Virus record (IMG/VR): IMGVR_UViG_3300026097_000011
Coordinates: 1-64,000 of that record
Origin: a virus
DNA length: 64,000 bases
Direction: 5' to 3' (one strand)
Shown here: piece after piece, positions 1-64,000 of the stretch
Numbering within the stretch: the stretch's first letter is position 1
How the letters are laid out: each line of letters opens with the position of its first letter
The notes under the pieces: model-generated
Database searches by the model: none
What the model was told of the DNA's origin: nothing
What the model saw: the letters and a program-made list of their open reading frames with translations, nothing else
Position numbers and translations under genes: made by a program

Positions 1-13
1 TGTCCGTTATGTA

Positions 14-226
14 TCATTTAACCCAATTCTTATGCATTTCACTTTCTCTGTGTACTCTTATCATATTAGTTTTTCCACATCTACACTGTGTTATTAGAAA
101 ATTTGTATTGTTTTCCATAGGTATATTATACAATTTATTTTCAAATTCACACTTATGAAAACGATACATAACAGTGTATAACCAAAATAGTGGGTTAGGT
201 ATGTTAATTGCCCATTTTTTCTTCAT
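14..226 (-). CDS. Cassette 1 hypothetical protein (Cys-containing)
   Basis: 70-aa ORF; ATG lies in the loop of the attC-like site 166-298. Confidence 0.6.
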   Translation of the reverse strand: MKKKWAINIPNPLFWLYTVMYRFHKCEFENKLYNIPMENNTNFLITQCRCGKTNMIRVHRESEMHKNWVK

Positions 227-298
227 ATCAAGTTTGTTTTTATATTTAACATTTGTTTTTCAAAGTCCACTACTTCGGTTATATGTGAACCGTTAGCA
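166..298 (+). repeat. attC-like site 1
   Basis: ACATAAC..TATAACCAAAATAGTGG(177-193), 73-nt loop, CCACTACTTCGGTTATA(267-283)..GTTAGCA. Confidence 0.8.
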
Positions 299-493
299 AG
301 CATACAACTGACCGTTAAGCATAAAACAAGGGTTTTCTCCCTTATTATATCTAACGTCAGGTGTTTTGTCAAACATTACCATATATCCAACAATCACCTT
401 GCTATCTAAATCACTCTTGATAATCTTGGTTACTTCTCCTTCTCCAAGAAATCCAGAGTCCTTAACTCTTTCACCTATCTTAAATCTTTTCAT
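293..493 (-). CDS. Cassette 2 hypothetical protein (small SH3/KOW-like barrel, FKIGERV start)
   Basis: 66-aa ORF filling the cassette; stop codon coincides with the GTTA core. Confidence 0.7.
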   Translation of the reverse strand: MKRFKIGERVKDSGFLGEGEVTKIIKSDLDSKVIVGYMVMFDKTPDVRYNKGENPCFMLNGQLYAC

Positions 494-514
494 ATTTTAA
501 AATTAAAGTACGCT

Positions 515-576
515 TGCTAACAACGGCTATATGTCCATATTCGTACCTCATACGGCACATAGCCAAAACGTTATAA
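515..576 (+). repeat. attC-like site 2 (62 bp)
   Basis: TGCTAAC-aac-GGCTATATGtCCATAT..ATACGGCACATAGCC-aaaac-GTTATAA, with one extra base in the left arm. Confidence 0.85.
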
Positions 577-586
577 ACAATAAAAA

Positions 587-823
587 TTAATGTTTAGGGT
601 GTTTTTTTATCTTAGCCCAATAACAAACTTTATTGTTTGCAACCGTGTGACCTCTTCTATCGCTACAAGGTGCATTTAATAACCATCTACCTCTATAAGA
701 TATATAACCTGTGTACTCGTTAAAATAGTCACACTCACTTCCATCTTTTAATAAACTTCTTACCAAAACTAAAACATTTACACATTCTTCTGGTTTTTCT
801 TTGGTTACGTCTATCCATTTCAT
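587..823 (-). CDS. Cassette 3 DUF551-like phage protein
   Basis: MKWIDVTKEKPEECVNVLV...VCYWAKI pattern typical of DUF551; ATG at 823 preferred. Confidence 0.65.
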   Translation of the reverse strand: MKWIDVTKEKPEECVNVLVLVRSLLKDGSECDYFNEYTGYISYRGRWLLNAPCSDRRGHTVANNKVCYWAKIKKHPKH

Positions 824-835
824 AATTTTAAAAAT

Positions 836-966
836 ATATAACAACGTGTATAAACAAAAGCTATTTAAGTCTTTACCGTTGTTTTGTTAGTATTTATTTA
901 AGTTATTTTTAATCCAATATTTAATTCTTTTTTATACGCTTCAATTAATACACAATTCCGTTAGGC
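836..966 (+). repeat. attC-like site 3 (more degenerate arms)
   Basis: ATATAAC-aac-GTGTATAAACAAAAGC...GCTTCAATTAATACAC-aattcc-GTTAGGC. Confidence 0.7.
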
Positions 967-972
967 GTAATG

Positions 973-1419
973 CTACCCAAGTAGCCAATAAACAATAGCC
1001 TTTCTTCTTAAATTATCTTCTTCATCATATAAGTTTCCACCCATTACTGCTATCGAAAGTTTGTATTCTTTTTCTCGCACTTGTAAAATAGGATGTGACC
1101 AAACGCTATGTGAGTGAAGCATATTAGAAGTCCACTGTCCATTAGTGTTGTACTTAACATTAAAAATCCATTCAAATAATTTAGTCCAATACTTCATTAC
1201 CCCACAGTTACCCATTATGAACCCAAAAAATAGTGCGTATATAAACCACATCATAAAAAATGCTTCACTCGGTATTCCATCAATAAAAAGCATTGGTAAA
1301 AAGAATACAAACGAGTATCGCATATACAAGAAAGGCATTGTAATCAAACCACACATACGCCTAACAACAGCTATATGTAATGCCTCTTTTTTCTTTAATT
1401 TAGTTTCTGTATTATTCAT
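973..1419 (-). CDS. Cassette 4 membrane protein
   Basis: Two hydrophobic segments; N-terminal 21 aa (..EALHIAVVRR) are read through the attC arm. Confidence 0.65.
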   Translation of the reverse strand: MNNTETKLKKKEALHIAVVRRMCGLITMPFLYMRYSFVFFLPMLFIDGIPSEAFFMMWFIYALFFGFIMGNCGVMKYWTKLFEWIFNVKYNTNGQWTSNMLHSHSVWSHPILQVREKEYKLSIAVMGGNLYDEEDNLRRKAIVYWLLG

Positions 1420-1489
1420 TATTTTAGTCTTTTAAGTTAGTGTAGTAATTTATTCAAGGTCGGCACTACACATAGCCAAACTGTTATGA
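1359..1489 (+). repeat. attC-like site 4 (last of array)
   Basis: GCCTAAC-aaca-GCTATATGTAATGCC(1370-1384), 77-nt loop, GGCACTACACATAGC(1462-1476)-caaact-GTTATGA. Confidence 0.85.
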
Positions 1490-1515
1490 GTAATAAATTT
1501 TGATATATCTAATTT

Positions 1516-2421
1516 TTATAGGAAAAATTTACGATATTTAAATAGAGCTAGTTCCTTTGACTTTGCTTCAATTTCTATATCGAATATAGAACCAATATCA
1601 GGTATTTTACAGTATATATAATCAGAATGAGATCGCTCAATTACAGAATCATCCTCAAATAATTTACGACTATTACTAACGTGAGCAAGTGGACGAATAC
1701 CAGTTGGCCAAGTGGATGCAGCAAGCTCAGCTGCGTCGTCAGTAGATAAATCACCATCACAAAATAAATGGTGAAAGAAATCAAATGTGATAGGAATATC
1801 GATATGCTTGTATAAGCCATTGTATAAATCAACAACACTATATTGACTAGCTTTATCGTCGTTTTCTATAACTAATCTACGCTGAGTAGTATCAGCAAGT
1901 AATTTAAAATTGGTAACAAAACGTGCAAGTGTCGAATCTTTATCGCCATAGCTGCCGCCAACGTGTATATTGAGACTATACTTATGTGTGGCAGGTAGTC
2001 CCATAAGATCAAGTATGCGACTATGCTTATCAAGATCGTCAATAGAATTAAGGACTACTTTTTCAGTTGGCGAAGGCAATACACAATATTGACCTGGGTG
2101 AAAGCCTACACGCAAATCATTAGCTAATACATAGTCGCCAATTTGAGTGAGCAGGGATTGTATACTATCGAAATTTGGTAAATCCTCAAATCGATACTCA
2201 GACATCCAAGGAAATAAACTGCTTGAAAACCTAAAGACTCGGATGTCATGTTCGACATTCCATTCAAGAACTTTTAGTAAGTCTTGAAGATTAAGCTCGG
2301 CTAATTCGCCTGCATATTCAAGGCCTCGAGCTTTGAACGTTTTTTTGATCATGCCACGATTGGTAGTAATACCGAGTGGCTTAAGTGTTAGATTAATACA
2401 GCAATATCCTAAATTATTCAT
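1516..2421 (-). CDS. uvsE: UV DNA damage endonuclease
   Basis: LGYCCIN, FRFSSSLFP, FHPGQY, NIHVGG, IENDDK, FDFFHH, HSDY, EAKSKE motifs. Confidence 0.95.
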   Translation of the reverse strand: MNNLGYCCINLTLKPLGITTNRGMIKKTFKARGLEYAGELAELNLQDLLKVLEWNVEHDIRVFRFSSSLFPWMSEYRFEDLPNFDSIQSLLTQIGDYVLANDLRVGFHPGQYCVLPSPTEKVVLNSIDDLDKHSRILDLMGLPATHKYSLNIHVGGSYGDKDSTLARFVTNFKLLADTTQRRLVIENDDKASQYSVVDLYNGLYKHIDIPITFDFFHHLFCDGDLSTDDAAELAASTWPTGIRPLAHVSNSRKLFEDDSVIERSHSDYIYCKIPDIGSIFDIEIEAKSKELALFKYRKFFL

Positions 2422-2449
2422 ATTGTTATATTACTAAAAATATATAGAA

Positions 2450-2611
2450 TTATTCACTTTTGTTTCTTCTATTATATTTTTTTGTAGATCCATATGGACA
2501 GTGTTTACATTTATTATTACAACAAAATCCTCTTTTTAAATGGTATTTCTCAGTAAATACTTTGTACCCATCCTTATTGATATAATAATCTTCTCCTTTT
2601 ATTAATCCCAC
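2450..2611 (-). CDS. Small Cys-rich DUF5522-like protein (not in ORF track)
   Basis: Manual translation from GTG: MGLIKGEDYYINKDGYKVFTEKYHLKRGFCCNNKCKHCPYG..., 53 aa. Confidence 0.8.
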   Translation of the reverse strand: MGLIKGEDYYINKDGYKVFTEKYHLKRGFCCNNKCKHCPYGSTKKYNRRNKSE

Positions 2612-3174
2612 CAGTGTCTAATATTATGTTCAATGAATGCCCATAATAAACGATGGGCTTTTTCTTGTTTAAGTCTAGATTCTTTCATCAACTTTCTTTG
2701 TATTTCATCGATTTCAGCTATTCGTTCAGGAGTTTCAGTAAGTTCATAGTTTTGTTTAAGAAATGAGCTATCATCTCCTTTTCCAGTATCAATGAATTTA
2801 TGTTCTAACAGTTCAGCTCCATATAGTTCTACCATCTTAGCTTGATATTCACAGGAATAATCTTCGTCATATACCTTCTTCATCAATGCAATTGCAGTTC
2901 TTACTCTTGTAGCACTATGTTTTGATTCTACACACATAGCATTATCTGATTCCATTCGCTCTGCGATATCTTCTAATTTAGCTGAGAATATTTCAGTTGC
3001 ATATCTATAATCAAAATCATATCCTTTCCAAATCATTGGAACATACTTTCGCAATTGTTTAAATTGATGATTCTTTCTACGAAAAAAGTATTTAAAATTC
3101 CTCCATACTTTCGCAATTCCCTTAACTCTGATTTTATCGAGTATATTGGGATCCTTTATTCCTTTACTTATCAT
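2602..3174 (-). CDS. Hypothetical phage protein
   Basis: 190-aa ORF, coupled to neighbours. Confidence 0.75.
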   Translation of the reverse strand: MISKGIKDPNILDKIRVKGIAKVWRNFKYFFRRKNHQFKQLRKYVPMIWKGYDFDYRYATEIFSAKLEDIAERMESDNAMCVESKHSATRVRTAIALMKKVYDEDYSCEYQAKMVELYGAELLEHKFIDTGKGDDSSFLKQNYELTETPERIAEIDEIQRKLMKESRLKQEKAHRLLWAFIEHNIRHWWD

Positions 3175-3569
3175 TAGTCAAGTGTTGGCCAAACGAACTC
3201 ATAATGTCCATCTTTCATTTGATTTACTTTAATAGTTCGAATGATCTTTCCATTCTCTTTTCCATATTCAATCTCAGCTTGAACTCCAACTGATTGCTTA
3301 ACTAAGTTATCTGACATTTCAACTACCCATATTTCTTCACTCCAATCAATGAACGAGTAATCGATCTTTTTCCAAACTTCCCATGTACCAAGTAATTCCT
3401 TTTCGTACTTGCCATCATGTATAGATGCTTGTACAATTGGATGCGACATTGAAATTGGAGAAAGTGGAATGTGACCCATCTTAATAATTTCATAAGCTGC
3501 ATGATTTGCCATCTCAAAACTTTTTTCCTCTACACGAGTGTAAGGAATTGCTACATATATTCTTTTCAT
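3174..3569 (-). CDS. Nucleoside 2-deoxyribosyltransferase-fold protein (DUF1937/DUF4406-like)
   Basis: IYVAIPYT, SPISMSH, SVGVQAEIEY motifs. Confidence 0.75.
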   Translation of the reverse strand: MKRIYVAIPYTRVEEKSFEMANHAAYEIIKMGHIPLSPISMSHPIVQASIHDGKYEKELLGTWEVWKKIDYSFIDWSEEIWVVEMSDNLVKQSVGVQAEIEYGKENGKIIRTIKVNQMKDGHYEFVWPTLD

Positions 3570-3793
3570 AACTTTGCACTTATTTGTTCGAATGCCAGTA
3601 CTGGATTCTCGGTTGCGAATCCATCGATACCACCATCCGGTTCTGTAAATAATTTACCAACATCATATTTAGCCCAAATAAATTGGCCAAATCTTAAGTC
3701 ATTTTCATTTCTTCCTTTACCATATTTAATATGCCATTTGACTAACTCATCCATTAGAAGATCACTAGTCAATTCTAAATTACTTGCTTCCAT
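3566..3793 (-). CDS. Hypothetical protein
   Basis: ORF from ATG 3793 (MEASNL..), LRFGQ motif common in phage proteins. Confidence 0.65.
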   Translation of the reverse strand: MEASNLELTSDLLMDELVKWHIKYGKGRNENDLRFGQFIWAKYDVGKLFTEPDGGIDGFATENPVLAFEQISAKL

Positions 3794-4040
3794 GTTTTTG
3801 GTGTAATGCGTTAGTAAATGTTTCTTCTCCTCCTGTACTTGAATTTTTAAATACAATATGAGTAGTCCCAGGAGTTTCTCTAAATACCTTCTTAGCAAAT
3901 GCTTTAGGATAGTGAATGTTCACATATGATTTAATTGATTTTCCAGGGCAATATACTTCCGCTGTTATTGGCGAGTCTTTCTCTGCTAATTTATTCTTTC
4001 TGAATTCTGTTCCTACAAAGAACTTATCTTGTTTAGACAT
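3780..4040 (-). CDS. Hypothetical protein
   Basis: 86-aa ORF abutting epimerase. Confidence 0.65.
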   Translation of the reverse strand: MSKQDKFFVGTEFRKNKLAEKDSPITAEVYCPGKSIKSYVNIHYPKAFAKKVFRETPGTTHIVFKNSSTGGEETFTNALHQKHGSK

Positions 4041-4913
4041 TTATTTTATTTTATGTTTAATATATCTAGTTAATGAATGTTGAGGGTTCCAATCTAATTT
4101 TTCATTAGTATCTGTTTCTATCTCAACTGCGTTAATACGTTCTCCTCTTCTTTCAGGAATAAGTCGATATTTATGATCAAATAATTCAGCAACTTCCTTA
4201 ATTGTGTAAGTACGTCCTGATCTTAAGTGCCATTCTCCGTTTAATCCTTTTTCAACCGAGGCAATTACTCCTCTTACTATATCATCAATATGTGTAAAGT
4301 CCCTAGACTGAGTCCCTGGTGAAACTACTGTTAATTCTTCTCCATTATCATATTGTCTCTCGAATATTCCAACTACTGTTGCATAATCTCCTGATGTAAT
4401 TTGACCTGGACCGTACACATTAAAGAAATAGCAAATTTCATATTCTAAATTATACCACTCTTTGTAGTTTTTTATAAGTTCTACTCCTTTTGCTTTCATC
4501 CAAGCATATGGAGATAGATTCTCATCCTTACCATCGTTTCCGAATTTTGAACTTGATGCTGAATATATTAACTTAGCTCCCCATCGTCTGCACATTTCAA
4601 GAACTCTAGTCGTACCGTGTAAATTTGTTTTAAGTACATAATCGATGTCTTCAAAAGAAGATACTATTCTAGAGTATTCACCGAAATGAAATACTATATC
4701 GAACGTACCTTTATCCTTTTGGAAATACTTTTCAATATCCCAAGTGTCTGCATGGATTACGTCTATTCCCTTTGGAATATTATTGAAAGTTCCAGTGAAA
4801 AAATTATCTAGAATGGTAATCTTCGAATGAGGATATTTTTCAAGAATTTGTTTAATTAGATTTGATCCTACAAATCCGGCTCCACCTGTTACTAATATTT
4901 TCTTATTGTTCAT
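4041..4913 (-). CDS. NAD-dependent sugar-nucleotide epimerase/dehydratase
   Basis: VTGGAGFVGSN, YAWMK (YxxxK), FNVYGP, RDFTHIDD. Confidence 0.92.
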   Translation of the reverse strand: MNNKKILVTGGAGFVGSNLIKQILEKYPHSKITILDNFFTGTFNNIPKGIDVIHADTWDIEKYFQKDKGTFDIVFHFGEYSRIVSSFEDIDYVLKTNLHGTTRVLEMCRRWGAKLIYSASSSKFGNDGKDENLSPYAWMKAKGVELIKNYKEWYNLEYEICYFFNVYGPGQITSGDYATVVGIFERQYDNGEELTVVSPGTQSRDFTHIDDIVRGVIASVEKGLNGEWHLRSGRTYTIKEVAELFDHKYRLIPERRGERINAVEIETDTNEKLDWNPQHSLTRYIKHKIK

Positions 4914-5205
4914 CTTCACCAGCACTTTCAGGTTCCCCAATTGTTATCCACATTCCTTCTGTAAAATCTGATGTATCTTCAACAACATCATCAAGAGCAA
5001 TTACTTGAATTTGTCCACCGGTGTTAGCAACCATTATAAGACTATCTTTAGGACCAAAATATCCTTCTATTTCTCCTTTGGCTTTAACTAGTATTCCTTC
5101 TCCGATTGGTATGATTGATTGTAATGCTTGGGCAAAAATTAACGTCCCAGCACTAAGTTCCTCTTGTGAATATTCTCGAGGTTCTTCGTTTGATAAATCT
5201 GTCAT
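4903..5205 (-). CDS. Hypothetical acidic protein
   Basis: 100-aa ORF behind putative promoter at 5225-5251. Confidence 0.7.
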   Translation of the reverse strand: MTDLSNEEPREYSQEELSAGTLIFAQALQSIIPIGEGILVKAKGEIEGYFGPKDSLIMVANTGGQIQVIALDDVVEDTSDFTEGMWITIGEPESAGEDEQ

Positions 5206-5224
5206 TATAATTGAATTTAATAGT

Positions 5225-5251
5225 ATTATACAGATTTATTTTTACTGGTTT
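5225..5251 (-). promoter_or_regulatory. Putative early/middle promoter AAAC-N17-TATAAT
   Basis: Same motif and spacing at 27184-27210 and 61782-61808. Confidence 0.5.
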
Positions 5252-6801
5252 AGGTAAAAGTCTAATTTTTTTTGCATTTTATCTAGTTTTGAACCAGATT
5301 GTTTACCGAGAAGTTGTTTTTTAGCCTTTTCATAATTAAGATCTAATAATGCTCTTTCTAATCGCTTTTTAGATTCTTCAGGGTTTGATATATTATGTGT
5401 TAATGACATAAGACCTCCTCTTATTCCGATTTCATATATTCTATCTATTTTACGCTTACTGTTAATTCCTTTATTATGTCTAAATTGTGATCTATCTTCT
5501 GGAACTAATTTATATAACGAGTCAATTAGAGTATTGGATTCAGCAATTTGATCTTGAGTAAGTTCTTCTTTTTCATTATCTTCTATTTCTTCTAGTTCCT
5601 TTTGCCTTTTAATAATATCTTCCACTTGATCTTCTATTTTATTAGGATCAAGAGTATCGAGCTTAGACCATTTCTTTTTGTCTTCGTCTGACATTCCATT
5701 TTTTCTAAGCTGTACTACTGACTTCATGTAATTATAATATAACTCACGCAACCTAGCAGTTAGACTAGAATCTCTCTTAAATGATACTTTAGTTGAGGCT
5801 TTTCCACTAGATATTTCCTCAATATCACTTACAAGTTCATCAGGTTCTTTATCTTCTATCATTTCATTATAAATATCTACTTCTAATTGAAGATCGGGAG
5901 TAATTTTAACCTGATCTCCATCTACATAGAAGGAATCGTCCTCTAATAAAATAGTAGATACATCATCTACTTCGATGTCACCTGCTGGAGGAGTCCAATA
6001 ATCTCCAGGGTCGTATGTTTCGTTAATAGTGGCATTTGTTGAATATACGATGTTGAATAGTGCTCCATCTTTATCATTTGATAATCCTAGCAGTTTACGA
6101 TCCTCGTCACTTATTACTCCTAATCCAAGATCAGTTGGAAATAATCCAATTCCATCCAAATAATCTATGTATGCATCAGGTATTTTATCTTGATTGGATG
6201 TCAACGTCATAGCTATATCTGTAATATAATCATCTATTATACCCTCATTATGTTCTACATTAGTTAAATTATCTCCGCCTTCATGAACATCAACATCAAC
6301 TAGTTTTAAAACAGTAGGCCTACCGGTGATCAATTTTAATACTTCTCCTAATAGATATGATTTTGCAGATTCATCACTAGACGTTGAGTCTTTTGATTCT
6401 AATATTAGCTCATGATTAAACAAACGTGTTCCTATTTCTCTAAGTGCACTACCTATATCTAGATGTTTCAGAGTAATCCAATGAAATGGAGTCTTATTAT
6501 GATTAAGAACTACACTCGGCCTACCAGGAGTTTTCATATTAAATACTCCTTTTAAACCATCTTCTCCTTTATAATCAATTTTTCTACCTGCAAATTTATT
6601 TCCACCTTTGTGAATAACTCGATATATAGTATCACCTATAAATACCATCTTTATTCCGGGTTTTATCTCTGCATATCCATTAATAGTAGTTACATAAAGG
6701 AACCGACCTTCTTTAGTTGGGCGTCCCTTGATCAATATAACGGATCCCCTCCCTATTGATTCATTGAGTTTTTCGGAATAAGGTAAAATGTACTTGTTCA
6801 T
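5242..6801 (-). CDS. Hypothetical late protein
   Basis: 519 aa; ATAAATA upstream; N-terminal ILPYSEKLNE motif. Confidence 0.75.
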   Translation of the reverse strand: MNKYILPYSEKLNESIGRGSVILIKGRPTKEGRFLYVTTINGYAEIKPGIKMVFIGDTIYRVIHKGGNKFAGRKIDYKGEDGLKGVFNMKTPGRPSVVLNHNKTPFHWITLKHLDIGSALREIGTRLFNHELILESKDSTSSDESAKSYLLGEVLKLITGRPTVLKLVDVDVHEGGDNLTNVEHNEGIIDDYITDIAMTLTSNQDKIPDAYIDYLDGIGLFPTDLGLGVISDEDRKLLGLSNDKDGALFNIVYSTNATINETYDPGDYWTPPAGDIEVDDVSTILLEDDSFYVDGDQVKITPDLQLEVDIYNEMIEDKEPDELVSDIEEISSGKASTKVSFKRDSSLTARLRELYYNYMKSVVQLRKNGMSDEDKKKWSKLDTLDPNKIEDQVEDIIKRQKELEEIEDNEKEELTQDQIAESNTLIDSLYKLVPEDRSQFRHNKGINSKRKIDRIYEIGIRGGLMSLTHNISNPEESKKRLERALLDLNYEKAKKQLLGKQSGSKLDKMQKKLDFYLNQ

Positions 6802-6806
6802 AAATT

Positions 6807-6827
6807 TATTTATTCTTCTAATAAATA
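6807..6827. promoter_or_regulatory. Divergent T4-like late promoters (ATAAATA)
   Basis: TATTTAT 6807-6813 and ATAAATA 6821-6827 between divergent genes. Confidence 0.55.
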
Positions 6828-6851
6828 AAACTATAAAAATTATACTAAACT

Positions 6852-8840
6852 ATGTCGTCTAAATTTAATGAACAAACAGGACTATATGAGCAGGTTAATG
6901 TAGATAACAATCAGCTTGATGTAAATTCAGAAACAAAAAATGAAGTAACTACCGCTGAAAAAGCTGCTATTGCTAATGGAAACACTGGTAAGCTGCATGC
7001 CTTTAAAATAAACCCTTCTAATTTAGATTCAATTAATCAACTTATATCAGGCCAAATTAAAGAATGGAAATCTGAAACTCCACTTATTGTTTTAGGAAAA
7101 GATGGAACTCTTGGAGGAGAAGCAATGTTAAATGGTAAACCTCTATATTTGATGTTTAGAATAGCTTCTAAAAAAGAAAGAGCATCTAGTGAATTACAAT
7201 TAGAATTGAGCGATAGAATATATTTACTATTGAATACTAGCCCAGTTGAATTATCTAGTATTTTAAAGAACGCTGATAATATGGATCATAGAGTTAATGT
7301 TGCAGCTAAAGGACCAAATGGTGTTGAAAACACAGTTGCAATTTGGAGTGAAAATGTTTCTAATGAGCCTACTCCGGATGATTCTACTAAAACTGAAAAT
7401 ACTAATAATGTTAACGTAGATATGGAAGCTCAAATTGAAAATCCAGGAACTGCTGCAGGAATTTCAGGAACAGTTGAAGATGGAATTAATGAACAAAATG
7501 CTACAATGCCTCCAACGTATGATCCTAGTAAACATAAAAATGATAAAATAGATCCTAGTCTTTTGTCAACTGAAAAAGGAGAAAAAGCACAGGCATCAAA
7601 TAGTATGACTAAGGGACTTAATAAAAACTTATTAGAAGTTAATAATGAATTGGGCAAAAATGCCAAGATTATAACTCGAAAGGATAAAACCAAAGTAATT
7701 AAATTAAACCTAACTAAGAAATATACTGGAATTGATGGAGTTGCTTATTTTTATAGTAATGGTAGAATGTATATAAAGGCAAGTGGAAAGTTATTTGCAA
7801 AGGGTTCGTATAAAGATGGGGGGAAAACAATATCAGTGGATGGAGGAAAAACTATTAAAAATGAAAGTATATATGGAAACCTAAAGACAATTGCTAAAGG
7901 AACTAAATCCACATCTAACACATCCTCTGCATTTAAAACTCAAGAAGAAGGAGACGCATTTAGAAAATGGGCAAATTCAACAGATGAATTAAAGAAAAAA
8001 TACGGAAAAGAATCTAAATTCGATTTAGATGCTAAGGGTAAATTCAATAACTCATATATTAATAATGCATTCAGTGCAGCTAAGGAAGATTATTTAGCAT
8101 ATATGAAAAATAAAAAGAACTTCAAATACAAAGAAGGTGATATAGTTTATTATAGAATTAATTCGGATGGAAAAGCTGAGATGGAGAAAGACATGTTATC
8201 TGGAGATGTTAAAGGAGCAGTTGATAAGCAAAAAAAGGAAATGGAAAAGGATAGAAAGACTACTCCAGTTGAAGATCAATATAACTCATCAGAAGCAATT
8301 GCAACTAGTTTTGATATGTACAGGCAAATAACAGAAGAAGGTCTAATTGATGAATTATCAAGTAAAGAAGTTGACGATCAAGCAGGATTAATTAAAGATA
8401 TGAAAGCCGGTAATCTTAAGAAAGGAAAAGTAATTAAACAAATCGATGACAATACTGTTAAGGTAATTAATACAAAATCTGAAAAAGAAGAAACTATTAA
8501 GCTATCAAATATTGTTCCAAAAGAAGATGCTAGAAATGCAGCTATTAAGATAAAAGCAAGTAGAGAAAAGGAAGAAAAAAAGAAAAAGGAAAAGAAAACA
8601 GATTTAGAAAAATCAGAAGAAGAATTAAACAAAGAAAAAGAAGAAAGCAAATCTATTAAACAAAAGCTTAAAGATAAAAGAAAAGAAAAAAGAAATCTTA
8701 AAAAGGCTAATCGTAAAGATAAGAGACAAAAGAGAAAAAAGAAAAAGATAGAAAAAGTTCAAAGTAAAATAGACGATGCAAGTGAATCGGTAGTTTATGA
8801 CTTTTCAGAATTTATGGAAAAAACAAATAAATTGAACTAA
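6852..8840 (+). CDS. Large hypothetical late protein with Lys/Arg-rich C-terminal region
   Basis: 662 aa; C-terminal SESVVYDFSEFME motif. Confidence 0.8.
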   Translation: MSSKFNEQTGLYEQVNVDNNQLDVNSETKNEVTTAEKAAIANGNTGKLHAFKINPSNLDSINQLISGQIKEWKSETPLIVLGKDGTLGGEAMLNGKPLYLMFRIASKKERASSELQLELSDRIYLLLNTSPVELSSILKNADNMDHRVNVAAKGPNGVENTVAIWSENVSNEPTPDDSTKTENTNNVNVDMEAQIENPGTAAGISGTVEDGINEQNATMPPTYDPSKHKNDKIDPSLLSTEKGEKAQASNSMTKGLNKNLLEVNNELGKNAKIITRKDKTKVIKLNLTKKYTGIDGVAYFYSNGRMYIKASGKLFAKGSYKDGGKTISVDGGKTIKNESIYGNLKTIAKGTKSTSNTSSAFKTQEEGDAFRKWANSTDELKKKYGKESKFDLDAKGKFNNSYINNAFSAAKEDYLAYMKNKKNFKYKEGDIVYYRINSDGKAEMEKDMLSGDVKGAVDKQKKEMEKDRKTTPVEDQYNSSEAIATSFDMYRQITEEGLIDELSSKEVDDQAGLIKDMKAGNLKKGKVIKQIDDNTVKVINTKSEKEETIKLSNIVPKEDARNAAIKIKASREKEEKKKKEKKTDLEKSEEELNKEKEESKSIKQKLKDKRKEKRNLKKANRKDKRQKRKKKKIEKVQSKIDDASESVVYDFSEFMEKTNKLN

Positions 8841-9037
8841 TGCCACTTCCAGTATCAATAAAGGAATTTGTAAAAGATCCAGTTAAATCACTATTGTTTT
8901 TAACTATATGTGCTATTATGTATTTGTATGTAGATAATAAAATGATGTACACAGGTTTAATAGAAAAACAAGATGAAAGAATAATTCTACTTGAGGAAAA
9001 AGTAAATGATCTATATGATAAGTTAAGCAAGAAATGA
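8840..9037 (+). CDS. Small membrane protein with coiled coil
   Basis: One hydrophobic segment plus heptad tail. Confidence 0.65.
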   Translation: MPLPVSIKEFVKDPVKSLLFLTICAIMYLYVDNKMMYTGLIEKQDERIILLEEKVNDLYDKLSKK

Positions 9038-9555
9038 AAAACAAACCTGTAGTAATAACGATCATTATAGTATTTTTAGGAATAATCGCATTAGATCAAT
9101 TTGGAAAATATTTACTTAATGAGGATATTAAAGAAAAGGATAAGAAGTATGAAGAGACTTTAAACCATGTTGATAGTACGATACATATAGTTGATAAGCA
9201 AATAAATAAACGCAAAATATTAGAAATTGAGCAAAAGAATTCTATTAAAAAAATTGATTCTCTAACAGACAAGCTTAATAATCAAACTCCAGAAGTTCAA
9301 TACATAACTGATGTTCAATACGTAACTGAAACTTTAGAAATTGCTCCTAAGTTAGAAAAACTAGAAATGGTGGAAATGTCTGAATTCAAAATGATAAAGC
9401 CTATTGCTAAACTAAAAGACTCAGTTATTTATAATTATATCGAAATAGATTCGATCACTTATATATATGATACGATTAACATGATATATGTTGACACTAT
9501 TCTAATAACTGATCCTAGGATAATAAAGAAAATTAAAAGAAAGTATTTAGATTAA
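9034..9555 (+). CDS. Membrane-anchored coiled-coil protein
   Basis: N-terminal TM helix, ATGA overlap. Confidence 0.7.
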   Translation: MKNKPVVITIIIVFLGIIALDQFGKYLLNEDIKEKDKKYEETLNHVDSTIHIVDKQINKRKILEIEQKNSIKKIDSLTDKLNNQTPEVQYITDVQYVTETLEIAPKLEKLEMVEMSEFKMIKPIAKLKDSVIYNYIEIDSITYIYDTINMIYVDTILITDPRIIKKIKRKYLD

Positions 9556-10011
9556 TTCAGATCTAATTTCCATCCATATTTTACCTAGAATATTTTCACC
9601 TTCCCATGTATCATCATCTAATTTCTTAGCTCCCCAGAATAAACCAGATCCCCTTGGGCGTGATGTTACGTCTTCGTATATTGGTAAACCGTCCGTCTTT
9701 ACTAGTTGACTTACGAGTCCCCGATGTTGCTCACATTTCAACCTAACACACATTCGCATGTTTTCTATATCCAGGCGTCCCATTGGAGTGATATCCATTA
9801 ATGATTTGTATTTTTTAGCCTTCATCTTAGCACCCATTGGACTCTTTTCAGCCCTAATTGCTTCTTGGATTTCTTCATCTTTGAATCTAAGTGCTTGAAA
9901 TAAAGCTTCTGATGTTCTCCAAGTCTTTCCATTATATTCAATTGGATAAGGAGACATATTCCCTAACCAACCAAACGGTAATGCTACTTTTGTAAATGAT
10001 ATACTTTCCAT
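9547..10011 (-). CDS. NADAR (YbiA-like) family protein
   Basis: LGNMSPYPI, TSEALFQA, FWG, GENILGKIWMEIR. Confidence 0.9.
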   Translation of the reverse strand: MESISFTKVALPFGWLGNMSPYPIEYNGKTWRTSEALFQALRFKDEEIQEAIRAEKSPMGAKMKAKKYKSLMDITPMGRLDIENMRMCVRLKCEQHRGLVSQLVKTDGLPIYEDVTSRPRGSGLFWGAKKLDDDTWEGENILGKIWMEIRSELI

Positions 10012-10057
10012 AATTTAATAATACTCAAATTGAATAAATAATAAAAACGCTATATTG

Positions 10058-11188
10058 ATGAGAGCACTTAGCTTTAAAGATTTTTGTATCAATGAGGGAG
10101 CATCGGTAAACAAACGAAACGGTATGGTTACTTTAAACTGGAGTGATGATAGAAACGATGAATATGAATTTCTTAAGACTAATAATACAATGGAGGTCGC
10201 TAATATTAGAAAAACCGGAATAGGAAATTTTCCAATTTACTTTGGACTATCGGTAGACCAAGATAGATTATCGGAATTACAAAATAAAGCAGATGTTAAA
10301 ATGACATTAGACTGGTTAAAACAGTCTAAGATAGAAGGAGGATTAAAATCTATAGTTCAATTTGCTCAGCCTACTATTAGCTATATTAAAAAACAACATT
10401 CAATCGATTACGTGATCCCCATGGGATCCACAAAGGGATTATCTAAAGACCTAAGTGATGCAATTTCTGAATTAATCGGAAACGCAAATGTTGTTCCATT
10501 GGATAAGTATGAATTTGATAATATATCTCAGGCCATAGATTGGGAATATGTAGAATCATATGAAGATAATCCTAAAACTAAGTCAATATTGCCTCAATTA
10601 ATTGCGATAATCAGAGAAGAAATAGATACAACATCACCTGAGGTTCTAAATAGATTAAGAAAAGTAACAGATTGGCAAGAGCTTAAGGGACTACTACTAA
10701 GAAGTAATCCAAATAATAGATATTTTGATAAAGAAAATGAGATTGTTTGGAAAAATGATTCATTTAAAATACGAAGTAGTGGAGAATTATGGGCAGGATT
10801 AAGACAAGCTTTTAAAACTAAGTATCAAACTCCTAAGAGAAGTGGAGAATTTGGAAGTCCTGAATTTATGGATGCATTTAGAAAATGTGTTTTAAATAGT
10901 AAAACAATGCTACTTGTTGATGATAACACAAGATCTAAGAAAGATATATCAAATATAATAGATACATTATTAGAAGTAGGAAATAATATTTTAGCCGATA
11001 TACCAAATAGACCCACACTAGATCAATCAACATGGACAAAGAGAATAATATCATATGTACTTATTTTCGTACCAGACCACAAAGCAAAAATATCAAATAA
11101 GGTTAATTTATCTAAGGATGATGAAGTTAAATCAATTGAACCTTTTTACAATATTAATCAAGAAATAGAAGATTTCGAAGATAAATAA
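10058..11188 (+). CDS. Putative phosphoribosyltransferase-fold protein
   Basis: IDYVIPMGST and MLLVDDNTRS resemble type I PRTase motifs; SFKDFCINE N-terminus. Confidence 0.5.
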   Translation: MRALSFKDFCINEGASVNKRNGMVTLNWSDDRNDEYEFLKTNNTMEVANIRKTGIGNFPIYFGLSVDQDRLSELQNKADVKMTLDWLKQSKIEGGLKSIVQFAQPTISYIKKQHSIDYVIPMGSTKGLSKDLSDAISELIGNANVVPLDKYEFDNISQAIDWEYVESYEDNPKTKSILPQLIAIIREEIDTTSPEVLNRLRKVTDWQELKGLLLRSNPNNRYFDKENEIVWKNDSFKIRSSGELWAGLRQAFKTKYQTPKRSGEFGSPEFMDAFRKCVLNSKTMLLVDDNTRSKKDISNIIDTLLEVGNNILADIPNRPTLDQSTWTKRIISYVLIFVPDHKAKISNKVNLSKDDEVKSIEPFYNINQEIEDFEDK

Positions 11189-11207
11189 TTAAAATAATTT
11201 ATATACA

Positions 11208-11945
11208 ATGGCAGAAAATAACAGAGTTTTAAACCATTCAGAATTCGCGGCTAAGTATAACCAACAATCTGAACAAGACATCGCTGCTAGCTACTCAGAA
11301 ATGGAATCAGCATCAGATAACTTTCAAGAAGGATTTGATGAAACATCATACGAAGACGGGCAAACTGGTCCAAAAAGACCTATAGCTCAAGGAAATCAGG
11401 AAACGCCCGACTCACCTGATTCAATGCCAACTCAACCTACTGAAGGAATGGCTGCACCTACTGAAGAAGAAGATCACATTACTCCAGAAGAAATAGAAAA
11501 TGATTTTGAATCAGAAGAAGATGAAGAAGATGATTTTGAAGATGATGGATCAGGAGATCCAGAATCTGGAAATCCAGAAGAAGGATCTGAAGACGAAGAG
11601 GATGACGAAGAAGACGAAGAGGATGACGAAGAAGAAACTAACGAGTCCGTAAAAGTTATTAAAAATCGTATAATTTTAGAATCATTTGATGATTTCGAAG
11701 CAAGAGGTCCTATTTCTATTCCTTCTAATGCACGTGAAGATATATACCAAGATGAACTTGAAGCAATTGAACTTGATTTCGAAGGAGATGAAGAAGACGA
11801 AGAATGTTTTGTAACATGTAAATCATGTGGATCTAAAAAAGAAATAGAAAGAGGATCATATCCAATGGGAGTTGCGAATCAAGAGGATCCAAACTCATGG
11901 TGGCAAGGAGCTAAAATGGGAATGATGTGTGAAAGCTGTAAATAA
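11208..11945 (+). CDS. Highly acidic protein with C-terminal CxxC..CxxC
   Basis: Poly-D/E tract; CKSC and CESC. Confidence 0.75.
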   Translation: MAENNRVLNHSEFAAKYNQQSEQDIAASYSEMESASDNFQEGFDETSYEDGQTGPKRPIAQGNQETPDSPDSMPTQPTEGMAAPTEEEDHITPEEIENDFESEEDEEDDFEDDGSGDPESGNPEEGSEDEEDDEEDEEDDEEETNESVKVIKNRIILESFDDFEARGPISIPSNAREDIYQDELEAIELDFEGDEEDEECFVTCKSCGSKKEIERGSYPMGVANQEDPNSWWQGAKMGMMCESCK

Positions 11946-11946
11946 T

Positions 11947-12306
11947 ATGAAAAATTATAAAAAACATAGGGTTATAGAATCATTTGGTGATTTCATGGGA
12001 GCAACTAAGGCTATACAAAAGGGAAACTCATCTCAACCTGCTCAGTTTGGAGCAAATCCAGACGTTGATGAAAATCAAGGTAAATTACCATTTGAATTTG
12101 AAAGACGTCCAGAAATAGGAGAAGAAGCCATTTTAAGTAAACTTACTTTAATGCTTGAGAAAATACAAGCAATTGCAGAAGCTGGATATAATAAATCAAG
12201 GAATGTAAATGGAGAAGTTAGTCCATACATTGAACGTGAAATTGAATTAGCATATAAGCATTTAAGAGAAGGTTATTTAAGATTAATGGACATGAAATCA
12301 CATTAA
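11947..12306 (+). CDS. Hypothetical late protein
   Basis: RVIESFGDFM motif. Confidence 0.7.
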   Translation: MKNYKKHRVIESFGDFMGATKAIQKGNSSQPAQFGANPDVDENQGKLPFEFERRPEIGEEAILSKLTLMLEKIQAIAEAGYNKSRNVNGEVSPYIEREIELAYKHLREGYLRLMDMKSH

Positions 12307-12510
12307 TTCATCACCTAGATTACTATCAAATAATCTATCATCCCAATTTAATAATACATCAGATAGCTCGTCATTAATCATGGCGAGCATTTCTATTTTA
12401 GAATAACCATTTGGTCCTTTTCCAGTTAAAATATTAGTTTCAATATTCCTTATCTTCTTTAGAATATCAGTCTCTAATCCTTTTTTAACTATTTCTAATT
12501 CTTTGTCCAT
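12298..12510 (-). CDS. Hypothetical protein
   Basis: 70-aa ORF in minus-strand run. Confidence 0.6.
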   Translation of the reverse strand: MDKELEIVKKGLETDILKKIRNIETNILTGKGPNGYSKIEMLAMINDELSDVLLNWDDRLFDSNLGDELM

Positions 12511-12516
12511 AGTATT

Positions 12517-12768
12517 TTATACTTGATTTATCAATTCAGTTTTCTTTTTTCTACTCAATTGTTTTATGGCATATTCGCGTTTAAGTGCTTCTGATTTATT
12601 TGAAAGCTCTTCTATATAAAGTAAAGTGAGTGGACCTCGTCCCCTTGTATACTTAGCACCTTTACCACTTATATGAGTTTCTAATCTTTTTTGAATATCA
12701 GTTGTTATTCCTGTGTAATAGCTTTTGTCTCCGCACTCAAGGATGTAGACGTACCAGTTTTTTGACAT
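12517..12768 (-). CDS. GIY-YIG nuclease (UPF0213/YhbQ-like)
   Basis: WYVYILEC..YYTGITTD..RL..H..GKGAKYTRGRGP..ALKREYAIK. Confidence 0.92.
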   Translation of the reverse strand: MSKNWYVYILECGDKSYYTGITTDIQKRLETHISGKGAKYTRGRGPLTLLYIEELSNKSEALKREYAIKQLSRKKKTELINQV

Positions 12769-12779
12769 ATTTCTATTTC

Positions 12780-13070
12780 TCAAGTTGGGTCATATGAATG
12801 ACTTGTTATTCCCTCAATTACAGGAACCCATACCTTTCTAGTATATGGAGTAGTTTCATCTATGATTTGACTAGTATATTTTGAGTTGTGTTTCTCTAAA
12901 TATTCCTTTCTATTATTAATCATACATGGAACATATATTTCCTTATATAGAGTCGCATATTTATTAGGAAGCATAATTCTCATTGTCTCCCATACATCAG
13001 CATCTGATTCAAATTCAGGTTTATCATTAACTTCTCATAGACCAGTTGATAATTTATACTTATGCAACAT
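12780..13070 (-). pseudogene. ORF interrupted by in-frame TGA at codon 12
   Basis: MLHKYKLSTGL*EVNDKPEFESDADVWETMRIML... is in frame with track ORF 12780-12983. Confidence 0.5.
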
Positions 13071-13359
13071 ATTCTAAATTATATTTAAGAGTAACATAAA
13101 ATGGAAGCAATTGTCTATTGACATCATCTGCTTTACCAACTGCTGCCTCTAAGTTATTATCTAAAACCGCTTTAACAAAACCACCAGGTTGAGTATTGAT
13201 TCCCCAGTTATTCATTACAATACTAGTACCTATATTAGTAATATGTTGTAATGCTTCAGGATCCGCCATTAATTGAATAGGAATGAGGTGATTATTTCTA
13301 ACCATATACTCACTAACTGCAATTTTAATTCTGCTTTCTTGTTGTTTATTGTATTCCAT
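13060..13359 (-). CDS. Hypothetical phage protein
   Basis: PGGFVKAVLDNNLEAAVGKAD conserved-looking motif. Confidence 0.75.
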   Translation of the reverse strand: MEYNKQQESRIKIAVSEYMVRNNHLIPIQLMADPEALQHITNIGTSIVMNNWGINTQPGGFVKAVLDNNLEAAVGKADDVNRQLLPFYVTLKYNLEYVA

Positions 13360-13410
13360 ATTTATATAATACTAAATATTTCAAATAAATAAAATAAAAG
13401 ATATATTAAG

Positions 13411-13779
13411 ATGGGTTACATTAGATTAAAAAGATTAAATGAACATCATGATGATGATATGCCAGCTGAATTATTAAATATGACAATTGGTGAGATGTTA
13501 GACAAAGCTGAAGAGTTAGACACAAAGGGAGACGCAGAGTATGAGGTTATAGAGGATGCACTAAGAGCAATTGGGGATAAGATATTAGGAACCGGATACG
13601 AAACAGAAGTAGATTTTACTCCAGATGGAGTTGAGAATGCAGGAGATAACGAGGATGAAGATCATGATCCACTATCTCATCAAATAGAAACATATGATGA
13701 AATAGCTGGACAGCAAGACATGGGACAAGGCCAAGGTGCTCCAGATAATGGTATGAATATGGATAACTTCACATTTTAA
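13411..13779 (+). CDS. Acidic late protein
   Basis: ATAAATA upstream; YIRLKRLNE. Confidence 0.7.
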   Translation: MGYIRLKRLNEHHDDDMPAELLNMTIGEMLDKAEELDTKGDAEYEVIEDALRAIGDKILGTGYETEVDFTPDGVENAGDNEDEDHDPLSHQIETYDEIAGQQDMGQGQGAPDNGMNMDNFTF

Positions 13780-14066
13780 TGAGTGTTAAATCGTACATAT
13801 CGTTTTTAAAGGAAGATATAGGTGGTGCTATTACAATGAACAGAACACCCCCTAGTAAATTAAATGATCCTAAGCTTAATGTTCAACAACCTAGAACAAT
13901 TGACACAGGTAGAGGTGGATCAATTCCATTTCACTGGAATAATTCCCCAGGTACACAAGCAGGAGCTAGATATGGAGCAAATCCACGTGAAAAAAATCGT
14001 GTTATGACATATGAAGAATTCATGGAAGCTCAAAAAAAGAATTCACAGAAAGAAAATAACGAATAA
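13779..14066 (+). CDS. Putative head internal protein
   Basis: VKSYISFLKE and VMTYEEFME motifs. Confidence 0.65.
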   Translation: MSVKSYISFLKEDIGGAITMNRTPPSKLNDPKLNVQQPRTIDTGRGGSIPFHWNNSPGTQAGARYGANPREKNRVMTYEEFMEAQKKNSQKENNE

Positions 14067-14067
14067 T

Positions 14068-14361
14068 ATGGGACATATTGATAATTTTAAAAAATTTAGA
14101 AACAGGGAAGAGAAAGCTTTAACTGAACAGGGAGACTCTACTACTGTAATGAGCGTACCTGAAAAGTTTAAAGCAGATCAAGAAGCAATTAATCAAAAGA
14201 GAAATAACATTGCACAAAGAGAACAGGCAATTGCTAATGAAAAAGTTCAACTCAATAAGATGGTTAGCGAATTACAGGATAAAATATCGGCGGAAAATGC
14301 TGCTATTGCAAATGCGGCTAAAGCAACTGCACAGGCTCAGCCAACTCCACCAACAGTATAA
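14068..14361 (+). CDS. Coiled-coil late protein
   Basis: MGHIDNFKKF start; coiled coil. Confidence 0.65.
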   Translation: MGHIDNFKKFRNREEKALTEQGDSTTVMSVPEKFKADQEAINQKRNNIAQREQAIANEKVQLNKMVSELQDKISAENAAIANAAKATAQAQPTPPTV

Positions 14362-14813
14362 TGAGTAAAGATAAAAATGTAAAGTCATATAGCGATTTCA
14401 TTAATGAGACTGAACAAAAAGTAGTACATAATACTAATTTTACAGGAATGGTTCAAGGTGCAGTATCAAGCATTCACAGTCAAGTATTAGCCATTGCTAA
14501 AGCAATGGCGGATGAAAAAGAAGCTAGAAACCCTTATCGATATCAAGATGCTGATAAAACTGGAGGAGTTGAAGAAGTAGACATTACACGAGCTCTTAAT
14601 CTTATATTTCATAGTGATTGGAAAAAGCATTTAAAGGCTCATAATATCCAAGAATGGGCTAGATCTTGTATCGAAAGAGCAGGAAAACATGATGAGCGAG
14701 CAGATAAGAAGAATCAAAGAGCTCTTCGTACAAATGGAGGAGAACAGATTGACAACTATAAAGTTGACTTAGGGTCTCAAGGATTTAGTAGAGATCTTGG
14801 AGAAAATAAATAA
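14361..14813 (+). CDS. Putative head internal protein
   Basis: VKSYSDFINE motif. Confidence 0.7.
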   Translation: MSKDKNVKSYSDFINETEQKVVHNTNFTGMVQGAVSSIHSQVLAIAKAMADEKEARNPYRYQDADKTGGVEEVDITRALNLIFHSDWKKHLKAHNIQEWARSCIERAGKHDERADKKNQRALRTNGGEQIDNYKVDLGSQGFSRDLGENK

Positions 14814-14819
14814 TTTAAC

Positions 14820-15554
14820 ATGACAGAAGCGGCATTAATAGCAGACATACAAGCGGAAATAACATTCTCAGGAATGCTTCCTTATTCGTTACCTGAAAAA
14901 GAATTAAAACGTATATTAGACATCGACGCAGCTTATTTCTATGATAATTGGAGACATGCTATAGAATCTAAATACTTATTACTTCCTAAGGAATTATTTA
15001 AAACAGATGAGTTTAAGAACGGTAGACAAATTCTTATGCCAGAATGTGTTCAATTTATGGTTGAATTAAAGGAGGCAAAGGGTGGATCTATATTTGCATC
15101 AATTGATAGGGATTTCTCAGAAGGTAAATTCATGGGATCAGAGATATTCCTTACTCCATTCATGGGAGAATCAATAATGTATAGAACAATCATGTTTTCA
15201 TTTCTAGACTTAACTAAGGGTATGATATTAGATACTATTGCATATGATTACAATAAGAATACTAAGCTGCTAGGAGTTGTCGGAAGGACCCCTAAAGTAG
15301 ATGCAGTTGCTAAGGTATTTAAGAAAATAGAAATAGATAAACTATATGATGATGAACTTTATCAAAGACATGTTCGTGCTCATGCTAAAGTTAGATTAGC
15401 TCATATGTTACAAACATTTAATTATCAGCTTCCAGGAGATATTACTATTAATTATCAAAATATGGTAACAACTGCCGAAAAAGAAATGGAAGAAGTTAAG
15501 GAAATGATAAAAGGAGAAAATACGACGGACTGGATGTTCCTAGTTCATCAATAA
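14820..15554 (+). CDS. Neck/head completion protein (T4 gp13-like)
   Basis: C-terminal FNYQLPGDITINY..AEKEMEE resembles gp13 QLPGGVT motif; near portal. Confidence 0.65.
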   Translation: MTEAALIADIQAEITFSGMLPYSLPEKELKRILDIDAAYFYDNWRHAIESKYLLLPKELFKTDEFKNGRQILMPECVQFMVELKEAKGGSIFASIDRDFSEGKFMGSEIFLTPFMGESIMYRTIMFSFLDLTKGMILDTIAYDYNKNTKLLGVVGRTPKVDAVAKVFKKIEIDKLYDDELYQRHVRAHAKVRLAHMLQTFNYQLPGDITINYQNMVTTAEKEMEEVKEMIKGENTTDWMFLVHQ

Positions 15555-15573
15555 ATAAATAAATAAATATAAA

Positions 15574-16026
15574 ATGAAAAAGTATATACGAACATATTCA
15601 TCCTTTATAAATGAGGCTCGTACTAAGCAATGGCTAGATGACGTGACAGATAAGAAAGGTAACATAAGAAAGGTTAGAATAGATGATACTATTAAAATTA
15701 GAGTCCTTGAGTTTATATATGAAGCAGGAAAAGAAGGAAGACGATACACTGAAATCGTTAAATTTATAGTTGAAAACATAAAGGGAATGGTATATGATTG
15801 GAGAATTCACAGGGGATATTGGGCAACTAACTTAACTGGTGCAATTGGATTTTGGGGAGGATCCGATACTGGACTACTCACTCAATATTGTGAAAAAAAT
15901 GAAAATGGAAAGTGGGTATTAGCAAATGATAAGCTAATAAACTACTTTATGAAAGTTGACTTTAGAGGAGTATTAGATGATGCAGAAAGAGATGCACTCG
16001 AAGAATTACTTTCAATTGATAAATAA
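15574..16026 (+). CDS. Putative head internal protein
   Basis: YIRTYSSFINE; tandem ATAA repeats upstream. Confidence 0.7.
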   Translation: MKKYIRTYSSFINEARTKQWLDDVTDKKGNIRKVRIDDTIKIRVLEFIYEAGKEGRRYTEIVKFIVENIKGMVYDWRIHRGYWATNLTGAIGFWGGSDTGLLTQYCEKNENGKWVLANDKLINYFMKVDFRGVLDDAERDALEELLSIDK

Positions 16027-16032
16027 TATTAT

Positions 16033-16410
16033 ATGGCTAACATTAGAGATTTTTATATGAGAACACCTAGTGATCCTAAATACAGACCGGATCAAATAGA
16101 GGTGTATGATGAAATAGAAGCAAGTATAAATCAGGTTAAAATGACTCTTCTTACTAATAGAGGAGAAGTATTAGGAGAACCTAACTTTGGAATTGAATCT
16201 GAAAAATATTTATTTGAATTCGAGTTAGATCCGTTTCAATTAGCAGATGATGCTAATAATCAAATTTCAAAATATGTTGGTGAGTCTAGAAAAAGAAAAA
16301 TATCAGCAAAACCACAATACATAACAGACGAAAAAGACAGAAAGATTTATGTATTGTCCGTTAGTATTGATGGAAGAAGATCTCCATTTGCAGTATTATA
16401 TGATAGATAA
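16033..16410 (+). CDS. Baseplate wedge protein (gp25-like)
   Basis: LLTNRGEVLGEPNFG..YLFE motif. Confidence 0.85.
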   Translation: MANIRDFYMRTPSDPKYRPDQIEVYDEIEASINQVKMTLLTNRGEVLGEPNFGIESEKYLFEFELDPFQLADDANNQISKYVGESRKRKISAKPQYITDEKDRKIYVLSVSIDGRRSPFAVLYDR

Positions 16411-16424
16411 AATCTATATAAAAG

Positions 16425-16453
16425 AAAAGCCAATCAATTACGATTGGCTTTTT
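16425..16453. terminator. Bidirectional intrinsic terminator
   Basis: AAAAGCCAATC-aattac-GATTGGCTTTTT between convergent genes. Confidence 0.85.
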
Positions 16454-16469
16454 AGTTTATGTGAATTTA

Positions 16470-18191
16470 TTATAAGCTACCATCGGCTCCAGTCTCTCCA
16501 CCTTCTATAGTTTCTTGACCTCCGCCTTCTTCTTCTCCTTCAGTAGGCGGAGGAGCAGCTCCACCGCCTGCATCTATTGGAGCTGCTCCTTCTCCTCCAG
16601 GCATTTCAGTATTTGCTTCTCCTTCTGCTCTTTCGTCTTCTTCCATATCGAACCATTTCTTATTAGCTTCGATTTCGTCTTCTGACATTTTTAATTCTTT
16701 TCTAATTAAGTATTCAGTAGAGAAGTATGGTGTTCCATCATCTTTAAGAACTCCTTTCTTAGCAGTGAATGATGCAATACGTTTAGCTTCCAATTCATTC
16801 TCCTTCATCTCTTCGAATACATTATCGTTATGATAAGTTATTCCAATAGCGTTATTAAATTTGTAATCTTCCTTAAGTTCTGGAAAATCTAAACACATCT
16901 GTAAATACCAAGGTTTTACAATTAACTCAGAGAACGCTGAACGTAATCTTCTAATAAACTTTTGATAGCGAACTTCCTCTCTTGTAATACCTTCAGCATT
17001 CAAAGTAAATGCTCCCATTCCAGATTGACCTTCCCATCTTGAATATGGTATCTTAGAATCCATCTTTAATTTCTTAGTGAAATATCCAAGTAATTCAGAA
17101 TTTGATAAATTAGGTCCAGGAAACTGTAGGGCTTCAATTGAGATCGATTGATTTTGATCATTTACCGGCGTTACATAATTCTTATAAAACATAATATTTG
17201 GTTTACCATCAACTGTTAATTCTCCAGTATCACCATTAAAGAATACGTCCTCTTTTAATAAGTTCATAAATTCTTTAACATCTTCTTGTGCTTTTTGGAA
17301 TGATTTAGATCCAGTTGGAACCTTAGTTTGTAATCTAATTGGAGCATTCATAACGTGCCAAATTACTTTACTATGTTCTAATATTCTAAGCAAGTTAAAT
17401 GATCTTATTAATCTTTCAACGAAACTAATTCTTTTAGTTTTAAAATGATTTGCATATGATATGTAAATAATCTGAGAATCGGATAAAACTCTAGTTGATC
17501 CGTTAGATGGATCATATTGAGTCCACTGTAAATACATTTTACCCTTAGCATCTTTATTAAGCTGTGGCGCAATACTTGCTGGGTCTAATTCTTTAAATCC
17601 TATGATTTTCTTAGGCTTTTCTGGATTATCATAAATAATTTCAAAACTTAAATGTCCCTCAATTAAGAATTGATATGAATATTGCCAAGCTGCAATACCT
17701 TCACCGAATCCCCAGGTATTGTACATCTCTTCGAAGTTAGATTGATATTTTTTAATTATATCATCCTGGTAATTTAGTCTTTCAGTTTTATTAGAACCCT
17801 TAAACATGATTTTACCAGTAAGATCAGTTGCGTGGCAAAATCGATTTTCATCACTATATACAACCATATCATCTGCTATTGTATCAAGTATAAATTCAAT
17901 TTCTCCATTTGATGCAATATCACGTAATCTTTCTCTCTTAACTGTATAGTCTAATTGAAAAAACGCAATTGCTTTCGTTCTTAATTGTGATGTTGTATCT
18001 GCTAATGCCATTGAGAACTTTAAAAGCTCATTGTTTCCATTCGTAGTATCTCTAGAAGCCAATTGACTTTCGATAAATCCTATTGCTTTGGAATTCTTAA
18101 GCAGTAGATCATCAAATCTTGTACCAAACTTACTTAAGCCTGATAGTGCTCCACTTGTTGATCCTGTTCTATTATCCCCAAATCCTGCCAT
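16470..18191 (-). CDS. Portal protein (T4 gp20-like)
   Basis: ELDP, PGPNLS..LGYFTKKL..KIPYSRW, ITREEVRYQKFIRRLRSAFS. Confidence 0.9.
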   Translation of the reverse strand: MAGFGDNRTGSTSGALSGLSKFGTRFDDLLLKNSKAIGFIESQLASRDTTNGNNELLKFSMALADTTSQLRTKAIAFFQLDYTVKRERLRDIASNGEIEFILDTIADDMVVYSDENRFCHATDLTGKIMFKGSNKTERLNYQDDIIKKYQSNFEEMYNTWGFGEGIAAWQYSYQFLIEGHLSFEIIYDNPEKPKKIIGFKELDPASIAPQLNKDAKGKMYLQWTQYDPSNGSTRVLSDSQIIYISYANHFKTKRISFVERLIRSFNLLRILEHSKVIWHVMNAPIRLQTKVPTGSKSFQKAQEDVKEFMNLLKEDVFFNGDTGELTVDGKPNIMFYKNYVTPVNDQNQSISIEALQFPGPNLSNSELLGYFTKKLKMDSKIPYSRWEGQSGMGAFTLNAEGITREEVRYQKFIRRLRSAFSELIVKPWYLQMCLDFPELKEDYKFNNAIGITYHNDNVFEEMKENELEAKRIASFTAKKGVLKDDGTPYFSTEYLIRKELKMSEDEIEANKKWFDMEEDERAEGEANTEMPGGEGAAPIDAGGGAAPPPTEGEEEGGGQETIEGGETGADGSL

Positions 18192-18192
18192 A

Positions 18193-18855
18193 TTAATATT
18201 TGTTTATTTGTTTATTTTCAAAGTGCCTAAATACAGTTGTCATGTCATACGCACCTGGTGCCATTGCTATTCCAGTAGAATCGATGTTTGCTTTAGGAAG
18301 TTCTCCTATTTTGTCCCAATCTAAAAGTTTAGCCGCTGTAATCTTATTTAATTTATATCCGCTTATTGCATATCCCAATTTAAAACCTGTTAGATCTTCT
18401 AACATTTTTGGAGTAATACTAAACATCGGTAAATTCATTGATTTTCTATCCCTAAATGTTGCTAATTCCATATCATCGTCCCATACTCCTAGTCTATCGA
18501 GATTTTGTTCTATTAAGTTAATGTGAGCCATTACAATAGCCGCTCTATAGTTAGGTGGAATAACTTTAAGATTTAAAAGAAGTGCAGTTTCTTTCCACTG
18601 AGGATGTGCAAATAGTAATCCCATTGGATTAATGTCAAAATACTGTCTATTTGTAATAAACGAGGACGGGTCTTCTTTCCATTCTTCTTCTGAATTAGGA
18701 ATCCAACCTCGATTAAAATTAGGAACTGGAATATTAAGCATGTAATAATGACCAGGCATAACATCAGATCTACTTATAGAAATACCATGTAGTGACATTA
18801 ATTGAGAGAAATTCCTTTCTCCATTATTTGTAACTATGTCCTCTAACTTCTTCAT
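18193..18855 (-). CDS. DNA end protector-like protein (T4 gp2-like)
   Basis: PGHYY..YFDINP..LNLKVIPPNYR resembles gp2; adjacent to gp4-like gene. Confidence 0.55.
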   Translation of the reverse strand: MKKLEDIVTNNGERNFSQLMSLHGISISRSDVMPGHYYMLNIPVPNFNRGWIPNSEEEWKEDPSSFITNRQYFDINPMGLLFAHPQWKETALLLNLKVIPPNYRAAIVMAHINLIEQNLDRLGVWDDDMELATFRDRKSMNLPMFSITPKMLEDLTGFKLGYAISGYKLNKITAAKLLDWDKIGELPKANIDSTGIAMAPGAYDMTTVFRHFENKQINKY

Positions 18856-18864
18856 CTATTTCTT

Positions 18865-19371
18865 TTACATCTTACCGAACAAAAAGTTCTCTGTTATTAT
18901 GCCAAATTTCATATTATGAGCTTTAGCATATGCTTTAGCTGCTTTGAATTTATCTGTATTAACAACATATGCTCTCGCATGAGATACAAAACTTCGTGTT
19001 TGTTTTTCAGTCATTCTTTTTGGAGTCTTAGGTGGAAGTATATACTTGTTAGGTTTAACTTCAATTAACCATTCACGCTCTACTCCATTAGCATTACGTG
19101 TTTTCATATATCCATCTACCCAATATGTTGCCTCTCGTTTATCTATTGAGTGCCAGTATTTAATTCCAATAGGCTCTGAAGCATATTCAATTACCATTGG
19201 ATTTTCGTCACAGAATTTAAAGAACTTGAATTCCCAGCCTGATCGATATATAATTTGAGTAAGATCTCCCTTATATTTTTGAGGATTTTTAGGCACAAAA
19301 TATCCTTGACGAATACGCTTGCCCGTTCTAGGTTTTAGGAAAGATTTTATGTTTTTATCCTTGTTGCTCAT
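18865..19371 (-). CDS. Head completion nuclease (T4 gp4/TnsA-like)
   Basis: PKNPQKYKGD..IIYRSGWE..CD..SEP..IEVKP..KFGIITE. Confidence 0.9.
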   Translation of the reverse strand: MSNKDKNIKSFLKPRTGKRIRQGYFVPKNPQKYKGDLTQIIYRSGWEFKFFKFCDENPMVIEYASEPIGIKYWHSIDKREATYWVDGYMKTRNANGVEREWLIEVKPNKYILPPKTPKRMTEKQTRSFVSHARAYVVNTDKFKAAKAYAKAHNMKFGIITENFLFGKM

Positions 19372-19418
19372 ATATACTTATTTATTCAAAGATAAATAAA
19401 TTAAAGATTTATATATTT

Positions 19419-19931
19419 ATGAAAACTCATATATTTAAATATAAGAATTGGAAGAAGATACATGAGAATACTTCAAATAATTCTATATATTCACATTTAA
19501 ACTCTATTAGAAAAGGTGATGAATATGAGTACACAGATGAATATCATGAGTCTATCACTATCGAAATAATATCGATGAATGATTATGTATTCAAGGAAAG
19601 CGCCGACAGTTCAATATATGATGAAATATATAGATTAGAGCTAGATGATATTTTGTTAGATGATAATTCGTCTGATGAATTTGACAATAATTACAAAGAA
19701 TTTCATGTTCGAAATAATACAATTGAAGGTAAATTCGACGCAGTGATATCTGTGGTAATTAATGATCATTTAAAATGGCAAATTCGCGACGCTGATTACG
19801 GAACAGAAATTGACGTATCATCTGGAAATGACGATTTTAACGATGATTATAATGGTACTATGATGGTTAGTGCAATCGAAGAATATCTAAAATTAGATTG
19901 GACTAATGGTTACATATATAGTATTGAATAA
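19419..19931 (+). CDS. Acidic hypothetical late protein
   Basis: GATAAATA upstream; IFKYKNWKKIHE. Confidence 0.7.
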   Translation: MKTHIFKYKNWKKIHENTSNNSIYSHLNSIRKGDEYEYTDEYHESITIEIISMNDYVFKESADSSIYDEIYRLELDDILLDDNSSDEFDNNYKEFHVRNNTIEGKFDAVISVVINDHLKWQIRDADYGTEIDVSSGNDDFNDDYNGTMMVSAIEEYLKLDWTNGYIYSIE

Positions 19932-19956
19932 AAAAGCCCTCCGTTAGGAAGGCTTT
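19931..19956. terminator. Putative intrinsic terminator
   Basis: AAAAAGCCcTCC-gtta-GGAaGGCTTT between convergent genes. Confidence 0.6.
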
Positions 19957-19986
19957 GGCTTATAGTACAGCGACCATAAGGGGGCG

Positions 19987-20208
19987 TTAGAATAAATCTG
20001 ACCAATTGGTTTTAGAATATTCTATAGCTTCAGGTAATGTAATATTTTGATTCTCCTGTTGAGCCACGAAAATACCGTATATTAATACTGCGGTTTGTTC
20101 GTCATTAAGCTCGGTTAATTCAGACATCAATATTTTAATACTTGATGTAATCTTATTAAGAGATTGTGGTTCCTTAGGCATATTAATTACGGCTATATCC
20201 CCAGGCAT
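19987..20208 (-). CDS. Hypothetical protein
   Basis: 73-aa ORF (start possibly MPKEP). Confidence 0.55.
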   Translation of the reverse strand: MPGDIAVINMPKEPQSLNKITSSIKILMSELTELNDEQTAVLIYGIFVAQQENQNITLPEAIEYSKTNWSDLF

Positions 20209-20776
20209 CGAGTAATGTACCTCGCGTTACACCGCTAAATTCGTCTCTTATTCTTTCTTCTAGTGTTCCAAGATTTCTTCTATTAGAAGCAGCCCTTGCA
20301 TTAAATCGTTCAGCTATTTTAGCCATTAATTCTGGTTTATGTTGATGTCGGTTGGCAATCCTTAGGATTGTTTGTTCATCAGTACCATCAAGAGTTCCAC
20401 CCATAGCTCTAGCGATTTGAAATGCTTGTTCATCTGCATAATCACTAGTTATTCCAGACTGCTCATTTAGCTTAGTATCAATAAATGAGTCAGCTTCATG
20501 AGGTCCAAGTTTTCCTTTTTCTACTAACTTAACAATAAGAGCGGATATTGCAAGATGCTCTCCTTTTTTTCCTTCAGGGATCTCAACTTCATTTCTCTCA
20601 AATGATTTTTTAAGATCTTCAAATGCTTCTCTTGCACATTCTTCTACGTCTGCTTCAGATCCAACTAGATCAACTAAAGAGTCCAGTATTGTTTCGTCCA
20701 TGTCCATTTCAACTTCTGCGTTCTCATTAATGATACTTGCGTTGAATGATGCAAATGATGTATGTAATCTATTCAT
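20183..20776 (-). CDS. Late protein with C-terminal annexin-like repeat
   Basis: AFQIARAMGGTLDGTDEQTILRI...LEERIRDEFSG. Confidence 0.65.
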   Translation of the reverse strand: MNRLHTSFASFNASIINENAEVEMDMDETILDSLVDLVGSEADVEECAREAFEDLKKSFERNEVEIPEGKKGEHLAISALIVKLVEKGKLGPHEADSFIDTKLNEQSGITSDYADEQAFQIARAMGGTLDGTDEQTILRIANRHQHKPELMAKIAERFNARAASNRRNLGTLEERIRDEFSGVTRGTLLDAWGYSRN

Positions 20777-20806
20777 TGTGATTAAACTTTTTATTATTTA
20801 TTCAAT

Positions 20807-21937
20807 TTACACAAATAATAAATCAAATGGAGATTCAGAAAAATTAGACAGTATGATCTCATTAAATTCGTCATATGTTTTTCTATCTCCCATCTTATCA
20901 TAGAAATTATATAAATTATTAATATCCTTGATACCGTTTACATCATTGCGATTATTTGGATATTGATCTCTTAATTGTTTAATTAATTTAGACCATAGGA
21001 ATACTGAATATCCGTCTTGTAATAACTTGAATGTTTCCTTCTTACCAGCAGAATCATTGTCGAAGAGTATACGACCATTCTTCTTTGACACTAATGTACC
21101 AAGTATATTCTTACCTTTGGTTACACCAGTGGTGGCTATTGAATTCTTAAGGAACATGGCATCAATCTGACCTTCTAATACGATAATAGGTTCGTTAAAA
21201 TTGATGTTAAGAATATTGAAGTAACTATTAACGATGTCAATTTTGGTTATAATTGCTTCATCAATTGCGTCAATTAATTTATTTTTTACAAACTGAGAGT
21301 AATTTTTAATATCGTATTTAGGTCCTGAATAATCATCATTGATTCTACGTATTGATAACCCTAGCACTCTGCCTGATCTTAAATCTAAATTGAATATGTA
21401 GATTTTATCCTGTCTACTATCGTAATAACACGATTTGTCAAATGCAGGAAGCTCTCGTATATTTCTACCTGTAACGTATTCTCCAATAGGAGAATCAAGC
21501 GGAGCATCTGAACATTTCTTTAAAAAGAATCGGACTGCTAATTCCTTAAAGTCAATTAGAACACTCTTAACTTTAGGATCCATTAAGAACATTATCAACT
21601 CGCCACGTTTAGTTCCATGCTGGATCTTACGATCAGGCTCTACATTAATCATGCTAGGAATTGGAAGCTGATGCTTCATTGCCCAATGAGAAACGAATTT
21701 TGGAAGCTTTGTAAATATTAAGCATCCATCATTGAAGCATTTGTATGTACCAGTTTTAAGGAATATATTACCCCTCTTTTTAGATACATCACTTTCTGAA
21801 TCTCCACAATATGGACATGCAAAATTAAGCTTGTCATCATCTTCATTTACTTGCTGCTTGAATCTATTTCCAGGAAATGATTGCTTTAATACATCGCTAA
21901 CAAACTCAGATATATTGTACGTTGTTTCAGTCTTCAT
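20807..21937 (-). CDS. DNA primase (T4 gp61-like)
   Basis: CPYCGDS..KKRG..CFNDGC zinc finger; TOPRIM VLEGQID, FDND. Confidence 0.9.
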   Translation of the reverse strand: MKTETTYNISEFVSDVLKQSFPGNRFKQQVNEDDDKLNFACPYCGDSESDVSKKRGNIFLKTGTYKCFNDGCLIFTKLPKFVSHWAMKHQLPIPSMINVEPDRKIQHGTKRGELIMFLMDPKVKSVLIDFKELAVRFFLKKCSDAPLDSPIGEYVTGRNIRELPAFDKSCYYDSRQDKIYIFNLDLRSGRVLGLSIRRINDDYSGPKYDIKNYSQFVKNKLIDAIDEAIITKIDIVNSYFNILNINFNEPIIVLEGQIDAMFLKNSIATTGVTKGKNILGTLVSKKNGRILFDNDSAGKKETFKLLQDGYSVFLWSKLIKQLRDQYPNNRNDVNGIKDINNLYNFYDKMGDRKTYDEFNEIILSNFSESPFDLLFV

Positions 21938-21938
21938 A

Positions 21939-23501
21939 TTATATGCTTTGTGCAGCTTTCTCCGCCTTCTCTCTTGCCTTTCTGTCTTTCTCTTCCTGTC
22001 TAGCCTTTGCCTTATCTTTCTTTTCTTCTGCCTTTCTCTCCTTCTCTTTCTCTTTTTCAGCATTAATTCTTGCGGTTTCTGCTAGTCCCTCTGGAGAGAA
22101 CGCTCCAATTCCAAGCTTCTTTGATATTCTATTAATAAACGGCTTTAGATTCTTATTGATGATGATCACCGTATTTAAACCATATTTAGTTATGATTTCT
22201 AGATATTCATCAAAGTCTTCCTCTGGGACATCTGCGTCCGGATCTTCTATTACACTCCAAAATTTCTCTGGAACTTCTTCGTGCTCTAGGGTAGCCTCAC
22301 ATATTACATGAAGTGGGTACTTCTGTTCATATGTCATCGGCTTTTTAGTTTTTGAGGTTTTAAATACTATAGATCTTTTTAAATTCTGATCAATTGTATT
22401 TATCCCAATTGCCTTTAGTATTCTATTAATCGGTTCAATTATCAAAACAAAAAACTGTTGATCATAATCTAATTCAGGAATAATTTCCGTTGGATATTGA
22501 CCTGGATTATATGCAAATAAATCTATTCCAAACTCATTTGGTTTACAATATAACATTTGATACTTACTTCCTTGTCTAATTCTAGGATATCTACCCTCTA
22601 ATTCGTTTTTAAGTATCAAGTGATTATGGTGCATAACTGCCTTTGGACCGTTTGCTGCTCCTTTTTTAAGAGTACATTTTTCTTCGCTCTGTACATATTT
22701 ATCATATTGACGAAGATTGAAACTTTGAGAATATTCATCAGGACGTAGAGTTAAAAATTCCTCTTTTACTTTTTCTATTTTTGGAATAAGATCCTTTTCT
22801 AAATCAAAATCAGTACCTGCCTTTAGTAAATATTCGATGAATTCTGTTTGATGCTCTCTTGCCCATATAGGATAAGACGCTTTTATAGGTTCAAGTCCTT
22901 TAATTAAAAGGTATCTCTCATCCATTGGATATAGTTCCTCTTTTGGATTTGGCTCATACGCTACTTTAAGTACATAATTCTTTTTCTTAATCCAAACTGC
23001 GTTTGTTGCAATAAGCTCCAGTTTAAATGTTTGGCGATTAACAGTGTTGAATCTCTCTGACCATTTTTCAAAAGCAGTGTCATAAAATTCTTTGATTCTG
23101 TGTTTATCTATTTCAATACATAATCTCATGAATTCGTCTTCTGTTAATTCTAACCCCTCTATTGATTTCAATGCTGGTTCAAAATTAACATACGTAGAAT
23201 CTGTATCTGTGTATACTGCGATTATTTCGTCTGGATCTATTTTGTTAATTTTACGATCAGCGTATCCTAGTTTTTCATGAAGCTCAGTATCATCATGCCA
23301 TCTATTTTTAAAATAGAAATCAATTGCTTTATTTGCGAACTTAATCATATCTTGCCCCTGGAGTGTAATAGATTGAGCGATATCTGGGTTGTAAAAATAA
23401 AACCATTTATTTCCAAATGCCCCGTAGATAGAATTAATAAGAATTTTAATCGCTCCTTGTCTCAGGCTCAATTGTTTGATTTTTTTCGCTTTATCTTCCA
23501 T
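21939..23501 (-). CDS. Family B DNA polymerase, C-terminal subunit (split gp43)
   Basis: KILINSIYG (motif B) at residue ~19, YTDTDS (motif C), KKNY; no exonuclease or motif A. Confidence 0.9.
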   Translation of the reverse strand: MEDKAKKIKQLSLRQGAIKILINSIYGAFGNKWFYFYNPDIAQSITLQGQDMIKFANKAIDFYFKNRWHDDTELHEKLGYADRKINKIDPDEIIAVYTDTDSTYVNFEPALKSIEGLELTEDEFMRLCIEIDKHRIKEFYDTAFEKWSERFNTVNRQTFKLELIATNAVWIKKKNYVLKVAYEPNPKEELYPMDERYLLIKGLEPIKASYPIWAREHQTEFIEYLLKAGTDFDLEKDLIPKIEKVKEEFLTLRPDEYSQSFNLRQYDKYVQSEEKCTLKKGAANGPKAVMHHNHLILKNELEGRYPRIRQGSKYQMLYCKPNEFGIDLFAYNPGQYPTEIIPELDYDQQFFVLIIEPINRILKAIGINTIDQNLKRSIVFKTSKTKKPMTYEQKYPLHVICEATLEHEEVPEKFWSVIEDPDADVPEEDFDEYLEIITKYGLNTVIIINKNLKPFINRISKKLGIGAFSPEGLAETARINAEKEKEKERKAEEKKDKAKARQEEKDRKAREKAEKAAQSI

Positions 23502-23557
23502 ATTCTCAAGTTATATTCTGTTATATCTTATATAAATAATTAAAAGAAGGTTTTATT

Positions 23558-24175
23558 ATGGACGATCAAGTAGATGAACTATCAGGGGAACTTGCTATAT
23601 TTGAAGCATTTCCATATTTATCATCATTTCCATTCTCAGATTACACTATGCAACTGGATTCGCTAGATGATTATTCAACCACTGCGGATATTGACCCAAT
23701 AATAATTGAGGCAGCTAGTAACTTCGTAAAACCTGAATTCGTCAACTTTAACTATGTCGGTAAATATACTAAAGTTACGTTATCTTTTTATACATATGAT
23801 ATTGTTTTTATTTCAGAAAACGTAGATCATATTAAGAAATTAGACTCAGTTCGAGAAGCATTAGACCAGGGATTAGATTCAATGGATATAATTGATAAAA
23901 TTTTAATGATTAAAAAAGGTGAGAAGTTCTTAAGGAAAATAGGTGGAAGTTTAGTTGCAGGAAAGGCATTCAGTGCATTGCTAGATACAATACTAACTAC
24001 CAATGAAATAACAATTGAATCAAAGACGCTCAACAAAATTAAATCAATGTTTAAGACTGTAGATTATGAAAAATTCGACGAGAGAACAAAGAATTGTATT
24101 AGGTCGTATTTTGACATACATTTACATCACATAAAAATATTGCTAGGTATAGTAATTGCAACAAAAATTCACTAA
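23558..24175 (+). CDS. Hypothetical protein
   Basis: 205 aa; TATAAATA at 23531. Confidence 0.7.
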   Translation: MDDQVDELSGELAIFEAFPYLSSFPFSDYTMQLDSLDDYSTTADIDPIIIEAASNFVKPEFVNFNYVGKYTKVTLSFYTYDIVFISENVDHIKKLDSVREALDQGLDSMDIIDKILMIKKGEKFLRKIGGSLVAGKAFSALLDTILTTNEITIESKTLNKIKSMFKTVDYEKFDERTKNCIRSYFDIHLHHIKILLGIVIATKIH

Positions 24176-24189
24176 AAAAACAATATGCA

Positions 24190-24960
24190 ATGGCAAGGAG
24201 AAAATACGGCGAGGATGATATCGAGGAAGAAATCGCACAGTGGGAATTAGATAGAAAAAATCAAATAACAAAAAGCATGCTAAAGGACAAAGGGATAAAC
24301 ATTAAATGTAGAGGTAAAAAACAAAAAGAGGTAATTAAACTAATTGACGATAAAGACATTAGTATTGTAATAGGGCCTCCTGGAACAGGAAAGACTTATT
24401 TAGCTTGTGCTAAAGCTCTTAAATTCGTAAAGGACAATCCTGGAACTTACAAAAAGATTACTCTTATTAAATCTGTAAATGTTCCAAAGGACGAAGAAAT
24501 TGGTTACTTAAAAGGAACCATGGAAGAGAAGATGGAAATGTATATGTACCCATTCATAAGTAACTTCGAAAAGATTATCGGTAAAGTAGAAACAACTGCA
24601 CTTAGAACGAATGGAGTTATAGATATCCTACCTATTAAGTTTGCACTTGGAGTTACATTAGACGATTCAATCATAATCATAGATGAAGCTCAACAGATAT
24701 CAAAGGATAACCTTAGAACTTTAATGACTAGAATTGGTCAAAATGCAAAAATTATATTCCTAGGAGATGTTAAGCAGAAGTCTGTTAACAAACAAAGAAA
24801 AAGCGCTCTGGAATTGCTAATTGAACACTTCGATGGTATTGAAGAAATGGGATGTGTAGAACTTACAGAAAATGATGTAGTTAGACATCCAATTATTAAG
24901 AAGATTATCAGAGTTTTTGAAAAAATAGAAAAGGCAGAAGATTTAAATGGCCAAGGATAA
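24190..24960 (+). CDS. phoH: PhoH-like ATPase
   Basis: GPPGTGKT, IGYLKG, IIDEAQ, TRIG, GDVKQ, DVVRHP. Confidence 0.93.
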   Translation: MARRKYGEDDIEEEIAQWELDRKNQITKSMLKDKGINIKCRGKKQKEVIKLIDDKDISIVIGPPGTGKTYLACAKALKFVKDNPGTYKKITLIKSVNVPKDEEIGYLKGTMEEKMEMYMYPFISNFEKIIGKVETTALRTNGVIDILPIKFALGVTLDDSIIIIDEAQQISKDNLRTLMTRIGQNAKIIFLGDVKQKSVNKQRKSALELLIEHFDGIEEMGCVELTENDVVRHPIIKKIIRVFEKIEKAEDLNGQG

Positions 24961-24976
24961 TTATTGTAGAGTGGAG

Positions 24977-26692
24977 CTACTTAGTAAATTTTGATAGCTC
25001 TACTCTTTTACTTCCAAGTATTTCAAACTCCTGGCTCTTATAGATATCTAGTCTTATATCTGAGTGTTTTACTGAATATCCTTTTAAGTCGTCAATAATA
25101 TCCCAAATCACAACAACATTTTTTCCAATAAGGAATCTCATTCCACGACCAACTGCCTGTCTAATTGTGATTTCAGCCTTGGTTGATTCTACGAATACAA
25201 TATGATGAACGTTCTTAAGGTCAATACCTGTTGCAAATGTTCCATATGAAGCGACGATGATAACGTCATCTTGCGCTTCCATCATATCTTTAAACACTTC
25301 ACGATCTGAGTTCTCAACTCCACCATCAATATAGAATGTATTTTCATTCCATTCTTTAAGTTTTTCTTGTATTCTTAATCCATATTCATTCTTAACATCA
25401 GAAAATAGGACAAGCGTATTCTTTCCAAACTTACTAATAAGAGTACTTATGAATTTCAGCCTTTCTTCACTATCAAATATTATTTGCTTTTCTATTTCAA
25501 GCATTCTTTTACCAAACTCCTCAGGCTTCCTGAATTGATCCTTTACTTTTTTACGTAGTTCCTTATCAGTTTGTATTTTAAGATACTCAGCGACTGTCGG
25601 ATCAATCCTGTCGTATTCTAAATATACCTGCTTTATTTTAATTTCAGGTGAATAGTCATTATCGATTAGGAACTTAGCACTTAAGGTCATAACCAATGGA
25701 CCAGTTCTTTCTTGCATTGTAAAGAAATCTGAAAATTCTAGATCAATTTTCATTGTTCCGGATAAGCCTAGTTTATATTCCCAGTTTCTACAAGATTCTA
25801 ATATATCTCCAATTGAATTACCTCTTGCTTTATGTGCCTCATCAACTCCTACTACTGAAAACTCTGAACATATATCCATTAACCTAGAATTAGATAACTT
25901 TCTTTTGATATTCATAATATCAGACTGACGCTTTTCCTCTTCTCCTTTCTTGATTCTCTTCATAATTAGATTCTCAAGTTTATTCTCTAGACACTTAGGA
26001 ACAAGATTAAGCATACTTTGATAAGTAGTTATCATCATATCACATTCTTCAAATTTATCAGGATCAAATTCTCCCTTCTTACCACCAACTGTGTGGATAT
26101 TCCATTCAACTAGTCCATTTGAAAAATTTCTGAACGCTTTAGCAGTTTGATTAACTAGTCCAACATTAGGGACTATTAGAAGTGCTTTCTTATCTTTATT
26201 TACGATTCCCTTATGTTTTAAATAAGAAAAATACGTATAAAAGATAGAAGTTTTCCCACTGGATGTTGCGAGCTCTTCACAGCAAAACTTATACTTAAGT
26301 GCTCTAAACGCTCCCTCATATTGATAATCCCTCGGGTAAAACGGCTCACCCTTATCAGTAGTGATTCCGTCATATAGTGAATTGACAAATTCTTCATAAT
26401 CGTGTCTGTTTAATTCTAGATCTAAATGAGACTTGATTCCTTCTATTTTAGTAGGAATATTATAGATCTTTGTGAACTCTGAAACTTCTCTCCAGAGTCC
26501 AATTGGAATTGTAAATTCCTTGGTCATGAAATGGTCACAGCCGTCCCATGTACCGTTTTCAACGGATGCATTAAAAGCTGCCGCCTTAGACTTCTTTTTA
26601 AAGAAACTATAGATATAATCTCTCTCAGAAGAAAGGTCATAATACGTGAGCTTTAAGTGTTTATGGTCATCGGTTATACCGAACTTTAACAT
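24977..26692 (-). CDS. uvsW: SF2 DNA helicase (UvsW-like)
   Basis: WDG, PRDYQ, ATSSGKT, DEAH, GLSGT, ASYGTFATGID, QAVGRGMR. Confidence 0.88.
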   Translation of the reverse strand: MLKFGITDDHKHLKLTYYDLSSERDYIYSFFKKKSKAAAFNASVENGTWDGCDHFMTKEFTIPIGLWREVSEFTKIYNIPTKIEGIKSHLDLELNRHDYEEFVNSLYDGITTDKGEPFYPRDYQYEGAFRALKYKFCCEELATSSGKTSIFYTYFSYLKHKGIVNKDKKALLIVPNVGLVNQTAKAFRNFSNGLVEWNIHTVGGKKGEFDPDKFEECDMMITTYQSMLNLVPKCLENKLENLIMKRIKKGEEEKRQSDIMNIKRKLSNSRLMDICSEFSVVGVDEAHKARGNSIGDILESCRNWEYKLGLSGTMKIDLEFSDFFTMQERTGPLVMTLSAKFLIDNDYSPEIKIKQVYLEYDRIDPTVAEYLKIQTDKELRKKVKDQFRKPEEFGKRMLEIEKQIIFDSEERLKFISTLISKFGKNTLVLFSDVKNEYGLRIQEKLKEWNENTFYIDGGVENSDREVFKDMMEAQDDVIIVASYGTFATGIDLKNVHHIVFVESTKAEITIRQAVGRGMRFLIGKNVVVIWDIIDDLKGYSVKHSDIRLDIYKSQEFEILGSKRVELSKFTK

Positions 26693-27178
26693 TTACATAC
26701 CTAATGTTTTTTCTATCTCAACTCTTGTTTTAATTCCAAACAAGACGTTGTCGACAGTTTTAATGGAATCTACGAAAAATGTAATTTGATTTTCTATAGT
26801 ATCTACCATTTCTTTAACATTGGCAGTTTTACCGTCTATGATTACATTCTTTTCATTATATTGATACCTATGGTGAACCTGAGTAGATAACTCTTCCATT
26901 ATTGAGCTTCTAGCATTTCTATATGCCTTTTTAACAGAAGATAGATTTTCTATGAGAATGTGGCTGTCTTCTAATAATCGTTGTCTCATTGATAACATTT
27001 TAACCTGTACTTCTTTTAATCCAGTCATTCCGGTTCTCATAAGATCAATACATTCTCGTATTTCCGCAGAAATAGTGCCACGAGTTTTACTATATTTAGC
27101 ACACAATTCCTCCAAATGGTCTTTCGGCTTTGGAGGAGTGTCATTTATAAATTCATCTAAGTTATCGTATTCTTCCAT
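26693..27178 (-). CDS. Possible UvsY-like recombination mediator
   Basis: Helical 161-aa protein directly upstream of uvsW; C-terminus resembles UvsY. Confidence 0.45.
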   Translation of the reverse strand: MEEYDNLDEFINDTPPKPKDHLEELCAKYSKTRGTISAEIRECIDLMRTGMTGLKEVQVKMLSMRQRLLEDSHILIENLSSVKKAYRNARSSIMEELSTQVHHRYQYNEKNVIIDGKTANVKEMVDTIENQITFFVDSIKTVDNVLFGIKTRVEIEKTLGM

Positions 27179-27209
27179 GTAGTATTTTACTCGTAAATTG
27201 AATACGGTT

Positions 27210-28178
27210 TTATAGATTCTTTAGCATCTCAACTAACTCTGGCTGAGGAAAGCAATCGAATTTGTCGCGACGCACTGTCGTGTGAGACCATACTCCTTTT
27301 TCTTTTCCATAATATACATCATGATTAAATTCGAATGCATCCTTTGGAGAAACTCCGTTTTTAAGTAGTTTTGGAATACCTGCAAAAATATCAATTGACG
27401 GATATGTTTTTGCAACGTGCTTAAGTAGTAATCTTAAACTTTCTATCTGAGCATCTGTATATTTGTGCCAATATCTATGTCCTCTAAATTCGTATCCTAG
27501 ATCGCAAACCATATCAACTGGAACTTCAACGTCTACATAGTTATAATACTTATTGCCTCGTTTTTCAGCATATCCAAAGTTGTTAATTTCAACACCTGAT
27601 GAATATTTAGAAGTATTAAAATCTCCTACTTTTCCAAGGTGCCATCCGATGTAATTATTAGGGAAACATTCTACGACTTGACCATCATACTTATCATCCC
27701 CGTATTTTCCTCTTCTGATTGAAACTCCACCAATACAATATTGAGTACATACTCTTCCTCTCTTATCTCTATTCCAAGAATTAATTGTATTATAAGGATT
27801 ATTCCAACCTGCAGTATGATGTATAAAAAATATTTCGGGTTCCAATTTTCCGTAATCTCTAACATATTCATCAGAATCAAGATATGCTCTGTCTATAACT
27901 AATCCATCCTCTGTTGTATAGCTCCCATGGTATGCTAATTTATTATCAGTGTCGTTTGAATCGTCGAATCCTGTTCTATCAGTATCTACTTCGATTCCAC
28001 CTTCTGCTAATACATCCATTGTAGCGGGACCTGCAATTCCATCTGGAGTTAACTTATTTTCCCTTTGAAATTTAATTACAACTGCTTCCGTATATGGTCC
28101 AAAATGTCCATCTGCTGTTATTCCAAGTAATAGCTGAAGTTCTCTTACTGCATTTCCCTTGTCTCCCTTTTTTAACAT
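27210..28178 (-). CDS. N-acetylmuramoyl-L-alanine amidase with PG-binding domain (endolysin candidate)
   Basis: ADGHFGP/PDGIAGP repeats; IHHTAG, WHLG, GVEINN, WSH..RRDKFDC. Confidence 0.9.
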   Translation of the reverse strand: MLKKGDKGNAVRELQLLLGITADGHFGPYTEAVVIKFQRENKLTPDGIAGPATMDVLAEGGIEVDTDRTGFDDSNDTDNKLAYHGSYTTEDGLVIDRAYLDSDEYVRDYGKLEPEIFFIHHTAGWNNPYNTINSWNRDKRGRVCTQYCIGGVSIRRGKYGDDKYDGQVVECFPNNYIGWHLGKVGDFNTSKYSSGVEINNFGYAEKRGNKYYNYVDVEVPVDMVCDLGYEFRGHRYWHKYTDAQIESLRLLLKHVAKTYPSIDIFAGIPKLLKNGVSPKDAFEFNHDVYYGKEKGVWSHTTVRRDKFDCFPQPELVEMLKNL

Positions 28179-28197
28179 AATTTATTATGATTATTTT

Positions 28198-28674
28198 TTA
28201 ACTTATAAATTTATAGTATTTACTATCAATTGAATAAAAATCTTCGATGTCCATATCTTCAATATCATTTGATGTTAATAGATTACCTCCCATATCTACT
28301 TGATCTCCTTCTACATATAGAGAAGGAACATTGGTTCCATATTCTCCAATTACTATTCTAAGAATATCAAATCTTTTTTCAAGTTCTAGAACTCTCTTAT
28401 TAAGGTCAGTTCCTTCTCCGAATATGAATACACTTGGATATTTAACATGGTCTCCGTCTGATTTCAATAGGTGAAATTCTTGCTCTATATACTTTTCATC
28501 ATATAGGTCTCTTTCAATACATTCAGATCTAGAATCTTCATCCTTGAAATCAATTATTATAAATGGTAGCTTAGCTTGAATAGTATTTCGAACATCTGGC
28601 CATGAGTAGTGTTTTTCTAAACTTTTCTTCTCAAGGTCGGTATATTCTTCGTATAAACGGATATATTTACGCAT
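28198..28674 (-). CDS. Hypothetical late protein
   Basis: YIRLYEEY; ATAAATA upstream. Confidence 0.7.
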   Translation of the reverse strand: MRKYIRLYEEYTDLEKKSLEKHYSWPDVRNTIQAKLPFIIIDFKDEDSRSECIERDLYDEKYIEQEFHLLKSDGDHVKYPSVFIFGEGTDLNKRVLELEKRFDILRIVIGEYGTNVPSLYVEGDQVDMGGNLLTSNDIEDMDIEDFYSIDSKYYKFIS

Positions 28675-28718
28675 GTAGATTCCTTTTTGTTTATTTATTT
28701 AATTAAAAACCATACAAT

Positions 28719-29309
28719 ATGATAGTTTTAGTAGAAGGCCCAAGAGGAGCGGGAAAATCCCACTTGATCGACAATTTCTTCGCTCAGAATAAGGACAATA
28801 GATTCATTTATTATAAATGGGGATTTGCTGGATGGGTTGAGGCTCTTGGAATCAAGGAAAATAGAGAAGCAACTCACTATTTTAGTTTGGCAAACATTCT
28901 AACAATATTGGAAATGGGTAATACTCTATTCAAAGACAAAGTATTAGTGCTGGATCGATCTATATTTTCAGCATATGTATGGGCAGCATATAGAAACAGG
29001 CTTCCTAGGTTTGAATTAATAATGGAGCTTAAAAAAATACTATCGAGTACAATATATCATTCATGTAATACAGTATTCATTAATAGAGATGAAAGAGTAT
29101 CAGAATTTAACAGAGGAAAAAAGGATATTTTTGATAAGTATGAAAATTACAGATTAGAAAAGCAGGAATTTGATGAATTATTTAGAATATTCAATAAAGA
29201 AATAAACAAATGGGATCGTGGAAATAACTCAATACTATTTAATAATAAATTTGATATTAAAAGCCAGATTGAATTCAATAAATTATTGAATAGTTTTGTT
29301 GATAAATAA
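28719..29309 (+). CDS. Deoxynucleoside monophosphate/thymidylate kinase-like
   Basis: VEGPRGAGKS P-loop; LDRSIFSAYVW. Confidence 0.8.
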   Translation: MIVLVEGPRGAGKSHLIDNFFAQNKDNRFIYYKWGFAGWVEALGIKENREATHYFSLANILTILEMGNTLFKDKVLVLDRSIFSAYVWAAYRNRLPRFELIMELKKILSSTIYHSCNTVFINRDERVSEFNRGKKDIFDKYENYRLEKQEFDELFRIFNKEINKWDRGNNSILFNNKFDIKSQIEFNKLLNSFVDK

Positions 29310-29325
29310 TAAAAAATTCATTGCC

Positions 29326-29868
29326 GTGAGAAATCGAGTAAATAAATTTAGAGAGTTCGAAAAAATTAACGAACAAGAAGAAGTAAAAGCGAAATCAGCA
29401 CCTTTAAAGGGATATAGTGCAGATGTATTAGTTGAGAGAATTGGTGAACTAATGGAAATAATGCCTGATAGAGTTAAATTTGGAGTTCCATCTGATAAAA
29501 ACGGATATTCTTTAACGTATCGAGATGCAAACGGAGCAATCCAAAAAATCAACGACCTCGAACACTATTACTCAAGCAAGGGAGAACAAGTTAAGTTTTA
29601 CTGCTGGACTATTAGTTATGCAGGTAGCTGGGATGCTACTAAAAGCCTAAGAAGAAAAATTGATAAATTTGGCGGATTTGGAAACGAAACTAACATGAAC
29701 CTTAAAAAGGTTAAAGAATATTTTGCTAAAAATTCTGAGGATGTTGATAACGTAAGAAGTTTTTCAATCTCAATTGATGCAAAGTCAGTGCGAAAAGAAT
29801 CAGCTGAAGTTGAAGATGTTGCAGCATCAGAAAATCCACAGCCTTCTAAAACTGAGGGTGAAGTTTAA
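29326..29868 (+). CDS. Hypothetical late protein
   Basis: GTG start after GATAAATA; VNKFREFEKINE. Confidence 0.7.
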   Translation: MRNRVNKFREFEKINEQEEVKAKSAPLKGYSADVLVERIGELMEIMPDRVKFGVPSDKNGYSLTYRDANGAIQKINDLEHYYSSKGEQVKFYCWTISYAGSWDATKSLRRKIDKFGGFGNETNMNLKKVKEYFAKNSEDVDNVRSFSISIDAKSVRKESAEVEDVAASENPQPSKTEGEV

Positions 29869-29899
29869 GGTATAAATAATCAACAATACATTTATAAAC

Positions 29900-31714
29900 A
29901 TGGCAGGGATTAATAACTTAAGAAAGGTACGAGATAAAAGGGGAGATGATTTTTTAAATAATCTACTTAATAATTTTGTTGTAATTAACGAAAATATAGA
30001 TGGTACGTTCTTTGGAGTTAAGAAAGATAAAGAGTCAGGAAAATTTAGATATTTTAAGAAATCAGGTGAAATCACATATGTTGATAGAATGCTGATGAAA
30101 TTCTACAATCCAGCAATTGCTTATTTCGAAACATTATCAGATGATAAGAAATCAAGAATTCCATCTAATTTTTATTTTGGATTTGAATTTATAACATCAA
30201 GAGATAAAAAATCTTCTAATTTTAATAGAAAGCCTAAAAATAATTTAGTACTTTCATATATTCACAGATTAGGAGAAGACAATAAGCCAGAAGAAACATT
30301 ACAAACAAAAGATGACTTAGACAGATGGGCATATTATTTAGAAGTAGAAGCTCCTCCTATTATATTTGAAGGTAAATTAGATGATGATCAAAAGCGAGAA
30401 ATTTTAGAATTTGTTTATGCTAATGATTCAGATCTTCAAGAAAAATTCAAAACTACATCGTTTACTAAATACATTATTTCTATATTAAACTCTGACGAAA
30501 GAGATTCTTTAACTAGAAAGGGATTCAATGGAGATATTGAAAGTATAATATTTAGATTCTATGACGAAAACGACGAGGATGCAAAAGAAGATGCATTTCT
30601 AGCAAAAATAGTAGATCCACTATTTAGTATTAAATCTACTAAATCAGATAAGACAGAAAATAAATCGAATGATTATATTTGGTTGATTGTAATAGATCTG
30701 ATGAATAGGATAGAGATGTATTCAGAAGACGAATTAAGATCTATGTGTGAAGATGAAGAAGACTATGACGCTAAATACCTAAGCTTAGTTAATTCAATAT
30801 ATAAAGATTTTATCAAAGAATACTCTAAAAAATACGATGGACTTCAATTAGACATTCCAGAGTATTTAAATAGACCAGAATTTGAGGTTGAATTTGATTT
30901 AATTAACGATGATGAAGTAGTTAGACTAATTAAGAACAATGAGACGTTTAAAGAAATATACAGAATATTAGTAAACTTCTTTAGAAAACCTAGAAAGAAA
31001 TCATCTTCTAATTTCTTTACTCCAGAATTGTTAAATCAGCTCAATATTCAGATTACCAAAATCAAGAGAGTAATAATGGGTGATGTTCTATATGAAGGAC
31101 TATTTCCGTCATTTGGAGAATTCATGGGAGATTCACTTTTTGTAGGTGAACGTGAAGATTTTGAAACTAAAAGTAAATCCAAAGTTAAAACAGAAAAAGT
31201 AAATGTACTAATTGGTAATTTTCAACCAGTACACAATGGACACCTAAAAGCAGCAGAAAAACTCAAGGAGAAGAATGGATTACCTTGTGTTTTTATTTCA
31301 GTTATAAAAAAGAACAGAAGATATCCATTTTCAGAAAGATCGGTTCGTATAATGCTTAAAAAGGTACAACAGAATAATATTGAATTAATTAGAGATATTC
31401 AAATAGTGGGATCTGGGTCTATTAGAAAAATACTAGCAGAATTAAGACCTGAATATAGTCCAATCTTATGGGGATCGACTTCTAATAAAATAAAGGACTA
31501 TGTATTACAATTAGACCATGTTAAGAAAAAAGATATTCCACTTAGACTAGATGATGAATTTAAATTAATTGAAGTTCCAAGCTATCAGAAATCATCAGAT
31601 GTAATAGATGCTATTGAAAGCGGGGAATTTAATTCATTTAAAACAATGGTTCCTAATTCAATAGGATCAGAATTTTTTAACTTACAAAAGGAGCTAGAAT
31701 TTTACGAAAGGTAG
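29900..31714 (+). CDS. RNA-ligase-like domain fused to HxGH nucleotidyltransferase
   Basis: ENIDG, FGFEF, PPIIFEG, ESIIFR, AKIVD ligase-like motifs; GNFQPVHNGH. Confidence 0.65.
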   Translation: MAGINNLRKVRDKRGDDFLNNLLNNFVVINENIDGTFFGVKKDKESGKFRYFKKSGEITYVDRMLMKFYNPAIAYFETLSDDKKSRIPSNFYFGFEFITSRDKKSSNFNRKPKNNLVLSYIHRLGEDNKPEETLQTKDDLDRWAYYLEVEAPPIIFEGKLDDDQKREILEFVYANDSDLQEKFKTTSFTKYIISILNSDERDSLTRKGFNGDIESIIFRFYDENDEDAKEDAFLAKIVDPLFSIKSTKSDKTENKSNDYIWLIVIDLMNRIEMYSEDELRSMCEDEEDYDAKYLSLVNSIYKDFIKEYSKKYDGLQLDIPEYLNRPEFEVEFDLINDDEVVRLIKNNETFKEIYRILVNFFRKPRKKSSSNFFTPELLNQLNIQITKIKRVIMGDVLYEGLFPSFGEFMGDSLFVGEREDFETKSKSKVKTEKVNVLIGNFQPVHNGHLKAAEKLKEKNGLPCVFISVIKKNRRYPFSERSVRIMLKKVQQNNIELIRDIQIVGSGSIRKILAELRPEYSPILWGSTSNKIKDYVLQLDHVKKKDIPLRLDDEFKLIEVPSYQKSSDVIDAIESGEFNSFKTMVPNSIGSEFFNLQKELEFYER

Positions 31715-31804
31715 GATTGCTAGTGGAAGGCGTACTTAAATCCTTTCATTTTATGAAACTATTGTGTTAGTTTCTAATATAATAAAAAGAAATAATTATA
31801 TTGC

Positions 31805-33493
31805 ATGAGATTCAAAGAATTAACTCAAGAAAACAAGGATTTTATTAAACGGACTTATTTAGACACTAGTATTAGTTGGGAAGATAGAATGACAATATTA
31901 TCAGAATACACTGGTAAATCTTCAAGAACAGTTCAAAAATGGGTTGCTAAGCTAAATATAAAATTAGGAACAGCTAATACTCCAGCTGAATCGCCAGAAT
32001 TTAAAAAGGCTAAAAATAGAAAATTCAATCAAAGCAAAAAGAGGTTCATTATCACATGGGCACAAAACAACACCCCCGTTCATCCAATATTTTTAAAGAA
32101 TATCGAAGCATATGCAAAGTATATCAAAGCAGATATTCACGTTATAGCAGGAAGATACAAAAATCCAACTTCAGTATTTACGGACAGAGAATATGACAGA
32201 TGGCACGAACCAGTTTTGAAGTACTTAGATGCAGCAAGACATGATGTACATAAATATCTTTCTATTATGTCAGATGTTAAAGTGCAACCAACCGCAGTTA
32301 ATCCTATGACTGGAATGCAAGGAATGTCAGGAATTAATTCATGTATATTTGGATCTCCTAAACTTCAACTGGAAATGATTCCAGTTTTAGAAGGATGTAA
32401 ACCAAAAATGATGATGACTACTGGAGCGTGTACTAAAGCAAATTACACAGATTCTAAATCAGGTAAGAAAGGAGAATTTCACCATACGTTAGGATTTGTA
32501 GTTGTTGAGATTAAAGACGATGATACATTTTTTACAAGACAAGTAAGCGCAGATGAAGATGGAAACTTTATAGACTTATACTATGATATATGGTTTGACG
32601 GAGAAGAACAAGATATTGATTTTTCAAATGAACCGTTTCCAGCAATAGCAAAAATAGAGTGGATAAAATCCAATTTTGGAGAAGATCCTACTGAATGGGT
32701 TGGAGAAACTGACATTGCAAGAATAGATAAAGTTGATGCTTGTGTATTAGGAGATTTACACTTTGGCAACGAGGATAAAGAAGTAATAGAGGGATCCAAG
32801 AAACTTATGAGTGAATTGAGACCAAGTCACGTCATACTACATGATGTATTTGACGGATCTTCTATTAATCATCATGAATCAAAAGATCCATTTGCTCAAT
32901 ATAGAAAAGAAGTAAGAGGAACTAACGACTTGAAAAAAGAAGTTGATTATATGCTAGATCAATTAGCAATGTTTGAAGAATATGATAATGTTGTGGTTGT
33001 TAGAAGTAACCATGATGACTTTTTAGATAGATGGCTGAAGAATGAAGATTGGAAAAAGATGCCAACTGCTAAGAATTCTATGGAGTATATGAAATATAGT
33101 CAAATACTCCTTAAGCAATATGCAAAAGCACCTCAAGTAAAGGGGGTTATTCCTGAATTAATCAATGATGTTTATCCTGAGTTCATTACATTAGGAAGAA
33201 GTGATAGTTATATAGTCAATGGATGGGAACTAGCATGTCACGGAGATGTAGGATCAGGTGGATCAAGAGGGTCACTACAACAATTCAGAAAACTAAATAC
33301 GAAAATTATAACTGGTCACTCTCATACACCGGGTAGAAAGGACGGAGCATTAGCAGTTGGAACTTCTACTATTATGCGAATGGGTTACAATATAGGGCCA
33401 AGTAATTGGTTACAATCTCATGTTATTATCCATAAAAACGGAAAAGCTCAACATGTACACTTTATAGATGGAGAATATACAACATTTAAATAA
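31805..33493 (+). CDS. Metallophosphoesterase-domain protein (T5 A1-like), N-terminal HTH
   Basis: GDLH, HDVFDG, SNHD, HGD, GHSH motifs; RFIITWAQNNT. Confidence 0.7.
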   Translation: MRFKELTQENKDFIKRTYLDTSISWEDRMTILSEYTGKSSRTVQKWVAKLNIKLGTANTPAESPEFKKAKNRKFNQSKKRFIITWAQNNTPVHPIFLKNIEAYAKYIKADIHVIAGRYKNPTSVFTDREYDRWHEPVLKYLDAARHDVHKYLSIMSDVKVQPTAVNPMTGMQGMSGINSCIFGSPKLQLEMIPVLEGCKPKMMMTTGACTKANYTDSKSGKKGEFHHTLGFVVVEIKDDDTFFTRQVSADEDGNFIDLYYDIWFDGEEQDIDFSNEPFPAIAKIEWIKSNFGEDPTEWVGETDIARIDKVDACVLGDLHFGNEDKEVIEGSKKLMSELRPSHVILHDVFDGSSINHHESKDPFAQYRKEVRGTNDLKKEVDYMLDQLAMFEEYDNVVVVRSNHDDFLDRWLKNEDWKKMPTAKNSMEYMKYSQILLKQYAKAPQVKGVIPELINDVYPEFITLGRSDSYIVNGWELACHGDVGSGGSRGSLQQFRKLNTKIITGHSHTPGRKDGALAVGTSTIMRMGYNIGPSNWLQSHVIIHKNGKAQHVHFIDGEYTTFK

Positions 33494-33961
33494 TTAGTCT
33501 ATTTTTCCAAATGTATGATTACCTATTACCACCGTTTTGGTCCATTTTTTAGTCCAATATGGTGGTTTTATTTTATTATGTGCATAATATAATGTAGCAC
33601 CCTTAGTTATATCACTGATTTCTTTCTTAGCAATAGATAGGGCATTATCCCACTTATCATGAGACTTATATTTTTTAATTATTGAATTTATTTTATCCTT
33701 ATTGAAATCTGATTTTCTTGATACTCCACTAGTTGCACTGTTCCACATTGAAAATTGCTTAGGTCTAAGAGCCTCACCTGCTGGTGAAGTTCCTTTCTTG
33801 GAAGCTCTATTATCTAGTACGTTTTTAATAGCTTTCATCCCGCTACCTAATTCTCCCCCTGCTTCTCCAATTAAAGTTGCTGCTACTACTTCTGCATCGT
33901 CAACATTTGAGATGTATGAACTTTCAATAAGGGACCAATCATTATAATTCAATATAGACAT
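33494..33961 (-). CDS. Cell wall hydrolase (SleB/Hydrolase_2)
   Basis: TLIGEAGGE, VLDNR, QFSMWN, TKGATLYY, IGNHTF. Confidence 0.9.
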   Translation of the reverse strand: MSILNYNDWSLIESSYISNVDDAEVVAATLIGEAGGELGSGMKAIKNVLDNRASKKGTSPAGEALRPKQFSMWNSATSGVSRKSDFNKDKINSIIKKYKSHDKWDNALSIAKKEISDITKGATLYYAHNKIKPPYWTKKWTKTVVIGNHTFGKID

Positions 33962-34022
33962 ATTATTAATTGTATTTTTATTATTTATTTGTTTTGATAA
34001 ATAATAAAAAGTTTAATTTCAA

Positions 34023-34226
34023 ATGGCCGATACTAAACACAAAGATGCAAGTTGGAAAAACATAAAAGATTGGGCAAAAGGAAAATCTCGATTAGAAGTC
34101 GGAGTAGTTCAACATCCAGATGAAGATCCAAAAACCTCTATTATAGATTATATGAGAAAGAATAAAACTAAAAGAAAGGAATTACATATTTTGCCATTTG
34201 GACAATACGAAAAAATGGGTAAATAA
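34023..34226 (+). CDS. Hypothetical protein
   Basis: 67 aa; GATAAATA upstream; C-terminal ILPFGQY. Confidence 0.6.
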   Translation: MADTKHKDASWKNIKDWAKGKSRLEVGVVQHPDEDPKTSIIDYMRKNKTKRKELHILPFGQYEKMGK

Positions 34227-34978
34227 TGAGCGGGCATATTACTACATATAAAGAATGGAGAAAGATTCAAGAATCAATAGTAGATGCTGAAACCGCAGTT
34301 AAAATTGCAAAGAATCATGGTCTTAAGCTTAAGCCATATAGTGCGAATAATCCAAAGCCTAAAAAGCATTTAGATAAATTTCCAAAGGGAGCTCCTGAGT
34401 TAGTATCAGCTGTTTCAACATATGGAAGTGCTAAATTCGATTCAGACTTGATTGATATTGTTGATAAAATTCAAGATGAGACTAAAATCAAACTTAATAT
34501 TACAGGAGGAGATGATTGGTATCATAGAAAATACAAAAGTAGGCATAGTTCAGGAAAGGCAATTGACTTTGTCATTGATGGACCTGCTACAAACGACAGA
34601 CAAACTAAGATCGAAAAGGCTGTTGTTAATATTATGAAGTCTGGGGAATATCCAAACTTAGGAATGATTAATGAATATAAAAATCCATCAGGTCACGCGA
34701 CAGCTGGACATTTTCATTTATCAACAGGGAAAACTACAGAATATTCTTACTTTTATTTTGTAAAGGACGCCGATGGCAATAGATTAACTGGAAAGGGAAG
34801 TGCATTTGATAATAAGATCAAAGAGATGGGTGGAGAAACTAAAGTATACCAGGGAAAAGATTTACCAGAAGTAACTGTGACAGCAAAAGGAAAAAAGGAA
34901 GCAGTAAAATTAGAACCTAAACCAATTGAACCAATTGAAACTGAGGCTAATGATATACCGCAAATGAAAACTTTTTAA
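34226..34978 (+). CDS. Peptidase M15/LAS-fold zinc peptidase-like protein
   Basis: SRHSSGKAIDF (HxxxxxxD) and GHFH. Confidence 0.7.
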   Translation: MSGHITTYKEWRKIQESIVDAETAVKIAKNHGLKLKPYSANNPKPKKHLDKFPKGAPELVSAVSTYGSAKFDSDLIDIVDKIQDETKIKLNITGGDDWYHRKYKSRHSSGKAIDFVIDGPATNDRQTKIEKAVVNIMKSGEYPNLGMINEYKNPSGHATAGHFHLSTGKTTEYSYFYFVKDADGNRLTGKGSAFDNKIKEMGGETKVYQGKDLPEVTVTAKGKKEAVKLEPKPIEPIETEANDIPQMKTF

Positions 34979-34980
34979 TT

Positions 34981-35250
34981 ATGAAAGATAAGAAAATAGA
35001 AGAAGATATGTTAGCACCAGCTGACTCACCAGCATTTACTCAATCACCTATTCACCAGGTTCCAGCAACAGCTTCTCCTGGTGATAATATGGATACGTTT
35101 TCTCTAACTGGTCCTGGAAAATCTAAAACTACAGGTAAATCTGATAGTAAAAAAGATAATAAGAAACATCCTAAAAAGGAAGCTGCATCTTTTCCCTCTA
35201 ATAAAGTATTAACCTTTGAGGATTTCATGAATCAAAGAAGCACTAAGTAA
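34981..35250 (+). CDS. Hypothetical late protein
   Basis: C-terminal KVLTFEDFM motif. Confidence 0.65.
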   Translation: MKDKKIEEDMLAPADSPAFTQSPIHQVPATASPGDNMDTFSLTGPGKSKTTGKSDSKKDNKKHPKKEAASFPSNKVLTFEDFMNQRSTK

Positions 35251-35302
35251 CGGAGGGCAATCATCTTTCTTTTCTGATAAATAATAAAAAGATTGATTAT
35301 AT

Positions 35303-37294
35303 ATGGGAATTATACAAAACATAGGAGATGCATTTACTGACGCATTAGGTAATGGATTACTTAAAAATGAAGTTGGAAATGAATATGATGTTTTAAAAGG
35401 TCAATATATTTCATCAGAAGACGAAGAGCCACAGGCACACGTTGATAAAAAAGGTGGAGTTCCTGGAACATACTCAATATTTAACCCATTTAGAATATTT
35501 AGATATAGTGGATTTGGAATGAATGACCAAGAGTATTCACGTGATATGCATTTTGATTCTAAAGCTGTACCAGATTCTCCCGGTTTATTTGCTGGATTAT
35601 TAAAAGCACCTAATGAATTTGCAGAAGATGCGCCCGATGCACTTACAGCAAGTCAAAAGGTATTACAATCATTTAATGAGGCTAAGAAGTCAATGGAAAA
35701 TCCAACTGCTTCAGATATTATTAGATGGTCACATAAAGGAAAATCAAACAGTCCTGTTCCATATTCACCTCAAGATTTTATATGGTGTAAATACTATGGA
35801 AAGGTTCCTAATAACAGAATGGTTACTTTAAGAAGATATCCAATACCAATTGAAGATGATATTAGAATACATGATGATAAAGCACCACTTGTTCCAATAG
35901 CACAAGCAGTTACATGGTATGGAGCAGATATAGATAATGATTTAAACACTATACTAAATATATCATGGGGATTAAATTGGACAGATAGAAATTCTAAAGT
36001 TCAAGATATTGCAGGTAATGAAATAACAGTTGAACAAATCGCAGAAGCAGCTGGATTATCCACATCTGAAAATCAAAAGATAATTGATATATTAAAAGCT
36101 CAAGTATTTTCAGGAAGTGGCACTCAAGATATCTTAAAATTATCTGGATACGATAGTGAAATTCAACAATATATTAAAGATGCCTATGGATCAGAGGGTC
36201 CATATTGGAATAGAATATTAGGTCCAGTTAATGTAATTGATAAGACATTAATTAGAGATAGAGGGTTTAAAGATACTACACAGAATCCTATTACTATGAA
36301 TTTTGAGTATTCTCTTAGGTCACATGGTGGAATTAATCCTAAGATTGCATTTTTAGATTTACTAACAAATATTTTAAGTTTAACATATAATACTGCTCCT
36401 TTCTGGGGTGGAGGTGCTAGATATTTCCAAACAACTGGTGTAACTACTCCTAATTTTGGAATGGAAAATTCCATGTTAGATGGAGATGTAGCAGGAGGAT
36501 TAACGCAAGGAGCTGAACAATTAGCAGCATTAGCACAAAAGAATATTAATAGCTTAGTTGATTTTGCAAAAGAGATAGCAGGAGGAAAATATAATTCAGC
36601 AGATGGAACACCCGATGGAGAAGCAATTCAAGAAGCAAGACGAGAATTAGATAGAAAATTTAAAACTGCAGCTGATCCAATATCTAAAATGTTAGCACCT
36701 AGGTTAGGAAAGTTAATGAGAAAACCTTTAATATACAGAGCAATATTAGATGGTAGAGCAGTTGGTGAATGGCATCTTACTGTTGGAAACCCGATGAATC
36801 CAATAGCAATGATTGGAAATCTATGTTTAGATAATGTAGAAATGAAACTTGGAGATAAGTTAGGAATTGACGATTTTCCAACAGAGTTTTCATTCAAAGT
36901 TACGTTAAAACACGGAAGACCTAGAGCAAAACAAGATATAGAATCAATGTTTAACTTAGGTAAAGGTAGAATGGGATTCGATCAATTAGCTCCTCCAAGT
37001 TCAGCAAGAAATTCATATGGAGAAACTAATACTAGAAGACAAAATGCTTTATATGAAGGAATAGATCCAGAAAACGCAGCTGCAGGTGGAACAGTTTCAA
37101 CAGGAGCAAGTGTTGAAGATATTAACCTTAACGAATCTAAAGCGTCTATTCCATTTGATGTAACAGGAGGAGCTGGTAATTTAGATAAAATAGTAAGAAG
37201 ATACTCAAGACAGGTAGGTAACCTATATGGATCTTTTTACGAATCGAGTCCAGTATTAACTGACTATTTTAAACAATTAAAAACTCAAGACTAA
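35303..37294 (+). CDS. Putative baseplate/tail structural protein
   Basis: 663 aa, first gene of baseplate operon; tube-like C-terminal DDFPTEFSFKVTL. Confidence 0.55.
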   Translation: MGIIQNIGDAFTDALGNGLLKNEVGNEYDVLKGQYISSEDEEPQAHVDKKGGVPGTYSIFNPFRIFRYSGFGMNDQEYSRDMHFDSKAVPDSPGLFAGLLKAPNEFAEDAPDALTASQKVLQSFNEAKKSMENPTASDIIRWSHKGKSNSPVPYSPQDFIWCKYYGKVPNNRMVTLRRYPIPIEDDIRIHDDKAPLVPIAQAVTWYGADIDNDLNTILNISWGLNWTDRNSKVQDIAGNEITVEQIAEAAGLSTSENQKIIDILKAQVFSGSGTQDILKLSGYDSEIQQYIKDAYGSEGPYWNRILGPVNVIDKTLIRDRGFKDTTQNPITMNFEYSLRSHGGINPKIAFLDLLTNILSLTYNTAPFWGGGARYFQTTGVTTPNFGMENSMLDGDVAGGLTQGAEQLAALAQKNINSLVDFAKEIAGGKYNSADGTPDGEAIQEARRELDRKFKTAADPISKMLAPRLGKLMRKPLIYRAILDGRAVGEWHLTVGNPMNPIAMIGNLCLDNVEMKLGDKLGIDDFPTEFSFKVTLKHGRPRAKQDIESMFNLGKGRMGFDQLAPPSSARNSYGETNTRRQNALYEGIDPENAAAGGTVSTGASVEDINLNESKASIPFDVTGGAGNLDKIVRRYSRQVGNLYGSFYESSPVLTDYFKQLKTQD

Positions 37295-37296
37295 TT

Positions 37297-37905
37297 ATGT
37301 TAATCAGTAGAATTTTATCAAGAAAAAGAATTATAACTAAATTTACCCAACAGGTAACTGATTTAATTTATAGCACATTCTCATTTCCAGATGAAACTGA
37401 TGGTGCTGGTGTGGTTGCAGTTGGTGAATATGAAAACATGAGACCTGATCTAATGGCAGATAGATTATATGGAGATCAAAGTAAATGGGATGCTATTTTG
37501 AAATATAATGGTATATCAAATCCTTTTTCAATTCAAACTGGAGATTTATTATACGCTGTACCATTTTCAGCATTAGAATCAGTATATGTTTCTCCTAGTG
37601 TAATTCAAGAAAGAGAACAAAAGCAAGAATCTGGTTCAAGAGCTCAACCTGCTAGCAAAAAAGATAAGAATAGGGTTAGAAACTTAGAACGAAAAAATGC
37701 TAGAAATGCAGATGGAGTAAACGTAGGAGAAAATGGAGAACTTCCACCTAATTTATCTAAGGTTGGAGACAAAAGTGTTAAAGTAAAAGATGGTAGACTA
37801 ATATTTGGAGAAGATGTTACTACTGTGAATAAAGAAAACTGTCCAGTTCCAATTTCTAGATCTAGATTACAAGCAGCATTACTTAAAGATAAATTATTTT
37901 TATAA
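37297..37905 (+). CDS. Baseplate wedge protein (gp53/LysM-like)
   Basis: RPDLMADRLYGD..WDAILKYNGISNPF. Confidence 0.8.
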   Translation: MLISRILSRKRIITKFTQQVTDLIYSTFSFPDETDGAGVVAVGEYENMRPDLMADRLYGDQSKWDAILKYNGISNPFSIQTGDLLYAVPFSALESVYVSPSVIQEREQKQESGSRAQPASKKDKNRVRNLERKNARNADGVNVGENGELPPNLSKVGDKSVKVKDGRLIFGEDVTTVNKENCPVPISRSRLQAALLKDKLFL

Positions 37906-37908
37906 TAT

Positions 37909-39399
37909 ATGGCAAAGAAAGATTTAATAAAGGTAATAACGGATCCAAAGGTTCCACTTAAAGAGCTATGGTCAACAGACACAGGTAGTGTATCTGTTGA
38001 GAACCCATTTATTATACCAGGTAAAGGAACTAGAACAGCTGCTATGAGCGTTGGATCAGATGTACCATTTGTTAAGATTAATTCTATTCCCATTACTGAA
38101 ATTGATTTATTAATAATAGATGAAACTGGAATAGTACCTAAAATTAAGATTATATTTATGGATGGATCAGGTGCATTGACTGGAGCCAATTATCCTAAGA
38201 ATGATCCGATTTTAAGCCTCTATATTAAGTCTCAAAATAGTAAATTTAAACCAATTAGATGTGACTTTTTAATTACTAATATTAAAACTAATCAGGACCC
38301 AGTATTAAATGCCGAAAATATTGACATAGGCGCAAACTTTATTATGACAGGCGAATTATACATACCTAAAATATATAAAAACGTATCCAAGAGCTATAGA
38401 AATATGAACTCAAAAGATACGCTTAAGAAGATTGCATCAGAAACTGATTTAGGATTTGCATGTAACGAGTTTATAACAAATGACAAGATGACGTGGTTAA
38501 ACACTAATAGTAGCAGTTTAAATTTTATAGATCATGTATCAAAACATTCTTATTTAGATGATGATACATTCTTTACGTCATTCATAGATAAATTTTATCA
38601 CTTGAATTTTATTAATGTTGCTGAACAATTGAATCTGGCAAATGAACATAATATGACATATGATAATACTGTGGATTCATCAGAGTTAGACATATCAGAA
38701 AAAGTGGCAAGTGAAATAGATAATGATAAATTATCTGAAATGCTAAGTGTTGCAGGTTTAACAAATAAAGATGAATACAGAGGGAAGCCTGAGTACATTA
38801 TAAATTATTATTTAATGGGAAATACTGGAAGTATATTAAAGAACAAAGGATATAAAAAGAAAGTATACTACTATGATCCTTCACTAGAAGACGAAAATAG
38901 ATTTACTAGTTTTTTTGTAAATCCTATTGAAATCAAAGGATATACTGGAGAAAACAAAGGATTAGAACCTGATGATGAATCTTTAAGAGAATCAATTATT
39001 AAAAAATGGATGAATATTGATTATGGAAATGCTCATCCTGAATGGAATGCATCGGCACTTATCAATGATCATAACAACAGCGAGCTTAACAAAGTAAAAC
39101 TTAAAGTTGAGACTGCTGGTATTAATTTTCAAGTTAATAGAGGTGCTTCAATTCCTGTGATGATGTATTTTCCACCAACTACATATTTAGAAAAAGACAT
39201 ACAAAGAGCAGATGGAAGCGCTAAGACACAAACTCCTATTAATATACAGGACTCGGTACCAGACGGGATTATATCTGGAAAATACTATGTAAGTGGCGTT
39301 AGATATATCTATGATAGATTAAATGACTCATTTCCATTTAAAACTGAATTTCAATTAGCTAGGGTTAATTGGTTAGGTGAAAATAATATAGTTCAATAA
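37909..39399 (+). CDS. Putative baseplate hub protein
   Basis: Position in operon; ISGKYYVSGVRY C-terminal hub-like motif. Confidence 0.6.
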   Translation: MAKKDLIKVITDPKVPLKELWSTDTGSVSVENPFIIPGKGTRTAAMSVGSDVPFVKINSIPITEIDLLIIDETGIVPKIKIIFMDGSGALTGANYPKNDPILSLYIKSQNSKFKPIRCDFLITNIKTNQDPVLNAENIDIGANFIMTGELYIPKIYKNVSKSYRNMNSKDTLKKIASETDLGFACNEFITNDKMTWLNTNSSSLNFIDHVSKHSYLDDDTFFTSFIDKFYHLNFINVAEQLNLANEHNMTYDNTVDSSELDISEKVASEIDNDKLSEMLSVAGLTNKDEYRGKPEYIINYYLMGNTGSILKNKGYKKKVYYYDPSLEDENRFTSFFVNPIEIKGYTGENKGLEPDDESLRESIIKKWMNIDYGNAHPEWNASALINDHNNSELNKVKLKVETAGINFQVNRGASIPVMMYFPPTTYLEKDIQRADGSAKTQTPINIQDSVPDGIISGKYYVSGVRYIYDRLNDSFPFKTEFQLARVNWLGENNIVQ

Positions 39400-40532
39400 T
39401 GCCACATAATTTTACAGGGTTAAACCTCAAGCATGATAATTTTAGAAAAGGAATATATACGGATCCATATGATGAACCTACATATTTAACATTTGCGATA
39501 GATTTTAAATTTGAAGAAATACCTGTTCCTAATCCTACATCAGAAATAGGACTATCTAATAGTCCTTTATTTAATACAGGCGGACATTCAAGTGCTATTA
39601 ATTTCTTGATAAGTAGAGGATTTGATCCACAAGCAGATGGATTAGCAACATTTAGAGAAATATTAAGATACTTGACATATAAAGCACCTTGGTATTTCCA
39701 ATCAATTGGAGGACTAAGTGAAATGTATTCTCAAAATACAGATCAAAGTAAAGGATTTAAAACAAAGGATGTTGAGTTAAATATTAAAACATTAGAAGCA
39801 GTTGATTTACGCATCCATGAGTTAGCTGGATTATATAGAAATGCTATATTTGATAATAAATTCAGAAGAGAAAGAGTTCCAGATAACTTAAGGTGGTTTT
39901 CGATGGATGTGTATATTGCTGAATTTAGAAATTTAAGATATAGACTTCCAGGTATTTCACAAAATGTTGCTAATTCACTTGGTATAAATACTGGAGCAAT
40001 TGGTAATGTAGTAGGTGGTGGAAATTCATTTTCAAATGTAATGGAGCAATATGGATATGTTAAATTTGAATGCAGACAATGTGAATTTGACTTCTCAGAT
40101 ACACTACCTGTTGGAAGATCAATTGATATTGGAGGAAATGGAAGAAGGGCGGAGGAGAACGAATTCAAAATTAAAATAGGTTGGGTAAATGAAGAAGCTA
40201 AATTTGGAGATGGTAGTAAAATATATGATGATCCAATTAAAACTGACATTAAAAATCCATGGGGAAGTAGAAACGTCGGAGCAGGGGTTCAAAATGCAGG
40301 GAATTTCCTAAGTGGTCTACCTGTGATTGGTGAATCAATATCAAATGCTGGACAAAAAGCAATGAATGGACTTGCACAAATTGGAGGATTAATTAATCCT
40401 GCATTAGAAGCAGCAAGTAATTTCGTAGATAACCCAGTTGTAGACTTAGACGATTTATATAGAACAGGATATGAATCAAACGGAGATGAAAAGCCTAAGT
40501 GGAATAAACCAAATAGTGGAAACATTTACTAA
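39399..40532 (+). CDS. Putative tail tube-like/baseplate protein
   Basis: Operon context. Confidence 0.5.
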   Translation: MPHNFTGLNLKHDNFRKGIYTDPYDEPTYLTFAIDFKFEEIPVPNPTSEIGLSNSPLFNTGGHSSAINFLISRGFDPQADGLATFREILRYLTYKAPWYFQSIGGLSEMYSQNTDQSKGFKTKDVELNIKTLEAVDLRIHELAGLYRNAIFDNKFRRERVPDNLRWFSMDVYIAEFRNLRYRLPGISQNVANSLGINTGAIGNVVGGGNSFSNVMEQYGYVKFECRQCEFDFSDTLPVGRSIDIGGNGRRAEENEFKIKIGWVNEEAKFGDGSKIYDDPIKTDIKNPWGSRNVGAGVQNAGNFLSGLPVIGESISNAGQKAMNGLAQIGGLINPALEAASNFVDNPVVDLDDLYRTGYESNGDEKPKWNKPNSGNIY

Positions 40533-40552
40533 CAAAAACAGTATAAATTAAT

Positions 40553-41350
40553 ATGAGAGACAATACTGGAGAAACAAACAAGCGCGAAGAAGACTATTTA
40601 GATAAAGCATATCTAGGAATAGTTGAAGACCCAAATGATCCTAATAAAGAAGGTCGATGTAAGATTAGAGTGTTCGGATTACACGAAAAAGAAATAGAAA
40701 CAGAGGATTTACCATGGGCATATCCTAAACAAAAGTCAGCGTACTTTGGACAAGATGGACAGGGTGGATCTATTTCAATTCCAAAGAAAGATTCAGTAGT
40801 AGCAGTTATGTTTAATAATGGAAATCTATATTCTCCAGAATATTACACAATCCAGGAACTTGCAACTGATGTTAGAGAAGAACTAGCAAAAGAAGGAGAA
40901 TATTTAGGAACTCACATTGTCCTATTTGATGGAGACGAGGAACTTAAAATATGGTTCACAGTTGACAAGGGAATAACAATGCAACTTAAAGATTCTAGAA
41001 TTAATATCGGTCAAGATAGAGCAATAACAGTTGAACACGCAGATAGCTCTTCTTCTATAGAATTACGTGGAGGAGAAATTAATATAAACTCTAACAGTAC
41101 GATTAATTTAACATCAGGAAGTGAGATTGAAGCTGCGTCTAATGATGTATGGATCAATGGTAATTTTGTAACAGTAGGACATGGACCCGTTAAACAACCA
41201 GCTGTACTTGGAGATAATTTATTCTTATGCTTAACTCAATTAGCATCCGTAATAGATGCCAAGTATTATCCGACACCGGGTGTTGCTACTGGAATAGTTA
41301 ATGCTTATAAGTCTTTAGCATTATCTCAGACTGTAGAAATTTCAATGTAA
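40553..41350 (+). CDS. Baseplate central spike (gp5/VgrG OB-fold)
   Basis: GIVEDPNDPNKEGRCKIRVFGLH..LPWA; beta-helix-like C-terminus; no lysozyme domain. Confidence 0.88.
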   Translation: MRDNTGETNKREEDYLDKAYLGIVEDPNDPNKEGRCKIRVFGLHEKEIETEDLPWAYPKQKSAYFGQDGQGGSISIPKKDSVVAVMFNNGNLYSPEYYTIQELATDVREELAKEGEYLGTHIVLFDGDEELKIWFTVDKGITMQLKDSRINIGQDRAITVEHADSSSSIELRGGEININSNSTINLTSGSEIEAASNDVWINGNFVTVGHGPVKQPAVLGDNLFLCLTQLASVIDAKYYPTPGVATGIVNAYKSLALSQTVEISM

Positions 41351-41556
41351 ATTGAGTGTAATATAATCATGGAAGATTATATTTGGAAGATATTACATGT
41401 GCCAACTGGATTATTTTATTGTTCACGTAAAGGAAGATTGCCATAAAGCTAATATTAATAAAGCTCAAGTTGAAGCACACAATCTTGAAACATTTCCTGC
41501 ATCATTTGCGTTTAGTAGAGCAGTAACTAGTGATTTTAAGATTGTAAAATATAAGC

Positions 41557-42171
41557 TTATTTCTTGTACAGATTAGCTACATTCTCATATCTAACCATTT
41601 TATTTAGCATTGAATTTGGAGTAACGGATATCATATTATATCCAGTGGTTTTTAAATTACGAAAGTTATCAAACATTTTAATAAAGCGAGGATGATACCA
41701 ACCCCTGTCATGTTTATTCATTGCATTATGTTCCAATGTTTTCCAAAAATGACTTGGATAAGACCATTTTAGATTTATACCAGCCATGTAGAATACATAA
41801 TCACTCAATTTTCCAGGAAGAATCTGAGATCCTAGAATTCCTAATCCAGTTGATACTGAATCTGGAAATTGTCTTCTACTTTTTCTAGTATATTTTCGTA
41901 ACCAATGTGGAGTAGTTACTCCTTCTTTATTAATCCAATCACTTGAATAACATATACTATTAGCTACTAATTTGTTTTTATGAACATGATTTTCTTCTAA
42001 TTCTGTTAAAATATCTATATCGTGAAAGAAGTAATACGTTGGGTAGTGTTTTAACCATATTCTATTAACTCCAAATGTTTGAATTTTTGGATCAAGTCTA
42101 GAAAAATCAATATCGTTTATTGAAACTCCATTTCCAAGTACCAATATCTTTTTCTTAGTCATCAATTCCAT
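41557..42171 (-). CDS. Sialyltransferase-like protein (GT42/Maf DUF115-like)
   Basis: ILVLGNGVSINDIDFSRL..FGVNR resembles the CstII N-terminus. Confidence 0.65.
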   Translation of the reverse strand: MELMTKKKILVLGNGVSINDIDFSRLDPKIQTFGVNRIWLKHYPTYYFFHDIDILTELEENHVHKNKLVANSICYSSDWINKEGVTTPHWLRKYTRKSRRQFPDSVSTGLGILGSQILPGKLSDYVFYMAGINLKWSYPSHFWKTLEHNAMNKHDRGWYHPRFIKMFDNFRNLKTTGYNMISVTPNSMLNKMVRYENVANLYKK

Positions 42172-42292
42172 AGTTTTTTAAAACTATATCACTTGCTTCG
42201 TTTCTATATGGACTAATTATCATGAATTTATATGAGCAATACTTTTTATTCTTAGTTAACTCATCACAATTTAAACACTTATTTTTTGTCAT
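42155..42292 (-). pseudogene. Probable homing endonuclease N-terminal remnant
   Basis: Manual translation MTKNKCLNCDELTKNKKYCSYK..., 45 aa. Confidence 0.4.
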
Positions 42293-42311
42293 CTATAAAC
42301 AACTATTTAAG

Positions 42312-42611
42312 TTATTTATCCAAAAGAATATTTGCATTTTGAGCGAGATCATCAATAAAGAGGTCGAATATTGGTTTTCCAAATTTAAGTTCGTGATATT
42401 TTACTCCCCATCTTTTAAACTGACTAATTGTTACTTCTCTCCAGTCTACACCAGATCCAGTTCCACGTGCAGTCCAATATACAATAGTATCTCCTCTATC
42501 ATAATATGAATTAGCTTTTTTAATTGCTTCTGGTATTGGACGAGCCTTATCGTATTCTAACGTATTTGGCGAAGTACAAATAGTGTGATCAATGTCTATG
42601 TATATTATCAT
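42312..42611 (-). CDS. Small HAD-family phosphatase
   Basis: DIDHT, WTARG, KP..FIDD. Confidence 0.85.
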   Translation of the reverse strand: MIIYIDIDHTICTSPNTLEYDKARPIPEAIKKANSYYDRGDTIVYWTARGTGSGVDWREVTISQFKRWGVKYHELKFGKPIFDLFIDDLAQNANILLDK

Positions 42612-42910
42612 TCGAAATTAATGTTGTTTTCTTTTTTATATTTATCCCATGATTCAGCGTCCATTAGATCAGGAAATCTTCCTCCTTTATTACAAGATCG
42701 TTTAACATAGAATTTTCCAGGAAGTTCACATCCGCAATTTACACAATATCCATACTTAACACAATCATCCTTGCATTTTTCAGCTCTATACATTACCTGT
42801 TCACTTTCATGAACTGGAATAATATTAAGCCTGTCGCCTAACATTTTAATATTTCCTTCTATAAATTGCTGAATGGCATTTATTGTAATCTTAGGTTTTG
42901 GTTTTTTCAT
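42608..42910 (-). CDS. Cys-rich hypothetical protein
   Basis: C..C..CVNCGC..C. Confidence 0.7.
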   Translation of the reverse strand: MKKPKPKITINAIQQFIEGNIKMLGDRLNIIPVHESEQVMYRAEKCKDDCVKYGYCVNCGCELPGKFYVKRSCNKGGRFPDLMDAESWDKYKKENNINFE

Positions 42911-43761
42911 TTTCCTCTTAAAGATTTGCGTTTTTCTAATTCTGATCCCATCACTTCGCGTGGAGAATTTCCTCCCATTGCTTTTTCAATATCTCTGATT
43001 CCTTTCACAAGCTTCATAAGGCCACTCGGTTCCACTGACGAGCTTTGATCACTTCCCCAATTAGTTCTATCAAGAGTAATATGTCGTTCAACCCATGTTG
43101 CCCCAAGTGTCACGGCCGCCATTGTAGTTATAAGTCCATATTCATGTCCTGAATATCCAATCGATGTATCGTGGCCATATTTATTCTTAAGCCAAGTTAT
43201 ATACTCTAATCTCAATTCATCAACGTTAGACGGATAGCTTGAATTAGTATGCATAACGACATCAGGAGTTATTGCATTCATACATCTAGTAATTTCCTCT
43301 TCGGTACTCATTCCCGTACTAATTATTATATGATCAAAACTATCTCTAGCATATGAACATAAATCAATATCAGTAATTAAAGCAGAAGGAATTTTAGTAA
43401 TTTGGGGTTCTATTTCGCGCATGAATTCAACGGATTGTTTATCCCAAATTGATGCAAATAATCCTATTGATTTAGAAAAACAATAGTCTGCTAATTCTTT
43501 CCATTCTTCTTTGTTAAACTCAATATCATGTTTGTATTGAATATAAGTAGTTGGTTCAGTTCTCCATGGAACAATCTTTTTCAGATGTTTTTGCTGTTCT
43601 GGAACACAATGTTCAGGAGATCTCTTTTGAAATTTAACCCAATCACATCCAGCTACGACTGCCACATCAATTAGTTGCTTTGCTTGATTTAAAAAATTAG
43701 ACTTATCTGTTCCATAAGCATAATTCAGGCCCACCTCAGCCACAATTTTAGTTTTTTCCAT
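42907..43761 (-). CDS. neuB: N-acetylneuraminate/nonulosonate synthase (no C-terminal SAF domain)
   Basis: AEVGLN, VKFQKR, KIPS, ISTGMS, HTNSSYP, GYSGHE, ERHITLDR..GSDQ. Confidence 0.93.
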   Translation of the reverse strand: MEKTKIVAEVGLNYAYGTDKSNFLNQAKQLIDVAVVAGCDWVKFQKRSPEHCVPEQQKHLKKIVPWRTEPTTYIQYKHDIEFNKEEWKELADYCFSKSIGLFASIWDKQSVEFMREIEPQITKIPSALITDIDLCSYARDSFDHIIISTGMSTEEEITRCMNAITPDVVMHTNSSYPSNVDELRLEYITWLKNKYGHDTSIGYSGHEYGLITTMAAVTLGATWVERHITLDRTNWGSDQSSSVEPSGLMKLVKGIRDIEKAMGGNSPREVMGSELEKRKSLRGK

Positions 43762-43808
43762 AGTTCTTCTTTATATTTTTAATAACTTTATCAATATCAT
43801 CTATAATA

Positions 43809-44000
43809 TCACTTTCCCCATATCACAATGACATTATATCCTAGATCCTCTAAGTTAGAAACCCTAGGTTTATCATTATCCCATATTTCCGACGCAGTTA
43901 ATAGCAAATTAAAATTAAATTCATCAGTTGATTCATACATTTTAGGATTCGCGTGCCAATAATTACCAAATATTTCAATAATTATCTCTGTGTTCTCCAT
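43809..44000 (-). pseudogene. C-terminal fragment of a Vsr/DUF559-type endonuclease
   Basis: IIEIFGNYWH..D..R..LGYNVIVIW; N-terminal half missing. Confidence 0.65.
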
Positions 44001-44824
44001 TTTTTATAAGGTATATTAAACTGATTTGGTACTGTTACTAATTTAACAGAAGGAGTTCCAGGAAATATAATTTTCTCAAAACTAAATTCATCAGTTGATT
44101 CGTTTACTGATTTTATATTACTAATTAATTGTTTGGTTTTACCTCGATTGAATATACTCCTAGTTGTTGATTCATATTTTAACAGCAAATTCTTTCTCAC
44201 TGTTTCCATATGGTGCATTTTAATTTCAGAATGAGTGAATTGATAAAAGCTAGTTTTAGGACCAGTATTTGATATTCCTCTAGTTGGGTCACATCTTGAA
44301 AAGAATCTCTTATCCATTTTACAAGTTGGATTTATTCTACATATAAATGGAACAGTGCTTCCATCCATTCCTCTATGTCTAGTTGGAATATTTACATAAT
44401 TAATAAATTTAACTGAGGTTGCCGTTAGATTTTTATCTTTGATTATTTTCTTTGCCTTTACGAATTCCTCAGTTATGTAGAATTCATCTACGTCCATGCA
44501 TAGAAAGTGAGTACATTTTTCTCTAAGGCACATGTCCAATCCGGCTTGTCGTTTCTTACGTTCATAACTCTTTGCAGTTACGATAGAATTGTTAGAAGTA
44601 TCTCTAAGCGGAGTGAACGCGGAAAAGAGTGAGAGCCGATCAATGAGACCGGCTCGCTCTAGTTTTTTCAATTCAGCCAAGTCTTCACTTGGTAATTTTT
44701 TACCAAACCATGATTGTTCTTGATATATTACATGAAGAAAATCTACATGCTTTCGAATCTGCTTGATTGAATGCTCAAGTAATTCAATTCCGTCAAATAC
44801 GATATATGATACTCCTAATTTCAT
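43982..44824 (-). CDS. GT-A fold glycosyltransferase (GT2-like)
   Basis: ERKKRQAGL..FLCMDVDEFY. Confidence 0.8.
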   Translation of the reverse strand: MKLGVSYIVFDGIELLEHSIKQIRKHVDFLHVIYQEQSWFGKKLPSEDLAELKKLERAGLIDRLSLFSAFTPLRDTSNNSIVTAKSYERKKRQAGLDMCLREKCTHFLCMDVDEFYITEEFVKAKKIIKDKNLTATSVKFINYVNIPTRHRGMDGSTVPFICRINPTCKMDKRFFSRCDPTRGISNTGPKTSFYQFTHSEIKMHHMETVRKNLLLKYESTTRSIFNRGKTKQLISNIKSVNESTDEFSFEKIIFPGTPSVKLVTVPNQFNIPYKKWRTQR

Positions 44825-45570
44825 TTAAATGGGCTTGTTTTTAATAGCTTCGCTAAGTTTATATTAAAATCGGTATTAATATCCGATACGATTTCATTGA
44901 AGCTTTCTCGAGTTGGTACTCTTGCTACATTGAATGTTCTGTTAATTGATGCGTAATAATCTCTGAATTTAAATCCATTTCCGATTACGTTCTTAGATAG
45001 CTCAATCCAAACTGACGGTACTTTATATGCATCAGCAATCACTAACCCATGTAAGCTACTTGACATTATCGTTTCACATTCAAGAATTTGATCAACAAAA
45101 TTCTCTACACTTTTATCCTTCACGTTTATAACTTTAATATTTGGATTGTGTCTACAGTAATTAATAAATTCTGTGTCTTTATCTACATAGTGAGGAACTA
45201 CTCCGATTTTATATTTCTTCTCAATATTCGGCGAGTATACTTTAGGTAATAATAAACCTGGATCTCCGTATATTTCTGGACATGATATCTTATTCTTTAA
45301 AAGCAGATCTCTTGTTAGTGGTCCTCGAACAGCAAGGATCTTTGGATTCTTATGTCTGAGGTTTAGGTTTCCAGAAATTGAACCTGATCCCCACACTATC
45401 GTATTAGAATCAGCCCTTCCAATAATTGATCCAGTTGATAAGTATTTAGCATGTTTTGAATTTGCATCAATCCATTCATAGTCAACTTTAAAAAGATTGT
45501 CTAATAAATATGGAGTAATTAAATCTCCAACGTTTATGATTTTATTAAACCAATATGTTTTATATTTCAT
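44821..45570 (-). CDS. Polysaccharide pyruvyl transferase family protein
   Basis: NVGD, VWGSG, AVRGPLT, GDPGLL, SSSLHG, FKFRDY. Confidence 0.9.
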   Translation of the reverse strand: MKYKTYWFNKIINVGDLITPYLLDNLFKVDYEWIDANSKHAKYLSTGSIIGRADSNTIVWGSGSISGNLNLRHKNPKILAVRGPLTRDLLLKNKISCPEIYGDPGLLLPKVYSPNIEKKYKIGVVPHYVDKDTEFINYCRHNPNIKVINVKDKSVENFVDQILECETIMSSSLHGLVIADAYKVPSVWIELSKNVIGNGFKFRDYYASINRTFNVARVPTRESFNEIVSDINTDFNINLAKLLKTSPFK

Positions 45571-46111
45571 TCTTACTAAATTTGTATATATGTTGATGAA
45601 TTTTGTATTCGTTTCCATTCGGCGTAATATACGTTTTCTTCCATGGAATACACTTCTCAAGTTTCATATCTGCATCACTAAATAATTTGATGAATTCATG
45701 ATTTGTGTATGAATTCATCCATCCATGTAGATCTCTATTTTCTGGATATTCATTAAGTGTGGAGTACGATACCACTATGTTAGCACATCTATTTGAGATG
45801 TATTTAATTTTGGCTGGAAGATTCGTGATGTATTCCAATACTCCACTAAATATCGCATAATCATAATCCCCAAAGTCAACCATCTTAGGGGCATTTAAAT
45901 CGTATTGAATATACTCAATATCTCCCTTGTTTACAAAATCGGTTATTGTACATTTATTAGAATCAGGCAAATAATTTGAAACAGGATTAATTCCAGCCCC
46001 AAATTCAATGACTGTTTTATTTGGCTCAATTAGAGATGCTAGCAACTCAGTACGTGGATTCCAAGTTTCATTATAACTCTCTATATTTGACCATCTATCC
46101 ATGTCTGACAT
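45560..46111 (-). CDS. SAM-dependent methyltransferase
   Basis: VIEFGAG, DLN, SGVLEY. Confidence 0.85.
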   Translation of the reverse strand: MSDMDRWSNIESYNETWNPRTELLASLIEPNKTVIEFGAGINPVSNYLPDSNKCTITDFVNKGDIEYIQYDLNAPKMVDFGDYDYAIFSGVLEYITNLPAKIKYISNRCANIVVSYSTLNEYPENRDLHGWMNSYTNHEFIKLFSDADMKLEKCIPWKKTYITPNGNEYKIHQHIYKFSKNEI

Positions 46112-46113
46112 AA

Positions 46114-46929
46114 TTATTGTTTTTTGAGTGGACATGATCTAACTAATAAATCTAGATCTATTTGAGACATGTCGTGGATGAATGTTGAATCAATCATAGT
46201 TGATATCGTCAGATCAGGACTATATTTAATTGGGTTGTATTTTGGTATAGTTGATTCCATAATAAGTGGATCAAATGTTCTATGTACCTCAGGATCAAGT
46301 GATGCTAGAAAATCATAAAACTTAATATCATCGCCATTTATTCGATCTGAATATTTTAACCATCTAGTTGGAACTCCGTACGCAGCAGATGTTATGATTC
46401 CATGTAACGATGTAGATACAGTGCGTTCACATTCAAGAATATCATCAACTACTTTTTCAATATTGTTAGTTCTAAGGTCAATGATCTTTACTCCTTCCTT
46501 TCCGTCATATATCTTCTTCATCTCAAGGTATTCACTAACATGAGGAATTATTCCAAGAATATATTTCTTAGCTTTATTAGGAAAATAATATCTTGGTAAT
46601 AATAAACCAGGATCTCCGTATACCCTTGGACATTCAAATCCCATGCGTAATAATTGATCTCGTGAGAATGGTCCACGAACTGCATGATATTCTTTTGCTC
46701 TTGTAAAATCAGATTGATCAATGTTTCTTATACCGGATCCCCATACATCAGTATTTGGAGATGATAGTCTCATTATACTCCCAACTGATATTAATATATC
46801 TTTGTCCTTTTTGATGTTACATGGATTAGGATGTTTGATTCCAAACATTTTATCAAATAACCATGGTGGAATTTCATCCCCAAAATTATGTTCACGTCCT
46901 CTCCACCACCATAAATTAAAATTCTTCAT
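46114..46929 (-). CDS. Polysaccharide pyruvyl transferase family protein (paralog)
   Basis: NFGD, VWGSG, AVRGP, GDPGLL, STSLHG, KFYDF. Confidence 0.9.
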   Translation of the reverse strand: MKNFNLWWWRGREHNFGDEIPPWLFDKMFGIKHPNPCNIKKDKDILISVGSIMRLSSPNTDVWGSGIRNIDQSDFTRAKEYHAVRGPFSRDQLLRMGFECPRVYGDPGLLLPRYYFPNKAKKYILGIIPHVSEYLEMKKIYDGKEGVKIIDLRTNNIEKVVDDILECERTVSTSLHGIITSAAYGVPTRWLKYSDRINGDDIKFYDFLASLDPEVHRTFDPLIMESTIPKYNPIKYSPDLTISTMIDSTFIHDMSQIDLDLLVRSCPLKKQ

Positions 46930-48626
46930 TACTTAATTGTTTTTTTGAAATTGATCCACTTGTTTAAATAGTAAGTAGTAACAGGGCCGGTTAATAGTTT
47001 CTCTGCCCATGGTTTACCTTTCCCATAATGGATAATAATTGGTTCTACACTTGGAATAGACCTTTGTCTATAAAAGTGATAATCGTTATATCGTTTGTCT
47101 AAATACATTAGTGGAATTTCATCGAATATTGACAGTACTAATGAGAATAGTGAATCGTCTCCCTTTCTAGGGACTCCATTTTTCATACTGTGTGAAAACA
47201 CTCTATGTACTTTATCTGAGAACTTAGTTTCATGACAATATTTATTGTTGAATACTAGTACTCCAGTATTTATGGATTGTGCATTAAGCCCTTTGTTTGT
47301 AATTTTAAATAGCTTCTTAAGCTGGGGTAATTGTTTGATGTTAACTAGAAACTTTTTAACGGTTGCTCCTCTATCAACACCTGCGATTCCAGTAACGTCT
47401 TGAAGCCATGTCATATTTAAAGGTAGATTGCAATATGTATCTGAATCTACTCCAATTGAATGTGAATATCCAAGATTGTATAAAACAGCTGGACAATCGA
47501 ATATCCAGAAGCACTCAGATGGATAAGGATATCCTGTCGGAATTTTATACTTCTCAGACAGATCCATTTCTATTAATTTTATATTATGCTTATGCAAGGT
47601 ATCTAAACTTTCTTGAGTAGCATCTTTACAAAAGATATAAAAATCTAAATTATCTTCTTTTGAATTTGCTCGATATGATTCAAAGCAAGTAATGGCATAT
47701 TTTATATATGCGTTATTTAATGTTGTAAATACTGCTACTCTATCGGATAATTTTGTATTTCTGATATTGTCCTTTCCAAATTCAGCAACTAAATCAATTC
47801 TCTTTGCTCCTTTTGGTAAAACTGGAGCTTTTATCCTAGATGTGCGAATCTTAGATGGAGTTTTCATCTTATTTAAGCGAGTCATATGTTGATTTAAGTA
47901 TATTTGAACTCTCGAATACTTAGCATCAGACAATATTGATATAGGAATGTGTATTGCTGAAATTGCCTTTGAATATCTTACAAAATTGCTGTATCTATTA
48001 TTTGGAAAGGCAGATGACTCAACTAAAACATTGCCACTTAACTTATTCACATTAAATCTAGTTGAAACATGATCAGTTAGATACTTATCAGTGCCATTTA
48101 GCACATTTGCAATTAAATCGCCATATAAGTCATCAAATATTTCATCACTTATGTTACATTCAGGAACATACATTAGTGTTGCAGTTAAACCCGTTCCTGG
48201 ATTTGGAAACGATTCAGATGTCGATGATAATGAGACTGCGTCGTCAGTAATTATATCAGATAACTGAGATAATACAATAACTTTATTCGACATATAGATA
48301 TTTCCTCTTGATTTGATCTTAAATGCATATATTTTAAGATAGTCGTAAATGTCTTCGTAATATTTGCGCCTTTCAACCTTTGCTTTTAATTCAGATATCT
48401 CAGAATCTGGAATTACTGCGATTTGAATATCATCATATATCAAATTAAGCATATTTGTATTATGTGCACTTAGTGGATTCGATTCTAATGTTAAAATAAC
48501 AATTGTACCATCAAACCAGTCGTTTTTCTCAATGAACGTTGCCAATGCTACTCGAACATAGTGAAATATCTTATTGTTGCATTCGCTTATTAAGCAAATA
48601 TTATCTATGTCAGTTAAGTTATTCAT
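46929..48626 (-). CDS. GT8-like glycosyltransferase with degenerate N-terminal GT-like domain
   Basis: VDSD, INTGVLVFN, GDDSLF, YN, IIHYGKGKPW. Confidence 0.8.
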   Translation of the reverse strand: MNNLTDIDNICLISECNNKIFHYVRVALATFIEKNDWFDGTIVILTLESNPLSAHNTNMLNLIYDDIQIAVIPDSEISELKAKVERRKYYEDIYDYLKIYAFKIKSRGNIYMSNKVIVLSQLSDIITDDAVSLSSTSESFPNPGTGLTATLMYVPECNISDEIFDDLYGDLIANVLNGTDKYLTDHVSTRFNVNKLSGNVLVESSAFPNNRYSNFVRYSKAISAIHIPISILSDAKYSRVQIYLNQHMTRLNKMKTPSKIRTSRIKAPVLPKGAKRIDLVAEFGKDNIRNTKLSDRVAVFTTLNNAYIKYAITCFESYRANSKEDNLDFYIFCKDATQESLDTLHKHNIKLIEMDLSEKYKIPTGYPYPSECFWIFDCPAVLYNLGYSHSIGVDSDTYCNLPLNMTWLQDVTGIAGVDRGATVKKFLVNIKQLPQLKKLFKITNKGLNAQSINTGVLVFNNKYCHETKFSDKVHRVFSHSMKNGVPRKGDDSLFSLVLSIFDEIPLMYLDKRYNDYHFYRQRSIPSVEPIIIHYGKGKPWAEKLLTGPVTTYYLNKWINFKKTIK

Positions 48627-49248
48627 CTAATTTGTCTAAATCTTGTTGAGTATCAACATCAATTATATTATTTTGAATCTCCATGAACATCGTATCTCGA
48701 TGATAGAGATTATCGTTTAATTTATTTAATACAGAAGGTCTAAATATAGATATGAAATGACTGATCTCAAAACATTTAGGATAATCTTGTCTTCTATATA
48801 AGTCATGATAGAATAATTGTGATCCTTTATTATTGTCTTCCTCTTTCATCATTAGAAATGGTGAAGTATCTAATTCCTTTTTACACAGCATTGAATGAGC
48901 GTTGTTGTCCCATACAAACTTACGTGCCTTCATAACATCTTCCCATGTTCTTTCAGGATACGTTAGATATAGCATCACAACGTCTGCATATTCTCCAATA
49001 TTTGTTTCTTTAACGAAATATTGCATTACCTCTTTAATTGAAGTTTCATCAGTTGATATTTCATTAGGTCTAATTACAACATTAAAGTTATATGATTCAG
49101 CCATTGTAGCTATTTCCATATCATCAGTTATTACATATACTAAATCTGCCATATCAATTGGAATAATATCCGCAGTATATTTAAATAGTTTTCTATTTTT
49201 AAATGGGAGACCCTTAGATCCCTTTCTAGCCGGTATTGCTATTATCAT
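48619..49248 (-). CDS. neuA: CMP-nonulosonate synthetase (acylneuraminate cytidylyltransferase)
   Basis: IPARKGSKGLPFKN, RP, TYPER, RRQD, IDVDT. Confidence 0.92.
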   Translation of the reverse strand: MIIAIPARKGSKGLPFKNRKLFKYTADIIPIDMADLVYVITDDMEIATMAESYNFNVVIRPNEISTDETSIKEVMQYFVKETNIGEYADVVMLYLTYPERTWEDVMKARKFVWDNNAHSMLCKKELDTSPFLMMKEEDNNKGSQLFYHDLYRRQDYPKCFEISHFISIFRPSVLNKLNDNLYHRDTMFMEIQNNIIDVDTQQDLDKLDE

Positions 49249-49859
49249 AGTTCCTTAAATTTTTCTATACTAATGTGCGGTACAACGTTAATTTTACTTT
49301 CCTTACTTAGATTATATAATTCTACTCCTCTTTGATCTAGTGCATTTTTCAAATGCTCATATCCCCATAATAAATCTGGAAGATATCTCATTCTAGCTAG
49401 TGAATGAGCACCGTCCTTGGGTGAATAGAAATGTCCATCTGTAAAATCTACACCTATTATTCCTATCTTTTTTGCTCCTAGTTTATATGCTACATTAATC
49501 GCAGTATATGGAGAGTTTAAGAAGTGATCCACCTTCGAGGGATCATCTAAATGAGAAGATCCTTTTGCTCCTAAATCAAAATGAATTATTCTAGGGTGCC
49601 TCCATCCACCGACACATGTAAGTAAGTATTTATAGTCAGTTTCATTTATCCACTTTTTTCTCTTATCATTAAATCTATTTGGATGATCAGTTACTAAATT
49701 GTAATTAGGTTTAAATAGAGAAGGTACATCATTCACTCCAATAGTTATAAAATCTTTATAATGTGGTTCAAATTCTTTAAGTGACATCCCACATCCACAT
49801 ACTACTATTTTTTCACCCTCGTGAATATTATGAAAGTCTATAAATTTCTTTGGCAACAT
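49245..49859 (-). CDS. Second sialyltransferase-like protein (GT42/Maf DUF115-like)
   Basis: [36 protein letters not shown]. Confidence 0.65.
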
Positions 49860-49927
49860 ATGTCGATTATTTTAAAACCATTGATATAATATTATATACA
49901 ATATTAAATAACTATAGTTTAACTATT

Positions 49928-50887
49928 TTGAAAGATTATTATAAAATATTAGGAGTAGATGAAAAATCAACCTCGGATGATATAAAAAAGGCGTATAGAA
50001 AGCTATCAAAACAATATCATCCAGATGTTAATCTAACACCCGGAGCAGATGAAAAATTTAAGGAAGTAGCAAGTGCATATGAAACCTTAGGTGATGTCAA
50101 AAAAAGAGAACTATACGATATATCTAGAAAGCCAAAAAGTACATTTGGAAGAAGGGGAACTTCATTTGAAGATTGGGCTAATGAATTTGGAACAGGTGAT
50201 TCTGGATTTGGAAGAGGATCATCGCGTGGTGGATTTGGAAGAGCACATGCTCGTAAAAATCCTACTACGACACATCTTCATGTAAATAAAACAATCGAAG
50301 TAAATTTAAAGGACTTAATACTAGGAACACAAGTAGAGGTTAAATATGATAGATACGTAATTGATGGAAATTTTCTTAAGAATAAGGAAGATAAAATTTT
50401 AAATATTCACTTAGATCTTAAAAAAAAGTATTTACCTATAACTAAAGTTGGGGATAATTATATAATCAATATTAAACTTGAAAAATTAGGAAGCGAAGAT
50501 ATACATCGAAGAACAAATATATGGGGAGATCTTGAAAACATAATATTATATGGTGATTTTATACTTGAAGTTAAAGTTAAAATACCAGAAGATGTCAATA
50601 TAGAAGATAATAATATAATTCAATTTATTGATATTCCTCTATATAAAACCCTATTTCCAGAAGAAAAGATTAGAATATCTACTATTTTAGATAAATCATA
50701 TGACGCTGAAATATCTACACCTAAAAAATTAAATGATCTTAAATTTAACATCAAAGATCAAGGAATTAAAGGTAAAGCTGGAACAATAGGTAATTATACA
50801 ATTAGATTTAACATTATTCCACCGGATCTATCCAAGATCAATAAATCCACATTAAATACCATAAAAGAATCCTTTACACAAGAGTAG
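49928..50887 (+). CDS. dnaJ: DnaJ-family co-chaperone (J domain + G/F region, no zinc finger)
   Basis: [30 protein letters not shown]; TTG start at 49928. Confidence 0.88.
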
Positions 50888-50921
50888 AGTAAAGAATTTA
50901 ATTTTTTTCTATTAAGTCTGT

Positions 50922-50929
50922 TATAAATA
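50922..50929 (+). promoter_or_regulatory. T4-type late promoter TATAAATA
   Basis: Exact T4 gp55 consensus upstream of protease-capsid operon. Confidence 0.7.
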
Positions 50930-50950
50930 ATAAAAAATTGCAGACGAATA

Positions 50951-52918
50951 ATGAACTTATCAAGCAATAGTCAATTAGACGATTTTGTACTTATAGTAGA
51001 AAACGTTGGAAAGGACTTAACAATGAAAAAGGCTTCTAATGATTATATATTAGAGGGTGTTTGTGCGGTATTTGGCGCAAAGAACAATAATAACCGAGTT
51101 TACGAGAAAGATGAGTACCTTCCGCATTTAAGTTATTTACAAGATAAGATCGATAAGGGTCAGCTGGTTGGAGATTTAGATCACCCACCACATTTTGATG
51201 TAACTCTTAAAAGTGCATCTCACATTATCGAGTCGTTAGATTATGACGGTGGAGATAAAGTAAACATTAAACTAAGAATTTTAAATAATACTCCAAACGG
51301 AAAGATCGCAAGAGCTTTATTAGACGGAGGAGTTAATCTATCAATTTCATCTAGAGCAGCAGGACAAGTTCTTGAATCTAGTAAAGTTAAACTTCACAGA
51401 ATCTTTACTTACGATTTAGTAGGAGAGCCTGGTTTTACTGAAGCTATTTTAAAGAAAACCCTTAATGAATCTCTTAAAAATGATTTCCAAATGATTACAG
51501 AAAGCTATGATCATTTGAAAGAAGAATCATTTGTTGAAAAAGAGCATTTAGTTAATATTTCAGAAAATTTAAACTTTAGTGATAATATTAAAGTCTATAA
51601 AATAAATAAACCTATAGAATCTATGTTTGAGAGCTCTATATCAAAAGAAGAAAAAAATAATAACACAATGGCCGACACTAAAGATTTTGTAACTAAGGAG
51701 AGTATGAATAGATACTCTGAAGTAGTTAAGGAAAATTTCGAAAGCTTAAGAGCTGAATTAAAAAATCAAAAAGCTATAATGGAATCTGCTGGAAACGGTG
51801 AAGGACATGATCTAAATAGCTTATTTAGTTTTGTTAGTTATATTGCAGAACACTTAGAAGGAGTTATTAATTACTCTGATTATCTTTCTGAAATGGTTAA
51901 CAAAAATGTTGCATACACAGAGCATGTTGCAGAAACTACTAACCATGCAATTGAATATTCTAGTTATATTGGAGAGAAATTAAATACTTCAATTGGACAT
52001 AACGATTATATTGCAGAAAAATTAAATCAAACGATTAATTACGCTGAATATATCAAGGAAAGCTTAAACGGTTCAATTAATTATCAAAATTATTTAGCAG
52101 AGGAATTAGATAGAGGTATTCAATATACTGAGTATGTAGCAGAAGGAGCTAATAATGGGATTCAATTCTCAGAATATCTTTCTAAATCTATTAACGAAAA
52201 CAGAGAATATGCTCAATATATAGCAGAAAAAACTACTCAAGGGATTGGTTATACTGAATACGTTGCAGAACAAATGAATGCAGGAGTTTCAGCACCAGGT
52301 AAAAGAAGCCTGTTAGATAACGTAGAACGATTAACTGAATCAAAATCTATTGATAACTTAGTAGATAGTGTAGATGCAGTTATCGCAGAAGTTAGTTCTA
52401 ACTCAGCTAAAGCTGTACTAGAAAACAGACATCCTTTCTTAAAGGTTCTTTCAGAATCTCACAGAGAAAACTTCTACAAATTAGAATCTAATCAGAAACA
52501 AGCAATTGTTGAAGCATTAGGAGCTACTATTTGGTTCAATGAAGCTGATGTTTTAGGAATCATGGATTCAGTTGTTAATGAATCAACAAAAGACTTACAC
52601 ATTCTTGAGAAATTTATGCCAGATTCAGTTAAACCAGTTTGGAATAAAATGAATGAGAGTGAAAAATCAAGAATTTTCGCAAAATCTCAATTATATAACC
52701 TAAAGACACCTTATCAAGTTAAATCGTTTTTCGATGAACAAGACTTTAGAAGAATAAATGAAAGAGTTGCTATTGAGGCACAAAATATTAAAGAAATGCA
52801 AAAGCTTAACGAAAGCCAAAGTACAGAAGGTATGATATCCGTTGAAAGGGTAGTTGAGTCAAGCAGAGGTTATTCCTCAAATTACCTAGCTAATCTGCAA
52901 AGAAGAGCTAACAACTAA
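50951..52918 (+). CDS. Prohead protease (gp21-like) fused to scaffold-like region
   Basis: NNNNRVY, GDLDHP, ASH, TPNGKI, ISSRAAG, YDLVGEPGF; 14-aa repeats. Confidence 0.9.
   Translation: MNLSSNSQLDDFVLIVENVGKDLTMKKASNDYILEGVCAVFGAKNNNNRVYEKDEYLPHLSYLQDKIDKGQLVGDLDHPPHFDVTLKSASHIIESLDYDGGDKVNIKLRILNNTPNGKIARALLDGGVNLSISSRAAGQVLESSKVKLHRIFTYDLVGEPGFTEAILKKTLNESLKNDFQMITESYDHLKEESFVEKEHLVNISENLNFSDNIKVYKINKPIESMFESSISKEEKNNNTMADTKDFVTKESMNRYSEVVKENFESLRAELKNQKAIMESAGNGEGHDLNSLFSFVSYIAEHLEGVINYSDYLSEMVNKNVAYTEHVAETTNHAIEYSSYIGEKLNTSIGHNDYIAEKLNQTINYAEYIKESLNGSINYQNYLAEELDRGIQYTEYVAEGANNGIQFSEYLSKSINENREYAQYIAEKTTQGIGYTEYVAEQMNAGVSAPGKRSLLDNVERLTESKSIDNLVDSVDAVIAEVSSNSAKAVLENRHPFLKVLSESHRENFYKLESNQKQAIVEALGATIWFNEADVLGIMDSVVNESTKDLHILEKFMPDSVKPVWNKMNESEKSRIFAKSQLYNLKTPYQVKSFFDEQDFRRINERVAIEAQNIKEMQKLNESQSTEGMISVERVVESSRGYSSNYLANLQRRANN
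51839..52270 (+). repeat. Ten tandem 42-bp (14-aa) repeats, consensus YxAExLNxxIxYxE
   Basis: YIAE at 51839 to YVAE at 52259 is exactly 420 bp. Confidence 0.9.
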
Positions 52919-52936
52919 AAAAAAACCATATTAAAA

Positions 52937-54592
52937 ATGGCTAAGACTAAAATTTTCAGACGTTCAAACGATCAATCGTTGAACAACACGTGGAAACCAA
53001 TTTTGGAATCTCACGGAGCTGATATGGAATCTACACCATGGCTAGCGGAATACGCTCACAACCACGCAATATTTGATAATAGTGCACCGTTATTTGAGCA
53101 AGCTGGACCAGGACAATTCCTTCAAACTCCAGGAGCTTTACCAGGAATGGGACAAGCAATCGCACCAACTCCAGGGCAAACGCCTTTCACAGCTGGTGGA
53201 GCAAAAAACTCTTACGGAGATTCAGGATCTGGGGATAAATTCCCTTCATTACTTCCTGTAGCAATTCAAGTAGCAGCAAAAACTATCGGTTTCGACCTAG
53301 TTCCAGTTGTTCCTATGGATTCTCCAGTAGGTTTCTTACCTTACCTTGATTACCTTTACACAGGTGGTAGAACCGAAGATACAGCTTTCGAGCCGTACAT
53401 GGTTAAACTTCAAGGAATTACTGCAGCTTCTTTAGTTGGAGGAACTTTAACACCAGGACAATTACTAGTTACTTCAGGTCCTTCTGTTAGAACTTATGAA
53501 TTCATTGGATTCTCAAGAGTAGACGGTCACTTGATCGTAAAAGTTAAAACTGACTCAGACGCAATTTCGGTTGCTGGTGATTTAGAAGGAGACACGATTA
53601 ATACAATCGGTACTTCAATTACTGTACCACCTACAATCGCTACTGGAGCAGTACAATTAGTATCTGCATTAGAGAACCACATCTCAGGATTTACTTCGGT
53701 AAGTGATGATGATTATGCATCAACTGCATTCTCTGGTCCTTACTTTACTGAGAACAATGGAGAAATCCCTGGTTCAATGAAAAGAGAAGAAGGAGAGCAA
53801 TCAAGATTCAGACAAATGGGTCTAAGAATGTTCACAAAATTCATCGAAGCTGAAACTGATCAAGTTGCGATCTCTGCATCTGTAGAGCAAATCCAAGATT
53901 TGAACAGAGTTTGGAACTACGACGTAATCTCTATGTTAGAGAACGTTGCAGTTAATGATTTAGCTCAGTCTATTAACAAAAGACTTGTTGATAGAGTATT
54001 CCAAATGGCAGATGCTCACAACGTTGAGGTTAATGCTGTGGAAGGAGCTGGAATCACATCTCTAGACTTGTTAGCAGGTACTGGTGGATTTGAAAACGTT
54101 TCTACTCTTCAAAGAAGATTAGTTACTAAAATTCTTGAATTGTCTAACTTAATTTACCACAGAGGTAGATTCGGTGCAGGTACATTCATGGTAACTAACG
54201 GTAGAGTTGCATCTGCATTAGCTGATGTTGCTGGTTACTCAATTGCTCAAGTTCCTACGGATATGAGTGGAGTTGCTGGAAACCTTTACCCAGCTGGAAA
54301 AGTATACGGAGTACAAGTATACGTTGATCCTAACTTATCGTTCGGAGATACTAGAATTGTAATCGGTAGAAAAGGAGCTGATGAAGAGCCAGGAGTTAAA
54401 TTCATGCCTTACATCATGGCAGAGTCTTTACAGACTATTGCTGAAGGAACATTCTCTCCAAAGATCGGAATGAAATCTCGTTACGCGATCACTGAAGCAG
54501 GATGGCACCCAGAAACACAATATATCAACATGGAGGTTAGTGGAGATATGGCAGTGTTAACTGGAGGAGTTGCACCTTCAAACACTCTTTAA
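52937..54592 (+). CDS. Major capsid protein (T4 gp23-like)
   Basis: W.PILE, DLVPVVPMDSPVG, EQIQDL, INK, VYVDP, FMPY, FSPKIGMKSRYA; biased codon use. Confidence 0.93.
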   Translation: MAKTKIFRRSNDQSLNNTWKPILESHGADMESTPWLAEYAHNHAIFDNSAPLFEQAGPGQFLQTPGALPGMGQAIAPTPGQTPFTAGGAKNSYGDSGSGDKFPSLLPVAIQVAAKTIGFDLVPVVPMDSPVGFLPYLDYLYTGGRTEDTAFEPYMVKLQGITAASLVGGTLTPGQLLVTSGPSVRTYEFIGFSRVDGHLIVKVKTDSDAISVAGDLEGDTINTIGTSITVPPTIATGAVQLVSALENHISGFTSVSDDDYASTAFSGPYFTENNGEIPGSMKREEGEQSRFRQMGLRMFTKFIEAETDQVAISASVEQIQDLNRVWNYDVISMLENVAVNDLAQSINKRLVDRVFQMADAHNVEVNAVEGAGITSLDLLAGTGGFENVSTLQRRLVTKILELSNLIYHRGRFGAGTFMVTNGRVASALADVAGYSIAQVPTDMSGVAGNLYPAGKVYGVQVYVDPNLSFGDTRIVIGRKGADEEPGVKFMPYIMAESLQTIAEGTFSPKIGMKSRYAITEAGWHPETQYINMEVSGDMAVLTGGVAPSNTL

Positions 54593-54615
54593 TCGATAGA
54601 TTAACTAGATATAAG

Positions 54616-54645
54616 AAAAGGAAGACTACGGTCTTCCTTTTTTTT
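54616..54645 (+). terminator. Intrinsic terminator after capsid gene
   Basis: GGAAGAC-tacg-GTCTTCC followed by T8. Confidence 0.92.
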
Positions 54646-54703
54646 GTTATAAACTTTGGGATATTAGATATTGTCGTTATAAATAATAAAAAGACCATAT
54701 CAT

Positions 54704-55174
54704 ATGAAGAGAGTAAAACTAGGAAAATATCAGTATTTTCTTAGAGTAGCAGTTATTATCTTAGCAGCTATTTTTCCATTTATATGTTTATTGTCTTATG
54801 GGTATTTACCTTCTATTTCAAGCTACTGGAATACTGATCTACAACCTCTTTTTATTATTGCAAATGCCGCGACTTCATATTATCTATATTCTATAAAGGA
54901 TTGGAAGATGTCAGCGTTGATGCTACTATTGCTCACGTCATTCTCGTTAACACTATTTCCGATTGTACATAATATATTAGCAATAGTGTTTTTTATTGTT
55001 AATGTATACCCGTTAACCAAAACAAATCATTTTAAATGGTGTATTGCTTTATACCTTACGTCGTTGATTGTTTTACCATGGAGCATGACATTTGCAGAGA
55101 TTATTGCAATAGAAGTTTTATGCTTATATCATCTATTAGTTCTAATTAAAGCTAATCGCCTACAGCACCACTAG
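54704..55174 (+). CDS. Multi-pass membrane protein (DUF998-like)
   Basis: ~5 TM segments; SISSYW, HN..A..FF. Confidence 0.7.
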   Translation: MKRVKLGKYQYFLRVAVIILAAIFPFICLLSYGYLPSISSYWNTDLQPLFIIANAATSYYLYSIKDWKMSALMLLLLTSFSLTLFPIVHNILAIVFFIVNVYPLTKTNHFKWCIALYLTSLIVLPWSMTFAEIIAIEVLCLYHLLVLIKANRLQHH

Positions 55175-56226
55175 ACTGCCATGTGAACACTTTTCCAATT
55201 AGGATAAGATTCATATCCTTCAATTTTAAAGTTGTCTAGTGTGTACGAGAATATATTCTCAGCCTTTTCTAATATTAACTTAGGAGCTTTATATTTAAAG
55301 GGTGCACGAGTTAATTGCTCTTTAACTAAATCGATATGATTTTCATATATATGCACATTAGTAAGATCTCCTATTAGTTTACCAGGGACCATATTTGCTT
55401 GATCAGCGAACATATGTAATAAGAATGCGTAACTTGCAATATTAAATGGAAGTCCTAAGAAAGTATCTACGGATCGTTGGTGCCATTTTAAAGATAATCT
55501 CCTAGTTGGAACTCCATTTGCCCTCATATCATCATATACGTTTTCAAGTCCGGCTTCTAACATTTCAAGTTCAACGTTATTATCTTTACACCATTGATAT
55601 CTTTCTTGCATTGTTAATTCCTCAGTATATAGTTCAAATGCCCAGTGACAAGGAGGAAGGCACATTTTAGTAATGTCGGCAATATTCCATGCAGATACCA
55701 TCATTCTACGATCATCTGGACTATTAATCAATTTGTCCATTACTTGTGAAATCTGATTAATATGGTGAGTATTAGGTTCTCCATATTCTACATGCTCCCG
55801 TGAATAATTTGGAAGCTCCCAATTCACCCATTGCTTTCCATATATTGGACCCATTTCAAATATTCCTTGTTGTAGAACAGGATCATCTTGACGCTCCTTT
55901 AATTCTTCAATTGTATATGGATCCTTAATTCCTGCTTTTTCTGCAGCCTTTAGATAATAATCATACCAATTACCATCCCATACTTTAATATCTCTTTTCC
56001 AAAGATCTCTAATGTCAGTAGATCCAGTAAGGAACCATAGTAGTTCACCAATAATTCCTTTAGTATACATCTTCTTCGTTGTAATTAAAGGGAATCCTTG
56101 ATTCATATCAAGTTCTAGTGTGTGATTGAATATTGAAACAGTGTCGATTCCAGTTCTATTTTCTTTTACAGTTCCTTTGTCTAGAATACGCTGTAGTAGT
56201 TTGTGATATTCGTGAGTTGCTTGCAT
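55171..56226 (-). CDS. thyA: Thymidylate synthase
   Basis: NRTG, FPLITTKK, ELLWF, GPIYGKQW, LPPCH, QRSVD..LGLPFNIASY, HIYENH. Confidence 0.97.
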   Translation of the reverse strand: MQATHEYHKLLQRILDKGTVKENRTGIDTVSIFNHTLELDMNQGFPLITTKKMYTKGIIGELLWFLTGSTDIRDLWKRDIKVWDGNWYDYYLKAAEKAGIKDPYTIEELKERQDDPVLQQGIFEMGPIYGKQWVNWELPNYSREHVEYGEPNTHHINQISQVMDKLINSPDDRRMMVSAWNIADITKMCLPPCHWAFELYTEELTMQERYQWCKDNNVELEMLEAGLENVYDDMRANGVPTRRLSLKWHQRSVDTFLGLPFNIASYAFLLHMFADQANMVPGKLIGDLTNVHIYENHIDLVKEQLTRAPFKYKAPKLILEKAENIFSYTLDNFKIEGYESYPNWKSVHMAV

Positions 56227-56227
56227 A

Positions 56228-56476
56228 TTAAAACTGTTTGTTATTTATTATACCAAGAATCAACCCATTGGTTTTTTTTCGAACATCCTCTGGAATGTCC
56301 TCGATATTATAACATTCAAATTCAATATGTTTATTCTCTCCTGAAGCAAACAGCACGTGGTATTCCTCAAATAACTCTGGCATCTCCAATTTTGTGTTAG
56401 CGAATATTGCTGCCCTTTGATCAATTGGAGTCCCTTTGTTTAGTCTTATTACGAATATTGGTTTAGGCTTCTTCAT
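56228..56476 (-). CDS. Hypothetical protein
   Basis: 82-aa coupled ORF. Confidence 0.65.
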   Translation of the reverse strand: MKKPKPIFVIRLNKGTPIDQRAAIFANTKLEMPELFEEYHVLFASGENKHIEFECYNIEDIPEDVRKKTNGLILGIINNKQF

Positions 56477-57329
56477 TTATTTCTTCTTTGTCAAAATCGG
56501 TGTAGTAGTTTTTAGAACACCATTGCATACATTCAACTAATCCTGGATCGATATCCTCTAGAAATAGTGCATATGCTTTTGCAAAAGGTAGATCCTTTGA
56601 CCAAGCTAAATTCTCAAGTTCACATGGAGTATTACATGCATCATAGTAGCCATGTCCACCGATTGCTAATGTGTGACATATTCCATGCATATATTCTCTA
56701 TGATTAGATTTAAGAGTTCTTAACCAATCACGTCCTCTTCTTTCTTCGTCATCTTCGAAATATCTTCCGTCCCACTCCCATCGATCTTTAATGTCTCGAT
56801 ATAAACGCTGAACAATTTGGCTTAATACTTCTTTAATAACTTGAGCTGAATCACGTCGACCGCTCAAGTTAATCGGGTTAGAGTAATTAGAATGTCGATA
56901 TCTAGGATTCCATTTAGTCTTTGATTCTGAATCAATCATCCATAGATGATCAATGTATATTTGCAACCCAAGATCGTGTTTCATATTAGCATATGCTCCT
57001 CTCATGAATTTATCCTTATGTTCTTGAGTTTTACCTTTAACTGCTCTTCCAGTTCCATTTGCCCAATCTATAAAATCTTGATGAGATAGGTTCGCACTAT
57101 TAAAATGACCTTGTTGATTTTGATTTACCCAGTATGAATCCATATCAGATGCAATTCCCTTCATATGTTTTGGAAAAATCTTTGATTTTTTACGTTCATT
57201 CCAACTTTTGATAACGCTATCCTTATTCATAGGATTAACATGCTCCACTGATTCTATTATTTCAGGAATTGTTCTTTCCTCAACTGGCTTGTCAATTACT
57301 TTTACTTTGCGTCTTCCAAATATTCCCAT
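56463..57329 (-). CDS. Hypothetical protein
   Basis: 288-aa ORF. Confidence 0.75.
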   Translation of the reverse strand: MGIFGRRKVKVIDKPVEERTIPEIIESVEHVNPMNKDSVIKSWNERKKSKIFPKHMKGIASDMDSYWVNQNQQGHFNSANLSHQDFIDWANGTGRAVKGKTQEHKDKFMRGAYANMKHDLGLQIYIDHLWMIDSESKTKWNPRYRHSNYSNPINLSGRRDSAQVIKEVLSQIVQRLYRDIKDRWEWDGRYFEDDEERRGRDWLRTLKSNHREYMHGICHTLAIGGHGYYDACNTPCELENLAWSKDLPFAKAYALFLEDIDPGLVECMQWCSKNYYTDFDKEEINEEA

Positions 57330-57346
57330 GATAAGATTTTTAATTC

Positions 57347-58714
57347 TTATCTAATATACTCTTTCTTTAGAACTTTTTTAAGATCATTTAAATCATCAAG
57401 GTACATATCAGCAGGCTTTGTCTTCTTCATAGTTGTTAAATCTTTCTTTTTCTCAGATTCCTGAAGTAATAATTCTTCATATTTTTCTTTAGTCAAGGTA
57501 TGAATTGCCATAGATAATAAGTATGAATACGATCCATCTACTTCGTCAAAATCAGCAGTTTGCAGCCATAATACAATTTGTTTCTTTGGAACATTATTGA
57601 TTTTTAGTTTTCCATCTATAATAGCTTTAATAAATGCTGCTTTATTTGAAAGTATTAATAGCTCTCTTTCTAACTTATCAATGATGAATTCTTTTCGTTT
57701 AGTATAAAACTTCATTCTAAACGCTACGAAGTATTTTACAATATCAGATGCAGATTCAAAAATCTTTAATTTACCATGTTCATCAAGAACAGTTAAATTC
57801 TCAGTTTGTTTTTCCTCCATCTTTAAGAATCTAGTCAGTCTGTCCCCAGTCCCTAATCCACTTAACTGGGATCTGCTCATTTTAAGAGTGTAGTTAATAT
57901 CTGATTTACAGTTATTATCATAGCTCGCTAGTCTCTTTTCATCTTCTAGCTTATTCAAATAGTTATCAAACTTTTCATAAGTAACAGATGGTGGAAGTTC
58001 AGTGATCTCAATTGTTGTTGTATTCTTAACATCATATCTGCCTTTAAACAACCATGAATTCTTGTTATTCGGATTTGGAACAACTTCGCCTGTAAATCCA
58101 TTTACCCATGGTGTAGGCTCTTTAAACTTCTTTCCGTTTAATTCACTAAGACAACAGTCAATTAATTCAATTGGATTCCTATTTAGGATGTTAGTAGCAA
58201 ACCCTACAGCTATTCCTGATGATCCGTTTAGTAAAACAGTAGGAATTATTGGAAGAAAGTATTCAGGTTCTATTTGGGACCCCTCTTCATATCTAGGTGA
58301 TAACAATTCAAAGTCTTTATAGATTAATCTAAAATTTTCATGAAGTTTAGTAGATACATATCTAGGTGCACCTGCTTCTGGAGATCTTAAAGAACCGAAT
58401 TGTCCTATCTCTTGAAGAAGTGGCATTGAATTCTTAAACTTCTGTGCCATTCCAATAATAGCTGAATTTAGAGATGAATCACCGTGGTGGTAATGTGCAT
58501 CTGCTGCAATTCGTCCAGTTAACTGAAAAACTTTATATGCTTTTTCAGATCCATTCTTCCATACTTTATTGGCAATGAAAACAACTTTACGTTGAGTTGG
58601 CTTTAGTCCATCAATAACAGATGGAATTGCTCTATTTTCAATTACGTAAGTTGCATACTCTCGATAATCATTATCTAAGTATTCAGTTATTGTTGATTGT
58701 GTGTTATTGTTCAT
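57347..58714 (-). CDS. Type II topoisomerase, GyrA/ParC-like subunit (gp52)
   Basis: RAIPSVIDGLKPTQRK, YHHGDSS, GAPRY, NGSSGIAVGFAT. Confidence 0.95.
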   Translation of the reverse strand: MNNNTQSTITEYLDNDYREYATYVIENRAIPSVIDGLKPTQRKVVFIANKVWKNGSEKAYKVFQLTGRIAADAHYHHGDSSLNSAIIGMAQKFKNSMPLLQEIGQFGSLRSPEAGAPRYVSTKLHENFRLIYKDFELLSPRYEEGSQIEPEYFLPIIPTVLLNGSSGIAVGFATNILNRNPIELIDCCLSELNGKKFKEPTPWVNGFTGEVVPNPNNKNSWLFKGRYDVKNTTTIEITELPPSVTYEKFDNYLNKLEDEKRLASYDNNCKSDINYTLKMSRSQLSGLGTGDRLTRFLKMEEKQTENLTVLDEHGKLKIFESASDIVKYFVAFRMKFYTKRKEFIIDKLERELLILSNKAAFIKAIIDGKLKINNVPKKQIVLWLQTADFDEVDGSYSYLLSMAIHTLTKEKYEELLLQESEKKKDLTTMKKTKPADMYLDDLNDLKKVLKKEYIR

Positions 58715-58986
58715 AATGAGAATATAATATTTTTCATGTCTCTTCTTTTTGCTATAACTCTTAATAGCATGTCACTTATTCTATTTTTACAAAATGATAG
58801 ATGATCCCATTTAGTTGAATTAGATATCATTGATGATATATCTTCAATCTCATGTCTATTTTCTACTAACTCTTCTTCAGTAAATTCTGTAATCGTACGT
58901 TTTAATGACCGGTCTAATGATCTTATCCCAGAAAAAAATGGATTAAGTTCTTTAGATAGTCCCTTTGTTTGTGCTATATGATTCAT
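58711..58986 (-). CDS. Hypothetical protein
   Basis: 91-aa ORF with ATGA overlaps. Confidence 0.65.
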   Translation of the reverse strand: MNHIAQTKGLSKELNPFFSGIRSLDRSLKRTITEFTEEELVENRHEIEDISSMISNSTKWDHLSFCKNRISDMLLRVIAKRRDMKNIIFSL

Positions 58987-59378
58987 ATTCCGTTTATACT
59001 GTCCCTGTTAGTAGAAGACTTTGGCGTATATTTTACCACTTTTACTTGTAAACCTTTCTTTTTTGCTATATTTATCATATGCATGGTTCCTCTTGATTGT
59101 CCATCCCAAAATGCAACTAATGCATCTGCGTATTCTGCCATTTCAGTATTACGTTTAAATCCTGCTCCTTTTCCAAATTTATCCCAATCTGCAGGAAATC
59201 TTTTTACTTTGTATTCTCGTAATTCTGCGTAATCTTCTCCTAGTTTATCTGCTCCGACTGCAGTTCCACTAACTATTTCAATATCTAGGTTGTTACATTT
59301 AGATAGAAACATATCCATTTTTCCTATCATTTTATAAAACTGACTATAGCTTCTTCCACCTGCAATAATTACTTTCAT
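58983..59378 (-). CDS. SLOG/YspA-like (DUF2493) protein
   Basis: VIIAGGR, VSGTAVGAD, FPADW..AGFKRN..MA..AFWDG.SRGT. Confidence 0.85.
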   Translation of the reverse strand: MKVIIAGGRSYSQFYKMIGKMDMFLSKCNNLDIEIVSGTAVGADKLGEDYAELREYKVKRFPADWDKFGKGAGFKRNTEMAEYADALVAFWDGQSRGTMHMINIAKKKGLQVKVVKYTPKSSTNRDSINGI

Positions 59379-59379
59379 G

Positions 59380-59622
59380 CTACTTGCCATAATAATCTTT
59401 CTGGCTTTCCATGTTATCATCATCTCTGAAGTCTCCACTATTTGAAACAGGTTCATCAATAAATTTTCTAATTTCATCTTGATCCATTCCATTTGGAAAG
59501 CAGATATACTTAAACTTATCAGGATGCATATTTGCAATATTATCCTTATCTGATTGATTTAAAATAATAACAATCGGTTCAGACTCAGCGTCATGAATTT
59601 TATTTCCTATTTTTACTTTCAT
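59380..59622 (-). CDS. Hypothetical protein
   Basis: 80-aa ORF. Confidence 0.65.
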   Translation of the reverse strand: MKVKIGNKIHDAESEPIVIILNQSDKDNIANMHPDKFKYICFPNGMDQDEIRKFIDEPVSNSGDFRDDDNMESQKDYYGK

Positions 59623-59632
59623 ATTAGAATGT

Positions 59633-59896
59633 TTATTTACTAATTTTTAATTCGTTATTAAGGATATCATATACGTATTGCTGTTGATGTTCGCTTAATT
59701 CACTAAATACTTGTTGAAATTCGCATTCTTCATCTCCGTCTGCATACCAAATGTTTAATCTAATACGATCTTCGCTTTCGCCAAATATTTCAATTGAGTT
59801 ATATTCTTCATCAGATGGAGGTATCTTAAAATTAAATACTAACTCATTTGATCCGTCTGAATGATCTTTTACAGCTTTTACAATTTCCTTTTCCAT
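59633..59896 (-). CDS. Hypothetical protein
   Basis: 87-aa ORF. Confidence 0.65.
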   Translation of the reverse strand: MEKEIVKAVKDHSDGSNELVFNFKIPPSDEEYNSIEIFGESEDRIRLNIWYADGDEECEFQQVFSELSEHQQQYVYDILNNELKISK

Positions 59897-59907
59897 TATA
59901 TTTAATT

Positions 59908-61776
59908 TTAATTTAGCAATCTTTCTTTTCTAGGCTGTGAGTCTTTTCCAAACCATGCTTCTAGTGAATCTTTTGAATGCTTATCAAATTTAATCTGAAC
60001 AGTTTTTGGATTCTTAATAATCTCTTCATATTCATCATCCTCAAGTGCAGCTAAACCTTTTTTATACTCAATATTCCACGTTGAAGGATTGGTTGTTTTT
60101 TTATTCATCCAATGTTCAAACTCTTCATTCGTATAAAACGTATTCATTTGCTTTCTCTTTTTTGCAACTACTAATGGAGTCATTACTTTATGGATTATTC
60201 CCATTTCAAATAATTCTGGCCAATATTTAGCAAAAAAGTTCATAAGTTGTGCCGCAATAGAATTTCCATCCGGATCTGCATCTGTGTAAATGTATACTTT
60301 ACCATATCTTAAATCTTTAGGATCTTCTCCTAGTTTAAGTCCAATAGATCCCATTAATCCTTTTGCTTCTTCGTTTTTAATGACCTTTGTATTAGGAAGT
60401 TCATGAACATTCATGAATTTACCCTTTAATGGGAAAGCTCCCATTTCTTGAGTGTTTCTAAATTTACGAACAGCTGATAGTGCTGACATTCCCTCATATA
60501 TTCCAAGAATACATTTAGATCTATCACCTTTTTTCTGAGCATCTATTAATTTCTCAACTCTACCCTTTGCAAGTGACTTATTTAGCTTTCTAAGCTCAGC
60601 TCTTTCTTCTGCAAGTTGTTTCTTCTCAACCCAATCAAGTACAGATTGAATTATTTCAGATTTGAATATCTGTTTTGCAATTTTCTCAGTAACTTCGTGT
60701 TCGGTTTTGAATTTTCTTTGTTCAGTAATTAATTTCTCCTTTGTTTGAGAACTAAATGCTGGATTTACAACCATACCGTCGATGAATACATAAAGGTGGT
60801 TACGAATATCATTCGGTTTTACATCAACTTTATGTTTCTTTGATATCATTTCACGTAAGTGTGAAATTAATTGATTTGTAATATAGTCTACGTGAGTTCC
60901 ACCTTCTTTAGTATGAACCGAGTTTACGAAACTAACATTTGTAAAGCCATCAGTTGATTTTGCAAATCCAATTCTCCAATCATTTGATTCCTCGTAAAAA
61001 TATTCATTTTTTCCAACGTATAATTTAATATAGTCTTCAAATTTTCTGAATTTTATCTCACTTTTTGTGGTTTTACCATCTTTGATAGTTGTAATCTTAA
61101 CTTTAAGTCTAGGATTACATGCGGCTGCATCTAAACATCTCTTATACAGAATTTTATAACTATTCCAATCAATTACTTTCATTTGGAATCTATCAAGATC
61201 TGTAGTATATGATATTTCAGTAAATCCACGAGAAGCTTTGCTAACTTTCGGCTTAGATCGTTTACTCATATTATTAGTAAACGTTTGCTCGTACTTATTA
61301 GTACCATCGCATGTTTTAAGAACGAATTTATTACTAAATATATTTGTTAACGTTGCACCAACTCCGTTTGTCCCAGCTGTATCTCTATTTTTACTATCAT
61401 CAAAGCTACTTCCTGCTTTTAGATTTGAAAATATCATTTCAGGAATCCATTCTTTATGAACTGCATGTTTCTTAACAGGTATTCCACCATTATCCCATAC
61501 TGTGATTTCTCCAGAATCAAGATCAAACGTAACCCTAATCTCGTTTAAGCTTTTTGTTTTTCTATGCTCATCGACTGAATTAGATAATATCTCATCGAAT
61601 ATTTTAAGAAATGCTGGATTGTATGTTACGGATTCATACTCAATTTCGTCTCCATCAAAGAGATGATGATGTCCTGTATGTGGTTCAGTAGATCCAACAT
61701 ACATATACGGACGATGCAGAACATGCTCACGATCTGTAAGCTTCTGATACTTTTGTTCTATTTTAGATTTAGCCAT
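59908..61776 (-). CDS. Type II topoisomerase, GyrB/ParE-like subunit (gp39+60)
   Basis: EHVLHRPYMYVGS, EILSNSVD, DNGGIP, GTNGVG, PLKGK, TDADPDG, KKGLA. Confidence 0.95.
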   Translation of the reverse strand: MAKSKIEQKYQKLTDREHVLHRPYMYVGSTEPHTGHHHLFDGDEIEYESVTYNPAFLKIFDEILSNSVDEHRKTKSLNEIRVTFDLDSGEITVWDNGGIPVKKHAVHKEWIPEMIFSNLKAGSSFDDSKNRDTAGTNGVGATLTNIFSNKFVLKTCDGTNKYEQTFTNNMSKRSKPKVSKASRGFTEISYTTDLDRFQMKVIDWNSYKILYKRCLDAAACNPRLKVKITTIKDGKTTKSEIKFRKFEDYIKLYVGKNEYFYEESNDWRIGFAKSTDGFTNVSFVNSVHTKEGGTHVDYITNQLISHLREMISKKHKVDVKPNDIRNHLYVFIDGMVVNPAFSSQTKEKLITEQRKFKTEHEVTEKIAKQIFKSEIIQSVLDWVEKKQLAEERAELRKLNKSLAKGRVEKLIDAQKKGDRSKCILGIYEGMSALSAVRKFRNTQEMGAFPLKGKFMNVHELPNTKVIKNEEAKGLMGSIGLKLGEDPKDLRYGKVYIYTDADPDGNSIAAQLMNFFAKYWPELFEMGIIHKVMTPLVVAKKRKQMNTFYTNEEFEHWMNKKTTNPSTWNIEYKKGLAALEDDEYEEIIKNPKTVQIKFDKHSKDSLEAWFGKDSQPRKERLLN

Positions 61777-61807
61777 ATTTAATTATACACTATTTTTAAT
61801 AAAAGTT

Positions 61808-62215
61808 TTACCAGTCCATTACACATTCCTTAGTAAACTCATCCATGAGGAACTCTTTAAACTCAGCGATTCCATCATGAGAAAACTTTCCAAATTTTCC
61901 TTTTTCATGTTTTGGAAGATTTTCCTTTGTCACGGTTCCATACTTTTCAACCCAATCTTCCATTTTGTTTACCATATCAACTAGATCTACATGTTGGTAT
62001 TTTTTAACTTCAAAGAATACGTCTTCGTAGTCAAATTCAAATTTTTCAATATCTAAAACATAATTATCAATTTTACCCAACTTAGAATCTACAAATAATT
62101 TCCATCTAGTTTCTAAGTCAACTGATACATCGGCACAATATGCTTCTACATCATTTCGTAAATCTTCTGTCTCCACATTATATGCAGTTATTCGTTCTCT
62201 TAGTTCTTGTTCCAT
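61808..62215 (-). CDS. Hypothetical protein
   Basis: 135-aa ORF. Confidence 0.7.
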   Translation of the reverse strand: MEQELRERITAYNVETEDLRNDVEAYCADVSVDLETRWKLFVDSKLGKIDNYVLDIEKFEFDYEDVFFEVKKYQHVDLVDMVNKMEDWVEKYGTVTKENLPKHEKGKFGKFSHDGIAEFKEFLMDEFTKECVMDW

Positions 62216-62230
62216 AGCGTTATTATTAAA

Positions 62231-62424
62231 AAGAAGCTATCTACTATATCCGAAATCAATGTGCCGGCAACATCGACCCCCGTTTTCTATATCTGCTTAT
62301 GATCTATTGATCAACTTGATTAGGTGTACCTAACATCGATATAGTAGAAATTCCCCATCGTACATATCTCTCACACGGATTCGTGCCCTGAGTATCGGTA
62401 GTCTGCGAAGGAACTTTCGCTTCT
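62231..62424. ncRNA. Candidate structured non-coding RNA
   Basis: GC-richer intergenic segment closed by AGAAGC/GCTTCT, with at least 5 internal hairpins. Confidence 0.5.
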
Positions 62425-62437
62425 AATATGTTTTTAT

Positions 62438-64000
62438 TTACCTATTTAAATGTTTAATTTTCAATGCGTCCCTAAAATATTGAGGAACTCTTTTTTGTAA
62501 TACTTGATCAAAGCATGCGTCTAATACATAAGTTTCAGCCCAGTCGTCTTCACTTCTAACAGATCTTCCATATGCTTGCATTATTTCTATTAATGTTTTC
62601 CAGTTATACCAATCAGGCTTAGTTTCTAGTCTTCTCTTAGTTTTACTACTTTGAAGATTTGGAAATGGTACCTTTAATATAACTTGAAATCTAGATAAAT
62701 CATCCTTTAAATCTATTCCGTTCATCATTGACGGGGAAACTAAAACCGTCTCAAATTCAGATTTAATATGATGATCTAGGGATTTCTCTCTAGTTGATGA
62801 ATCGTGTATTAATAATCTATCATCTTTAATGTTTCTTCTAATCCAATCACTGAATTGATAGTTACCAGTATGAATTATTCCCTTATGATCTTTATTCTTC
62901 TCTAGAATCTTTTTCATAACTGGAATAGCAGTCTTGAACGTTTCTTTCTTATCATAATATGACATTTTTCCAAATTTCACATATATGATTGGTCTATTTT
63001 TAGGTTTAAATGGACATGGCAATTCTAAATATGAATATTCATCGTCATCTAGTCCCATTAAAAATTCCATCATTGAGGGATCTAATATAGTTCCTGACAT
63101 CATAATAACATGATCATACTTATTAAAGAACATTTCTTTCATATACGCATTTCCCCAAATAGGTTCAACTAATATTCTAGTTTTTCCATTCTGATCTAAA
63201 TCTTTTTCAAATACCCAATTTGTTGTATAGTTTTCTTCATCGTTGATAAATCTATTGTATTTACACATTGCTTTATCACAGTGATCTGCTCTACTAACAA
63301 GCTCAGCTCTTTTTTTCTTAGCTCTAGTTTCCTTTGCATCCTCAATTAAATTAGTCATGTGACTAACTAATCGTGGAATAATTACTTTAGATACATATGC
63401 CGATAATTGAGTAGGACTAGTTATTCCATCTAGGTCTCCTGCCATCCATGGTTCCCATATTCCTAGCTTCTCAAGACTTCTCTCAGAAAACATAGATGAT
63501 ACAAAATCACAGAATGCTTCTTCAAAAAAATGAGCTTCATCTATTATTAGAACATTAGCTGATCTTTCTGCTAATTTATCAGGAGCATACATTGCATATG
63601 CCGTAAGTAAATGATAATTTGTGAGTCCAATTCGTTCGCGTTGAAATTGAGACGATGCTATTGTATGAGGACAGGTTCCGCATTTTTTACCCTTTACTTT
63701 GTTGAGAGTTTTAGATTCTCCACATTGCATCATATTAGTTCTACACCAATAACTATTGCTTCCCTTTAAGGATGCCATGAAATCAAAATCTCTAGTATAT
63801 TGATCTTGGAGTAATTTAGTATTTGTAATAATATCGAATTTGGAATCAACGTTGACTTCTTTAGAGTACCAATCGGCGATCATCACAGCCGCATATGATT
63901 TACCAACTCCAGTAGGAGCATCTATCATCATAAATTTTTTATCGTTATCAACTGATTCCTTTACGAAATCTAGAATCTCATTTTGTTGTGGTCGAGGATC
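62438..64000 (-). CDS. DinG/Rad3-like SF2 helicase (5' end outside window)
   Basis: PRPQQ upstream in frame, APTGVGKS, Cys cluster, DEAH, SGT, GID, KVPFP, QAYGRSVRS. Confidence 0.9.
   Translation of the reverse strand, partial: DPRPQQNEILDFVKESVDNDKKFMMIDAPTGVGKSYAAVMIADWYSKEVNVDSKFDIITNTKLLQDQYTRDFDFMASLKGSNSYWCRTNMMQCGESKTLNKVKGKKCGTCPHTIASSQFQRERIGLTNYHLLTAYAMYAPDKLAERSANVLIIDEAHFFEEAFCDFVSSMFSERSLEKLGIWEPWMAGDLDGITSPTQLSAYVSKVIIPRLVSHMTNLIEDAKETRAKKKRAELVSRADHCDKAMCKYNRFINDEENYTTNWVFEKDLDQNGKTRILVEPIWGNAYMKEMFFNKYDHVIMMSGTILDPSMMEFLMGLDDDEYSYLELPCPFKPKNRPIIYVKFGKMSYYDKKETFKTAIPVMKKILEKNKDHKGIIHTGNYQFSDWIRRNIKDDRLLIHDSSTREKSLDHHIKSEFETVLVSPSMMNGIDLKDDLSRFQVILKVPFPNLQSSKTKRRLETKPDWYNWKTLIEIMQAYGRSVRSEDDWAETYVLDACFDQVLQKRVPQYFRDALKIKHLNR

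Follow-up and report, generated by a model that had tools for sequence, protein, structure and literature searches.

Two questions are raised by the first 1.5 kb of the viral DNA analysed here (the window, 64,000 nucleotides from the start of a 138-kb record): which strand of its hairpin sites is the one that folds and recombines, and how the small genes between these sites are read. This 1.5 kb forms one end of an integron-like series of small, exchangeable genes in a large phage genome, and the hairpin sites are confined to the contig start. All four cassette ORFs lie on the minus strand, as an earlier note on this DNA had it, and the same strand holds every ORF across 14-5205. For classical integrons orientation is held to be essential: the promoterless genes face away from the integrase for transcription from the Pc promoter, and strand selection ensures that they do, according to the accessible sections of Nivina et al. 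2016 (PMC5027507). We consider it very probable that window positions 1-1545 are the recombinase-proximal part of an integron-like cassette array with its genes reversed onto the folding strand, carried by what is probably a large tailed phage of Bacteroidota.

The array opens with a half-site (site 0, 1..12, minus strand) that is truncated by the contig start and has GTTATG at 6-12. On minus it reads ...CATAAC followed by the spacer GGACA and is the AAC box at the 5′ side of one more hairpin site or cassette; sites of the same AAC-GGACA-stem type are present in L069 and L106. ORF A (14..172, minus) encodes 52 aa from an ATG inside the GTTATG at 172-170, or 70 aa from an alternative ATG at 226, in the loop of site 1. 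Its only family match is a weak one in PHROG (phrog_15191, E 0.003), and its residues 15-53 are identical in L058, a second phage contig. Site 1 (166..297, minus) is a long-type hairpin in a TAAC...GTTA frame, with a 17-bp stem, in which minus has two G-T wobbles, and a loop of about 72 nt with an ATG inside. The stop codon of ORF B (293..493, minus, 66 aa) falls within the GCTAAC box of site 1, and inverted repeats of 14 nt with 93% complementarity (292-305 and 508-521) enclose the gene.

Site 2 (513..578, minus) is a short-type hairpin in the same TAAC...GTTA frame, here at 517-575. On minus, AAC is followed by 5 nt of spacer, a 15-bp stem that has two G-T wobbles and a single bulged A in its 3′ arm, 3 nt of spacer and finally GTTA. 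Site 2 is followed by ORF C (587..844, minus), of 85 aa from a TTG at 844 or 77 aa from an ATG at 820, and by site 3 (834..968, minus), a degenerate long-type site with its AAC and GTT boxes retained and its stem mostly gone. We extended site 3 from its start at 838 to about 967 because of the GTTAGGCG box at 960; its GTTAGGCGTA flank (960-969) is complementary to 1356-1365. ORF D (973..1419, minus; 148 aa) begins at an ATG within the site 4 loop and continues through the 3′ arm of that hairpin, translated there as ..ALHIAVV.., and an alternative start at 1353 gives 126 aa. Searches of Pfam and PHROG returned no family for ORF B, ORF C or ORF D. Site 4 (1357..1491, minus) is again a long-type hairpin, with its TAAC...GTTA frame at 1361-1489; it is free of bulges, has three G-T wobbles on minus in a 16-bp stem, closes in a loop of 79 nt, and is 81-87% identical to long-type sites in L023, L040, L043, L044 and L050. 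Next to it, at 1490..1545 (minus), lies a remnant of an AT-rich site class of about 89 nt. Over 48-49 nt it matches the interior of sites in L081, L115, L052 and L063 at 84-92% identity, and it marks the array's distal edge. The remnant overlaps the stop codon of a UV damage endonuclease (UvdE) gene (1516..2421, minus; PF03851, E 7.6e-55), which is the first non-cassette gene upstream of the array and lies on the same strand.

The flanks of neighbouring sites match across the genes that they enclose. The flank after the GTTA of one site is complementary to the flank before the TAAC of the next at 9/10, 9/10, 5/10 and 6/10 positions, compared with 1-6 of 10 for non-cognate flank pairs in the window, and cognate complementarity is likewise found in 6 adjacent pairs of another array (L029). 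For the whole window, Rfam at gathering thresholds gave no match, no tRNA gene was found and word counts of the arm motifs were not above chance; sites 2 and 4 had no blastn match among GenBank phages at E 0.01.

From the pairing and spacing of the sites, the earlier note had taken minus for the folded, bottom-like strand and plus for the top strand. Folded as single-stranded DNA, minus was more stable than plus in site 1 (-12.2 vs -9.3 kcal/mol), site 2 (-9.4 vs -6.2 kcal/mol) and site 4 (-8.8 vs -5.7 kcal/mol). The RNA folds gave -30.8 vs -22.3 kcal/mol for site 1 (z -3.55 vs -0.61), -25.3 vs -10.9 kcal/mol for site 2 (z -3.34 vs -0.84) and -28.4 vs -24.9 kcal/mol for site 4 (z -3.73 vs -1.90), which fits the proposal that the hairpins would also form in the mRNA. 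The two strands of site 3 fold alike (RNA -16.0 vs -15.7, z near 0), so that the expected advantage of minus holds for sites 1, 2 and 4 and not for site 3. In the minimum-energy folds of the minus strand, the G-T (in RNA, G-U) pairs of the long stems are 276/184 and 273/187 in site 1, 558/531 and 553/537 in site 2, and 1477/1369, 1471/1375 and 1466/1380 in site 4; further wobbles adjoin the AAC and GTT boxes, and the long stems of these three sites contain no other mismatch. The arm mismatches thus have the direction that had been claimed, G-T on minus throughout, but number seven in the long stems rather than six. The spacer before GTT on plus is indeed the longer one (5 nt, against 3 nt after TAAC, in sites 2 and 4), and the extra base that had been seen in the left arm of site 2 on plus is T534, the bulged A of minus.

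A covariance model was also able to speak against this polarity, its verdict having been named beforehand as a possible refutation. The model that we used (R2, from 54 related phage sites) favoured minus for site 2 (67.9 bits vs 12.1 on plus) and for site 4 (45.1 bits, minus only), strand calls that are not fully independent, as R2 was built gene-sense from sites found by window-derived patterns. Site 3 scored 9.4 bits (E 0.9), and site 1 was missed by R2 in the search of the window. Across the family 96.6% of the stem cells are paired and 7 of 9 stem pairs show changes on both sides, values reached by 0 of 500 shuffles; covariation together with recurrence rules out pure chance. This structure was set by hand, RNAalifold on a MAFFT alignment of the short sites having returned only 3 pairs with the loop columns out of register. 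The consensus boxes are AUAAC...GUUAU, with the A-U, A-U and C-G box pairs retained in 54/54, 54/54 and 51/54 cells and without a fixed bulge, and at two positions of the stem G-U predominates on the gene strand (29 GU vs 22 GC; 43 GU vs 7 GC). On the folding strand the spacers measure 5 nt after AAC and 3 nt before GTT; classical attC sites have their longer spacer on the AAC side. Site lengths range from about 56 to 135 nt and more, with classes near 58, 98 and 135 nt.

The record of the window contains no recombinase gene (PF00589 had no match in its 138 kb), and a recombinase was reached through the truncated end. Positions 1-126 of L058 are 100% identical to window 131-6 and diverge directly after CATAAC, where just 5 nt of site 0 are left on the window side. 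Past the divergence L058 has an attI-like sequence and then, on the same strand, a recombinase gene (L058:179-979); the attI-like site reads AAC|TATATTATATA... and continues with two copies of AATAAGTTATAA. In one metagenome (run X1) a 224-nt contig spans window 6-206 without a difference, and the 23 letters that precede this match are the reverse complement of the attI-like sequence, so that run X1 carries the alternative junction as in L058. The link between the window and the recombinase rests on the 126-nt identical overlap and this one short metagenome contig. A second metagenome (run X2) held parts of the window only, at 90-95% likeness. Three other joints in run X1 (587-1361, 1386-1460 and 1392-1461) were set aside, as their short sides of 21-26 letters most likely belong to other family sites.

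This arrangement recurs. R2 found 254 sites in 60 of 80 recombinase loci, all 254 on the strand of the recombinase gene, 249 upstream and 5 downstream of it, and an AAC|TAT... motif precedes the recombinase start in 59 of 73 loci (the 80 with exact duplicates left out). Recombinase, attI and attC are therefore arranged as in a classical integron, and the ORFs alone are flipped. The enzyme itself is a Xer-like tyrosine recombinase of 267 aa. The L058 protein scored 160.4 bits on TIGR02249 (cut-off 265) and 174.8 bits on the XerA model NF040815 (cut-off 220), and it lies below every NCBIfam cut-off. Aligned to VchIntIA (2a3v), its residues 18-173 match 17-175 and its residues 210-263 match 260-313; the interval between the aligned blocks has 36 residues vs 84 in VchIntIA, 48 fewer, and is presumably where the IntI-specific insert falls. 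By this alignment the phage recombinase is without the insert. The nearest recombinases among isolates are those of Polaribacter phage Freya_10 (36.6% identity) and Cellulophaga phage Ingeline_1 (41.5%), two phages in which R2 found no convincing sites (best scores 13.8 and 14.1 bits).

Next we examined which hairpin travels with a gene. The test rests on other cassettes, because our search of IMG/VR gave no relatives of ORF B and no close relative of ORF D. We compared 84 homology blocks of at least 85% identity with divergent flanks, leaving out blocks at most 40 nt from a locus end, duplicates and blocks with over 60% identity in their outer 20 nt, and found that 8 run from AAC to AAC and 0 from GTT to GTT. 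On the left side, GTT boxes too coincide with more block ends than the baseline predicts (9/84 vs 2.6%), and many ends lie at neither box. Cassettes common to two arrays, such as those of L069 and L106 (100% over 315 nt), L073 and L086 (99.9% over 960 nt) and L055 and L103 (99.4% over 495 nt), include the hairpin in front of the gene and not the hairpin behind it. In 14 phage arrays picked for many R2 matches (13 of the 60 recombinase loci, and L029), we compared the strands of the longest ORFs between neighbouring sites; of 93 intervals of 90-1500 nt, 91 have this ORF on the folding strand. Sites of the same family also occur in large bacterial contigs, and there the longest ORF is opposite the folding strand, in the canonical orientation (11 intervals of 90-3000 nt in L135, L136, L137, L139, L140 and L144). 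Collectively, the R2 scores, the AAC junction, the position of the recombinase and the attI-like site, the shared cassettes and the gene orientation in bacteria bear out the assignment of minus as the folded, bottom-like strand and plus as the top. These results support the view that minus is the folding strand, so that the cassette genes lie on the non-canonical strand.

How far does the likeness to integrons go? In classical attC sites recombination takes place in the 5′-AAC-3′ of the bottom strand, extrahelical bases lie near L'' and the bottom strand has more G:T mispairs and folds better, as set out in the accessible sections of Nivina et al. 2016 (PMC5027507). Of known systems, integrons come closest to the phage arrays, especially sedentary chromosomal integrons with homogeneous attC sites. 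The phage sites share with them the invariant AAC and GTT triplets, placed in inverted boxes and paired with each other once the strand is folded, the imperfect hairpin with an asymmetric unpaired spacer and a terminal part of variable length, and a better-folding strand that carries the G:T mispairs (sites 1, 2 and 4, not site 3). Exchange in the 5′ AAC of the folding strand, complementary cassette flanks, and an attI-like site with direct repeats adjoining a tyrosine recombinase whose coding strand is the folding strand complete the resemblance. The differences are that the phage recombinase is short and lacks the IntI-specific insert; that the phage sites have fixed G-T wobbles instead of regular extrahelical bases; that their boxes are mostly (A/T)TAAC and not RYYYAAC; and that the cassette genes lie on the folding strand and face the recombinase. 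Of the 2-3 extrahelical bases opposite AAC by which attC sites are recognised, site 2 has one bulged base and sites 1 and 4 have none, and of the plus-strand boxes of the window (ACATAAC, TGCTAAC, ATATAAC and GCCTAAC) only the last fits RYYYAAC. The earlier identification of the sites as attC needs one correction: they are not proven to be canonical attC sites, the associated enzyme being without the IntI-specific insert.

A different reading takes the hairpins for RNA elements only, acting as leaders, processing sites or stabilisers of polycistronic phage mRNA in the way of PeSLs (promoter-early stem-loops), with homologous recombination between the repeated modules doing the shuffling. PeSLs of T4-type phages were reportedly described by Arbiol and colleagues in 2010. 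Under this reading the structures would be expected where they are found, on the coding strand with strong RNA folds (z -3.3 to -3.7); the wobbles, G-U on the transcript, fit a function at the RNA level equally well, in one site class a conserved leader, about 35 nt long, precedes many different genes, and start codons lie inside the long-type sites. PeSLs, too, are repeated stem-loop modules between small accessory ORFs in variable, hyperplastic regions of large phages, and the accessible part of Comeau et al. 2014 (PMC4122927) proposes that they mediate the gain, loss and swapping of these ORFs, by homologous or unknown site-specific recombination. The same source describes them as composites of an early sigma-70-type promoter and a terminator-like stem-loop (PMC4122927), whereas the window array has AAC/GTT cores, breaks exactly at AAC, complementary flanks, a dedicated recombinase and no promoter signal. 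Homologous recombination predicts neither the invariant triplets nor the gene-spanning, cassette-specific complementary flanks, nor breaks exactly after AAC, nor the constant position and strand of a tyrosine recombinase with its AAC|TAT site. Furthermore, promoter-like signal is not above that of shuffles, and bacterial arrays carry their genes on the other strand, so that the hairpin strand there is not mRNA. We therefore regard a role confined to RNA as unlikely.

If recombination is accepted, the reaction could still be a double-stranded one of Xer type at AAC/GTT inverted cores, without folding, in which case top and bottom would be mechanistically meaningless and gene orientation a property of the system. 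The recombinase is as similar to XerA, XerC and XerD as to IntI and has no IntI insert, and removal of this insert is reported to restore double-strand activity. The accessible part of Escudero et al. 2016 (PMC4792948) deals with the ancestral activity of integron integrases. The distance between the cores, however, varies over the whole range of site lengths given above while covariation keeps the stem, which fits a folded substrate and not a fixed double-stranded core, and the fixed-position G-T wobbles are strand-specific; this makes the double-stranded reaction very improbable. The polarity might instead be the opposite one, with plus recombined, the crossover in the minus GTT box and ordinary cassettes of a gene followed by its site. 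In its favour, three basal stem positions of site 1 would be G-T wobbles on plus and not on minus, counter to minus polarity; 9 of the 84 homology blocks begin at a GTT box; and site-2-like sequences in run X1 are joined to other DNA at both boxes. Yet the GTT-starting blocks are conserved 5′ gene segments that end inside genes, the AAC-to-AAC and GTT-to-GTT counts are 8 and 0, and the folds, the R2 scores, the junction after AAC and the position of the recombinase and the attI-like site all point to minus. Opposite polarity is already disfavoured by this evidence, and we give it scarcely any credence.

Under the integron-like reading with minus as the folding strand, one unit on minus would begin with the C of the AAC box and, after a spacer of 5 nt, continue with an imperfect hairpin whose length varies, a spacer of 3 nt, GTTA, a single small gene and ...AA. 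The sequences show the structure, the strand asymmetry, the junctions, the tie to the recombinase and the orientation of the genes; from these we infer recombination of a single strand by this enzyme and the way in which the genes are expressed. The minus strand would fold and be exchanged in its 5′ AAC triplet, like a classical attC bottom strand, with this recombinase acting on the folded single strand, and the array would run toward the attI-like site and the recombinase, both placed just past window position 1 on the same strand. Indirect evidence for recombination of the folded strand comes from the coexisting junction variants and from the activity of IntI1 on one P12002L site in Qi et al. 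2023 (PMC9892861). The hairpin would then move ahead of its gene and form part of the mRNA leader, and in the long-type sites it may hold the start codon. A cassette that enters at the attI-like site would take the promoter-distal place in the array.

The phage cassettes are out of reach of a Pc promoter beside the recombinase, because their genes point towards the recombinase. As they cannot be driven from that side, their transcription probably starts at phage promoters further upstream or at promoters that belong to the cassettes. Read-through transcription from the UvdE side, which the earlier note had suggested in preference to a Pc promoter, would fit this geometry for the same reason. 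Promoter-like sites of sigma-70 type number 23 compared with 27.6 in shuffles, none of them placed consistently at hairpin sites. For the T4 late-promoter word TATAAATA, 15.9 matches were expected in the window and 10 found, none of them in 1-5400. The hairpin sites are not among the matches of a terminator scan, which gave two minus-strand matches at 1774-1751 and 346-325, and no T run follows the stem of site 2.

Beyond this locus, we lean slightly towards the view that large phages of Bacteroidota have an integron lineage of their own, with a short Xer-like recombinase that lacks the IntI insert, hairpin-first cassettes, a site that doubles as the 5′ leader (sometimes with the start codon and first residues), promoter-distal entry just upstream of the recombinase gene, and a gene orientation opposite to that in bacterial chromosomes. 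If this is true, the strand used for gene capture would tell the cassettes of phages from those of hosts, two kinds with a common recombination chemistry. Integrons are known to include reversed classical cassettes that bring their own promoters, such as the toxin-antitoxin cassettes of chromosomal integrons, and there are 'inverted integrase' integrons in Spirochaetes and others. Like the phage arrays, they show that the orientation of genes or integrase is not absolutely fixed; unlike them, they are exceptions within arrays or a flip of the integrase, while in the phage arrays essentially every gene is reversed. The phage platform looks classical in its geometry and in its strand selection, but virtually all of its genes are turned round.

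Our literature search, with subscription journals outside its range, found no report of reversed cassettes or of a Xer-like phage platform, the nearest being Qi et al. 2023 (PMC9892861). That study, in its accessible part, describes CALINs in phages, namely sites of attC type that lie between the genes of virulent phages, Polaribacter phage P12002L among them, and reports that one P12002L site was recombined by IntI1 and that its top strand gave no recombinants. The same part speaks of 'divergent directions' of the P12002L sites and makes no mention of a systematic gene reversal or of a Xer-like recombinase with its own attI-like site. In P12002L we found 6 R2 family sites, all on the gene strand and around methyltransferase genes; the IntI1-recombined site may be among these 6.

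If the system is active, recombination of cassettes on a folded strand may not need the IntI-specific domain, phages would own a dedicated route by which small accessory genes are gained singly, and a recombination site would have been co-opted into the transcript. The recombinase, the attI-like site and the hairpins are all in hand as sequence and hence experimentally approachable. As a side observation, many related contigs end beside the recombinase, and the window itself starts inside an array; phage cassette arrays break assemblies.

The parent record of the window is a linear virus of 138,587 bp with an estimated completeness of 54%, and the window itself (G+C about 32%) encodes a portal, head protease, DNA polymerase, helicase and topoisomerase II, a structural and replication gene set that indicates a large tailed phage. 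The minus strand carries every ORF between 5205 and 14, consistent with the claim in the earlier note that all cassette ORFs are on that strand. The last recognisable gene before the array encodes the UV damage endonuclease UvdE (1516-2421, minus), and below it are four small ORFs (A-D), for which family searches returned no assignment, with inverted repeats framed by TAAC...GTTA between them. On sequence grounds, we interpret the start of the window as the truncated terminal part of an integron-like phage array whose cassette genes are reversed. The distal edge of this array is marked by the remnant of an AT-rich hairpin class (1490-1545; about 89 nt and common in related arrays), which lacks the AAC box and overlaps the UvdE stop codon. 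Elsewhere in the window, two minus-strand ORFs overlap (20807-22063 and 21939-23501), the latter matching DNA polymerase families over its first ~370 residues only, and may represent a split or interrupted polymerase gene.

Site 1 (166-297), site 2 (517-575) and site 4 (1361-1489) are genuine hairpins whose stems measure 15-17 bp, and site 3 (834-968) is degenerate. Folded as ssDNA, the minus strand is better by about 3 kcal/mol at each of sites 1, 2 and 4, and the gap is larger for RNA, with z-scores for minus and plus of -3.55 vs -0.61 at site 1, -3.34 vs -0.84 at site 2 and -3.73 vs -1.90 at site 4; the plus strand is not favoured in either fold. The RNA folds of these three sites also predict stable hairpins in the transcript, as previously proposed. 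The earlier note had counted six arm mismatches, all G-T on minus; we found seven G-T/G-U pairs and no other mismatch in the stems, so that the direction holds and the count does not. The spacer asymmetry was recovered as described, with 5 nt before GTT and 3 nt after TAAC on plus, and so was the extra base in the left arm of site 2, a single unpaired T534.

Next, we examined how widespread these sites are, using two patterns drawn from sites 2 and 4 against IMG/VR contigs. We found the same element in dozens of unrelated contigs; its short version measures about 60 nt, and its longer versions about 98 and 135 nt. Covariance models were built from 19 short sites and then from 54 matches (R2, in gene-sense orientation). 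Across the family, 96.6% of stem cells are paired and both-side changes occur at 7 of 9 stem pairs; none of 500 shuffles was as high as the observed values, and shifted registers fall to 22-50% pairing, so that covariation in the alignment supports a family stem. The AAC/GTT pairs are nearly invariant, and two stem positions are mostly G-U on the gene strand (29 GU vs 22 GC and 43 GU vs 7 GC), which gives A-C mismatches on the opposite strand. Used as a strand test, the covariance model sides with minus, scoring site 2 at 67.9 bits on minus vs 12.1 on plus and site 4 at 45.1 bits on minus. The strand picture is weakened by three observations: neither strand of site 3 folds better than shuffles as RNA, site 1 is undetected by R2, and the three basal positions of site 1 would wobble on plus, not minus.

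Two features of the sites concern the adjoining genes. In L022, L025-L029, L031, L039 and L045, one short-site class is followed by a conserved leader of about 35 nt (GTTATATGCTTTTTATTAAC...) before many different genes; this leader may travel with the site as a common promoter or as a module for translation initiation. In long-type sites (1357-1491 and 166-297 in the window; L023, L041, L043 and others) the loop contains an ATG, and otherwise unrelated proteins begin with residues encoded by the 3' arm (..ALHIA(D/V)V..), so that both the start codon and the first residues of the gene come from the long-type recombination site.

The intervals between sites have the appearance of circularisable integron cassettes, judging by their flanks. 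In the four cognate pairs of the window, the 10-nt flank following GTTA is complementary to the 10-nt flank ahead of the next site's TAAC at 9, 9, 5 and 6 of 10 positions, compared with 1-6 of 10 for non-cognate pairs. Likewise, six adjacent pairs have complementary flanks in the L029 array, which holds 11 co-oriented sites with compensatory changes between their stems. Flank complementarity is symmetric and so, taken alone, says nothing on polarity.

Three observations place the exchange in the AAC triplet that flanks the hairpin on its 5' side, read along the gene strand. The common short-site class noted above has its constant leader of about 35 nt and then varied genes, and the sequence 5' of its AAC differs between contigs. 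Furthermore, L058, the end of another IMG/VR contig of 127.5 kb, matches the reverse complement of window 6-131 with 100% identity over its first 126 bases, and the sequences part right after CATAAC: the window goes on with GGACA and then ends, and L058 continues with TATATTATATATG..., two copies of AATAAGTTATAA and the ATG of a tyrosine recombinase of 267 aa (L058:179-979). Finally, in the metagenome run X1, possibly the source sample, a 224-nt contig with a depth of 9.6 covers window 6-206 without difference, and its preceding 23 letters are the exact reverse complement of the L058 continuation, indicating that a form with ORF A beside the attI-like site coexists with the form assembled in the window. 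According to Nivina et al. 2016 (PMC5027507), classical integron integrases cleave in the 5'-AAC-3' of the folded bottom strand, attC sites have extrahelical bases near L'', and bottom strands have more G:T mispairs and fold better. The minus strand agrees with this description in AAC exchange, G:T pairs and folding, and is thus bottom-like, as had been claimed; the single bulge of site 2 also lies on the expected arm, and the stems of sites 1 and 4 have none.

A recombinase of the L058 type was first found where a 210-kb record begins, beside a long-type site, and its relatives were taken from 80 IMG/VR loci. In 60 of these loci R2 detected sites, 254 altogether, and every one shares the strand of the recombinase gene; 249 lie upstream of it and 5 downstream. 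The folding strand of the sites is thus the one that encodes the recombinase. A motif of AAC followed directly by TAT... precedes the recombinase start codon in 59 of 73 loci checked, with variable sequence before it, which positions an attI-like site between the recombinase gene and the array. This layout is the classical arrangement of intI, attI and attC. For the window, the recombinase lies outside, and the tie consists only of the 126-nt identical overlap with L058 and one short contig. Many related contigs (L050-L129) stop inside the array or no more than a few hundred bases from the recombinase gene, as does the window's record, and arrays of this kind seem to break metagenome assemblies.

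The L058-type enzyme has SAM-like N-terminal and catalytic domains of Xer/IntI type (domain search on a relative from L043, 72% identical), and among solved structures the best matches are Pyrococcus XerA (4a8e, E 1.7e-32) and VchIntIA (2a3v, E 1.2e-27). Its scores stay under the cut-offs of all NCBIfam families, and its alignment to VchIntIA falls into two blocks separated by 36 residues vs 84 in the integrase, an interval that we take to be the place of the IntI-specific domain. By the short interval and the sub-cut-off scores, it does not belong to the IntI family as defined. Despite this non-IntI enzyme, the system appears, at the sequence level, integron-like in the features tested.

The departure from the classical integron platform is the gene orientation. 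Across 14 phage arrays, 91 of the 93 intervals between sites have their longest ORF on the folding strand. For calibration, one genome per species was scanned with a pattern, which yielded 13 bacterial loci, ten of them under names that point to Bacteroidota, and the model finds site arrays in these loci. On the large bacterial contigs (L135, L136, L137, L140, and L139 and L144 on one 2.84-Mb Flavobacteriaceae contig), 11 intervals carry their ORFs (216-478 aa) on the strand opposite the folding one, and on four small multi-site contigs (L134, L138, L141 and L145) small ORFs are on the folding strand; some of the scanned contigs are bins whose assignment may be wrong. One site family thus has its genes in the classical orientation where the arrays are bacterial and in the reverse orientation where they are phage-like. 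Collectively, the reversed cassette strand is confirmed as an observation, and its interpretation is supported.

We then compared homology blocks between arrays (n = 84, identity at least 85%, flanks divergent). Eight run from AAC box to AAC box and none from GTT box to GTT box; the former contain the hairpin before the gene and end short of the hairpin after it. The cleanest are a 315-nt block common to L069 and L106 (100%), a 495-nt block common to L055 and L103 (99.4%) and a 960-nt block common to L073 and L086 (99.9%), the last of which stops, in one of the two, at the attI-like site. The AAC box coincides with the left end in 38 of the 84 blocks and with the right end in 17; the corresponding counts for GTT are 9 and 1. 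Random baselines are 12.4% for AAC and 2.6% for GTT, and many ends lie at neither box. Blocks starting at GTT correspond to conserved 5' portions of genes and terminate within the gene. Stretches of about 175 nt, from the GTT box to inside the coding sequence, recur in L063/L068/L074/L106 and L071/L087/L117/L079 with different hairpins and different downstream sequence, which suggests a common small upstream ORF or N-terminal module.

According to Qi et al. 2023 (PMC9892861), attC clusters occur in phages and IntI1 is active on sites from three virulent phages, one of them in Polaribacter phage P12002L. This phage (NC_028924) has six sites of the present family, all on the gene strand, at 30003-32286 and 38030-39250 between methyltransferase and small genes; these may include the IntI1-tested site, and no tyrosine recombinase is annotated in the record. 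The nearest phage-specific concept is the PeSLs of T4-type phages, which, as described in PMC4122927, are without AAC/GTT cores, exact junctions and a recombinase, whereas the phage arrays here have all three. The literature searched gave no description of reversed cassettes or of this recombinase platform. In the Polaribacter phages Freya_1 to Freya_10 (MT732463-MT732472; records of 43,978-48,920 bp) the position of the integrase gene varies between records, from 104 to 4201, and the variants may differ by the DNA upstream of it; that region in Freya_10 has no convincing site of this family.

With the cassette genes oriented towards the recombinase, a promoter located on that side cannot transcribe them. 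The genes upstream of the array are all co-oriented with short gaps, and read-through from the UvdE side, as predicted from this layout, is therefore the simplest reading of their expression. The start codons of ORFs B and C lie just 15-25 nt from the GTTA box, leaving little room there for a cassette promoter; promoters inside long-type loops are possible. A promoter scan gave promoter-like counts not above shuffles. A perfect sigma-70 consensus (TTGACA, 17 nt, TATAAT; 12/12) occurs inside ORF B at 344-372 on minus and faces site 1 and ORF A.

Follow-up and report, generated by a model that had tools for sequence, protein, structure and literature searches.

The question raised by this locus is where translation begins in small phage genes whose 5′ ends appear to lie inside a recombination site. 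The window, which is the whole stretch of 64,000 nucleotides that was analysed (positions 1-64,000 of IMG/VR record IMGVR_UViG_3300026097_000011), is part of a contig of 138.6 kb. On the minus strand, window positions 1-1500 form the terminal part of an integron-like array of cassettes; the array belongs to a large phage, the host of which is probably among the Flavobacteriia. Each cassette of the array holds one small gene with TAAC and GTTA cores at its flanks. A preliminary description of this DNA had placed the ATG codons of two of these genes in the loops of attC-like hairpins, and had proposed that the site doubles as a portable initiation module that adds an N-terminal tag.

Sites, junctions and recombinase of the cassette array

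All sites in the window are given on the minus strand. Site D runs from 1486 to 1362 (TAAC...GTTA, 125 nt; detector score 20) and comprises the TAAC core (1486-1483), a 5′ arm (1478-1462), a loop (1461-1385), a 3′ arm (1384-1370), and the GTTA core (1365-1362). Site A runs from 295 to 169 (TAAC...GTTA, 127 nt; detector score 22), with TAAC at 295-292, the inner 5′ arm at 279-267, the loop at 266-194, the inner 3′ arm at 193-181, and GTTA at 172-169. Both sites are long imperfect hairpins, with energies of -9.8 (A) and -7.5 kcal/mol (D) under DNA parameters and with the cores forced to pair; the corresponding RNA folding energies are -31.7 and -28.4 kcal/mol. The loops of 73 nt (A) and 77 nt (D) contain 77% and 79% A+T, and A alone makes up 53% and 57%. 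Site B (518..573) is a short-loop hairpin of 56 nt that also folds (detector score 16), and the gene behind it (ORF 293-493) starts 28 nt past the core, outside the loop. Site C (839..963) is weak or degenerate. Its cores are present and complementary to the neighbouring cores, its arms are poor and its fold is ambiguous, and it was missed by the detector; for the following gene, ATG 823, which is 19 nt past the core, is the most likely start. Of the last site, Z (1..9), the contig end leaves only the TAAC core (9-6). The near-identical contig L003 has the continuation of this site, which is conserved and AT-rich and is followed by the gene of a 267-aa Xer-like recombinase.

On both strands of the whole 138.6-kb contig, the strict sites were A and D only, plus a terminator-like hairpin at 54603-54648. 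A hairpin scan based on minimum free energy was dropped because of too many false matches (at -11 kcal/mol, 0.79 per kb upstream of the recombinase vs 0.26 per kb downstream of it), and a scan for exact stems did not recover the known sites. Rfam gave no such family for window 1-3000, where the sole match was a chance snoRNA (E = 0.46), and megablast of window 1-6000 against isolated phage genomes gave no match.

The cores have the signature of cassettes. In the window, the core after a site complements the core of the next site over 10, 6, 10, and 10 nt, compared with 4 nt within one site. Across the family, cores on the two sides of one ORF match at a mean of 4.83 of 7 nt (300 pairs, 130 of which match completely), whereas shuffled partners gave 1.58 and the two cores of the same site 1.72. 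Of 128 left ends of similarity blocks, counted over non-independent pairs, 51 are at TAAC and about 22 are near the GTT core. Window 295-8, which includes site A and its ORF, corresponds to L001 2933-3219 with 91% conservation, and both ends of this block are at TAAC. Contigs of four DNA runs, which otherwise gave only matches to the site family, include a 95%-identical relative that covers window 958-1453, keeps the loop, the 3′ arm and the ORF together, and diverges just beyond the site C TAAC. Two further apparent joints, 587 to 1361 and across the loop of site D, were discarded as products of similar arms in other sites, with sides of <30 nt. Because the cassette junctions are at the 5′ TAAC, the hairpin and the downstream ORF move as a single unit; each hairpin is thus normally carried along with the gene behind it, and the genes are oriented opposite to those of classical integron cassettes.

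Among 243 non-redundant sites, 97% pairing was found over 12 stem positions, with all four pair types, compared with 46% when arms were dealt among sites; the detector works by arm alignment and selects for paired arms, so these pairing statistics are partly circular. In integron attC stems, extrahelical bases mark the recombined strand. The phage sites, in contrast, have almost no bulged bases (25 in the 5′ arm and 9 in the 3′ arm among 4172 aligned arm positions), and their asymmetry consists of unpaired spacers of 5 nt versus 1-2 nt, which were observed in 193 of the 243 sites, and of a mismatch bias in the arms towards G.T over A.C.

The recombinase gene is located at L003:179-982 in the sister contig and is absent from the window. 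Its product scores 160.4 bits with the integron-integrase model TIGR02249, below the cut-off of 265; the best model is of the XerA type (174.8 bits against a cut-off of 220), and the Pfam Phage_integrase domain gives 118.6 bits. IntI proteins have a specific additional segment between the catalytic patches, which contacts the extrahelical bases. Aligned blocks that are 84 residues apart in IntI4 (PDB 2a3v) are 36 residues apart in the phage protein, which, unlike IntI, lacks this segment. The recombinase has 215 relatives in the viral contig collection. The closest isolated one, from Polaribacter phage Freya, shares 37.5% identity, and a variable region precedes its gene; no TAAC...GTTA hairpin array was found by eye in the 4.2 kb upstream of it.

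The hairpins might instead be mainly RNA elements for stability, processing or termination, with the cassette appearance produced by homologous exchange. Stem-loop regulatory cassettes of T4-type phages, PeSLs, were reportedly treated by Comeau et al. 2014. As described in the accessible part of Arbiol et al. 2010 (PMC2839356), PeSLs of T4-type phages are, like the present sites, stem-loop modules that flank small non-essential genes, supply expression signals and mediate shuffling, and they provide a phage precedent for this alternative. The arm mismatches (314 G.T against 23 A.C on the sense strand) are also those that selection on RNA folding would give, but they are equally consistent with folding of that DNA strand. 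PeSLs contain a sigma-70-like promoter and a terminator and exchange between repeats (same part of PMC2839356), whereas the phage sites have no excess of either element. Window 1-2600 contains 11 sigma-70-like promoter sites against 15.1 +/- 3.2 expected, none of them inside loop A or D, and of four terminator-like hairpins, two are at 325-346, just outside site A, and none falls inside site B, C or D or in the site A loop. The phage junctions also differ in being at precise 4-nt cores, with a recombinase gene adjacent and a module that is partly coding. An origin as RNA elements is very improbable, given that the cores flanking one ORF are exact inverse complements and those of one site are not, that similarity blocks end at TAAC, and that the sites are 20-fold enriched upstream of the tyrosine recombinase gene (1.0 vs 0.05 per kb).

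Proposed start codons within the loops

ORF 14-226 (14..226, minus strand) encodes a 70-aa Cys-rich protein, MKKKWAINIPNPLFWLYTVMYRF..., and its stop codon overlaps the next TAAC core. Its proposed true start is the ATG at 224..226, 40 nt into the loop of site A, and an alternative ATG (MYRF) at 167..169 is at +3, directly after the GTT core. ORF 973-1419 (973..1419, minus strand) encodes a 148-aa membrane protein, MNNTETKLKKKEALHIAVVRRMCGL..., in which residues 1-19 are the site-coded head and the body extends from RRMCGL onward. The proposed true start is at 1417..1419, 42 nt into the loop of site D, and the alternative ATG (MCGL) at 1354..1356 is at +9 after the GTT core. The placement of both ATGs in AT-rich loops of 73 and 77 nt, and of frames that stay open through the 3′ arm and the GTT core, was correct in the preliminary description. 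The distance from the loop ATG to GTT is 54 nt at both sites, making GTT codon 19, and in the family this distance clusters at 54-63 nt. The first ATG of the site A loop, at offset 14, is out of frame. With in-frame ATGs at +3 or +9 past the core in the two ORFs, a shorter isoform is possible. In L062, an ATG is found 27 nt past the core, at the start of an exonuclease domain.

Only two of the four sites in the window show an in-frame loop ATG, and the case against chance is weak in the window alone and strong across its relatives. In 80 related viral loci, we collected 133 non-redundant sites with a downstream frame open through the core, and in 85 of them an in-frame ATG in the loop is followed by no stop up to the core. 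The expectation from shuffled loops was 15.4 +/- 3.6, and the other two frames gave 15 and 16; the observed number is about 19 standard deviations above the shuffles. AT-rich loops do often contain an ATG, short extensions are often open, and shuffled loops still yield about 12%. However, the frame-specific excess, the tight cluster of loop lengths at 71-76 nt, and a start context in common with control genes leave chance as an explanation with next to no probability, and the in-frame loop ATGs are not due to it. Among 129 long-loop clusters, the frame of the loop ATG is open for at least 40 codons beyond the core in 81; the other 48 consist of 28 short ORFs that pass the core, 10 that end before it, and 10 clusters with no ATG.

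The sequences around the loop ATGs resemble those of ordinary gene starts of the phage. In 82 loop ATG contexts, A has a frequency of 0.79-0.82 at -11 to -13 and of 0.72 at -3, a Shine-Dalgarno (SD)-like motif occurs in only 1%, and 383 control gene starts have the same profile. The A-rich positions match start determinants measured in Flavobacterium johnsoniae, which are, in the accessible part of PMC6847099, A-3, A-6, A-12, A-13, and an unstructured initiation region. The start context of the phage itself, SD-less and A-rich, is present at the loop ATGs and absent from the core-adjacent ATGs. A start-context matrix was trained on 100 starts of long ORFs in the contig that includes the window. 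With this matrix, the loop ATGs of ORF 973-1419 and ORF 14-226 score +1.3 and +2.1 (95th and 98th percentile of 730 internal ATGs), whereas MCGL (-9.0) and MYRF (-7.3) score lower than every training start. The predicted unpaired fraction is 0.89 (-20..+15) for the loop ATG of ORF 973-1419 and 0.72 for that of ORF 14-226, compared with 0.26 for MCGL and 0.09 for MYRF; in the wider family, it is 0.66 for loop ATGs and 0.21 for core ATGs (n = 84). In their context, the core ATGs are like ordinary internal ATGs, and their position is within the predicted stem.

Translation might nevertheless start only at the core ATG, the upstream ATGs being features of the site that are not translated. A core-adjacent ATG is present in both window ORFs, and domains recognized by Pfam begin past the core. 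The Pfam scan matched 5 of 85 loop-started cassette proteins, and in 4 of the 5 the domain begins at residues 24-30 (profile position 1-4); most of these proteins are ORFans, and a domain start after the core is thus a statement about four proteins. In distant homologues of ORF 973-1419, the head is no longer than 1-9 residues, and one of these proteins, P0017, begins at the internal Met. A protein database search gave 22 homologues of this ORF; a pattern-based search of viral contigs gave no relatives of it. The MCGL Met is kept in 11 of the 23 family members and is I or L in the other 12, the basic pair preceding it is conserved, and the called N-termini are upstream of it in 22 of 23, although those of the database homologues are gene-caller predictions. 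In an 11-sequence alignment of the ORF 14-226 family, M1 is invariant and NPLFW is conserved, whereas the Met of MYRF is replaced by R, K or I in three sequences. Sites about 80% identical to site D are present in L019, L025 and L048, and behind the site-D-like hairpins of L025 and L048 the ORFs have no other nearby ATG. An exclusive start at MYRF or MCGL, which the preliminary description had named as the result that would speak against it, is contradicted by the homologues that lack this Met. Together with the frame-specific excess, and with core ATGs that have a poor context and are predicted to be poorly accessible, this renders a start at the core ATG alone quite improbable.

A less extreme alternative is that both starts are used, or that the loop ORF is mainly a leader that melts the hairpin for the core ATG, the frame being kept only because an out-of-frame overlap would be harmful. 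Short ORFs in the recombination sites of class 1 integrons were reportedly treated by Jacquier et al. 2009. ORF-11 and ORF-18 in attI1 and short attC ORFs, as presented in the accessible part of PMC8876359, also have a start codon inside the site and an open frame over the crossover, and translation of the ORF-11 type is proposed there to counter an inhibitory mRNA hairpin. However, those ORFs are short separate peptides that assist the following gene by SD-dependent termination-reinitiation (same part of PMC8876359), whereas the phage frames run into the main protein (70 and 148 aa), with SD-less initiation. An ATG at +3 is a common feature, present in 22 of the 162 sites whose frame stays open through the core, and in the Lar-like cassette of L047 the ATG directly after GTT corresponds to the usual N-terminus of the Pfam family. 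The 28 and 10 long-loop clusters with only a short loop ORF, often followed by a separate ATG gene, point in the same direction. On the other hand, homologues of both window proteins that lack the internal Met retain the upstream residues, and 16 of 96 loop-ATG sites have no later in-frame ATG, with the next one being >40 nt off in many others. In the loop-coded part, differences at codon positions 1, 2 and 3 number 226, 177 and 311 (85 pairs, not independent), and this position-3 bias suggests that the loop-coded peptide itself is under selection. With core ATGs that look like internal ATGs and are in a predicted stem, we consider shared or leader use of the loop start unlikely.

The comparative evidence instead favours the loop ATGs as the real translation starts, which is the most likely reading of these sequences because relatives keep the N-terminal extension, many of them without the internal Met, and because the loop ATGs have the phage's own start context and are predicted to be unpaired.

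Heads and bodies of the cassette proteins

If translation starts in the loop, each site contributes residues to the protein that follows. The preliminary description had suggested looking for LHIAVV-like N-termini on unrelated proteins, and LHIA(V/D)V was indeed found to head three unrelated ORFs. The arm peptides NISDV, HISDV and NIGAV are at the head of 17, 8 and 4 cassettes, with 0 related pairs of bodies among 3160. P0003 and ORF 973-1419 have 120 of 129 residues of the body in common, compared with just 4 of 19 in the head. In the protein with the body closest to that of ORF 973-1419, the head is unrelated and is joined at the GTT codon, with identities decoupled at V|RR; the GTT core codon is always Val in the main class. 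These comparisons, and the Pfam domains that begin at residues 24-30, support the view that the site-coded ~19 residues would form an N-terminal head present on unrelated proteins, and exchange of heads at the GTT codon looks like an additional, less frequent event.

The head of ORF 14-226, as judged from its alignment, is conserved within that protein's own family and is not a generic tag. In clusters L010:371 and L067:735, putative lipoprotein signal peptides spanning the arm and the core were read by eye from the sequences. The idea that the heads serve in capsid targeting or secretion was rejected for want of support, as the heads are hydrophilic (N, K and E account for 37% of residues) and no common cleavage-like motif was seen. 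The idea of a portable initiation module with an N-terminal tag therefore holds in part: the loop start is most likely and site-coded heads occur on unrelated bodies, but the head of ORF 14-226 is family-specific, and the TAAC junctions indicate that the module does not pass to a new cassette with every move.

A further reading, which is possible but which we put forward with some doubt, is an in-frame device with two exchange points. TAAC exchange would move cassettes, and rarer GTT-codon exchange would swap expression heads onto any body with the frame intact. Each swapped head would comprise a promoter-like box, an SD-less region for initiation that the loop holds open, the start codon, and ~19 residues. 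Such a device would guarantee translation of captured genes in an SD-ignoring host and shuffle N-termini combinatorially.

Proposed mechanism and relation to integrons

The explanation that we regard as probable as a whole combines a hairpin at the 5′ end of its own gene, a start in the loop, exchange at TAAC, and rarer exchange at GTT. In the long-loop class (sites A and D), the 5′ arm would lie in the untranslated leader, and the A-rich loop of ~75 nt would hold the real start codon and ~10 codons together with an SD-less region for initiation. Codons 12-18, roughly, would be supplied by the 3′ arm, directly ahead of the core codon. Ribosomes of an SD-ignoring host would load on the unpaired loop of the mRNA and read through the arm into the body, and the core-adjacent ATG, buried in the stem, would not be the main start. 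Folding of the hairpin might, as suggested in the preliminary description, also tune translation. Cassettes would be cut and joined at the 5′ TAAC, possibly by the adjacent Xer-like enzyme, so that the hairpin would move along with its gene. Heads and bodies would be re-paired in frame by another and rarer exchange, located at the GTT codon, and we propose that the same ~19-residue head is found on unrelated proteins because of this exchange.

Classical integron cassettes are promoterless genes followed by a recombination site. The phage array resembles them in its single small genes, in imperfect hairpins with closing AAC/GTT cores (such folds were obtained for sites A, B and D), and in the core at one gene end being the inverse complement of that at the other. 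Loop length is variable, a tyrosine recombinase gene adjoins the array, and one strand folds better than the other, as in integrons. In the accessible part of PMC4670013, class 1 cassettes consist of an ORF with a short 5′ UTR and a 3′ attC, whereas the phage hairpin is 5′ of its own gene and holds a start codon and ~19 codons. The attC crossover core is written 5′-G|TTRRRY-3′ in the accessible part of PMC9892861; in the phage sites, only TAAC and GTTA are constant, with some cores matching the full 7-mer consensus (GTTAGGC, site D) and others not. The same part of that report (Qi et al. 2023, PMC9892861) describes CALINs, i.e. attC clusters without an integrase, in virulent phages, and makes no mention of start codons inside sites. 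In the literature, we found no paper describing a hairpin site with the start codon and head of its own gene.

The translation of captured integron genes is a recognized weak point: about a fifth of them are without initiation signals, and attC hairpins in mRNA hinder ribosomes, according to the accessible part of PMC8876359. The large phages studied here, a widespread group, have the site in front of the gene and the proposed start codon in the loop, so that each cassette would bring its own accessible start. One stretch of DNA would then be both a recombination site and a translation start, the latter including the start codon and the first 19 codons of the following gene. If this is true, the arm and the core of a recombination site can encode protein, and phage accessory proteins can have exchangeable N-terminal heads in common. 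Gene callers that choose the core-adjacent ATG would mis-annotate these proteins, and the site would be a compact natural part for foreign-gene expression in Bacteroidota.

Organization of the cassette array

The source contig is a viral sequence of 138,587 bases with 31.8% G+C and without end repeats (completeness estimate, 54%), and the window is its first 64 kb. The minus strand carries every gene in the first 6.8 kb. In the reading order of the array, the gene of a UvdE endonuclease comes first (2421-1516; Pfam E = 7.6e-55), followed by site D (1486-1362), ORF 973-1419 (1419-973; a 148-aa membrane protein), the weak site C (963-839), a small ORF (ATG 823 to 587), site B (573-518), ORF 293-493 (493-293), site A (295-169), and ORF 14-226 (226-14; a 70-aa Cys-rich protein). 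Sites A, B and D are long imperfect TAAC...GTTA hairpins. Site Z is cut by the contig end, which leaves only its first bases (TAAC at 9-6). The UvdE gene terminates in a TAAC core that relatives also have; the matches of window 1532-1485 to the related loci L026-L028 and L030 stop at the core, and no matching core was seen upstream of the gene start. This gene may be the inner boundary of the array or a fixed former cassette. On both strands of the whole contig, the strict sites are A, D, and one other TAAC...GTTA hairpin at 54603-54648. With a G+C-rich stem of 46 nt and a T run behind it, the latter has the appearance of an ordinary bidirectional terminator and not of a cassette site.

The core after each site in the window is the exact inverse complement of the core before the next site, which flanks the same ORF at its opposite end (10, 6, 10 and 10 nt), and the two cores of one single site have GTTA alone in common. 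In 300 pairs, the flanking cores of consecutive sites match at a mean of 4.83 of 7 nt, as opposed to 1.58 when partners are shuffled and 1.72 between the two cores of a single site. As judged from sequence, sites A-D and their relatives are cassette recombination sites.

No tyrosine recombinase was found in the window's own contig. Two related loci, L003 and L004, are 100% identical to window 131-6 and continue beyond the window's start with a conserved AT-rich site. Beyond site Z, L003:1-982 contains the gene of a 267-aa Xer-like tyrosine recombinase on the same strand as the array, which scored 118.6 bits with Pfam Phage_integrase and 174.8 bits with its top NCBIfam model (XerA-type, under the cut-off). 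The L003 contig (127.5 kb) and the window's contig (138.6 kb) add up to about 266 kb, consistent with the 54% completeness estimate; therefore, the two contigs might be the two parts of a single phage genome that broke within the array. Among 215 relatives of the recombinase in the viral contig collection, 80 loci were retained, many of them on contigs of 100-360 kb. In these 80 loci, a detector requiring AAC...GTT and paired arms placed 402 sites upstream of the recombinase and 27 downstream (1.0 versus 0.05 per kb). The nearest relatives of the recombinase in isolated phages are those of Polaribacter and Cellulophaga phages (~38% identity), which fits a Bacteroidota host. The Freya isolates (n = 10) have differences of up to 4.9 kb directly before an integrase that is 37.5% identical to the L003 recombinase, and no hairpin array of the TAAC...GTTA type was seen by eye in Polaribacter phage Freya_10 (L084, 1-4200).

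Assignment of the hairpins to their genes

In comparisons between arrays, 51 of 128 internal left ends of similarity blocks are located at the TAAC 5' of a hairpin, versus about 22 near GTT. The right ends are mostly near no strong site; where assignable, 14 are at the next TAAC versus about 5 at GTT. Window 295-8 is 91% identical to L001 2933-3219, with TAAC at both ends and a different upstream gene, and matches to the uvdE 3' end with its TAAC in four loci each stop at the core. A 95%-identical relative from another metagenome spans 958-1453, which takes in the body together with the loop and 3' arm of site D, and departs from the window just beyond the TAAC of site C. These block ends and matches indicate that the hairpin belongs to, and goes with, the gene behind (downstream of) it.

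In classical cassettes, attC is placed after the ORF (PMC4670013), and the bottom strand is the recombined strand (PMC3458562, PMC2727003). In the phage sites, it is the coding strand that is composed like the classical bottom strand, with AAC at the junction. In 243 non-redundant sites of L004-L083 (including A and D), the arm mismatches on the coding strand are 314 G.T versus 23 A.C, and in 285 of them the G is on the 5' arm and the T on the 3' arm. Judging by this bias, the coding strand is the strand selected to fold, and folding of RNA or of the sense DNA strand is equally compatible with it. The unpaired spacers are 5 nt on the 5' side versus 1-2 nt on the 3' side in 193 of the 243 sites. 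The strand asymmetry formed by the G.T bias and the spacers might substitute for the extrahelical bases of classical attC.

Proposed start codons within the hairpin loops

The loops of sites A and D are 73 and 77 nt long, with 77-79% A+T and 53-57% A. ATG 226 is located 40 nt into loop A and ATG 1419 is located 42 nt into loop D, and codon 19 is the GTT core in both ORFs. The preliminary description, which had placed these ATGs in AT-rich loops of 73 and 77 nt with frames open through the GTT core, is accurate to the base. A second in-frame ATG follows the core at +3 in ORF 14-226 (MYRF) and at +9 in ORF 973-1419 (MCGL).

We analysed 335 strict sites in 243 sequence clusters, and the 133 cluster representatives with a frame of at least 40 codons open through the core formed the test set. 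In 85 of the 133, the loop contains an in-frame ATG that no stop follows up to the core, compared with 15.4 +/- 3.6 after loop shuffling and 15 and 16 in the other two frames. The loop sizes are bimodal (10-40 nt and 60-80 nt), and loop-ATG sites have loops of 71-76 nt. The 129 long-loop clusters divide into 81 whose loop ATG stays open for 40 codons or more beyond the core, 28 with shorter frames that still pass the core, 10 with frames ending before the core, and 10 without an ATG. At short-loop sites such as site B, the gene starts 16-50 nt past the core. Two long-loop sites (L016:2206-2331 and L016:2597-2722) have loops with G+C-rich segments resembling a tRNA T-arm and no A-rich leader or start codon. 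Divergence in the loop-coded stretch is skewed to codon position 3 (226/177/311 at positions 1/2/3 in 85 non-independent pairs).

The context of the loop ATGs is the SD-less signature of ordinary genes in related phages, only stronger, with A at -11 to -14, -3 and -2 and SD-like motifs in 1%. These positions coincide with those important in Flavobacterium johnsoniae (PMC6847099). With a start-context matrix for which the window's own contig was the sole training set, the scores were +1.3 and +2.1 at the loop ATGs of ORF 973-1419 and ORF 14-226, as for starts, and -9.0 (MCGL) and -7.3 (MYRF) at the core-adjacent ATGs, as for internal codons. The predicted mRNA accessibility is 0.89 and 0.72 at the respective loop ATGs and 0.26 and 0.09 at the core ATGs; across the wider family, it is 0.66 versus 0.21. 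Of 80 loop leaders, 26 contain the hexamer AACTTA, often within AACTTAAA, where 1.2 would be expected; it precedes the loop ATG by about 19 nt and, in the site D leader, is located at 1441-1436. This hexamer might act as a promoter box or in initiation, and no enrichment of sigma-70-like promoters was seen.

Translation starting only at MYRF or MCGL, which would contradict the loop starts, is at odds with both protein families. ORF 973-1419 has 22 relatives; 11 of the 23 sequences retain the MCGL Met and 12 have I or L instead, 22 of the 23 called N-termini are upstream of this position, and the basic residues directly preceding it are conserved. In the family of ORF 14-226 (eight database relatives, L001 and L002), M1 is invariant and NPLFW is conserved down to 57% identity, and 3 of 11 sequences have another residue in place of the internal Met. 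The core-adjacent ATG may additionally give a shorter isoform in both ORFs; in L047, the corresponding ATG falls where the family of a Lar-like protein typically begins. The L002 homologue of ORF 14-226 is behind a different, short hairpin, yet an in-frame upstream ATG is present. In this 8-kb contig, the insert with the homologue (270-520) is bracketed by a ~25-nt direct repeat beginning TAACC, and the stop codon of the upstream gene is inside the loop, directly before the in-frame ATG; this insertion geometry is unlike that of the arrays.

Site-coded N-termini and relation to integrons

On the loop-start reading, the loop, arm and GTT core code for a head of about 19 residues, which precedes the body of the protein. 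In 80 non-redundant loop-started cassettes, the bodies are related in 0 of 3160 pairs (BLASTP E < 1e-3); arm peptides are common to several cassettes (NISDV 17, HISDV 8, NIGAV 4), and the loop-coded peptides are often similar too. Among database relatives of ORF 973-1419, P0003 has the closest body (120/129 identical) and an unrelated head (4/19), P0001 has a more distant body (113/129) and the same head (16/19), and P0002 has the arm-coded part of the head in common but not the loop-coded part. The head/body break in this family is between V and RR, at the GTT codon, and distant members have heads of just 1-9 residues. Pfam domains, where detected (four proteins), begin at residue 24-30 and profile position 1-4. 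The shared arm peptides on unrelated bodies, the break at the GTT codon in P0001-P0003 and the Pfam starts indicate that the heads are add-ons re-paired with bodies at the core. Two clusters can be read as lipoprotein signal peptides, with the hydrophobic core coded by the arm and core.

The ends of similarity blocks identify the hairpin plus gene as the usual moving unit, and the head of ORF 14-226 is conserved together with its body throughout the family. Based on these block ends and the re-pairing of heads, the TAAC junction would be the main crossover and the GTT junction a rarer one, the latter exchange possibly being a product of the poorly folding opposite strand. The proposed portable N-terminal tag module therefore holds for the heads found on unrelated bodies, but not for the usual moving unit or the family-bound head of ORF 14-226. 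Site-D-like hairpins in L025 and L048 start unrelated 69- and 71-aa ORFs without another nearby ATG, which favours the loop starts, and the head motif LHIA(V/D)V is found on three unrelated ORFs. The initial interpretation was largely right, with its polarity corrected and its idea of translational tuning by hairpin folding, putatively in the mRNA, kept as a hypothesis.

The phage array resembles an integron in its cassette array, folded sites, cassette core signature and adjacent tyrosine recombinase. It differs in that the hairpin is 5' of its own gene, the sites have almost no extrahelical bases, and the recombinase lacks the IntI-specific segment (36 residues where IntI4 has 84) and scores under the integron-integrase cut-off (160.4 bits; cut-off, 265). 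The system thus appears to work like an integron, yet departs from it in these three features. The start codons previously known within att sites belong only to short coupling ORFs, namely ORF-11, ORF-18 and the short ORFs of attC (PMC8876359). Clusters of attC have been published in virulent phages (Qi et al. 2023, PMC9892861); the abstract and section 3.4 of that paper contain no recombinase of the L003 kind and do not comment on gene starts. The PeSL cassettes of T4-type phages (PMC2839356) are functionally analogous, although the device is a different one. No published description of this arrangement was found in the full-text literature on phage integrons, attC and translation, and huge-phage hairpin cassettes. 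Behind site-coded heads, related arrays contain cassettes for a Lar-like restriction-alleviation protein (L047:7707-7937) and an Rv2179c-like 3'-5' exonuclease (L062:6485-7078), which hints that such arrays carry counter-defence and nucleic-acid functions.
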